Shown: positions 1-64,000 of the stretch, one piece after another
Layout of the letters: each line of letters starts with the position of its first letter
Position numbering within the stretch: position 1 is the stretch's first letter
NCBI GenBank assembly: GCA_039621445.1
Contig: CP154954.1
Coordinates: 21,464,954-21,528,953 of the forward strand
From: Euglena gracilis
Taxonomy: Eukaryota
DNA length: 64,000 bases
Direction of reading: 5' to 3'
Notes under the pieces: generated by a model
What the model saw: only the letters and a program-made list of their open reading frames with translations
What the model was told of the DNA's origin: nothing
Database searches by the model: none
Made by a program: the position numbers and the translations under genes

Positions 1-1797
1 AGCGGGTGTGCTTCAACCGCAGATCACTGGCCTCCGCAGCCTGACCTGGACATCAACGTCTTCGACATGGACTGGAGCAAGGCGTATGCGGTGTGCCCTC
101 GCTGGAAGCCTGTCTGGGACCAGGCCCACAACGGCCAGGGCTGGGCCAGCGGGTTCCAGCTGGTGGATGGGCGGCTCGTCTCGGCGGGGAGGTGGTGTGT
201 GCCGAGCGGGCTGCTGGCGGAGGTGCTGAGGGAGCAGCACTCGGTCTCCGGCCACTTTGGCGGGGACCGGCTGGTGGAGGAGGCCGAGCGCACCTACGTC
301 TTCGCGGACCGGATGGAGGCGGCGAAGGTGGCCGGCGGGCTGCGGCGGACGTGCCCAGTGTGCCAGGCCACCGATCACCCGCACCAGCCGCTGCGGCTGA
401 AGGTCTGCGCGACGCCCGTCCCGCCGTACATCATGGCGTCGGTGGCCATCGACCTCTTCGTGATGCCGGAGGTGGACTTCGAGGGGCAGCTGTACAACGT
501 GTTCGCCGCCTGTGTCGATTGCCACAGTGGGTGGGTCGTGGCCACGGCCCACCACACGCGTGGCCTCACTGCCGCCACCGTGGCCAAGGCGATGTACCGT
601 GGGTGGTGGTCGCCGCACGGGCTGCCCAGCGTGATCACAAGTGATCGCGGGCCGCACTTCGCTTGCGCGTGGTGGCGCAGCGTGTGCGGCCTGCACGGGA
701 TCCGCCACGCCTACGCCCAGGCGTACCACCACGCGGCGAAAGGGCGGGCGGAGTCCCTCGGTGCGCAGCTGCAGAAGCGGATCCGGAGCGAGAAGGCCGA
801 GGCCCAGATCACCTGGGTGGAGTCCCTGCCCAGGGCAGTGCAGAAGCTGAACGACTCCAAGACGCAGCACGGCCTGAGTCCGTATGAGGTGCTGTATGGA
901 CGGCATCGGTGGACTGGTGGCGTACCGTACAAGGCCCCGGTCATGGTGGAGGACCCCGTGTTGTTCTTCGAGAGGCAGAGGGCCGTGGATCAGAAGGTTG
1001 CCGACGTCCTCAACGACTTCCACAAGCGGCAAGCGGACCAGAAGAACAGGAGCAAGAAGGACCTCGAGGAGTTCGCCAAGGGAGACCTCGTGTGGTACCT
1101 CCGGCCTCCGAGGCGGCCGGGCCAGAAGCTCGAGAGCTACTGGCTTGGCCCAGCCCGGGTCACCGTGCGCCGTGGCGAGCACTCGTACGAGCTGGAGCTG
1201 GAGAAGGGCCGCCGCCAAGAGGCTCTCCGCTGCCAGCTGAAGGTCTACCGCGATGACACGCGGTTGTGGGGCCCGCCCAAGATGTTCGTATACCGGCAGG
1301 CCAGACCGCAAGAAGACGTGGGCATCGAGGAGAGGACGGTGGAGGAGATCGGGCGGCACCGCAGACGAGACGACGGCGACTGGGAGTTCGAGGTGAAGTG
1401 GGAGGGCCACCCGACTCTCACGTGGGAGCCGTTGAAGAATTTATTCCAGCGCTACTCTCACCAGATGATCGAGTACGCCAAGTCCAAGAAGCTCAAGGTG
1501 GACCTGCTGGACTACCTCCACCGCAACCTGGCTGAGGTGGCGGTCATCATCGCGGAGGTGAAGAAGCAGGAGCAGGAGGTCATCAACAACGCCGAGTGGG
1601 AAGACCCACCCGAGGAGTGGGTCTGGCCCGACGAGGACGCCAAGAAGGACGAGGAGGCAAGCAGCCAGGAAGGGGAGTCAGCGGACCCCCCAGTGGGCAC
1701 AGCGGTGCCTGCAGCACAGCACGTCCCGACACGCGATCCACCGCCAGCGCTAGGTCAGGATCCACCGCGGACCGTGGCCGCCGCTGCATCGCACTAG
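1..1797 (+). CDS. Ty3/Gypsy pol C-terminus: integrase (HHCC zinc finger, DDE core) plus chromodomain; 5'-truncated by the window
   Basis: Frame is open from base 1. Motifs: H-SVSG-H...CPVC, VAIDLF, ITSDRGPHF, KGRAES. C-terminal chromodomain VEEIGRHRR...WEFEVKWEGHPTLTWEPLKNL. High GC3. Confidence 0.92.
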   Translation, partial: SGCASTADHWPPQPDLDINVFDMDWSKAYAVCPRWKPVWDQAHNGQGWASGFQLVDGRLVSAGRWCVPSGLLAEVLREQHSVSGHFGGDRLVEEAERTYVFADRMEAAKVAGGLRRTCPVCQATDHPHQPLRLKVCATPVPPYIMASVAIDLFVMPEVDFEGQLYNVFAACVDCHSGWVVATAHHTRGLTAATVAKAMYRGWWSPHGLPSVITSDRGPHFACAWWRSVCGLHGIRHAYAQAYHHAAKGRAESLGAQLQKRIRSEKAEAQITWVESLPRAVQKLNDSKTQHGLSPYEVLYGRHRWTGGVPYKAPVMVEDPVLFFERQRAVDQKVADVLNDFHKRQADQKNRSKKDLEEFAKGDLVWYLRPPRRPGQKLESYWLGPARVTVRRGEHSYELELEKGRRQEALRCQLKVYRDDTRLWGPPKMFVYRQARPQEDVGIEERTVEEIGRHRRRDDGDWEFEVKWEGHPTLTWEPLKNLFQRYSHQMIEYAKSKKLKVDLLDYLHRNLAEVAVIIAEVKKQEQEVINNAEWEDPPEEWVWPDEDAKKDEEASSQEGESADPPVGTAVPAAQHVPTRDPPPALGQDPPRTVAAAASH

Positions 1798-2528
1798 CCC
1801 GTCCCGCTGCACTTCGTGCACCACCTGTCCGACCGTCCCTCCGTCTCTGCGTTTCCCCTGCCGTCGCAGGAGGCTGATCCCCAGATCCCCTCTGCAGCGG
1901 TATCAACCTTGGTGTGTCCATCGACAGGAGCTGAGTGCGCGCAGCCCGTGTCTGCGTTCGCTCATTTGCTGCCGCACGTTGCCCCCCAGGCGGCTGTGGC
2001 TGCCTCCCAGGCTGCTGTGGCCGCCCCCCAAGCTACGGTGGTGGCTGCCAGCCAGGCTGATGTGGCTGCCCCCCAGGCGGCTGTGGCTGCCTCTGCGATG
2101 TTCACACATTCTCCGTATGTGCCCATTCCGAACCATTTCCCGGCTGCAGGCGGGGACGCGGTGCCCCATCCGTCTGCTTCCTTCCATGTGTGTACAGGCC
2201 GGCACCATCCCATGCCGCTGGCCTGTGCCACGCCGTCCCCGTTCCTCTCATACCGTTCTACTCCTGCGCACCCCCATACCCAGTGCGCCCCGTTTATTCA
2301 CTGTCCCGATGGAGCCTTCGCCACCCATGGTTCCTTCCCGTTGCACCTCCAGGACCCGTCCTCAGCCTCAAGGCGGCGAGAGGGCACCACCGCTGGTGTC
2401 TGCGTCCTCAATCCCCCCAACGCAGGCCTGGTGACCACCGGAGGCCACCCATTTTTCCCTGGCCACGGCTACCCATGCCAGCCCACCGCCCCGGGGGTGG
2501 TTGGAAAAGCCTGGCGTCAAATCGTACT

Positions 2529-2560
2529 GGGTAGCGGGGGTTGTATTTGTGGAGCTGCTG
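2529..2560 (+). other. Possible polypurine tract and 3' LTR start of the Gypsy element
   Basis: GGGTAGCGGGGG then T-TGTATTTG, about 0.7 kb after the pol stop. No partner LTR in the window. Confidence 0.3.
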
Positions 2561-2739
2561 CTGCTGCTGCCATTCCTTGCCTGCCGATTCGCCAGCGTGC
2601 CTGCTGCGCAGTGGTCGAAGCCGCCGGCGGAGGCTGCGTATGTGGAGACTACACCGCCGGAGGCGAGTCGACTGACGGCAGCGGATGTCTCTGCCCCTGT
2701 CCCTCACACTGACATGGATACTGTGGAGGCAGGAGGAGG

Positions 2740-4000
2740 CGGGCGCCCAAGGCCTGAAGCCAGAGGCGGGCGGCAGCCAGGGGCAGAGCAGACCCCCCCA
2801 ACTGGCCAAGGTAAGACAACGGCCGGGAGAGAGCGGGGGGCGGAGGCCACACAGACAAGCCAGGGGCCCAAGGGGGCCACCAGCCAGCCACCCCACCAGC
2901 CAGCGAGGGGAGGCAGACAGCCAAGGCAGCCAGGCACCCCCCCCCCCCAGGGGAGACAGGGTGCCAGGCAGCCGACCCCAAGACAGACAGCCAGGCCCCC
3001 CCAGGGGGCACCGAGCCAAGCCACCCCCCCCCCCAGGGGGACCCGAAGCCAGCCAGGGCCACCCAGGGAGAACCAAAGCCACCCCCCCCCGCCCCCGGGG
3101 GAACCAAAGTCAGCCAGGCCCCCCCCAGGGGGCACCGAGCCAAAGCCACCCCCCACCCCCCAGGGAGAACCGAAGCCAGCCACCCCCCCTCCCCAGGGGA
3201 ACCGAAGCCAGCCAGGCCCCCCCAGGAGGAACCGAAGCCACCCCCCCCCCCCAAAGGGGGAACCGAAGCCACCCCCCCCCAGGGGCACCGAACAGCCAAA
3301 GCCCCCCCAGGGGGAACCAGCAAGCCGAGAGGCCCCAGAGGGCCACCGAGCCAAGGCCCCCCAGAGGGCCACCGAGAGGCCCCAGAGGGCCACCGAGCCA
3401 AGACCCCCCCCACAGGGGGCCCCAGAGGGCCACTGAACCAGGAACCCCCCCCCCAGGGAGCCCCAGAGGCAACCGAGCCAGGACCCCCCCCCCAGGGGGC
3501 CCCAGAGGCAACCGAGCCGGGACCCCCACCCCGGGGGGCCCAGGGGCCACAAACCCAAGACCGCCCCTCCCCGGGGGGCCCCGAGAGCACGACAAAAGAC
3601 CCCCACACACCAAGGCAGAAGACCCCAGGGGGAGCCCCCCGGGCGAAAACAAAAACGCACCTGGACCCACCCGGACCAAAAAAAAGCCGCCCCCCGGACA
3701 CCCCCCCCCGGACCCAAAAAAAAGGCGCCCCCCCCCCCCCCCAGGGGCGCCCACACCCACCGGATCCCCAGAGCGCGAAGCGAGAACCGAAGGGGGCGCA
3801 AGGAGCACCACCCCAGAGCGCCACAGGAGAACCGAGCAGGCGCAAGGGAGAAAAAGGCACGCCCCCCCCCAGCCGGCCGAAGGAAGCCAGGCAGGGGGCA
3901 AAGGAGGCGAGCCGAAGAGACCCCCGAGGAACCAGAAAGACCCAAGGGAGCCCAAGGGACCGCCCCCCCCACCCAACCAGCCGGGGAGCGCACCGCCCCC
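2740..4000. repeat. T-poor, homopolymer-rich degenerate minisatellite
   Basis: Recurrent GGGGGAACCGAAGCCA, GGGCCACCGAGCCA and CCCCAGAGGG motifs. The Pro/Gly-rich ORFs here are by-products. Confidence 0.7.
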
Positions 4001-5154
4001 CCGAAAGGCTCAACGCTCCGGGGTCTGCCCCCAGCCTGCAGGTCGGCGCGATGCGGCTTCCAAGCCACCCAGCAGGACTGCGGCCCCCGCCAAGAGCCCG
4101 GAGGAGTTCCACCCCCTCCCAAGGCGCCCACAGGAGCCTGCGGCCGGCTGGCCAGCAGACCGCCCAGGGACCAACGCCAGCCCCCGACCAGGCTCCTGTG
4201 GCGCGCGAAGCCACACACAAGGGGCGCACAGGGCCGCCAAACGCCGAAGGCCAAGGCCGAGGCCAAGGCCACACCCCTGCCCTCCGTATACCCCTGCACC
4301 GCATACCCATACCTCCCCCCCGACGCTTTTTGTTGTGCAATTTGTCCACTTCGCCGATGAGGTGCGCACCGCCCCCCGCTCCCGCCTCCGAGGTTAGCCG
4401 AAGGCATGCGAGGCCGGGTGCCTCGGTAGGAAGGGGAGTGTGGGCGTCGGGAGGCGGCCTGGCGCCTGCGCACCTGAATTAGCGAATTATCTGCCCAATT
4501 CCGCTACTTTTTTTGCCCGTGTCCCTTTCCCCCCCAGGTTCTCTCTTTTCGAATGTTTCATTCAAAGAATTGTGCATGCTGAAGGAAGGAATTTCAAAAA
4601 TTCAATCTGAGTTCAAGGAAACAATTGTCCAAGAAGTTCAAAAAGTCAATTCGGAAGGTCAAGCAAAAGGCAGCAAATCAATTCGAGAAAAGGGAAGAGC
4701 AAGCGGCGCTGGGAATCAAGGTGAAGGTGTTCTTCCGCCACCCCCCGGCTACCCTTTTTTTCTTCTTCAAAATTCAAACCAGGCTTTTCCTCCCCCCCCT
4801 ACTGCTTCAGAGGCACCCCCAAGGAGTTGGCCAAAAATACCGTCCCCCCCCCAACTTTTGTTTTGAATTATTTGGCTGCCGGAACCCAGGTTCTGGCTGA
4901 ATTCAGGGACCGAAAGACACAAAAAAAGGGAATTTTCGGGGCGTGTGTGCCTATTTTTACCGGAGCGCCGGTTTACTGTTTTCCGCCACTCGGCCTGCCG
5001 GGGAGCCCATTCCGCGCACGGTCACCGAACCGGCGAGAGGGAAAAACTGAAGGACCCAACCAACGGCTTTTCAAGTTTCCTTGCAAATTTTATGGACGCA
5101 AATACTAAACCTTTTTCCCAATGTCCAAAATTGGTTTTTCGGCCCTTTGAGAGT

Positions 5155-8100
5155 TCAAAGTCTCAAAAAGTTGTAAATGAAGGCGTTCAATTTTTCAGCA
5201 TTTTTTGAATCCAACTCGGACATTCTTTTGAAAAAATCTGAAGCTTCCTCCGCTTCGCGGGGAATAGGAAGAATAAAACCAGCCAATCGCATGTTTCGTC
5301 CAAAAACATTTTCATAGGGGAATAAGCCACTTGGACCAGGGATGTTATGAAATTTCCTCCTCACCAATGGGAAAAAAATCAACCCAATTTGTGTCCATCT
5401 CGTCGCAAACTTTCCGAAGCCATGTTTTAAATTCCTTTCATTGCACTTCCGCCCTACCGTTGGCTTGATGGTGATACGCTTGCGCCTTTGCGCTTCGTAT
5501 CCCCTTGCCACCGCGCATCGTGAGCCACCATGCCCCTGAAAATTGGGAGCCTTGGTCACTCGTGATGACCGTTGGCAAGCCAAATAAATCCAACCACCGC
5601 TTAAACATTTCCTTAGCCACCGCCTTAGCCGTACACCCTTTTCTCCTATGGGGTTTTTTACTATTGTCCAACCGCTTAGGCGATCTACACAAACCGCCAT
5701 ACAATCAAATTCCTGCCCGTCAAATTTCACACGGGGCATGTTAAAGAGGTCGATCGAAACGCTTGACCCCAAAAAAGGTGGTATGATGGTGGGACGCAAA
5801 GGCCCCTTCAAAGAAAAATGTGGGGGGCTGTGCGCTTGACAAATTTCACACATTTTAGAAACCGACAAAGTGATTTCTTTTGCGCCCACCAAGGGTGAAA
5901 AATGAAAATGTTTTGTCATTTCCAACCACAGCCTTTCCCCATCCACATGTCCCACGTGGGCGTGGTACTCCCGGACAAAAGGTCCATTTACACCGGCGGG
6001 TACACACAAAGGTCCTTGGAAAATAGCCGGTTGTCCAAAATTTGAAAATTTTCAGGCCCATTTTCCGAATGCGGTTTGTGTACCTCCTCCCAAATATCCT
6101 TAAAATACGCACACCGTGCATACAAAGTGGACCAATCCCGGTGCATCACAGGTTCCTTGGACAAATTTTTGTCCCCCCCCCCTTGATTTACAGGGCCATC
6201 AAGGGGATAAAGCTGCCCGGGAAAGTTTTCCGTCTCCCCCCCTTCCTCCACTTCATTGCCCATGGTATCCACAGGGGAGATCATTTTTTCCAACACCGAA
6301 ATTTGCCTTGAAAAATCAAAATCAACAACTTCACCGTTTTTGTGCAAGCGAACAACCATGAAAGCTCGTTCCATTTTTTTCTCGTTTTCCAAAATTTCAG
6401 CCATTTTCCTTTCATCCTCCTCCGACCCATGCCATGAAACGTCCGCAAAACTTTGTGATGCGGGGTAAGCCCACCTTGTCATACAATCTGCGGGTAGGTG
6501 TTGCTTACCGGGTACATACGCTACGTTTAGCAAGAATTTGCTGAGATTTTGGTGCCACCGTGCCCTTCGGCTTGACGGTCCCGCGGTGTCCGCAAGAGTC
6601 TCGGTGCCCCAAGACTCATGGGCCTTGTGGTCCGTCAAAACGAGGACCGGTTGTAGGCCTATCCACCCTGCCCATTTTTGAAGGGCGGATACGACCACGT
6701 ATGCCTCCTTATCACGAATATCCCAGGTTTTTTCTTGGGAGGGGGTCAGTTTCCGTGACATGAATGCCACGGGAACCGTTTTCCCTTTCATGGCTTTTTC
6801 CTTACTTAATTCCACCTCACCTACGGGAAGTTGTTCAAACACCGCACTGATGGACCTACCTGAAGCATCCACCTTCAAATTAAAAGGTCAGTTGGGGTCG
6901 ACAACTTGTAACGACAACCCCTTAACCAACGCCTTTTTGGTTTCCTCAATATTTGGGACTTTCATCGTCCCACTGAACCGGGACTTTGGAACCGTCCTTG
7001 CCCTCCGCACGACCAGCCCGAAGTTTGTCTTGGAGGGGGGCTGCCAACTCAGAAAATTTTTCAATGTAGGAAGAATAATGGTTGGCAAAACCACAAAATG
7101 CACGAAGACCGGTTATAGTTTGGGGTAGCTCCCACTTTTCCACGGCCAACAATTTGCCGGGGGAAGGTTTCCTTAGGCCGTCTTTCAAAATATGGCCCAA
7201 AAACTCAACCTCCTTTTGGAAAAATTTGCACTTCGAAAATCTGGCTACCCATTGTTTTTCACGAAGTAAGTCCAAAATGGTGCGAATTTCAGAATCGTGT
7301 CTTCTCAAAAGTTGTTCTGTACCCAAATTTTCTTGGGGGGTACCAATGAGAATATCGTCGATATAGCCATCGGCTATTTCTCGTGCGGGGGCAAGTGTCG
7401 CTTCCAAAATCCTTTGACAATATTGCACACCGTTTTTCCAACCCATTACTACCACCTTCCATTGCACCGTACCTTGGGGGTGTAGGTGGCGGTAATTTGC
7501 CTTGGGATTTGATGAAAAGCATCCACCAAATCGATTGTGGAAAAAAATTGTTTTTTGCCTGGCGGATCAAAGGCTCCTCCACCCGGGTAAAGGGTATGCA
7601 TCATCCATGCATTGGGAATTCATGTAGCGGGCATCGACAACCCCCCTCCATTTTTTGTGTAAGGGGGCTGTGGGGGGTACATGCGCCTTTTTCACGGGAA
7701 ACGAGGGCATACCCCATGGACCCTCACAAGGCTCCACCACCGCCACCACAGCGGTGTGGGAAAAAGGGCCCCCGGACACAGGGAGAGCAGCGGTGCCGGG
7801 GTTGGGGGTCTCCCTCCCCATTGGTGGTGTGTTTGGATTTTGCCCCCATGGACCATCCAAATTCATGGCTTGGGAAGGGGGGGAGGCTTGTCCACAGGGA
7901 CCCCCTGCCACAAAACCTTGGGAGAAAAATCGTTCACCCACGTTTTGCATCTCCAAACGACAATTTGTTTGCTCTAAGTCCAAAAATGTGAGCGGAAACA
8001 CTTTTTTTAAAATCCTCAACCCTGGACAAAATGGTACCAAAGGCTTTTTAACTTGCGTTTCGCAAACCCAAAACTTGTCGGTTCGGTGCAAAAAGTTCTT

Positions 8101-9621
8101 GCCGTTTCTAATTTTCATCACGAGAAAACTTTTGGTGAATTTGTGCCAAAATCTGATCTTGGTGCTCAAGTGAGCTTTCCAAGTTTTGAATGCGGGGGGC
8201 AAAGTCCATTTTCTTTTCTGGTGATTCCACCCGCATTTTTTCGTCATTGTCCACCTCCATTGCGGCAATTTGCCCCAAAACCACCTCCATTTGTTCTTCA
8301 AAACTTTGAAACCTCCCAGAAATTTGGTCAAAAAACCTTTCATAAAGTTTTCTTTCATTCCTGACCAACTCCACATGTTGATTTAACATTCCTGAAATGG
8401 TTTCTTGCCTTCCTTCAAGAAAATTATATATTTCTTCAAATTTTTCCTAATATCCGTCCCAAGGATCCATGTCCCCCCTCCTCATCCATTTGCTCGGGGG
8501 GACTTGTAAATTTTCAGCCGGGGGGCTCTCATTCATGGGCGTCCCGCTTTCCAAAAATTGAGAGTGATCATCCCCCAGCCCGTTTTCTGGGGGGGGGAAG
8601 CGGGGAAAATTCCATCTTTTGGGGGTCTCCACACCGCTCCAACCCACAGGATTGTGGATTGTCCATGATAGCGGGAAAAGTTTGCCCTTCCAAAAATTGC
8701 AATGGGGCAGCCAAACTTTGAACACCGTCAATCATGGGGGGGGAAATCACCACCACCCCCAAGGATCCTTGGTTGAGATTGCTGAAATATGTGTGCGTGC
8801 TGACAAATCATAACCTCCCCTTCACTCTGCAAAGGCACTTCTCGAAATTGGGGAAAATTTTGCAGGAAAAAATCTTCTGGGACTTCAAAATCCGTAGGCG
8901 GCCCCTGAAAAACTTATCTTGCTTCCTCTTTTTGCAACTCTCCCCTCAAAGTGTCCGTAAATCTTGTAAGGCGAGGTAATTCACTTTCCATTGAAAATTT
9001 GCCTTGTGTGATTTCTGGGGGTTTTTGCACCCTTTCTGGCACACCCGCCCCAAACCACGAAGAAATTCTTTTTTTCCACGTCATTGTGGATGAGGAAGAT
9101 TCTGATTCTGTTTCAAATTCTCGGGGGGGTCTACTTCTTTTCGGGTTCTTTTCGGGTGGGTTTTCTTCCACGGGGGGTGTGCGGGGGGTTGGTGTGTTGT
9201 CGTGTGTGGTGGTCTCGGGTAGGCCTTCGGCAGCTGCCCCGGCGTTGCTGGCGGCTCCACATCCCAGTATAAATAGATTGGGGGGGCCCTCAGGCACCAC
9301 CCCATGGCCCAAATCTGGGCCATCTGGCCCATCCGCCAATGTAATGAGGGGGCCCATGGGCACCTCCTCGGGGGGGCCTGATGGAACCACCCCACCAAGC
9401 TCTTCAGCTTCTTCTTGATCTTCTTGGTCTTCGTCCTCTTGGCCAGGCCAAGCCTGCCCCAGGCCTTGGCCGGTGGATCCGGGTAGGACCTCCATGAAAA
9501 CCCTTTTCTTGTTTCGAACTTTCTTCGGATTCTTCGGCCTCGGCTGTTTTTTGAGAGGGCTGCCGGCCTTCGAAGTCAATATATTCAAGCTTTTCTTTTT
9601 TTTGCTCTTGAGCTTTTCCAA
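5155..9621 (-). pseudogene. Decayed Ty3/Gypsy element (gag-like region, RT, RNase H, integrase), frameshifted
   Basis: RT: WRGVVDARYMN...DAYPLP, GYIDDILIG, KCKFFQKEVEFLGH. RNase H: VDASG...PVAFMSRKL...KEAY...LTDHKA. Integrase: HVGH...CEIC, SVSIDLF, ITSDQGSQF, QAYHHQANGRAE, homologous to the integrase at 1-1797. No protease seen. Confidence 0.88.
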
Positions 9622-9687
9622 ATCAACCTTCCAATTGATTTTTTGTCAAATTCAGGTTCTTCCGAGCACAAACAATTGATTTTTTTT

Positions 9688-9700
9688 GTAGTCTTCACCA
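9688..9700 (-). other. Candidate primer-binding site (TGGTGAAGACTAC)
   Basis: TGG-starting motif just upstream of the gag-like region. The cognate tRNA was not identified. Confidence 0.25.
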
Positions 9701-9974
9701 GTACATTGTATGGACAGATAACCCTATGTGTGAGATTGAGTTAGAAATTGGGGGGTTCGATTTGGGGCTATGGTTAACTAGGAATTTGCTCTTTTCCTAC
9801 CGACCGGAAACATTCGGCCTACTGGTCCAGGAAATTTCGCCAGTTAAGGCCGGAAAGGCCAAAATAGGGGTTCAGGCTTCAAAGGCCTACCCACAGAACC
9901 TTTTCCGAACTTTTAATTCGACTGATATCCAGAAATGGGAGTTTCAGTGATTTTCCAAGCGCCAGGACCAATTT

Positions 9975-11130
9975 AGGTCAAATTCTTGGTTAAGGACCCC
10001 TTAACACCTCGGCGGATTTCTCCAGCATGAAATTCCTTAGTTTCTTGGTGGCCAGTGTGGGTCCACCCTGCTGGCCTCCTATGTCTCCAGGTTTTAATTT
10101 TTTTCCATAATCCATCTGTTGGCCATCCAGGCCTTGACCCACAGTGGCCCTTTCAAGGACCCGGTCCCCAGAGTAAAAGGTACCCACAGTGGCCCTTTTG
10201 GAGGGTGGGGCAAGAACCCCTCCAACGAATATTTCTCAATTTCCGATCGTTCAATCAAGGGGGGGACCCACAGAGGCCCCCCTATGGAATGCCAACCAAC
10301 CACATCAACATGGAGAATACCAGGTAGGAAAAACAGGGGCATTAAGCCTTATGGTATGTCTTCTAACAACAAGATCCTCCAGAGAGGTGAGCAGGGAGGG
10401 TGGGAGTGCATGCACATCCCTCCAGAAAAAATTACTTTTTCTAAGGGCCCAAGACCTAGGGGACCCAGGGGTGCAATGTACAACACCCCCAGCCCAGCCC
10501 CCCGCAAAATCATCTCGTCCAGGAAATAAATTCCATGGCGGAAAAATAGAGAGACACCCCCCTTCATCAAAGGTTGCAAAAAAACCTGAAGTGGTGGACA
10601 GAAAATCCCCCCCCAACACCATGTCAACTCATAAGGAATGGCATTCAACCCCCCTGGGTAAGCCCACCAAAATTGTCCACCCACCCAAAACCGAATCATG
10701 AAAAATTGAAGTGAAATATGAAATGCATGGCTTTCATATGAAAAAAAATGACTTTCATGAATTTGAACCTACCCCAAGCAGAAAAAAATACTGCAGGATT
10801 GCGAAAAAAGTGGATCCGTAAAGAGGGTGAGGGATTCAACCACCCAGCACCTGATCCCCTGGTTTTTGATTTCAAAACCAGAGGGGGGGGCAGACAAAAT
10901 GGAGATTAATAAACGATTGCAGAGAATTGCATCAAAGGTTCCAAGTGAAAGGTTTCAAGCTGGATCACATGCAGCACATTATTCCAGTGTTGGAAAATGG
11001 CCACTGGGCAGCAAAAATGGACCGAAATGATGTTTACTTCCACATCCCAGTGATCCAGGCAATAAGGCCATTTTTAAGACATCAGGTGGGGAGGCAGACC
11101 TGGGAATTCCAGGCAGGCTGTTTTGGCATA
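9975..11130 (+). mobile_element. Truncated DIRS fragment (gag tail and RT N-terminus), opposite orientation to the nest
   Basis: FKLDHMQHIIPVLENGHWAAKMDRNDVYFHIP...WEFQAGCFG, homologous to 13485-14757 and 16012-16878. Confidence 0.8.
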
Positions 11131-11188
11131 TGTTATGCCCTTATGGGACGGTGCCCTGGCCCCCCTTTTTTCAGGGCACTAACCCAGC

Positions 11189-11223
11189 CACACAATGGCA
11201 AAATGCGGAGCCCGAGGTGTCTC
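11189..11223 (-). mobile_element. Isolated DIRS left-terminus sequence
   Basis: CACAATGGCAAAATGCGGAGCCCGAGGTGTCTC matches 22400-22432 and one half of the ICR, and stops at the junction. Confidence 0.6.
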
Positions 11224-11959
11224 TCGTCAGTGACGGGGGGGACGAGGAGTGCACAGCACAAGTCGCTGCTTTCCTGTGAGGGCGTGTCGTCCCCACTGTC
11301 CTTCGCGCTGTCTTGATTATTTGGGCGGTTAGGGGGGCTAGCCGTCAATCCCCATGGGGTCTTCGAAGAGTGCGGGGGGAGGCTGCGTGGCAGCTGGCCT
11401 CCTATCCGAATGTTGGCACCAAAAACACAGACTACTCGAGGTGGGGGTCCCCCACCCCGGTGTCGTGGCCCATGCACCGTACATGGTACACCGAGAGGCA
11501 TTTCTGGAACCGGTTGGCTGCCTCGGTGGCCATGTACAAGGTGCATGGTGGACAGGCGAGGTCGTTCTCCCTCGAGGGAAACCGACAAGGGAGGAGGGGA
11601 CACCGAGGGCGAAGCACAAAGGCATTGTGAGGCCATGCCTTGCTCGCCGGCGGTGTTGTGTGATTGTTCGTTGGGTTAGCCGTCTCCCCTTAGTGCCGCC
11701 TCGCCGGAGTTGGATGCATTGTCTCCGACGTGGCGACCATGGCGCTGTCTTTTTTTTTCCTCTGGGGTCCCCCCACCCTTCCCCCCCCTGGCCTCCACTT
11801 GCTGACCGAGGGCGTTTGAAGACAATTTTTTTCAATGGGAGGGGGGGGGGTCGGGCTCACAATGTCTTTGTGCTTCGCCCTCGGTGTCCCTTCCCCCCTT
11901 GTCGGTTTGCCTCGAGGGAGTACGAGACACCTCGGGCTCCGCACTTTGCCAATGTGAGG

Positions 11960-12900
11960 CCAGATTGTGCACTGAAATTACGGGGGCCATGGCATTTTCC
12001 AAGGCACCTTGGGCACCAAGTCTTTGATAATGGGCTGTAAAAGCCTCAACCCTTTCCCATTGACAAATTTCACAAACTTCTTGGGCAGAAAGGCCCGATT
12101 TTCTGAGCAACCCAACCCCTGCCCCTCTGGTGGAGTGGGGTCCCCACACCTGGAGGGGGTGCTCCTTGTTTGGTCAAAAATTCTCCTGTAATTGAAGCAA
12201 TTGTGTCAGCACTTATGGGTGTATAGGGGGGTTCTAATGAAAGCCATAATTAAATGAAAGGGACTGATTGGGTGACATTGGGAATTGAGACCACTCTTTC
12301 CCGCTTGTGGAATTTTTGCCCTTTACGTTTGATTTGAATTTAGGGTGCCCCCCCCCCAACACACTTGTGGTTCGTTTGACTTGTGCCAAATCAGATGAAC
12401 GATATAAACAGAGGATGTGTGAACAAAAAATGAGCTGTGTGCGCAATGTACAGATATCAGTGTGCACAGGCTGCGGAGGATTGGGAGGGGATCCCAAAAG
12501 CAACCATGCTTCTCCAGATTTTGATTCCACACCCTTTTATAAGGTGCTAATAAGGTATTAAACCTTAGGCCACCAAACCCAGGGATCAAAAGCATAGCAC
12601 TATATGCATTACGGGCTTGGGCCTTTGAAAATTGAAAACGCCACTTGGTCAGTGGTGGCTAAAGGGGAGGGTCACCCCCATTCTGTCCAGAATCACCTAT
12701 AAAAGCGTAATGGCACTTTGGTACCTTTTCAAACTGGGGTTTCTTCCCAGGAAATCTTTAATGGTTGAATTTTGTATTTGTTTCCCTTCCAAAATTTGCC
12801 TCAGAAAATAATGCAAAGGAGTGGCAACCTGGGGGGGGGTGGCATTTTTTCCCCCTTGCAATTGGTGAACATTCCCCTGTAGGGGGTAATTTTTAGGCAG
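11960..12900 (-). pseudogene. Tyrosine recombinase of element C (frameshifted)
   Basis: WGPHSTRGAG (HxxR), CQWERVEAFTAHYQRLG (W...Y), LCLYRSSDLA (R). Confidence 0.8.
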
Positions 12901-14757
12901 GGGGTCCCTGGAACTCTCATTTTTATTAACTGGGGCCACAATGTGGCTGAATCCCAGTAGGGGGTGACCATCAAAACCTTGGCCTTGGGAAACGTTTTTA
13001 ATCTGGTGAGAAATTTTTGAGTCATTGATCAGGGGGGTTTGCATAAAGTCCCCCCATGGTGTCCAGTGGACATTGTAAAGCGTCCACTGCTGTGGCTTCC
13101 CAGTGGGGCCACCTGGCCACAAATTGTGGCAGTTTTCTGTTGCCTGGGGAGGCAAAAAGGTCTGTTTCCAGATTTATGCAACTTTTGAATTGCTGTTTTA
13201 GCCAGTGAAAAAGTTGGGGGTCTAAAGAATAATCCCCCCTGTCCATTTCCCATCTGCTTATGGGGTCTGCCAGACATTCTTTTGAGGGGACCCTTTTTTC
13301 TTGGAGATTGACAATTTTCTCCATGCACCATTTGAAAAATGGTCTTAGCATTGTGTTGGACGGGTGTTTCTTGCCCTCCCCTTTCGTTAAGTAATAATAA
13401 ATTACTTGATTGTCCACTGACAGGGACACAGTTCTCCTGGCTTGCTGAGACTTTTTACTGTGCTTATGGCAGCACTTAACTCCTTTACATTGATGTGAAA
13501 AATGGAGTTTTCTCTCCAAAATTCCTGGACAATTTTCCAGTTCGAATGTCCAGCCCCCCCCCCCCATGCATGAGTGCTGCTGTCTGAGTGCAACTCTCTT
13601 GTTGCATTTTGGGGGAAGGGCCTTCCCCCCCCCAGGTGTCCAGTAAAAATTTTATTTCTCTTAATTGGGCCTTGATTTCCTGGTAAATTGGATGTTTTGA
13701 ATCCCAGGGGGCTGCAGAGTTTGTAAATAAAAAATTTTCCAGGGCATCTGTAAACGCCCTTAGAAAGGGCAGGGCCATAAGATTGCACCTTTTTTGGTCC
13801 AAAGTGGCAGCCAATTGCCTTTTTGACATGTAATCTTTTTTGACAATTTTTCCCAGTTCCTTTTTTATTTTTTTGATCTTCTGGGGGGGAACCTGCAGTT
13901 TTCCTTCTTGGAAGTTTAGTTGAAATTCCAGATGATTTACCACTTGGGTGGGCTGCAGGGTGGACTTTTTGACATTTATTTTGAAATCTGAGCTGATTAA
14001 ATCCCTGACCACTGTGTTCAGGTGATTTTGCAAAATGTTTGGTGTTGGGGCCACCAGAAAAATGTCGTCCAGGTAAATAAAAACCTGGATTCCCCGTTTT
14101 CTCCACAGCTTTTCGAACGTTTTCATTACTGACATGAAAATTTGGGGCGTCACATTTAGCCCAAAACATCCTACTTGAAACTCCAATGTATACACACCTA
14201 CCTGATGCCTTAGAAATGGCCTTAGGGCCTGGCTTGCTGGGATGTGAAAATAGGCATCCTTCCAGTCGATTTTGGCTGACCAGTGGCTTTTTTCCAGCAC
14301 TGGGAAAATGTGCTGGATGTGACCTAACCTGAAAGGTTTCACTTGGAACTGGTGATTTAGTTCCCTGCAGTCGCTTATTGACCTCTATTTTGTCTGTCCC
14401 CCCTCTGGTTTTGAAATCAGAAACCAGGAGATTAAATGTTGGGAGTTCGAATCCCTCACCCTCTTTACGGATCCAGACTTTTCGTAATCCTGCAGGATTT
14501 TTTCTGCCTGTTTCAGGTCTAAATTTGCTCTGATTTTTGGGTCCGTGGATAATTTTGGGTGATGAACCCAGGGGGGTTGAATGCCATCCTTGATGAGTCG
14601 ACATGTTGCTGGGGGGGGGGCATGTTTTTCCCACCATTTTAGGCTTTTTTGTAGTCTTTGATGCACGGGGGTGTCTCCCCATTTCTCCTCCATGGAATTT
14701 AATTCTTGAAGGAGATGATTTGGGGAGTGGCTGGGTTGGGGGTGTTGGACATTGCAC
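12801..14757 (-). pseudogene. RT-RNase H-adenine methyltransferase of element C (frameshifted)
   Basis: KIDWKDAYFHIP, FIYLDDIF, HSDSSTHAWGG, CLADPISR, TDLFASPGN...LYANPP. Confidence 0.85.
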
Positions 14758-17597
14758 AGGCCCCTAGGGCTTGAGCCCTTGGAAAAGGAAAGGTTTCCTG
14801 CGGGGGTGTGCATGCACTCTCCTCTCTTCTCACTCTCTCTCTGGAGGATCTTGTTGTTGGAACGCATACCATAGGGCTTACTGCCCCTGTTTTGCCTATC
14901 AGGCCTCCTTGATGATGATGGTGTTGGTATCCATACCGTAGGGGGGCCTCTGTGGGTCCCCCCCTTCTTGATTTCACTGGGGAATTTGAAGATTATTGAA
15001 TAAATACTTTTGGGGGTCCTTCCCCTTCCGCCTGTTCCTCCTGGGGTTGGGCATTTGGTAAACACAAAGCCCTTGTGGGGCTGCCCTTTAGCTTCTGGGG
15101 GGCCTCTGGAGGTCCACCCCCTGTATGGCTGCCATAGCCCTTGTATTGGCCACCTTGGCCCAAGCCCCATTTGTTCTGACCTCCATGGCCGGGGCCGTAA
15201 GTTCTGGCTTCTTGCCATGCCCAATTGAAATCTGGGGGAGCCCTGTTGCTGGGCCTCCCCCTTCCCCCCTGGAATGGGGTTGTGGGCTGACTTTGAAAAG
15301 GATGGCTGGTACAGACCTTTTTTGCCCCTTCCTGTGGGCATTCTGCTCCAGACTGGGCCATCTGCTGGCTTCCCAATGTTGTACTGGCCCCCTTGTCCCT
15401 TATTCCATCTTGATAGGTTGGGGGCATTTGCCCTCTGGGCTGGGGATTTTGCTGTCTGGGCTGGGCCTGCCAATCTTGAAGGTTGCTTGTACCCCAATTT
15501 GAAATGTAATGGGTCTTGACCCTGGGTACCCAAATGTCTCCCGTTGTCGTCTGGGCTTTTTGCCCACTGTCTGCCAGGGTCCATGGCCATCACTGTGTGT
15601 GGTTTTCTGCTGCTGAAAGTTTTCTGTTGAGACTGTTGGGGGGGGAAGTGATGGCCACGGTTCGCCACGCTGAAACCGCATCTCCAAGTTCTCCAGCTGG
15701 CGTTTCTCGTTCTGCACTTTGTCCGGGTTGTCGACTTGATACTTCCAATTTGTTCTCCACATTCTGCATTGACTTCCAATGTCAAAGTTGTAATAATTTC
15801 TTGAATTTGATATTCTTCAGGTTCTACAGGTTCTGAATATGGATATTGTACTGTCTTGATCTCTTCCAACTCTGGTCCTCGTACTCCCTCGAGGAAAACC
15901 GACCAGGGAGGAAGGGACACCGAGGGCGAAGTACAAAGACCTTGTGAGGCCATGTTCTCCAGAGCTTTTCGAAAGTTTTCATGACTGACATGAAAATTTG
16001 GGGCATTACATTTAGCACAAAGCAGCCTGTTTGAATTTCCCAGGTCTGCCCCCCACCTGATGTCTCAAAAATGGCCTTTGACCTGGACTTACTGGAATAT
16101 GGAAATAGGCATCCTTGAGGTCTATCTTTGCTGCCCAGTGGCCTTTTTCCAAAACTGCTGGATATGATCCAGCTTGAAAGGTTTTACCTGAAATTGCTGA
16201 TTGATTTCTCTGCAGTCGCTGATCATTCTCCACTTGGTTGTTCCCCCCTCTGGTTTTGAAATTAAAAACCATGGGATCAAATGCAGGGGTTTCTGAATCC
16301 CAAACTCGTTTCACTGACCCAGTTTTTTCGTAATCCAGCAGAATTTTTTCTGCCTGGTTTAAGTCCAGGTTGGCTCTGGGTTTTGGGTGGGTGGACAATT
16401 TTGGGGGATTCACCCAGGGGGTTGAATTCCATTTTTTATCAATTGACATGTTGCTGGGGGGGCATTTTTTGTCCACCATTTTAGACTTTTCTGAAGTCTC
16501 TGGTACAGGGGGGTGTCTCCCCATTTTTCCTCCATGGAATGTATTTTCCAAACTAGATGATTTTCTGGGTGCTGGGTGGGGGGTGTTGGACATTGCACCC
16601 CTGGTGCCCCTGGGGAATGAGCATTTTCTAAAGGTGGCTGGGTGGGTGTGCATGCTCTGCTCACAGGTTCTCTGATCCTCCACTTTGTCATTGGTGTTGT
16701 CGATTGACATACCATAGGGGCCCCTTGGGTCTCCCCCTTGTTTGATTTGCCCCTGCCATGGGCATTGATAAAGAATGTTGAGGGGGGGGGGTTGCCCCCT
16801 TGTCCTCCACTGCTCCTTTGGGGGCATCCTCCTGGGGCTGCCACCGTACATTGAATCCCCGTGCTGGGGGACAGCCATTTAGCTTCTGGGGATTTCCCCC
16901 TTTTGATAATTGGCCCCAGTGGCCTTGAACTTGTTGATGTTGAGCATGGTGCTGGGCCCTGTGGCCTTGATAAAATTGATGATGGCCCCAATGGCCTTGA
17001 TGATAATTCTGGCCCCACTGGCCTTCTTGATGTTGGCCCAACTGGCCCTCTTGAAATGTTGACAGTCCCCATTGACTTTTCTTTGATCTTGGGCGCCATG
17101 CCCATTGAAAATGTTGGGGGGCTTCTGGGGGCCAATCCTTTTCCCCTGGTAGGGTTCGTGATGAAGAAATGATTGGGGGGGGGTGTTGTGGACCTGTCCT
17201 GCCCCTGCCACTGGGCATCTGTTTGTGGAATCGGACTCCCACGACACAGGAAGGGGGAGGAAGGGACCAAGAGGGCGAAGCACAAGAAGATGGTGAGGTC
17301 CTGCTTTCCTTGCCGGCTGTTCTGTTCTGGTGTGTTTGTGCGTGCGCGGGGGGTGCTTCTTACTGCGCCTTTGTTGCCGGAGTTGGCGATGATGAGGCCT
17401 CCTCCGACACCTTGGCGAAGCTGAAACGCCGTGGCCCCGCCCCCCCCCTCTCCCATGGTCGGGGCCCCCCCCCCCCCCCCTGATGGGGATGGTGGTCTCT
17501 TTCTGTGTTTCTGGGTGGGTGGTTGGGGCTGCTTGGTTGGGGGTCCCTTTTCTGGTTGGGATGTTTTTCTGCTGATTTTTTGGGTGGGAGGGTTGGG

Positions 17598-17699
17598 CTC
17601 ACCATCTTCTTGTGCTTCGCCCTCTTGGTCCCTTCCTCCCCCTTCCTGTGTCGTGGGAGTCCGAGACCATTCGGGCTCCGCACTGCGAGATGGTGAGGT
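17598..17699 (-). repeat. Internal complementary region (ICR) of element A
   Basis: Reverse complement of 17231-17297 fused to reverse complement of 21807-21840, with junction GGGAGTCCGA|GACCATTCGG. Confidence 0.9.
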
Positions 17700-18700
17700 A
17701 CTGTGCACCCCCCTTTGGGCCATAATTTTTTGAATTTTTGACACGACTCCCAGCCTCAAATAATGAGCTTGGAAGGCACCAAAATTTTTCCACTGACCCA
17801 GCTGCTGGACTTCTTCCACTTGCAAACCAGCATTTTTCCACCATAAGACCCCAGCCCCTCTGGTGCTGTGGGGTTTCCAGTGGGTGGTGTCCACCCCCCC
17901 CTCCTGCAGAATTTCTTTGGTTAGGGAATTCACCCTTTCTGATGTCAAAGGTCTTTTACCATCCAAAGACCACAACAAATTATTTTTGTGCCCAACCATG
18001 TGGGCTGTCCTTTCCACATACTCTTTCAATAAATGCCATGGGCTTATGAGGGGGGTGTGTGGCAAATTCAAAATCTCTTCCCATTTTGGGAATTGCCACC
18101 CTTTCCTTTGCAATAAAATGAAAATTTTTTCTCCCACGAAACTGATTTTTCGCTGTGTCCTGGCTAAATCAACCCCCCTGTGGAGGGCCAAAAGCCTCCA
18201 ACAGATGATGAGTCTGTTTCTGAGCTCTTTCACAGATAGGTCTGAGAGGGGTGTGGAATTCCTCATGATGTTTTCTAGGAAATCAGTGGGGTCCCAAAAG
18301 TGGGCATACTTGCAGACATTGGCATTCCACTTCCTTTTCAATGGAGCCAGAAGGGGTGAAAATCTCAAAGACCCAAACCCTGGGAGTAGTAAGGCTGCTG
18401 CATATGCATTTCGTGCAGTATTGATGCTATGAACAGCAAGATCAAGGATGGCTTCAGCCATCTTGGGGACTGTGCACTGCTGCAGAGGCACCCCTTTGTG
18501 CAATAATTGACCCACCAATGCCCTGAAGGCTGAGTCATATCTTTTGACATTTCCCAGATTTTTTATGTAAGTGTCGATACTGGACATCGAAACTTCCTGG
18601 GATTGTAATATTTGCCTGACACAATCAAGCAGGCCAAATTCCACCTTGGGGGGGGCATCTCCTCCCCCCAGCAGTTGGTGAACAGACCCCACTGGGGGGG
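17700..18700 (-). CDS. Tyrosine recombinase of element A; frame continues through the ICR
   Basis: LALHRGVDLA (R), KPHSTRGAG (HxxR), LGQWKNFGAFQAHYLRLG (W, catalytic Y). Confidence 0.88.
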
Positions 18701-20520
18701 GTACTAGCAAAACCTTGCTGCCTGGCTGCCTGATTGACATTAATTGGCGCCACCATGATGTCGAAGCCCAGTGGGGTACAATCAACAGACAAATTAGGTC
18801 TGGGTTTAACATTAATCTCTGAATCCATTGGGGAATGATGCTCCAGGGAGGGTTGGCATAAACTGGGGGGAGACCCCTTAAATCTGCCTTCAGAGCATCC
18901 ACCAACAAAGCCCCTTGGTGGGGGTATCGACAAATGAACTTGGGGAATTTTTTGTTGCTGGGTGTGCAAAACATGTCCACCTCTGGGGTGATGTGGTTTT
19001 TGAAAAACTTCAGAATCTGGTGAAAAATGGTCAGATTCAGGGTATAATCCCCTGGATCTTTTTGCTCCCTGGTCAGGGAGTCTGCCAATTGTTCTTTTGT
19101 GGGAACCCAAACCACCTGCAAGTTGATTTGCCTTTCTTGGCAATGGTACAGAAGGGGTTTTAGGATGGAATTTAAATATGGCTTTTTGCCTCCCCATTTT
19201 GTCAAATAACTGACTGCCACCTGGCTGTCCACATGAAGAACAATGGTTTGTTTTGGTTTTGCCAAAGCCTTTACAGTTTCCACCGCAGACATCAATTCTT
19301 TTTGATTGATGTGAAGGACATGCAGGTCCCTCCAGAAATCCTGGACCTTTTGACCAGACTTTTTGTCCAGCCCCCCCCATTGCCAGGTGCTGCTGTCTGA
19401 GAACAGTTCCTGAGAGGCCTGGGATTGAAAGGCTCTGCCCACACCTGGCTGCAAAAACGTTTTTAACTCCACAATTTGATCTTTGACCCCCTGGGGAATG
19501 GTCAGGGTGTGGTCCCAACCCCACTTCGTGTGTGCAAATCCACCATTTTGCAAAGTTGATCTGTCAGAATTCTGAGAAAAGGCATTGAAACTAAATAGCT
19601 TCTGACTTGCCCTACAATAGAGCTGAGTTTTCTGCAGCTCATCTTTTGTGCTGTCAGCACCTTTCCTAATTCCTTTCTTAGGGATTTTAATTTTTCCTGT
19701 GGAATTTCCAGCTGGCCTTTTTTCAAATTGATCCACTGGCCCAAATGCTTTATTTCTTGTGTTGGTTCCAGACATGATTTGGGGAGGTTTATTCTGAAAC
19801 CTGCCAGTAAAAGATCTTTTTTCATTTCTGCCAAATGCTGGGCTGCTGTCTTTTTGCTGGGGGCTAACAGCAAAATGTCGTCTAGGTAGATGAAAACTAC
19901 CTTTCCTTCCTTCCTCCATTTCCTTTCCCAGACTCTCATGAGAGTCATAAACTTTTGTGGCAGGCTGCTTAACCCAAAGCATGCAGCTTGAAATTGCCAC
20001 GTTTCCCCCCCCCACTTGCATGCAGACATGCTTTTCCAGGCTGCTGTGCAGCTTTAAATGGAAATAAGCATCTTTCAGATCTATTTTTCCACAGAACCAA
20101 CCCTTTCTGAGATATGGGAAAATGTTTCCCATGTGTTCCAGTCTGAACTTCTGGGGGGTGAAATAGTGATTTAACTGTCGACAATCTGAAATTAGTCTTT
20201 CCTTGGTCTTTTCCCCTTCTTTTTTGGAAATTATGAAGTAAGGGACAAAATGTTTTGCCTCCTCTGGGGGGATTTGCCTGGTTGCCCCTGCACATTCGTA
20301 TTCTCTCAGAATTTTTTGGGCAGTCATTACTTCCTGGGGGGCTTTGAAGGGAACTTTTAAGGACATTAGAGGGGGGAGGGGAAGATCTGCCATGACCCCT
20401 TCCCTTATCAGGTTTAATACCTCTCTGCTGGCACCTGCCTTTTCCCAATGGGGGATACTGGCCTGCAGGGCTTTGTAAGGGGGCACCCCTGGGTGTAATG
20501 TGTCTGGGGATTCCACAGGC
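18563..20520 (-). CDS. pol of element A: RT-RNase H-N6-adenine methyltransferase, with about three frameshifts
   Basis: KIDLKDAYFH; FIYLDDILL in frame 19502..20029; FSDSSTWQWGG, HINQKEL, VDSQVAV, LADSLTR; VDMFCTPSN...VYANPPW. Shifts near 20030, 19530 and 18695. Confidence 0.88.
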
Positions 20521-21483
20521 CCCATCACTGGGGTCCTTCCCCCTGGCTGCCCCATCACTGGGGTCCTCTCTGGCTGCCCCATCACTGGGGTCACCTCTGG
20601 CCCTGCCATAGGGCTGTTCAAAGACAGGCTTTCCCCCTGTTTTTGAAAGATGGGGGAAGGTCTGTTTCTGCAGTGGGGAGGTACATATACAGCTGGGGGG
20701 TGTGGGCTGATTATCTTCTGGGGGGGCCCTGGTGTAGCCAATCTTGGGCCTCCCCCCCAAGGGCTGTGGTCTTGAATGCATTGGCCTCCCATGGCCACCT
20801 GATTTTGATTGAAATGGCCTCCATTGGCCTTGATATTTTCCCTCTGGCCTCCATTGGCCTCTTGGATATAATGGCCTCCATTGGCCTGCCCCTGAAGGGG
20901 GGGCTGCTTGCTTGGATGGGCAGCTCCTGAGGGGTTTTTGATTGAGGGAGCTGTGGGGTAAGTTGGACATACCTTCCCCCAGTGGGATCTTCCCAGGTTG
21001 GGATACAGGCTGCCATAGCCTTGCAACTGGGCCCACTGCCCTCTTGAATGCTGGCTGCCATAGCCTTGATTCTGGGCCCCAGGCCCTGTTAAATGATGGC
21101 TGCCATAGCCTTGAGTTTGATTTGAATCCTTTGGATTTCTGATATCTCCAGAGAGGCTGCCATAGCCTTTGCTTTTTCCCCTGGAGGGGGAGGAATTGGG
21201 AAAAAGGGGTGGAGTCTGTTGGACCTGTGATGGTAGTCCCCCTCTGTCTTCTCTTCCTGACCACTGCTGTCCATGGTCCATGGCCATCATTTTGAGTGGG
21301 GGATCCTGAAAACTTTGAATTGCTGGGGGGTGGGGGGGTTGCGATGGCCACGGACTGACGTGCTGCTGCCGCCTCATCACCTTCTGCAGCTGCTGCTGTG
21401 TGTCCACCTTCCCCAGCTGTTTTCTTGGAAGTTCGTTGGAGTTCTTCTTGGCAGTTTGAATTTCTTTGCAGATCATTCTTCAT
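19969..21483 (-). CDS. Gag-like/ORF1 low-complexity protein of element A, overlapping pol
   Basis: Long overlapping frames. DGHGPWTAVVRK resembles DGHRLWQTVVRK (B) and DGHGPWQTVGKK (C). Contains internal peptide repeats. Confidence 0.5.
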   Translation of the reverse strand: MKNDLQRNSNCQEELQRTSKKTAGEGGHTAAAAEGDEAAAARQSVAIATPPPPSNSKFSGSPTQNDGHGPWTAVVRKRRQRGTTITGPTDSTPFSQFLPLQGKKQRLWQPLWRYQKSKGFKSNSRLWQPSFNRAWGPESRLWQPAFKRAVGPVARLWQPVSQPGKIPLGEGMSNLPHSSLNQKPLRSCPSKQAAPPSGAGQWRPLYPRGQWRPEGKYQGQWRPFQSKSGGHGRPMHSRPQPLGGRPKIGYTRAPPEDNQPTPPSCICTSPLQKQTFPHLSKTGGKPVFEQPYGRARGDPSDGAAREDPSDGAARGKDPSDGACGIPRHITPRGAPLQSPAGQYPPLGKGRCQQRGIKPDKGRGHGRSSPPPSNVLKSSLQSPPGSNDCPKNSERIRMCRGNQANPPRGGKTFCPLLHNFQKRRGKDQGKTNFRLSTVKSLFHPPEVQTGTHGKHFPISQKGLVLWKNRSERCLFPFKAAQQPGKACLHASGGGKRGNFKLHALG

Positions 21484-23900
21484 GGAAGTCCAGTGTGATG
21501 CTGTCTTCTTAATTGAAATATTTCTGGGATAATTCCAGTTGAACTCGAAGAGTTGAATTCTTCCTCCTGGAAGTCGAAGGTCAGCAAAAACTTTTGATCC
21601 ACCAGTTGATAATTCGCCGTTCTTCGGTGAATGTAATGCTCCTTGTAAATATTTTCCAAGTGAACTCGTAGCAGTAAAATTCTTTCTCCTTGAGGTCGAA
21701 GGGCAGAATTAGGAATCAGCCAACTCCGGCAACAAAAAGCAGTAAGAAGCACCCCCCGCGCACGCACAAACACACCAGAACAGAACAGCCGGCAAGGAAA
21801 GCAGGACCTCACCATCTCGCAGTGCGGAGCCCGAATGGTCTCGGCCTCCCTGGCCTTGGTATTGTTGGCCGCCCTGGCCTTTGTTCCATCGGCCACCATG
21901 GCCTTTGCTGTTTTGGCCGCCATGGCCCAGCTTGAACAAGGTATTGGTGTAACTGGGATATGGGCCTCCATGGCCCTTACCGTGACAGCGGCCTTGGCTT
22001 TGGTGTCCTTCGGGTTTTTCTGACCACTGTCTGCCAAAGTCTGTGGCCGTCGCTGGGTGGGTTTTTAGAAACTATTTCTGGGGGGGAAGGGACAGCCACG
22101 GTTCGCCACGGTTGCACTGCGCCGTCAGGTCGTCCAGCTGTGGCTGCAGCCAGTTCTTGTTGTTCAGCGACGCTCTTCTTCGTGTTGGCAATTGCATTAT
22201 TCATTCAAGTCTTGAATATGTCAACAATTTTTGATTTGATTTCAATTGTCGACGTCCTTGAATTGCAGCTCCTTTCTTCTGGGTTGTCGAAGGGCAAATT
22301 AAGAATCAGCCAACTCCGGCGAAAAAGGGCACTAAGCAGGGACTCCTAACCCAACGCACCCAAACAATCCAAACACCGCCGGCGAGCAAGGCATGGCCTC
22401 ACAAGGGCAAAGTGCGGAGCCCGAGGCGTCTCAAAGTTTCTGTCTTCTTCCTTGACGAAGGGCAAGGTTAGGAATCAGCCTCCGGACGGGGTGACGTCGT
22501 GCTGTGCACAGCGCAAGTCCCTGTTTGCCTGCCTTTGTCAGTTACCCCCTGCAAAATCTCTGTCCAATTCTGTGTATTATGGAGGGCCAAATGATACTTG
22601 TCCAAAGTGGCTTGGGAGGTTCACCTCCCCTTCCCCTGGATGAGGTCCTTGGCAATGTCCCAGAAAAAGTGTGGCAAATTTTGGTGGCATATTTGTTTGA
22701 ACACCGTTTCCACAAACCTGTTCCTTTTTCGACATGAAAAAGGCAAATCTTTGTGCCTTGGCTCAGAACGAATTGCCAAAAAAGTTTGCACATGTTGGAG
22801 TTGGGGGGGTGGACACCAAAATTTTCAAAGCCCATTCTTTGAGGGCCGCCACCGCCACACACCTCTTGGAGAAAGGGGTCCAAGGTCTCCACTGAACCAG
22901 TTTTAGCGGTGCACCGATCAAAAACCGGCGGACGCTACGCTTGCAGCGGCCCCATGTTTCCTTTCCAGTGGGGGGGGGGGTATGTCAGAAAATGAAACAG
23001 GAACAATTCCCTCGCGTGTTGCACCGTTGAGCAATGAAAAGTCACAGAAATGCAATGCTTCGCTCATGGTTCGCGTTCGAGCTGTGGACGGAACGCTGTA
23101 TCTACAAATCAGCATGTTGGGTGGGCATGGGGGATGCAAAGAGAATCTACGCACTTCAAAAATATAAACAAAAAAAGCAGGATGGGGTTGGTCAAGTCGG
23201 CAAACACGTTCAAAGACTTTCAGAAAAAACCCATCAACTGTCTGAGGGTGCAAATTCCAGGGAACGTACGACTTCCAAATGCCGGGTTCCATTGGTTGGC
23301 CAATGCGGCAGCTTCCCAAGGGGTGGATCAAATTTGAAAACTTATGCCTAATGTCAAACACTTGTGCTTTCATGTCATGGGGATGTTGTGGGGCAGAGGG
23401 CGTATGGTGAAAAAAAAATGCATCTCCTGCATGGCTTGTTTCGGGCACAGGCGCAAGGCGCATCAAAGCAAAGCTTGGTGCAGCACTTGCATTGTGACAA
23501 CGTTGATGTAGACCCAAAGCTGGGCCTCAACCATCCAATCAAAAAACGTGAGAATCCGTCTCAAAAATGACGCACATAGAAATGCGAATGGACATGGATG
23601 CAACGAATACTTTTCAATAATATTCAGACTCTTGGGTTTAAGCGAAAGCCAATTTCGGGACCAAAATTGGCCAAATGTCTGCCAAGAAAATTTGACCTTT
23701 TGGAGGGAGGGTCCCCGGTGCATGGTCGGACTGGACCCCCTGCCATTATGGTCAAAGGGGACACCCACCTAAACCCTGGACACCTTCCTAGCCCTGGGGT
23801 AAAAAAAAAACAACCTTTAAATTGTTGGTTCAGCACTTCACAAAAACACACAATCTGTCCAAATCAAAAAAAAAACGGCACATGCACACACTCATATACA

Positions 23901-23902
<2 letters not shown>

Positions 23903-23938
<36 letters not shown>
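23903..23938. repeat. (CA)n microsatellite
   Basis: Pure CA run. Confidence 0.95.
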
Positions 23939-23940
<2 letters not shown>

Positions 23941-25534
23941 CACAACGCACACAAGTAAATACATGCACCTCATCCTAGTGCCTCGACAACAATGCCAATT
24001 GTTGTCAAAGCCAAAGCCCATCAAAGCGCAAGAAATCCCCCAAGAGGGGAGGGTGAGCTAACAACGTTCTGTGAAAATTTCTTAAAATACATGCTGCGCA
24101 CTAGCAACGGAGCTTCAATAAGAGCTGATGCATTTAGGGGGTCCAGATACTCTAATCGAGGATTCTTGCCATCGGCATACTGTAAGTAAGACAGACTTGG
24201 ATTCATTCCTTCAAAATTCTGTGGTTCAAGATGGGGAGAAGGCAAGCACTTCAAATTCGTGCCACAAGCAGGATTTTGAAACAATCCCAAACACAAAAAG
24301 AAGAATGCAAAAAAAGGTTTTGATGCAAGCAAACACAAAACACAACACAACCTACAGGCAGGACCCGAGAGGAACATGATCGGCTTTTTTCAAAAAAATG
24401 CAAAATAAAACAACTTAAAGAAGGGGGAAAAACTGTCTTCTTCCTGAAACAGTTTGTTTTGTTGTTTTTTGAATGTGCATTTCTGATTTCACGCCTTGCA
24501 CAGCTCTGGAAATTATTCTTCTTGGACAAGGAGAGCCGGGATATGATGCTGACCATATGCAGCTATTTCATACAACTTGCCCGGGGGGGATCGGCCACTC
24601 CTGAATGCGCTCATGTTGGCAAGGCAATATTGCCAAAAAGTCTCCAAAAATTCCAAAAAATTTCCGGCGCGGTTGGCGCCGGGCCAGCCACTGAACCCCC
24701 CCTGCTGCCTACCTCAAAACCGAAAGGCTTCCCATCTATCCCTGGGAACCTCCTGCAGCGGATCATGCCAACTGGCCGCCCTTTTTTTCCAGCCTGTAGC
24801 ATTTTTCCAGCCTTGGACCCTCCCCCCCATCGACGAGTTTAAATTCATTTTGCAGCTACCAAAAAGACCGGACACAAAAATCACACAAACCTTCCAGTGG
24901 TGTGCCAATGAAACACTGTGAACATGCCTTGGAGAGAAATTACCTCAGGTCGGAAGGTTTCACACACATCCTCCTCCATCCAAATGTCACAGATGGTTTT
25001 TCCTTGGCACCATTGATACCTGGAAAAAAACATCACATTACCAGAGTGTTCAGAGTAATACTTTGCTAGGAGTGGCATACAATAGAGGTCAAAGAATACA
25101 ATTGTTTTTTGCGGAAAATTTGACTGACTGATTATTTCAAAATAGGGTTGCATGATGAACAAAAATCGAGCAATGTGCCCATTTTCCTGCTTCAAATTTC
25201 ACCTGATGACAACAAATATTGGTGTTCTCAGCTCAGTTTTCAAAAAACAAACAGAATTTGTTGGAAGCAGAAAACAACGCGGACCCCCTTGTAAAGCAGA
25301 ACACTGGCATCGGTGGTGGCAGCAGAAGCACGTTCACACGGCCACCCCCAGCTCTGCCAGCTCCTTCTTCAGGGCGGGGATCATTGCCGTCCACTTCTCC
25401 CTTTCCTCCAAAAACTTGGGGCAGAAGCAGTGCTTGTCCACTCAAGGACTGCTTCCGGCCTCACGGAGGGATTGCTCGAAGAACAGGCCAGAATTGGCAT
25501 ACCGGAACCTCTCCTCAGTGCGCTGCATGGTGAC

Positions 25535-26160
25535 CAGGCTGTTTTTTTTACCAACCCCGGGGGGGGGGAGGAGGGGGTCCGGAGTACCTGCTCGGGCAGG
25601 CACTACCCCCCCCCCCGGGGTCGGATTTCGGCCTGCGCCCAGGCACATTCCTTTGAAAATAGGCCATTTTTTTGCTCTGGTGCCTTCGGCGCCAGGGTCT
25701 GTGCTAGAGCACTTTGGGCCGTGTGCCCCACCATTAAAAACCTCGTTTCCACCTCGGCGCAAAGCACCGGAGGAAACAATTAAAAAAAATTCTGTCCCCC
25801 TCTCCCCCCCGGGGGGGGGGAAGGGAGGTTCTAGCATTTTTTTTTCTAGCTAGTCCAAATTTGGCGGAGATTTGGCGCTGCGGTTGCCCCCCTAAAATTT
25901 TGGCCAAAATGCTGTTCTTGGTCTGAGCCAGTGTTCAAGTGAAGGTTCAAGAGCTTTTAGGTGTGGAAATCGGCCCAACGTGGACTCAAAAAAGAAGCCC
26001 GAAGGGAACTATGGGGAACGATCCCAGTCACCATCAGGCTGTATTTTAGTCGGGTGCCGACCCCACCGGGGGGGGGGGGGGGTGCCTGCCTGGGCAGGCA
26101 CTCCAAGGCACAAAAATCCGCCCCCCCCCCCGGGGTTCTTGGCTGATTTTGCTCCAAAAA
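25535..26160. mobile_element. hAT-like MITE whose right end and flank are inverted
   Basis: ATGGTGAC-CAGGCTGTTTTT at 25527 and GTCACCAT-CAGGCTGTATTT at 26027. Same family as 43069-43359. Confidence 0.75.
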
Positions 26161-27319
26161 AAAAAACCCAAAAGGTGGTGTGTTGATTGCCCATGAAACA
26201 GGTTGAGTTGAAAGGTGATCGGCCACCGATTGACAGGAGATTGACCGGTCCAAACTGGATGATATTTTAAGGGTTTTGCCAATTGTAATAAATCAATTGG
26301 AATAGAGAAATGTGTGGCAGTTTTCCAAATGTTGTTTGTGTGGGGTGTTCCATTTCGGAGTCTGGGTTTAAGCTCGAAGCGCCAGATAATTTTTGGGAAA
26401 CGTCCCTGGACAATTTTTTGATGGTCTTGGGGGACCCCAAGGGTCTTTTTGTCAAACAACTGTGTCCACGTGAAGAGTGAGTCAGGGGGAGAGCGGGGGC
26501 CAGGCCTTTGCTTAAAGGTTCGCATAACCCCTCCCCCGGGGGCTGGACTGCAGCTAGACCAAATTTGGACAGTGGGAATTCTAGTGGACCACCCCGGGGG
26601 GGGGGGGGCTATCAAGCCTAGCGGCGGAAAAAAGTTCTTTCCAATGACTGGTGTAAAGTGCCGAGAATTTCTGGGACCCCCCAAAGCTGGCCAAAAATGC
26701 CCATTTTTTGGCCCCCCTAGCTGGGAGGGATGGGGTTTCGAAAGGTTTTCGGATGGGGTGGTTGGGTGGATTTGGGCTTGGGAAAAACACCCCTCCCCCC
26801 GGGTCACCAAATGAATGTGGGATTGGAGTCAGACAAACACCATACTGTAGCGTGTGAAATAACAATCGGAAAAATTTATTATCCACTCATTTTCCTTGAT
26901 TCCCCCTCAAACAGCTAAAACATGGATTTTGAACCGGGCAATAATTCACAACTAACTCTGGGGGGTTGGGCAATCACCCACCCAAAATCACCCAAAATCA
27001 GCCAAAAACGCATGTCATTTTTCCGACCACCCACCCACTTTCGAAATCCCACCCAGCCATCCCCCCCACCCCGGGGGTGGGGGGATGGCACCCGAATATT
27101 GGGAACCCCCGATGCAGTATGCGTACCAGCCGATGACGCAACCAGCTGCAGAATTTCTGTATCCAGCATCTAGAAGCTAGAAGCAATCTGCCCATACAAC
27201 GGGAATAATACATAGCACCCCCCAGGGCTCAAACGGAGCCCGCATCTTGGGCAGATGATCCAGATGATCTTGAGCAGGGTGAGGCCCAAAGCCGAATGGA
27301 GGGGTGGGATTACACAATG

Positions 27320-28152
27320 CAGGGATCCTCACACGTCCGTGCTGGCCGAGGCCAAAATGTATCCGTGATTTTCCGTGATTTTCCGTGATTTTCTGTGATT
27401 TTCCGTGATTTTCCGTGATTTTCTGTGAATTTCCTGTTTCCGGAAAAGGTCAAAGGCAACATTCCATTCTGCACTGGAGCCATATTTGGGCGGTTGTGGC
27501 AGATTGTTTCTCCATAGTATAGTTCTGGAGATGCCCCAGTTCCTATCCGCACCTGTATATGAAAATAAAAATAAATTTGTACAGGAGGGGAAAAAACAAC
27601 CTTTTGTCCTTGAATATTTTTCTTGATTGCCCCTAAATGGGTTGCCAAAATCCTGTCAGCAGACCAATATAGCGATTGACCATTCCGCATACAGCCTGGG
27701 CGGAAAGATGGAAGATCATAAAACCAACACGCCCCCAACTTGTCTGTATTTCTGGAGAGCACCTATGATGCTTTCGAGGTCCAATTTTGTGACCGGGAGA
27801 CCAGAATGGAGGAAAACGGCCACAAAATCATCTGTGATTGTCTGGGTGAGGTTTTGCTTCTTCACTGACTCCCGAAAATCCAACTGCTTCAGTGGGGTGT
27901 CTTGGCTGGGAAGAAAATTTTACAATGAATTGGACGACATTGTCTGTTTGGAAAGGCAGAGAATGTGCAAAACATCCATCAAAATGTATCTGCACAAACA
28001 AAACACATTCAAAAAAAGCCCAAATTTTTTTTCCGAACCCTCCTCCTTGTCCGTGAATTTCCGTGATTTTCCGTGATTTCCGTGAAAATGGCCTTCCGCC
28101 CATTTCCGTGATCCTCCGTGAATTTCCTTTTCAGGACGTGTGAGAATCCCTG
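27320..28152. mobile_element. Non-autonomous TIR element with 7-bp TSD (P-like)
   Basis: 19-bp TIR CAGGGAT(C/T)CTCACACGTCC, TSD CACAATG, (TTCCGTGATT)n near both ends. Confidence 0.85.
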
Positions 28153-28558
28153 CACAATGCATAACCTCAATGCATCACACAACTGAAATTACGGATGCCA
28201 CAAAAACTAAAAATTGGCAGCATGTGAAAAAGTATGCAATCGTGCAATGCAAAAATAAATGCAATGAAGCGTATAGCATAATGCCCAATTCCAAAACTAT
28301 GCAATTTGTTACATAGAAAAAGCACAAACATTGACAAAAAGTCAGGTCTCGAGGAAAAATTGGTCCAAAATATGGAAAATTTTCAACTCAGAGGAATTTC
28401 GAGCAAAAATAAGGAAAATTGCCAGGAAAAAGCACAAAAAAACCAAAAAAGAAACAAAAAAACCTTTGTGTTTAAGAAACCCAAAACCCAGGATGTTACT
28501 TGATGTGATGCAAAACCTTTCATTCGTTTCATCAACCAAAAAACATGCACATATGAAC

Positions 28559-28801
28559 CATTTGGTTGGCCATGCACCGAATGCACTCCCGCTTCACCTT
28601 CTCCTGTTCCTTGAGCAGCTGCTTCACCTCCTTCTCTAAGTCGATGGCAGCCTTCGTCACGTCGGACACCACCATGTCCAGCCAGAACTTCGCCTTCTCC
28701 TCCTCCGACTCCTTCGCCCACTTGTCGGCCGGCAGACCATGGCTGGCCTTCACCTGGTCCAGCAGGGCCCCCAACTCCTGGGGGCTCAACGGCAGGCACC
28801 A
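28559..28801 (-). CDS. Probable internal exon, helical/coiled-coil protein of unknown function
   Basis: 243-nt high-GC3 island in AT-rich DNA, bounded by ttttaaacAG| and |GTtcat. Encodes WCLPLSPQELGALLDQVK...RECIRCMANQM. Confidence 0.55.
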
Positions 28802-31800
28802 CTGTTTAAAATGCCTCAAAAATCTTTGAAAAAACAAACAACGTTTGACAACTTTTTCGCCAATGTTGTCTTAAACTGCCTTAAACTGTTAAAATTGATC
28901 CATGAAAAATTCATTCTAGCATAATTTTCTCTGACCGAACAAAAAAAAATCTCAGCAAAACCAAATCAACTCCAGGGAAAAAATCCTTCTGGCATTATCT
29001 ATCAACCAAATCTCAAAAAAAATGTGCTTTTAATTTTGGACAAATCCAAAATCAAAAAAGTTGGTTTGATGCTCGGCACCAAAAAAAACTTTTAAAAATA
29101 AAAAATGCCTCCAATAAATCCCTTTCAACGTAATGCCTGCTCAGCGGCGGGAAATTGGTCTGGCTGGGGTTCAGCTTTGTGTGCGTCAAGGGCTGCCCCC
29201 AGCAAGCGATGGCTGAACTTTGGGAAAGAGCAATTCAAAAAGCAGGCGAGTGCAATGTGTGCGTTATGCATGAATACATTGGGAGATTGGGGAATTGAGG
29301 AGTGGGACCAAATGATGGAATGGGAGGATAAACCAATGAGGGGGGGGGGGCATATCGGTGTGTGAAATACAAACAAAAAAAATTCTCCTCTCAATTTTGA
29401 TTCCCCCTCCATTAAAACATGGACTTTGAACCGGGAGATAATTCACAACTCCAACCCTGGGGGGTTGGACAATCACCTGCCCAAAATCACCCAACATCGA
29501 ACAAAAAAAGCCTGCAATTCTTCTGGCCAACCTCCAATGGCCCCCAAACCCATCCACTCACTTCCGAAACCCCACCCACCCCAAAAGGGTGGGTCAGCGA
29601 CGGCACAAAAGCTGCTTTTAGTGACACGAGTATGAGAACTCGTTCCTGTGGGCAGCCCTAAACTCAAGTCGTAGACAGCAGCGTCCTGGGAAGCAGCCAT
29701 TCTCAAGAGAAACGGACTGGAGAAAAAACAAAAACAACAGAAAGCAATGGAGCGCCTTGATTTGAAAAGGTGGCCAATGCAGTGCATTATGTTTCTGTTG
29801 GAAATTGAGAGATTGGGGGAATGAAACACAACAATGCAAACTTTGTCAAAATCGAAAAACATAAATCACAAAAAAAAGTGTTTGCATCCATCCCCCCCCC
29901 CTGCTGACAATGTTTAACTGACATTGGTGTGCTTGTGAGTTTCACACATGGTTAGTTTGCGCAAATGCACCTGAGCAAACCAACCACTTGCGCAACTTCA
30001 CATGACTGCAGTTTTTTTTTGAAATCTTAAAAATGAGATACTTTGAAGAATTTTGAATACAACACAAAAACACTTGCCTTCAGGGCCCAAATTGGGCATT
30101 AACAGTTGAGCCTCTGAAAAACCATGTTTGACTCTTTAAGCAATAAACCCTTAAACAATAAACAGCTACCCTAGATTTTATTCTTAAATTTCGAGTTTAA
30201 AGCTGTCTTGTACCCCCAGGATTTAGTCCGAAAATGGGGCACAATTCATTGGTACAAATGGTTTTGCTGGCTTCAAGTCACTTTAATGATTTTTTATTTG
30301 AAAAAAAACTCCCCCCCCCCCCGGGTCCCAGCCACAGATTCACTCAATGACCCTGGGGGGGAGGCACTTTCTTGGGCCCAAACCCACCCACGCACTTTTT
30401 CAAAAACCCCAACCCACCACACGGGGGGGGGTCAACCACCCATCCACCTACCCGAAATCCATCCAAAATCGACCGAAAACGCTGAAAAAACAAAACCCTG
30501 CCCCACGGTGCACTCCAACTCCCCCCAACCCCCCAGGGGCCCCCCAACCACCTGTGTGACCTCTCTCCGGGGGGGGAGGGGTCACACAGGTGTTAAATAA
30601 ATCTATGGTCCCGGCCCAAAACCAGCCAATCCCTCTGAAAAAACCAGTCACCCATCCGCACTCATCAACCACTTGTGGCGCCATTCTCTAACAGCCCATT
30701 CCTACCTTCTTCGTTGCATTTAAATTCCACTCCTTTCATAACTTCAAAAAAAATCTCCACACAAGCAAAAAGGTGGACCGGAACCCCACCTCAAAAACAC
30801 CACCTAGCGCTGGCAGTTGTCACATAGAAATGGGGGATCAATACTGGGTTTTGTGTATTTTTGGGGATTTCTTCCTTCGGTGAGGTCAATTTTGGGGATT
30901 TCGCAACTCAGTGACATGCGTTGGAGGGTCAAATCACCAAATTTGCACCATTCCCTCTGCTGCCAACACCAGAAAATTGTGAAAATCAACTAACGGAGGG
31001 CCCCCTCCTCAAATTAAAAACTAGAGACCTAATGCAGTTGTACCACATGACACAAAGCATCCAAAAGAGCGCAGTAAGGACATTCCATCCAGAATAAAGC
31101 AGACTGGAAATTTTGGATCAGAATTAAAAATATCAGAGTTCTTTTGAGGCCGGGATTGGACATACCCCCCCTTGCCCCTCGACCAGGGGAGCGTGGGCGT
31201 ACCCCGAGACCTGCAACCCCCTTATCGGGGTGTACTCAGTATATGGGGTCGGTGAGCAAGGGGATGGGCGGGTAATACAGGTAACCAAAATTGCCCAAAG
31301 AAAATCTTGGGCCTCTTTGGGAAAACGTGTATTTTCACAATGCATTGCCACTTGTTGCAGCATCTCGCTCAGTTGCCCAAACTCCATGGCTATCTTTAAA
31401 CTGAGGGGTGGGGGAAATCTGACCGGGAACAATTGCCGACGGAAAAATTCTTGAGAAATATTGGGTGAATACTTAGAATGACGGGGAAAATCCTGGATGC
31501 CCGCTTAAAACGGCGGGGAAGAATTCTGGACGGAAAAATATTGTGAACCCATTATCCGGGAAAACCATCAGAATTCACATCAGAATGCTGAGGATTTCCG
31601 ACGTCCAACGTTCGAAAATTGGTGGAATCCTAACTCCAAATTGCAAGATAAAACAAAACAACACCATCTTTCATTTTGTACCATCAAATATACCTTCTAA
31701 CAAGTGATTTGGAACATGAATGCACTCCAAGAATTAACGCAAAGCGCCAAAAAAAATTCTGGGACGTTCACTGGAGGCAATTTGCCTTAAATTTGCCTGA

Positions 31801-32424
31801 AAAAAAATCCTTGACGGATCCTGAAAATGGCTGAAAAATCCTGGACAAAATTTCGCTTCCAGAATTGTTCCCATAACAATTCCCCATTCAACCCCCCCCC
31901 CGGCTGTGAAATACCTGCTTTCTGACAACAGCTTGCATTATGGCCAGGAAGAGCTAGAGTGTGTGTGTGTTGGTGTGTGTGTAGTCGAATCTTTTTGAGA
32001 CCTCAAAATTTTCTCAAAATTTTCATGCCAGGGAGCTACCTCCCCCCTGGGCTCTTGGACCCAGGTTTGTATGGGAATCTCGGAGGAGGAGACCCTCCTA
32101 CCTCCAGTTTTCGGTCGCCGAACTTCTCACCATTGAGTGCAAAATTTCGGCCGTTTTTGGGGGGGGGTCAAAAAATCAATTTTTCTGAATTTTGATTTTT
32201 AATGGTGGGGAATCAAAGGAAAATATCCGCAGACCTAAATTGAAGCCCTTAAAATGCCCCATCTGACAGTTTTTTGATTTCCCCGCAACTCCCCGCCTAG
32301 CCCCAGTTATGACCATTTTGCCAAAATTTCATATTGAGGCGTGAAATGCCGGAAGATTCTTTTTGCCCCCGTGGAGGAGGAGGGGGGAGGTGGGGGGACC
32401 CCCCCGGGCCCCCGGCTCCCCGAC

Positions 32425-35400
32425 TTAGAGTGGGGGGGGGGGGTTCTGGGTAGTCGACCGACTAGTCGGTCGACTAGTTCACCGACTACTAGTCGACCGA
32501 CTGGTCGGTGGGGGGAACTGGGTAGTCGGTCGACTAGTCGACCGACTACCCACTCTAATGTACTAAAAGGGGGGGGTCACCGACTTTTTAAGCCCCCCCC
32601 CCGCAAAAATTGTGTTGCCGAACCGTTTTGGAAGGGAATCCCTTTTGCTGCTCAACTGTCCCAGGGCCCCAAAATAACAAAATCACTTGTGTAGCCGAAC
32701 CGTTTTGGAAGTGAATCCCTTTTGCTGCTCAACTGTCCCAGGGCCCCAAAATAACAAAATACCTTGTGCTGCCGAACCGTTTTGGAAGCGAATCCCTTTT
32801 GCTGCTCAACTGTCCCAGGGCCCCAAAATAACAAAATCCCTTGTGCTGCCGAACCGTTTTGGAAGCGAATCCCTTTTGCTGCTCAACTGTCCCAGGGCCC
32901 CAAAATAACAAAATCCCTTGTGTAGCCGAACCGTTTTGGAAGCGAATCCCTTTTGCTGCTCAACTGTCCCAGGGCCCCAAAATAACAAAATCCCTTGTGC
33001 TGCCGAACCGTTTTGGAAGCGAATCCCTTTTGCTGCTCAACTGTCCCAGGGCCCCAAAATAACAAAATCCCTTGTGCTGCCGAATCGTTTTGGAAGCGAA
33101 TCCCTTTTGCTGCTCAACTGTCCCAGGGCCCCAAAATAACAAAATCCCTTGTGTAGCCGAACCGTTTTGGAAGCGAATCCCTTTTGCTGCTCAACTGTCC
33201 CAGGGCCCCAAAATAACAAAATCCCTTGTGTAACCGAACTGTTTTGGAAGCGAATCCCTTTTGCTGCTCAACTGTCCCAGGGCCCCAAAATAACAAAATC
33301 CCTTGTGTTGCCGAACCGTTTTGGAAGCGAATCCCTTTTGCTGCTCAACTGTCCCAGGGCCCCAAAATAACAAAATCCCTTGTGTTGCCGAACCGTTTTG
33401 GAAGCGAATCCCTTTTGCTGCTCAACTGTCCCAGGGCCCCAAAATAACAAAATCCCTTGTGTAGCCGAACCGTTTTGGAAGCGAATCCCTTTTGCTGCTC
33501 AACTGTCCCAGGGCCCCAAAATAACAAAATCCCTTGTGTAGCCGAATCGTTTTGGAAGCGAATCCCTTTTGCTGCTCAACTGTCCCAGGGCCCCAAAATA
33601 GCAAAATCCCTTGTGTAGCCGAACCGTTTTGGAAGCGAATCCCTTTTGCTGCTCAACTGTCCCAGGGCCCCAAAATAACAAAATCCCTTGTGTTGCCGAA
33701 CCGTTTTGGAAGCGAATCCCTTTTGCTGCTCAACTGTCCCAGGGCCCCAAAATAACAAAATCCCTTGTGCTGCCGAACCGTTTTGGAAGCGAACCCCTTT
33801 TGCTGCTCAACTGTCCCAGGGCCCCAAAATAACAAAATCCCTTGTGCTGCCGAACCGTTTTGGAAGCGAATCCCTTTTGCTGCTCAACTGTCCCAGGGCC
33901 CCAAAATAACAAAATCCCTTGTGCTGCCGAACCGTTTTGGAAGCGAATCCCTTTTGCTGCTCAACTGTCCCAGGGCCCCAAAATAACAAAATCCCTTGTG
34001 TAGCCGAATCGTTTTGGAAGCGAATCCCTTTTGCTGCTCAACTGTCCCAGGGCCCCAAAATAACAAAATCCCTTGTGCTGCCAAACCGTTTTGGAAGCGA
34101 ATCCCTTTTGCTGCTCAACTGTCCCAGGGCCCCAAAATAACAAAATCCCTTGTGTAGCCAAACCGTTTTGGAAGCGAATCCCCTTTGCTGCTCAACTGTC
34201 CCAGGGCCCCAAAATAACAAAATCCCTTGTGCTGCCAAACCGTTTTGGAAGCGAATCCCTTTTGCTGCTCAACTGTCCTAGGGCCCCAAAATAACAAAAT
34301 CCCTTGTGCTGCCGAACCGTTTTGGAAGCGAATCCCTTTTGCTGCTCAACTGTCCCAGGGCCCCAAAATAACAAAATCCCTTGTGTAGCTGAACCGTTTT
34401 GGAAGCGAATCCCTTTTGCTGCTCAACTGTCCCAGGGCCCCAAAATAACAAAATCCCTTGTGCTGCCAAACCGTTTTGGAAGCGAATCCCTTTTGCTGCT
34501 CAACTGTCCCAGGGCCCCAAAATAACAAAATCCCTTGTGCTGCGGAACCGTTTTGGAAGCGAATCCCTTTTGCTGCTCAACTGTCCCAGGGCCCCAAAAT
34601 AACAAAATCCCTTGTGTAGCCGAACCGTTTTGGAAGCGAATCCCTTTTGCTGCTCAACTGTCCCAGGGCCCCAAAATAACAAAATCCCTTGTGCTGCCAA
34701 ACCGTTTTGGAAGCGAATCCCTTTTGCTGCTCAACTGTCCCAGGGCCCCAAAATAACAAAATCCCTTGTGCTGCGGAACCGTTTTGGAAGCGAATCCCTT
34801 TTGCTGCTCAACTGTCCCAGGGCCCCAAAATAACAAAATCCCTTGTGCTGCCGAACCGTTTTGGAAGCGAATCCCTTTTGCTGCTCAACTGTCCCAGGGC
34901 CCCAAAATAACAAAATCCCTTGTGTAGCCGAACCGTTTTGGAAGCGAATCCCTTTTGCTGCTCAACTGTCCCAGGGCCCCAAAATAACAAAATCCCTTGT
35001 GTTGCCGAACCGTTTTGGAAGCGAATCCCTTTTGCTGCTCAACTGTCCCAGGGCCCCAAAATAACAAAATCCCTTGTGTAGCCGAACCGTTTTGGAAGCG
35101 AATTCCTTTTGCTGCTCAACTGTCCCAGGGCCCCAAAATAACAAAATCCCTTGTGTTGCCGAACCGTTCATGAAACAAAAGGGATGTTTTGACAACTTTG
35201 AAGGCTTCAGATCTGTTTTCTTTCAAATTCTAGTCCAAAACAAGTCAAATCAATGTTGGGGGGGGGGGGCTTAAAAGGTCGGTGACCCCCCCTTTTGGTA
35301 CATTAGAGTGGGTAGTCGGTCGACTAGTCGACCGACTACCCAGTTGCTCCCATACCCAGTACCCCCCCCCCTTGTACCGACTAGTCGACCGACTAGTCGG

Positions 35401-35477
35401 TCGACTAGTCGGTAGGGCAACTGGGTAGTCGACCGACTAGTCGGTCGACTACCCAGAACCCCCCCCCCCCAGTCTAA
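32425..35477. repeat. Long inverted-repeat arms (32425-32600 and 35257-35477) bracketing the satellite
   Basis: The arms are reverse complements built of palindromic GTCGACCGACTAGTCGGTCGAC modules. No TSD seen. Confidence 0.8.
32610..35168. repeat. 77-bp tandem satellite, about 33 copies
   Basis: Unit TTGTG(CT/TA/TT)GCCGAACCGTTTTGGAAGCGAATCCCTTTTGCTGCTCAACTGTCCCAGGGCCCCAAAATAACAAAATCCC, with no spacers. Confidence 0.97.
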
Positions 35478-37316
35478 TGTTTGGGGCCGGACCCCCCCCC
35501 CACCACCTTACCCACCTAGGGGGGGGGGGGGGTGACCCCCCCCCCTACCACCTACTTCATGTCGACGGAGCTTCCATACAACCCTGCTTGGCCCGGGCCA
35601 TGATTGAAGGTAAGGCCAGGGGGCCAACCTTTGGGGGAGGGGGAAATTTGCATGTTAAGAATTTTGGCAGCTATGTGCAAAAGGCCAAAGACCAACCTTA
35701 GAGGGGCCAAGTTTGCACCTAAGGAGGAGGGGGGCCAAGCGCCCGGGGGGGGGGTACTTCAGATCAACCTGCTCATTCTTCTATTGGTCATTCTGGATGT
35801 ACTAAAAAGTTGCTGGCACCTGCAAAAACAGCATCAGAAAATTGTGGAGAAAAAAATCTTATCTAAAAATTCCTGCCAAAGATAAGAAAATATGCAAAAA
35901 AACACTATAAAAAATTAGAATTGAAATAGATGTGGAGTTAAATTGAGTGTGGGAAAATGAGGTGCATACGAAGACAGCAAAACAATTCTATTCAGATTTA
36001 AAAGAATGCGCAGTGCCGATTGCAGTGTGAAAACCTGGAGTGACCGGTCAGCAGGTTGACAACGTCGAAAACGGCAGAGGAGGAATGGATATATACAAGA
36101 GCCAGTAAAAAAAAAACTGAAACAAAACCTCAAATGCTGAGCAATTGTTGATAATTCTTTCTTATTTCCTGAATGAATCAAAGCTCAATCTTCAAAAAGG
36201 CAGACAAACACCCATTTTCTCATCAATTTTGTGCCGGTGACAAAAAAAGCCTCAACAAAAAAACACGCATTATCCTAATTGCGCACACACCCAATAAACA
36301 AGCCCAAAAAAAATGTCTGTTGATGAGAAACAAAACCAAAACCACATTTTCATAATTGTCTGTTGTTGTTGTTGCTACTGCTGCTGTTGTTGCAATCCAA
36401 AAAAGACACAACAATCGCCTGGTATCACAAGAACTGACGGTCAGTTGAAATCAAAAGATATAATGAAAAATGGGTGATAATATTCCTTATAAGCTCCACC
36501 GAGGGGTCCGAAAATTGATTCCCAAAAATGCGAGGGATGATTAGGGGAGTGACATTTTTAGAAAACGTCGAATATCCATTCAAACCAACTGGCCCTTTTC
36601 ATGATTCAGAAAAATCCTACAAACAAAAATGTGCCGTCGAAGTTCCATGAATGCCAAATACCAAATGAAAGCATGTGATGAAAAGCTTTTCTTTGGGGGC
36701 AACATTCTAAAACACGCCAGTCCATCATGGCGCAATATGGCATCCAGACTAGGCACCTTATTATTCAGCACTTGAGTGGAGGCAGGGTACAAATTGTTGC
36801 ATGGAATGTGGCCAGCTGATATGGTGCTGGGCAATAGGACAAAAAAAAGCAGGGAGAATTCCAAGGGTCAGCCATAAACTGTGATAAAGCAGAGGCGGCT
36901 GAGGAGAGTCCGGAACCCCATCTGTCTATTCACTGAACCTTGGTTGAGGGTTGTGAGAGTCAAAATTATGAAGCTTTGCTGCTCACAGAATTGCCCCACA
37001 GGTGAGAGCAGAGCAAAGCACGCGGCTTATGACCAGTTGTTGTTATTCCAGGACCAGATTGTCATTTTTACCCCATTATCTCATCGTGCCCACTCTACCG
37101 GGGGTGGGGGGGTCAAAAATGACCGATTTTCAACCCAGCACAAAACACAAAAAAAAACATTAATCTCGACCAAAAATTGCCAAAAGTGGGATTCTTCCCA
37201 CTTTGCCCTGGAGTGCCTAAGCTGGTAGGCACTCAGTGTCTACCTGGCCAAAAATGTCCGAAAATGGTTTTGTGGGGCTTCTGATGCCTTTAGCTGGAAG
37301 TGCCTTGGCCGAGCAC

Positions 37317-51234: not shown

Positions 51235-51849
51235 GGGTGGCGCTTGTGCTGTGCATAGCACTCTGTTTCTTTCCTGGCTTGGGCTGACCCAGGCAAATTT
51301 CTCTTGAAGACACTTCAGGGCAGGTGGGTGGTCAGGACCCCTCTCCTTTGGTCAAAGGGGGGGGACACCCAGGGCTGTACGGGAAGGTCTGGGGGTGGTC
51401 GACCCTACCCACCACAGTACCGCGCCGGGGAAATTTTGAAAAAAAATCCGCAAATCGGGAAATTGATCTGAAAATGGGAAATGAAGCGGAAAATGATGTG
51501 GGGTGGGGCACACCCTCCAACCTGCAAGGACGTCGGCGGAGGTGTTCGAACCCCCCACGCACTACCCATGGGCTTTGGGGGTTCCTGTACAGACCCTGGA
51601 CAACCCCTTCCTAAACAAAATTTTGGTCAAAATGCAACCCTGGCACTTTTTGAGGGAACCCTGTGACAAATACTAAAAAGACAAAAGGATAAAAATGGTG
51701 CTAAATGAAAGGGAGGGGGAGGGTTGACTCCCCAAGGCCAAAAAAGTTTCAAAGGGATTTCAAAAAGTGCTCCAAAAGCGCGTTTTCAGGCATTTTTATT
51801 TGATTGGTTTGACAAAAATGCATGGTGAATCACTGGACATCATCAATTC

Positions 51850-52843
51850 TTGACCCCAGGCCCCAGTGGGATCATCAACCTTCCCTGAGGAGAAGCCTGG
51901 ATGCACCACTCGGAGACATTGCCCGACACAGTCACACGGCGTAACCTCCACGTGAACTTGGCGCCGATGGCGACCCGGTTGAGCAGAGTGTACAGCTGAG
52001 AGACCTTGGTGACGGCCAAATTGTCCATGGAAATGATGGCATCCCCAGGTTCTGCTCCTGTGGTGAGAAGCATTTGGGAACATGTGTCCTTGGCTGCAAA
52101 CTTTTCTTGTTTGTTTATTTCATATTCATATGGGCCAGATGCAAAAGAAACGCCAACCTTGGGGAAGACCCATGCCGGTGTCACGCTGTTCTACAATTCT
52201 ACTTGGTACAATCTAAAGAAAAAACAACAATCAATCAGTTGTTCTGTTGTTATATATCGGCAAAGCTTTTAAAATGTCCACCAAACAGCATTCACAAGTG
52301 GTGGAAAACACTGCCAGTGGCTTTTGTGGCAAACAAAATGGGACATATTCACCGGTGAAGAAGAAAAAAACAAGGAAAAAAGGTGCGTTTGAAAAAAAAA
52401 TTGAAAAAGGGAGTGGATCTTTTCGATCTCACCCAAGTACAAAACCACAATACCTGGGATGCTTGCAACTCATGAGAAGGAGAATAAATGCCCATCCCAT
52501 TCTGGAACATTGGCTTTGGCATATGACAAGACATGATTAAGGCAAATGATTATTGGGAATGCCGTGGCGCCACAGTCGATACCTGACCGGTAGAGCGTGC
52601 CCTTTGAGCTGAGAGTCTTGATGCGGACCCCAGCACCAAAAGTGGGGCTGAAGAATGCCTCCACCTCACAATCCAGGCGTTCCAGCAGTTTGGCCAGCTC
52701 TGCTTCATAGACAGCCTGAGGGAGGCAAACAGGAATGGCAGTGACGCAACCGCGTCGCACCCAAACTTGAGCATCCAAATGGTGGACCTCATCCTGGTTC
52801 GCCGCCCCAATGCTCATCCACGCCCACACGCGTGGCGCCCCGC
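51850..52843 (-). CDS. Candidate exons (about 52560-52843 and 51850-52080) of a PDZ-like host gene
   Basis: GC-rich coding-like islands: FGAGVRIKTLSSKGTLYRSGIDCG and GAEPGDAIISMDNLAVTKVSQLYTLLNRVAIGAKFTWRLRR resemble PDZ segments. Exon boundaries are uncertain. Confidence 0.35.
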
Positions 52844-53269
52844 CAGGGTTTGATATAAGGACAGGTGGGGGGGTGGTCCGGACCCCCCCCCTGCGGGCCA
52901 GGAGGGGGGGGGGGTTGGGGGGGGGACACCCCCCCCCACCTAAACAGTGGCGCGGTCCGGGTGACCGAATTTCGGCCTGGCGCGAAGCGCCGAGCCGAAA
53001 ATTTTTGACCCCCCAAAACGACCAAAAGTGCCATTTTGGGCACTTTTTGGGCAAAAACTTGCCAAAAAAAATTTCGGCGAGAGGCGCCGGAGGAAAAAAA
53101 TTGACCCTTTTTGGGGGGGGGGTCCCGGGTACCCCCCCCAGGGTCGGTCCGGACCCCCCTGGCAGGTGGGGGGGGGGGGTGTACGGACCCCCCTGCGGGC
53201 CAGGAGGGGGGGGGGGTGGGGGCATCCCCCCCACCTAAACCATGTACGCCCTCCTTATATCAAACCCTG
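52844..53269. mobile_element. hAT-like MITE
   Basis: Perfect 18-bp TIR CAGGGTTTGATATAAGGA, perfect TSD CGCCCCGC. Confidence 0.92.
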
Positions 53270-54127
53270 CGCCCCGCTCCTTGCCCTGGGGGTGGGACGC
53301 CAGAACCCACAAAAACCCCTTTGAAATGAAATTGTGGCAACAGAAAATGATGCAGGAAGCATACGTCGTGAGGATCTTGAACGACTTCTTGGCCCTTTCT
53401 TTCATTGGCTGCGGAGAAGTGCAAAGCAGCAGCAGGACCTTTCAGGGCATCGTTCACAGAAATCAAAATCATTGGGGGGAAAACATTACAATTGCCCCCG
53501 TATTTTGTAAAAATAATAAAAATAATGTAAAAAAAATAATTCAGTTTTGTACTGAAAAGGCAGTTGTCAAATGTTTTCTCTTTGCCCATGGCAAGCCCAA
53601 CATTGGGAATATGGTGCTGTCCCAGGAATTATTATTCCCTTTGTTGTGCTGCTGCTGCTGTGCGTCGGAGGTCAAACCAATAAATACGAGGGGGGGATGA
53701 CCAACTTTTTTGATTTACACCATGCAGGACAAACATTTCTTGTCTCAGAGAAAAATGATGCCTAAAAATGCAAGCCGTGTCCTGTACTTTGTCAAATGTG
53801 CGAAGGATATAATTCAGGCAAAGAGGGCAGACTGCAGGTGGCTACATGCTCAGGGGGCATGGGAGGGAGAAAACAATAGATAATACTTGGAGCACTTGAA
53901 GCAGCTTGAGAATGGTCCACCAGAACCACAGCACGGGAAGCATCTGCAAAAAAAGTAGAACTTGAAAAAAAGCCAAAAAACGGAAAAAATGCAAAAAGAC
54001 TAATGAATTAATTTTGATCACCGGATAAAAACAGAACCAATAATAAAAAAAACAAAGCACTTAAGCAGCAGGGGAAACGGAGAAAATTGTCATTTCAGTG
54101 AATAAAGAGTGCAAACCTGAAACACCG

Positions 54128-54492
54128 GTGTGCCTGGGCAATTACCCAGTTGGGCAGCCGTTGCTCATATGTGGCTGTCCGTACCATGTCAAAGGAGCTC
54201 GTCCAGTCTGCCCCACGGCTGCATCTGCTGCGCCGCTCTTTCCACCCGACACCCCCAATCTACCCCCTGGGCCCCCCAGCTCGCCAGCTCACCAAAGTTT
54301 GGGGAAAGGTGGGAAGGGGACAGTTTTTTTTTTCTATCCTAAAAGGGAGCACCAGTTGGCCAGGCATTTAGAGCAATTGGATTGGTCGTCGCATGATGCT
54401 GGTTTGATACTCACGTGTGACTCAAACCAAATGATCACGGCTTTCTCAACTGACCGGGTCCGGGGCCACCGTTTTTAAAAATGCTGGGCAAA
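54128..54492 (+). repeat. Inverted partial copy of the array unit
   Basis: Reverse complement of about 54741-55095, separated from it by a spacer of about 250 bp. Confidence 0.9.
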
Positions 54493-56706
54493 TCTCAAAC
54501 CACGTTCTGCCTTCCTTATATATGAAAAATCTGTCCAGTATTAGCATTAGCGTCCCGTCTGCATTTTTATCTTCAGTACTTCAAATCTTAAACCCCCGCA
54601 CCTATAAGAAACCCATTTCTTATAGGTGGATTTCCAAAAAAAAATGGCCCGAGGGGTTTCTTATACCTGGGTTACAATGTCCCAAAAAAATTTGAGCTGA
54701 CAAAAAGTCAAAAGTGACAAAAAAACAATCAAAATTTTTCTTGCCCAGCACTTCAAAAACAATGGCCCTGAATTGAGAAAACTGTGATCATTTGGTTTGA
54801 GTCACACGTGAGTATCAAACCAGCATCATGCGACGACCAATCCAATTGCTCTAAATGCCTGGCCAACTGGTGCTCCCTTTTGGGCTAGAAAAAAAAAACT
54901 GTCCCCTTCCCACCTTTCCCCAAACTTTGGTGAGCTGGCGAGCTGGGGGGTCCAGGGGGTAGATTGGGGGGTGTCGGGTGGAAAGAGCGGCGCAGCAGAT
55001 GCAGCCGTGGGGCAGACTGGACGAGCTCCTTTGACATGGTACGGACAGCCACATGTAAGCAACGGCTGCCCAACTGGGTAATTGCCCAGGCACACCCATC
55101 CCTTATCTGAACTTCGCCCCCTTTCGTGCCTTTTGGCAGGCTCCCAATGCTGATGGCCCAGTCAGACTCAACGGAACTGCATCACAGGAATCAGCAGTCT
55201 AAGGAGCAAAGGTTGGTCATCACGAAGCCCAGCAAACTGCAACAGCTGGGCTTTCACACACCACTCAGGTTGACCGGGCCCTCTTCTGCCTTTCTCCCCA
55301 ACTGGCGCGGCCACCCCAGACCTTCAGCCACCAGTCAACACCTTCCGCCAACCCAACGCTTCAATGCCAATACCCAGGAATGCAGGAGGCAGGTGCGATT
55401 CCGTTGTCCATCCCGGAACGTACCGAACGCCTCCCATCACCCTCCTGCCCACCCGCTGGGGCCGGTGGGAGGGTGCGGTTCTGTGACCCAGTGCAGAACG
55501 GCAAAGCTGATTGGTGCCCCGGTGCACAAAACGCCTCCAGCGGAGGAGGTAATTTGCAACCCAGGGGGGAAAACCTGTTGGTTGTCCACTGCTGAGCACA
55601 TCCGCCAACAATCAAATAGTCCACTTGAACACTTGCCGGCAAAACGCAACCGATACCGCGGAAACCCCATCAACGGGGATCACGGGCAGCTGTGGCTTGC
55701 CCAGCACTTCAAAAACAATGGCCCTGGATCCGGTCAGTTGAGAAAGCTGTGATCATTTGGTTTGAGTCACACGTGAGTATCAAACCAGCATCATGCGACG
55801 ACCAATCCGATTGCTCTAAATGCCTGGCCAATTGGTGCTCCCTTTTAGGATAGAAAAAAAAAACTGTCCCCTTCCCACCTATCCCCAAACTTTGGTGAGC
55901 TGGCGAGCTGGGGGGCCCAGGGGGTAGATTGGGGGGTGTCGGGTGGAAAGAGCGGCGCAGCAGATGCAGCCGTGGGGCAGACTGGACGAGCTCCTTTGAC
56001 ATGATACGGACAGCCACATATGACCACCGGCTGCCCAACTGGGTAATTGCCCAGGCACACCCATCCCTTATCTGAACTTCGCCCCCTTTCGTGCCTTTTG
56101 GCAGGCTCCCAATGCTGATGGCCCAGTCAGACTCGACGGAACTGCATCACAGGAATCAGCAGTCTAAGGAGCAAAGGTTGGTCATCACGAAGCCCAGCAA
56201 ACTGCCAGAGCTGGGCTTTCACACACCACTCAGGTTGACCGGGGCCCTTTCTCCCCAACTGGCGCGGCCACCCCAAACCTTCAGCCACCAGTCAACACCT
56301 TCCTCTTTCCCCAACACCCCGCCAACCCAACGCTTCAATGCCAATACCTGGGAATGCAGGAGGCAGGTGCGATTCCGTTGTCCATCCCGGAACGTCCCGA
56401 ACGCCTCCCATCACCCTCCTGCCCACCCGCTGGGGCCGGTGGGAGGGTGCGGTTCTGTGACCCAATGCAGAACGGCAAAGCTGATTGGTGCCCCGGTGCA
56501 CAAAACGCCTCCAGCGGAGGAGGTAATTTGCAACCCAGGCGGGAAAACCTGTTGGTTGCCCACTGCTGAGCACATCCGCCAACAGTCAAATAGTCCATTG
56601 AACACTTGCGGGCAAAACTCAACCGATACCGCGGAAACCCCATCAACGGGGATCACGGGCAGCTGTGGCTTGCCCAGCACTTCAAAAACAGAGGCCCTGG
56701 ACCCGG

Positions 56707-56767
56707 TCAGTTGAGAAAGCTGTGATCATTTGGTTTGAGTCACACGTGAGTATCAAACCAGCATCAT
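56707..56767 (-). ncRNA. Box C/D snoRNA-like gene A; copies at 55734, 57680, 58653, 59603, 62587, 63540, and a + strand copy at 54393-54453
   Basis: ATGATGC(C)-tggtttgatactcacgt-GTGA(D'?)-ctcaaaccaa-ATGATCA(C')-cagctttctcaa-CTGA(D), 61 nt. The copy near 54770 lacks box D. Confidence 0.5.
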
Positions 56768-57100
56768 GCGACGACCAATCCAATTGCTCTAAATGCCTGG
56801 CCAACTGGTGCTCCCTTTTGGGCTAGAAAAAAAAAACTGTCCCCTTCCCACCTTTTCGGCAAACTTTGGTGAGCTGGCGAGCTGGGGGGCCCAGGGGGTA
56901 GATTGGGGGGTGTCGGGTGGAAAGAGCGGCGCAGCAGATGCAGCCGTGGGGCAGACTGGACGAGCTCCTTTGACATGATACGGACAGCCACATATGACCA
57001 CCGGCTGCCCAACTGGGTAATTGCCCAGGCACACCCATCCCTTATCTGAACTTCGCCCCCTTTCGTGCCTTTTGGCAGGCTCCCAATGCTGATGGCCCAG

Positions 57101-57162
57101 TCAGACTCGACGGAACTGCATCACAGGAATCAGCAGTCTAAGGAGCAAAGGTTGGTCATCAC
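57101..57162 (-). ncRNA. Box C/D snoRNA-like gene B; further copies start at 55162, 56127, 58074, 59043, 59996, 62976 and 63933
   Basis: GTGATGA(C)-ccaacctttgctccttagactg-CTGA(D')-ttcct-GTGATGC(C')-agttccgtcgagt-CTGA(D). All four boxes are invariant in 8 copies. Confidence 0.75.
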
Positions 57163-60100
57163 GAAGCCCAGCAAACTGCCAGAGCTGGGCTTTCACACAC
57201 CACTCAGGTTGACCGGGCCCTTTCTCCCCAACTGGCGCGGCCACCCCAAACCTTCAGCCACCAGTCAACACCTTCCTCTTTCCCCAACACCCCGCCAACC
57301 CAACGCTTCAATGCAAATACCTGGGAATGCAGGAGGCAGGTGCGATTCCGTTGTCCATCCCGGAACGTCCCGAACGCCTCCCATCACCCTCCTGCCCACC
57401 CGCTGGGGCCGGTGGGAGGGTGCGGTTCTGTGACCCAATGCAGAACGGCAAAGCTGATTGGTGCCCCGGTGCACAAAACGCCTCCAGCGGAGGAGGTAAT
57501 TTGCAACCCAGGCGGGAAAACCTGTTGGTTGCCCACTGCTGAGCACATCCGCCAACAGTCAAATAGTCCATTGAACACTTGCTGGCAAAACTCAACCGAT
57601 ACCGCGGAAACCCCATCAACGGGGATCACAGGCAGCTGTGGCTTGCCCAGCACTTCAAAAACAGAGGCCCTGGACCCGGTCAGTTGAGAAAGCTGTGATC
57701 ATTTGGTTTGAGTCACACGTGAGTATCAAACCAGCATCATGCGACGACCAATCCAATTGCTCTAAATGCCTGGCCAACTGGTGCTCCCTTTTGGGCTAGA
57801 AAAAAAAAACTGTCCCCTTCCCACCTTTTCGGCAAACTTTGGTGAGCTGGTGAGCTGGGGGGCCCAGGGGGTAGATTGGGGGGTGTCGGGTGGAAAGAGC
57901 GGCGCAGCAGATGCAGCCGTGGGGCAGACTGGACGAGCTCCTTTGACATGGTACGGACAGCCACATATGAGCAACGGCTGCCCAACTGGGTAATTGCCCA
58001 GGCACACCCATCCCTTATCTGAACTTCGCCCCCTTTCGTGCCTTTTGGCAGGCTCCCAATGCTGATGGCCCAGTCAGACTCGACGGAACTGCATCACAGG
58101 AATCAGCAGTCTAAGGAGCAAAGGTTGGTCATCACGAAGCCCAGCAAACTCCAGAGCTGGGCTTTCACACACCACTCAGGTTGACCGGGGCCCTTTCTCC
58201 CCAACTGGCGCGGCCACCCCAGACCTTCAGCCACCAGTCAACACCTTCCTCTTTCCCCAACACCCCGCCAACCCAACGCTTCAATGCCAACACCCGGGAA
58301 TGCAGGAGGCAGGTACGATTCCGTTGTCCATCCCGGAACGTCCCGAACGCCTCCCATCACCCTCCTGCCCACCCGCTGGGGCCGGTGGGAGGGTGCGGTT
58401 CTGTGACCCAATGCAGAACGGCAAAGCTGATTGGTGCCCCGGTGCACAAAACGCCTCCAGCGGAGGAGGTAATTTGCAACCCAGGCGGGAAAACCTGTTG
58501 GTTGTCCACTGCTGAGCACATCCGCCAACAGTCAAATAGTCCACTTGAACACTTGCCGGCAAAACTCAACCGATACCGCGGAAACCCCATCAACGGGGAT
58601 CACGGGCAGCTGTGGCTTGCCCAGCACTTCAAAAACAGTGCCCTGGATCCGGTCAGTTGAGAAAGCTGTGATCATTTGGTTTGAGTCACACGTGAGTATC
58701 AAACCAGCATCATGCGACGACCAATCCAATTGCTCTAAATGCCTGGCCAACTGCTGCTCCCTTTTGGGCTAGAAAAAAAAAACTGTCCCCTTCCCACCTT
58801 TTCGGCAAACTTTGGTGAGCTGGCGAGCTGGGGGGCCCAGGGGGTAGATTGGGGGGTGTCGGGTGGAAAGAGCGGCGCAGCAGATGCAGCCGTGGGGCAG
58901 ACTGGACGAGCTCCTTTTGACATGGTACGGACAGCCACATATGACCAACGGCTGCCCAACTGGGTAATTGCCCAGGCACACCCATCCCTTATCTTCGCCC
59001 CCTTTCGTGCCTTTTGGCAGGCTCCCAATGCTGATGGCCCAGTCAGACTCGACGGAACTGCATCACAGGAATCAGCAGTCTAAGGAGCAAAGGTTGGTCA
59101 TCACGAAGCCCAGCAAACTCCAGAGCTGGGCTTTCACACACCACTCAGGTTGACCGGGGCCCTTTCTCCCCAACTGGCGCGGCCACCCCAGACCTTCAGC
59201 CACCAGTCAACACCTTCCTCTTTCCCCAACACCCCGCCAACCCAACGCTTCAATGCCAACACCCGGGAATGCAGGAGGCAGGTACGATTCCGTTGTCCAT
59301 CCCGGAACGTCCCGAACGCCTCCCATCACCCTCCTGCCCACCCGGGTTCTGTGACCCAATGCAGAACGGCAAAGCTGATTGGTGCCCTGGTGCACAAAGC
59401 ACCTCAAGCGGAGGAGGTAATTTGCAACCCAGGGGGGAAAACTTGTTGGTTGTCCACTGCTGAGCACATCCTCCAAAGGGTCAAATTGTCCACTTGAACA
59501 CTTGCCGGCAAAACTCAACCGATACCGCGGAAACCCCATCAACGGGGATCACGGGCAGCTGTGGCTTGCCCAGCACTTCAAAAACAGTGGCCCTGGATCC
59601 GGTCAGTTGAGAAAGCTGTGATCATTTGGTTTGAGTCACACGTGAGTATCAAACCAGCATCATGCGACGACCAATCCAATTGCTCTAAATGCCTGGCCAA
59701 CTGGTGCTCCCTTTTGGGCTAGAAAAAAAAAACTGTCCCCTTCCCACCTATCCCCAAACTTTGGTGAGCTGGCGAGCTGGGGGGCCCAGGGGGTAGATTG
59801 GGGGGTGTCGGGTGGAAAGAGCGGCGCAACAGATGCAGCCGTGGGGCAGACTGGACGAGCTCCTTTGACATGATACGGACAGCCACATATGACCACCGGC
59901 TGCCCAACTGGGTAATTGCCCAGGCACACCCATCCCTTATCTGAACTTCGCCCCCTTTCGTGCCTTTTGGCAGGCTCCCAATGCTGATGGCCCAGTCAGA
60001 CTCGACGGAACTGCATCACAGGAATCAGCAGTCTAAGGAGCAAAGGTTGGTCATCACGAAGCCCAGCAAACTGCCAGAGCTGGGCTTTCACACACCACTC

Positions 60101-60556
60101 AGGTTGACCGGGGCCCTTTCTCCCCAACTGGCGCGGCCACCCCAGACCTTCAGCCACCAGTCAACACCTTCCTCTTTCCCCAACACCCCGCCAACCCAAC
60201 GCTTCAATGCCAATACCTGGGAATGCAGGAGGCAGGTGCGATTCCGTTGTCCATCCCGGAACGTCCATGCTTGTGCTTACCAACCGGGGGGGAGGGGGGG
60301 GTGGGTGCTATAGGGTGCCTGCCCCTAGCAGGCACACCCCCCCGGGGGTGCGGCCGCCCGGGGTACCCAGGGTTGGGTTGGGGGAGGTTGGGCAGATCTC
60401 CGTGTGTCCGAGAATCAACAAGCAACCAGGTCGCGATAAGCATCAATGCATTAGGAGCGTTGCATGGTCATTTCCCCGAAGACGGGGCATGTTACAGATT
60501 AATCAGAGGATGACGATGAAGAAACTTCATCATCGGAGGATGACTCACTATATACA

Positions 60557-61277
60557 TCAACCGAAATTTGCCCTCCCCCCCTTTGCCTTTTCCTTCCCTT
60601 TTCCTTTCTCTTTTCTGGGTGCTCTTTTTGATCCCTTGTCGGCTCTTGCCAAGCGAAAATGCAGCCTTGGCGTCGCGTTTACCAGCCGGTCCAGCACAGG
60701 TTGAAAATTATATTCCTCCCATGGTGCTGCATCCAAACACAACACCATTAGCTGCTCAACGAGAGCAACATCCAACAGCGTACGCTGGTCAGAGAGAATG
60801 CGCCTCAATTTGGAAAAAGCGGACAAAACCAGGGTGCTGTCTAAAATACCAAGGCGATGAACACCATAAAAACAGCACCCTACCTTCAACTTGAGCATTG
60901 GAAGGGGTTAGTGCGAGGCACATCCGGAGGAAATAATGCAGCTGAGGAAAATTTCCTCGGTTTGAAATTATCCGCTTCCAAAAAAGCGCGGATTCTGCTG
61001 GCCGGGTTACAGTTTCAGCCACGGAGACCATGGCATTAAACTCCGTGTGGAGAGCATCAAAAGTGATGTTCCACCTTTGCAAGCTCCCTTCCCAGTGGTC
61101 AAAAATAGGACGGATGGAGGTTTCAGCGAATGAGGCAGGTAAATTTGTTGGCCAACTGTTCAAATTGAGCCAGGAGAGGGAATCCAAGACGGAGCGGGAA
61201 ACAAAGCGGTCAGAAATTTGAGTCAATATAACCTTGTGAACCTCGTGCAAGACAGAGGCACCTTGGGTTACATGCAA
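60557..61277 (-). pseudogene. hAT transposase C-terminal dimerization domain, split by an intron
   Basis: Spliced product LFWKRI...FPQLHYFLRMCLALTPSNAQVE/SAFSKLRRILSDQRTLLDVALVEQLM matches the hATC pattern. Confidence 0.8.
60825..60885 (-). other. Nonconventional (euglenid-type) 61-nt intron
   Basis: aggTAGGGTGCTGT...ACAGCACCCTGgtttt forms an end-to-end stem with CTG at -8..-6. Removal restores the frame and the hATC motif. Confidence 0.75.
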
Positions 61278-64000
61278 GCTTGTATCTAACGAACCAGGTT
61301 ACAAAGTTGTCCCCATGTCGGATGTCGGATGTCGGACTGGAAATCCCCATGACATGTCCGCAAAAGAGACGCAAACTTGATTCCAGAGTCGGCAATTTGA
61401 ACACCTTGGAATTCCAAGAATCCCTTACTTCGCCCAGGCTGAAGGTGCGATTTCAAGCCATTCCCTCTTGATCCCTCTTGCGTCAACAAACATCAAACCA
61501 GGCGAGGGTGGTCAAGCCTCATCCCTGGTTCCATGGTTGGGGCACTGCGCACCGACTCCGCAGACTCGCTGCACTCCATGATCGTTGAACTCGAAACAAA
61601 AAACACGAATCTTCTTCAATATCCACTGTCTAACATTTGCAACATCATTTGTTAGAAGAAGAAACATGAACAGCACGTTGGGACACCACGGGAAACAAGC
61701 GTTTCTTGTTCGGTTTCGCGGCCATCCTCATCCGGTGCTTCGTCCCGCGGAGGTGTTCACGAACGGCATTCGGGGCCGTTGACACCGCCAGCAACGCCAT
61801 TCGAATAAAACCATTGCACAACAAAAATTTCCTTCAGTCCACATTCCTTCTGGTGTTTGTACAAAAAAAATTTGGGAAACAAACAGGCGGATAATAAAGG
61901 TAAAAAAAAGGAAATATGCCACAGGACACGCAACAATGGGGGTTTTGCATCAAAAAGGGATACTTTTGAACCTCAAAAGAAAACTGGTCCACATATTTGG
62001 GCAAATATCAGATTGGCGTTGATACTCAATCCACATTCACATTTTGTAGTAGACATGGCTGAGAGAGAGAGAGAGGAAAACACAACAGCCCTTGTCAAAA
62101 AGGTAAAATGAAGGTCATCCGTCGCCGGACAGGGGTGCCTGCCCAACCCACCCCTGAAACCCTACCCCCCCCCCCCGGGGGGGTCGGCAGGGGTGCTATG
62201 GGGTGCCTGCCCCTAGCACCCACCCACCCCCCCCCCGTGGGGTAGGCACCCGACTAAGCACAAGCCTGGGAACGTCCCGAACGCCTCCCATCACCCTCCT
62301 GCCCACCCGCTGGGGCCGGTGGGAGGGTGCGGTTCTGTGACCCAATGCAGAACGGCAAAGCTGATTGGTGCCCCGGTGCACAAAACGCCTCCAGCGGAGG
62401 AGGTAATTTGCAACCCAGGCGGGAAAACCTGTTGGTTGACCACTGCTGAGCACATCCGCCAACAGTCAAATAATCCACTTGAACACTTGCCGGCAAAACT
62501 CAACCGATACCGCGGAAACCCCATCAACGGGGATCACGGGCAGCTGTGGCTTGCCCAGCACTTCAAAAACAGTGCCCTGGATCCGGTCAGTTGAGAAAGC
62601 TGTGATCATTTGGTTTGAGTCACACGTGAGTATCAAACCAGCATCATGCGACGACCAATCCAATTGCTCTAAATGCCTGGCCAACTGGTGCTCCCTTTTG
62701 GGCTAGAAAAAAAAAACTGTCCCCTTCCCATTTTTTCCCAAACTTTGGTGAGCTGGCGAGCTGGGGGGCCCAGGGGGTAGATTGGGGGGTGTCGGGTGGA
62801 AAGAGCGGCGCAGCAGATGCAGCCGTGGGGCAGACTGGACGAGCTCCTTTTGACATGGTACGGACAGCCACATATGAGCAACGGCTGCCCAACTGGGTAA
62901 TTGCCCAGGCACACCCATCCCTTATCTGAACTTCGCCCCGTGCCTTTTGGCAGGCTCCCAATGCTGATGGCCCAGTCAGACTCGACGGAACTGCATCACA
63001 GGAATCAGCAGTCTAAGGAGCAAAGGTTGGTCATCACGAAGCCCAGCAAACTGCCAGAGCTGGGCTTTCACACACCACTCAGGTTGACCGGGGCCCTTTC
63101 TCCCCAACTGGCGCGGCCACTCCAGACCTTCAGCCACCAGTCAACACCTTCCTCTTTCCCCAACACCCCGCCAACCCAACGCTTCAATGCCAATACCCGG
63201 GAATGCAGGAGGCAGGTGCGATTCCGTTGTCCATCCCGGAACGTCCCGAACGCCTCCCATCACCCTCCTGCCCACCCGCTGGGGCCGGTGGGAGGGTGCG
63301 GTTCTGTGACCCAATGCAGAACGGCAAAGCTGATTGGTGCCCCGGTGCACAAAGCACCTCCAGCGGAGGAGGTAATTTGCAACCCAGGGGGGAAAACTTG
63401 TTGGTTGTCCACTGCTGAGCACATCCTCCAAAGGGTCAAATTGTCCACTTGAACACTTGCCGGCAAAACTCAACCGATACCGCGGAAACCGGGCAGCTGT
63501 GGCTTGCCCAGCACTTCAAAAACAGTGCCCTGGATCCGGTCAGTTGAGAAAGCTGTGATCATTTGGTTTGAGTCACACGTGAGTATCAAACCAGCATCAT
63601 GCGACGACAATCCAATTGCTCTAAATGCCTGGCCAACTGGTGCTCCCTTTTGGGCTAGAAAAAAAAAACTGTCCCCTTCCCACCTTTTCGGCAAACTTTG
63701 GTGAGCTGGCGAGCTGGGGGGCCCAGGGGGTAGATTGGGGGGTGTCGGGTGGAAAGAGCGGCACAGCAGATGCAGCCGTGGGGCAGACTGGACGAGCTCC
63801 TTTGACATGATACGGACAGCCACATATGACCACCGGCTGCCCAACTGGGTAATTGCCCAGGCACACCCATCCCTTATCTGATCTTCGCCCCCTTTTGTGC
63901 CTTTTGGCAGGCTCCCAATGCTGATGGCCCAGTCAGACTCAACGGAACTGCATCACAGGAATCAGCAGTCTAAGGAGCATATATGGGTCATCACGAAGCC

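What the first reader, a model, noticed from the sequence alone, without database searches (positions are those of the whole stretch)
54741..64000. The ~973-bp 'satellite' appears to be a tandem box C/D guide-RNA (snoRNA) gene array
Seen: each unit carries, on the minus strand, a 62-nt cassette with C/D'/C'/D boxes and a second, weaker 61-nt cassette. In the last copy (63933-63994) about 7 nt next to box C are replaced, while the 14 nt before D' (TGCTCCTTAGACTG) are unchanged. The only D-guide variant is a C/U change compatible with G pairing. Known: Euglena gracilis has tandemly repeated, polycistronic snoRNA clusters and heavily modified rRNA. Inference: these are 2'-O-methylation guides. 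The D' guide's complement contains CTAAGGAG, also found in the conserved LSU motif GCTAAGGAGTGTGTAACAACTCAC, but the match beyond that core is unverified and the guides could be orphans.
Basis: partly seen in the sequence, partly recalled or inferred. Interest (0 to 1): 0.8.

Follow-up and report, generated by a model that had tools for sequence, protein, structure and literature searches.

The report
Tandem array of box C/D snoRNA genes
The roughly 970-base repeat is very probably a head-to-tail array of genes for two small methylation-guide RNAs per unit, an arrangement already described in Euglena and its relatives, so it is a well-formed but ordinary example whose RNA targets are still unconfirmed.

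Summary
Eight minus-strand units of 953-974 bp fill 54741-64000. One unit carries a 2,003-bp transposon-like insertion.

Each of the 8 units has a 62-nt cassette with perfect C, D', C'-like and D boxes. Seven units have a complete 61-nt second cassette. An eighth complete copy of it lies in an inverted partial unit at 54128-54492.

This box architecture occurs nowhere else in the window. It appeared 0 times in 200 simulated 64-kb sequences with strict rules, and 0.03 times per simulation with relaxed rules.

Cassette 1 is unstructured inside and closed by a 10-bp external stem. Its best Rfam match is SNORD104, at 19 bits against a gathering score of 40, with E 0.01-0.1. The match shares the 8 guide bases next to D'.

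No target of 10 bp or more could be verified, because the organism's rRNA was not available.

Expression is untested, and the copies are too alike to show selection.

Verdict: a real snoRNA gene array, a new member of a known kind, of low to moderate interest.

The parts
54741..64000 (-). Tandem array. It has 8 units of 953-974 bp. The first (lowest-coordinate) unit is truncated to 489 bp, and the last is cut by the window end, so the array probably continues beyond 64000.
55162..55223 (-). Cassette 1, copy 1. Layout: GTGATGA, 22-nt guide, CTGA, TTCCTG, TGATGC, 13-nt guide, CTGA. This copy has T at position 5 upstream of D.
56127..56188 (-). Cassette 1, copy 2. Best Rfam match is SNORD104 over 56125-56191.
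57101..57162 (-). Cassette 1, copy 3.
58074..58135 (-). Cassette 1, copy 4. An external 10-bp stem with a 2-nt bulge pairs 58137-58146 with 58060-58071.
59043..59104 (-). Cassette 1, copy 5.
59996..60057 (-). Cassette 1, copy 6.
62976..63037 (-). Cassette 1, copy 7.
63933..63994 (-). Cassette 1, copy 8 (an isoform). It has 4 substitutions in the box-C-proximal part of the D' guide, and T at position 5 upstream of D.
55734..55794 (-). Cassette 2, copy 1. Layout: ATGATGC, 17 nt, GTGA, 10 nt, ATGATCA, 12-nt guide, CTGA.
56707..56767 (-). Cassette 2, copy 2.
57680..57740 (-). Cassette 2, copy 3. An internal hairpin (TGGTTTGA with TCAAACCA) encloses the candidate D' box.
58653..58713 (-). Cassette 2, copy 4.
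59603..59663 (-). Cassette 2, copy 5.
62587..62647 (-). Cassette 2, copy 6.
63540..63600 (-). Cassette 2, copy 7.
54773..54829 (-). Cassette 2, dead copy at the array end. Box D and the bases after it are deleted, and there is one C>T change in the guide.
54128..54492 (+). Inverted partial copy of the unit, 367 aligned bases, 96% identical. It holds a complete cassette 2 at 54393-54453 on the + strand, convergent with the array.
60266..62268 (.). A 2,003-bp insertion in the spacer of one unit. It has an 8-bp target-site duplication (GACGTTCC) and 14-nt terminal inverted repeats that match at 13 of 14. It touches no cassette.
   Evidence: no Pfam domain in its ORFs

Best explanation
Each unit of about 970 bp encodes two box C/D small nucleolar RNAs on the minus strand.

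snoRNA 1 (62 nt) is a compact double guide:
- Box C is GUGAUGA.
- A 22-nt spacer follows. Its last 14 nt (UGCUCCUUAGACUG) are the invariant D' guide.
- D' is CUGA, followed by a 6-nt linker and C' UGAUGC.
- A 13-nt D guide (AGUUCCGUCGAGU) follows, then D CUGA.
- A 10-bp external stem would bring boxes C and D together into the kink-turn.

snoRNA 2 (61 nt) has box C AUGAUGC and D CUGA. Its internal pair is degenerate, with C' UGAUCA and D' GUGA. In that pair the C'-6/D'-1 positions are C and G, which keeps the pair that is G and C in canonical boxes. An internal hairpin sequesters the upstream spacer, so probably only its 12-nt D guide (CAGCUUUCUCAA) works.

Inferred, not shown:
- The array is transcribed as a long precursor from a promoter beyond 64000 and trimmed to the snoRNAs.
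- The snoRNAs bind Snu13, Nop56, Nop58 and fibrillarin.
- They direct 2'-O-methylation of the target base opposite the 5th guide base upstream of D' or D.

Predicted target strings, which are the + strand of the window:
- AGUC*UAAGGAGCA for the D' guide of snoRNA 1.
- ACUCG*ACGGAACU for its D guide.
- UUGAG*AAAGCUG for snoRNA 2.

My best guess for the D' guide, at about 0.4, is the LSU site served by SNORD104 in humans (28S C1327). The confidence of 0.78 is for 'genuine snoRNA gene array', not for any particular target.
For: Architecture:
- There are 8 of 8 strict hits inside the array, 0 elsewhere in 64 kb, and 0 in 200 simulations.
- The relaxed rule gives 16 hits, all of them the two cassettes, against 0.033 per simulated window.
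- Both cassettes lie on the same strand, about 390 nt apart start to start, in every unit.

Rfam in E-value mode:
- Four C/D families align to cassette 1 end to end on the minus strand. They are SNORD104 (19.0 bits, E 0.0096 in a 101-nt search and 0.1 in a 1,061-nt search), snoMe28S-Am982 (17.8 bits), sR48 (14.6 bits) and SNORD12 (14.5 bits).
- Cassette 2 aligns weakly to sR42 and SNORD83.
- The SNORD104 consensus shares UUAGACUG-CUGA, GUGAUGC and GAGUCUGA in register.
- A table read (PMC3766210) lists the SNORD104 target as 28S rRNA C1327.
- The complement of the SNORD104 consensus guide fits the LSU context AGTCTAAC seen downstream of the pattern in most of the 48 foreign LSU loci.

Fold:
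- The cassette 1 interior is no more structured than shuffles (z +0.84).
- The flanks form a 10-bp stem.

Variation:
- All 6 variable columns in the cassettes lie outside the boxes.
- One is the C/U at guide position 5, where either base can pair with G.
- The 2-kb insertion, the 17-21-nt deletions and the indels all fall in spacers.

Literature, passages read:
- Euglena and trypanosomatid modification-guide snoRNA genes are clustered (PMC2784804).
[quoted passage not shown] - Over 200 snoRNAs have been identified in E. gracilis (PMC6366073).
Against: - No Rfam family reaches its gathering score: 0 hits in the whole window, and SNORD104 scores 19 bits against 40.
- No canonical duplex of 10 bp or more was found for any of the four guides in the 48 foreign eukaryotic rDNA loci. 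The best scores were within or barely above those of shuffled guides. At the SNORD104 site only 7 Watson-Crick pairs (positions 2-8) form.
- The predicted 18-mer target gave 10 metagenome hits, and none lies in an rRNA.
- The 21-mer gave 0 hits in genome contigs.
- The only LSU loci with G after TCTAA (2 loci) continue differently.
- Boxes are not significantly better conserved than spacers: 0 of 43 columns against 53 of 831, P about 0.06. For whole cassettes the figures are 6 of 123 against 53 of 831.
- Spacers of about 330 and 510 nt are long and hold nothing that I could identify.
- I did not verify the organism's identity.
Confidence: 0.78

Rival explanations
1. The array holds real box C/D RNAs, but they are orphans. 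They would have no rRNA methylation target and act on other RNAs or in processing, or they are an amplified and largely redundant or decaying gene family.
For: No canonical target was found in any rRNA that I could reach. One cassette 2 copy is dead and one cassette 1 copy has a changed guide. A transposon sits in the array.
Against: The rRNAs searched are from other eukaryotes, so the test is weak. The 8 guide bases next to D' equal those of SNORD104, an rRNA guide. The position-5 variant keeps pairing with G.
Confidence: 0.12
2. The array is a plain satellite repeat in which snoRNA-like boxes occur by chance, amplified along with the unit.
For: The copies are 94-100% alike everywhere, so nothing in the array itself shows selection on the cassettes. 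The window is rich in other repeats and mobile-element remains.
Against: The chance of the strict architecture in one unit of about 1 kb is below about 1 in 10,000: 0 hits in 25.6 Mb of simulated sequence, both strands. A second cassette sits on the same strand at about 5 in 10,000. There is also the external stem and the register-true Rfam alignments.
Confidence: 0.05
3. A rival at the level of the target. The D' guide of snoRNA 1 would pair with the small-subunit rRNA, in the helix just upstream of the conserved CAGATACC motif, or with the reader's LSU CTAAGGAG site, rather than with the SNORD104 site.
For: The best duplex of all four guides over 48 loci was in the SSU of locus L035. It spans 18 positions with 2 mismatches and 3 G-U pairs, and contains a 10-nt identity to GGAGCAAAGG. 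Its score is 12.5, against a maximum of 11.5 in 20 shuffled guides.
Against: A 10-mer identity somewhere in the pooled loci is about what chance gives (my own rough estimate, not a tool result). Two other SSU loci read differently there.
Confidence: 0.2

Closest known systems
Clustered, tandemly repeated modification-guide snoRNA genes of Euglena gracilis (Moore and Russell 2012; Russell, Schnare and Gray 2006). I saw both only as citations and one-sentence descriptions in other papers; I did not read the papers themselves.
   Same: Several snoRNA genes lie on one strand in a unit repeated head to tail. The RNAs are compact, about 60 nt. Isoforms differ by a few bases.
   Different: I did not verify that the window comes from Euglena. 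I could not check whether these two RNAs are among the more than 200 already catalogued, because the papers are not held and supplements are closed. The spacers here (about 330 and 510 nt) may be longer than in the published clusters, but that comparison rests on recall only.
Trypanosomatid snoRNA clusters
   Same: [quoted passage not shown]
   Different: Those clusters mix C/D with single-hairpin H/ACA-like RNAs. I found no convincing AGA- or ACA-box hairpin in this unit.
SNORD104 (U104), Rfam RF00289, guide for human 28S rRNA C1327
   Same: It has identical D'-proximal guide bases (UUAGACUG) plus D' CUGA, the same C' (GUGAUGC) and the same D-proximal GAGU, in the same register. Its target is listed in PMC3766210.
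   Different: It scores 19 bits against a gathering score of 40. The 5' half of the guide differs, as it must if the rRNA differs. The organism's LSU sequence at that site is unknown to me.
Mammalian SNORD115/SNORD116 tandem arrays (recalled, not checked here)
   Same: There are many near-identical C/D snoRNA copies in kilobase-scale tandem units.
   Different: Those copies are intronic in a long host transcript and are orphan guides. Here no host gene or intron signals were examined.

Membership tests
Box C/D snoRNA (2'-O-methylation guide) | Box C (RUGAUGA) near the 5' end and box D (CUGA) near the 3' end, about 55-75 nt apart. | tested here: met
   Cassette 1 has GTGATGA and CTGA in 8 of 8 copies. 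Cassette 2 has ATGATGC and CTGA in 8 complete copies.
Box C/D snoRNA (2'-O-methylation guide) | Internal D' and C' boxes in the right order and spacing. | tested here: met
   Cassette 1 has CTGA and TGATGC 6 nt apart. Cassette 2 has only degenerate boxes, GTGA and TGATCA.
Box C/D snoRNA (2'-O-methylation guide) | A terminal stem that brings boxes C and D together, with an otherwise open guide region. | tested here: met
   For cassette 1 there is a 10-bp flank stem with a 2-nt bulge, and the interior is not structured (z +0.84). All copies are identical there, so there is no covariation.
Box C/D snoRNA (2'-O-methylation guide) | A guide of 10 nt or more complementary to rRNA or snRNA, with the target opposite position 5 upstream of D or D'. 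| tested here: inconclusive
   The organism's rRNA was not available. In 48 foreign rDNA loci there are at most 7 Watson-Crick pairs in the canonical register at the SNORD104 site. Exact-pattern scans found no rRNA.
Box C/D snoRNA (2'-O-methylation guide) | A stable RNA of about 60-100 nt bound by fibrillarin, Nop56, Nop58 and Snu13. | not testable with these tools
   This needs small-RNA data or immunoprecipitation. Searches gave no test.
Rfam RF00289 SNORD104 | A score at or above the family's gathering threshold of 40 bits. | tested here: not met
   The score is 19.0 bits, and there were 0 gathering-level hits in the window.
Euglenozoan tandem snoRNA gene cluster | Two or more snoRNA genes on one strand in a unit repeated in tandem. 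| tested here: met
   There are two cassettes per unit in 8 units. Contigs of two other runs join the unit's end back to its start, implying a repeat period of 973-974 bp.
Euglenozoan tandem snoRNA gene cluster | Polycistronic transcription across units. | tested here: inconclusive
   0 reads were laid from two RNA-seq runs, which the tool calls 'no test'. Contig runs guessed to be RNA cover the whole unit, but they are not shown to be RNA.
Euglenozoan tandem snoRNA gene cluster | The source organism is a euglenozoan. | not tested
   Organism names are coded. A recalled spliced-leader motif gave 0 matches in the window, which proves nothing.

The most novel reading that the evidence does not exclude
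The guides have no canonical rRNA target. The array would then be a fast-evolving nursery of guide RNAs, in which tandem copies drift to new specificities. Copy 8, with four changes in its D' guide, would be one example. The convergent inverted copy of cassette 2 at the array's end would give double-stranded RNA that controls the array's output.
Probability: 0.08. Interest if true: 0.55.

Novelty: new member of a known kind. Interest (0 to 1): 0.25.

Why it matters
If it is confirmed, the array adds two guide RNAs and their gene organisation to the catalogue of an organism with unusually heavily modified rRNA.

It also gives a clean genomic example of how such genes are amplified. The example includes an isoform, a dead copy, an inverted copy and a transposon hit.

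The likeness to SNORD104 would place one more methylation guide among those shared between very distant eukaryotes. None of this changes what is known about how such guides work.

Tried and rejected
- **Own genome.** None is held, so no search of the organism's rRNA was possible.
- **Sequencing runs.** No RNA holder is listed. Two raw-read RNA-seq runs gave 0 reads from about 5% of each run, which the tool marks as no test. Two contig runs guessed to be RNA cover the unit but are not shown to be RNA.
- **Predicted target in metagenome contigs.** There were 10 hits. All lie in non-rRNA contexts, with 0 Rfam hits.
- **Longer or other target strings.** There were 0 hits in genome contigs. There were 3 hits in viral contigs, which I did not examine further. 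Two LSU loci have G after TCTAA but a different continuation.
- **Guide scan over foreign rDNA.** I scanned 48 foreign eukaryotic rDNA loci. The best scores were at or near those of shuffled guides.
- **Rfam on six long rDNA loci.** The tool failed and I did not repeat it. I used a motif search in a script instead.
- **Further RNAs in the spacers.** Sliding-window folds gave a few windows with z below -2.5. The detailed folds were not significant, with z from -0.3 to -1.6, and showed no pseudouridylation pocket with an AGA or ACA box.
- **Plus-strand ORFs in the units.** None of 4 has a Pfam hit.
- **Full-text search for the guide and cassette strings.** 0 papers hold them.
- **Key papers not held**. 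These are Moore et al. 2018, Russell et al. 2004 and Liang et al. 2005. Their tables and supplements may already list these RNAs.
- **Earlier notes of this scan.** There are none for this genome or sequence.
- **Recalled spliced-leader motif.** It gave 0 matches in the window, which is uninformative.


Full report
**1. What is there**

The string formed by the end of the D' guide and the D' box (TGCTCCTTAGACTGCTGA) occurs 8 times in the window. All 8 are on the minus strand between 55191 and 63979, and none are expected by chance.

I cut the region at these anchors. That gives one truncated unit of 489 bp at the low-coordinate end, six units of 953-974 bp, and one of 2,980 bp. In a MAFFT alignment the units are near-identical along their whole length.

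The long unit carries a 2,003-bp insertion at 60266-62268. The insertion has an 8-bp target-site duplication and 14-nt terminal inverted repeats that match at 13 of 14. It lies in spacer sequence.

The window ends 6 nt upstream of box C of the last copy, so the array probably runs on. Left of the array, at 54128-54492, lies an inverted partial copy of the unit, 96% identical.

**2. The cassettes are not chance**

A strict double-guide pattern hits exactly 8 times in the 64 kb. The pattern is RTGATGA, 10-24 nt, CTGA, 2-14 nt, TGATGN, 9-22 nt, CTGA. It hit 0 times in 200 simulated windows.

A relaxed pattern allows one mismatch in each of C' and D' and any base at C position 7. It hits 16 times:
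- the 8 copies of cassette 1;
- 7 complete copies of the 61-nt cassette 2 in the array;
- one copy of cassette 2 on the + strand in the inverted partial unit (54393-54453).

It hits nothing else in the window. The mean was 0.033 hits per simulated window over 60 runs. A ninth cassette 2, at the truncated end of the array (54773-54829), has lost box D.

**3. Anatomy**

Cassette 1 reads as follows:
- GUGAUGA (box C);
- CCAACCUUUGCUCCUUAGACUG (22-nt spacer and D' guide);
- CUGA (D');
- UUCCUG (linker);
- UGAUGC (C');
- AGUUCCGUCGAGU (13-nt D guide);
- CUGA (D).

Folded with 15 nt of flank on the box C side and 14 nt on the box D side, the interior is no more structured than shuffles (z +0.84). 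The flanks pair in a 10-bp stem with a 2-nt bulge, which ends 1 nt before box C and 2 nt after box D. This is what a C/D kink-turn needs.

Cassette 2 reads as follows:
- AUGAUGC (box C);
- UGGUUUGAUACUCACGU (17 nt);
- GUGA (candidate D');
- CUCAAACCAA (10 nt);
- AUGAUCA (candidate C');
- CAGCUUUCUCAA (12-nt D guide);
- CUGA (D).

The C' and D' boxes of cassette 2 are degenerate. However, C' position 6 is C and D' position 1 is G, which keeps the pair that is G and C in canonical boxes. That is my reading of the sequence, based on the established kink-turn model. UGGUUUGA pairs with UCAAACCA in the minimum-energy fold. The upstream spacer is therefore probably not a guide.

**4. Comparison with known RNA families**

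At gathering thresholds Rfam finds nothing in the window.

In E-value mode on one unit, the best match is SNORD104 over 56125-56191 on the minus strand. It scores 19.0 bits against a gathering score of 40. E is 0.1 for 1,061 nt and 0.0096 for 101 nt.

Three further C/D families align in the same register: snoMe28S-Am982, sR48 and SNORD12. Cassette 2 gets only weak C/D hits, sR42 at 10.3 bits and SNORD83 at 12.3 bits.

The SNORD104 consensus and cassette 1 share three elements in register: UUAGACUG followed by CUGA, then GUGAUGC, then GAGUCUGA. A table in PMC3766210 lists SNORD104 as the guide for 28S rRNA C1327.

I fetched 48 eukaryotic LSU fragments that sit as contaminants in prokaryote assemblies. 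Most read AAGGAGTCTAAC, followed by six variable bases and then GCGAGT, downstream of the search pattern. The complement of the SNORD104 consensus guide fits that site.

Cassette 1 would pair with AGUCUAA there at positions 2-8, which puts the C opposite position 5. It then needs GGAGCA where those organisms have other bases. This part of the rRNA varies between lineages, so the idea is reasonable, but it is unproven.

**5.

The motif CTAAGGAGTGTGTAAC is present in 17 of the 48 LSU loci. The others may simply be too short to include it. There the guide forms 8 Watson-Crick and 2 G-U pairs, but only from position 5 outward, and positions 2-4 are unpaired. The base to be methylated would sit at the very end of the duplex, which is not the canonical geometry.

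**6. Other target searches**

A scan of all four guides over the 48 loci gave best scores at or near those of shuffled guides. The one exception is marginal. The D' guide of cassette 1 pairs with the SSU of locus L035, just upstream of CAGATACC. This duplex spans 18 positions with 2 mismatches and 3 G-U pairs, and scores 12.5 against a shuffle maximum of 11.5. L035 is a divergent eukaryote of unknown kind.

Exact-pattern scans gave nothing useful:
- The 18-mer with a conserved LSU prefix gave 10 metagenome hits, none in an rRNA.
- The 21-mer gave 0 hits in genome contigs.
- Two LSU loci have G after TCTAA but then diverge.

No genome is held for the window. The decisive test, against the organism's own rRNA, could therefore not be run.

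**7. Variation**

I masked the stretch next to the insertion. After that, 59 of 954 alignment columns vary by substitution:
- 6 of 123 inside the cassettes;
- 53 of 831 outside them;
- 0 of 43 in the eight boxes, P about 0.06.

This is not significant. The copies are too young to show selection.

The six variable cassette columns are these:
- four in the box-C-proximal part of the D' guide, all in copy 8;
- the C/U at position 5 upstream of box D, with T in copies 1 and 8;
- one C>T in the dead cassette 2.

Contigs from another run show the same position-5 variant. A C/U choice at the position opposite a G is what a working guide would tolerate, but this is a single observation.

**8. Expression**

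Contigs of two other runs run from the end of the laid stretch back to its start, with 13 and 26 further letters between. That gives a repeat period of 973-974 bp, so the tandem arrangement is not an assembly artefact of this window alone.

**9. Context and literature**

The window is rich in repeats and mobile-element remains.

Passages that I read say the following:
- Modification-guide snoRNA genes are frequently clustered in trypanosomatids and Euglena (PMC2784804).
- Euglena snoRNA genes are mainly in polycistronic clusters that produce isoforms (PMC7671301, citing Moore and Russell 2012).
- Trypanosome snoRNAs come from long polycistronic transcripts (PMC2613932).
- Over 200 Euglena snoRNAs are catalogued (PMC6366073; PMC7200641).

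The primary papers are not held, and supplements are closed. I therefore cannot say whether these two RNAs are already listed. Full-text searches for their sequences found no paper. I did not verify that the window is from Euglena.

**10. Verdict**

This is very probably a genuine tandem array of two box C/D snoRNA genes per unit (0.78). It is a known kind of organisation.

The D' guide looks like the counterpart of SNORD104, which points to the LSU site equal to human 28S C1327, not to the CTAAGGAG site. My odds for the SNORD104 site are about 0.4.

Interest is low to moderate.

Noticed in passing
60266-62268: A 2,003-bp insertion in one array unit. It has an 8-bp target-site duplication (GACGTTCC) and 14-nt terminal inverted repeats matching 13 of 14, and G- or C-rich subterminal tracts. 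Its ORFs have no Pfam hit. It is probably a non-autonomous DNA transposon of unestablished class.
   Followed up: partly
54128-54492: An inverted partial copy of the repeat unit, 96% identical, about 250 bp beyond the array's end. It holds an intact cassette 2 on the + strand. If it is co-transcribed with the array, it could form double-stranded RNA.
   Followed up: partly
67-1797 (+) and 16410-21476 (-): The first is an ORF with an integrase core (rve, E 1e-10) and a chromodomain hit just under Pfam's cut-off (24.9 vs 25.1 bits), so a Ty3/gypsy-type retroelement remnant. The second is a 1,688-aa ORF with a weak tyrosine-recombinase hit (22 bits, below the cut-off).
   Followed up: partly
32610-35168: A 77-bp satellite with 33 copies and 97% matches. 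Several decamer arrays lie elsewhere, for example at 27362-27434, 37346-37438 and 40153-40228. I saw no snoRNA-like boxes in the 77-bp unit.
   Followed up: no
each unit, e.g. about 57822-57831 (minus strand): A run of ten T on the coding strand lies between cassette 1 and cassette 2 in all 8 units. It would stop RNA polymerase III, so a Pol III read-through of the whole unit is unlikely.
   Followed up: no
L035 (genome contigs locus): A complete, divergent eukaryotic rDNA (SSU, ITS, 5.8S, LSU) lies inside a 532-kb contig of a metagenome-assembled genome labelled Actinomycetota. This is a mis-binned or chimeric contig.
   Followed up: no
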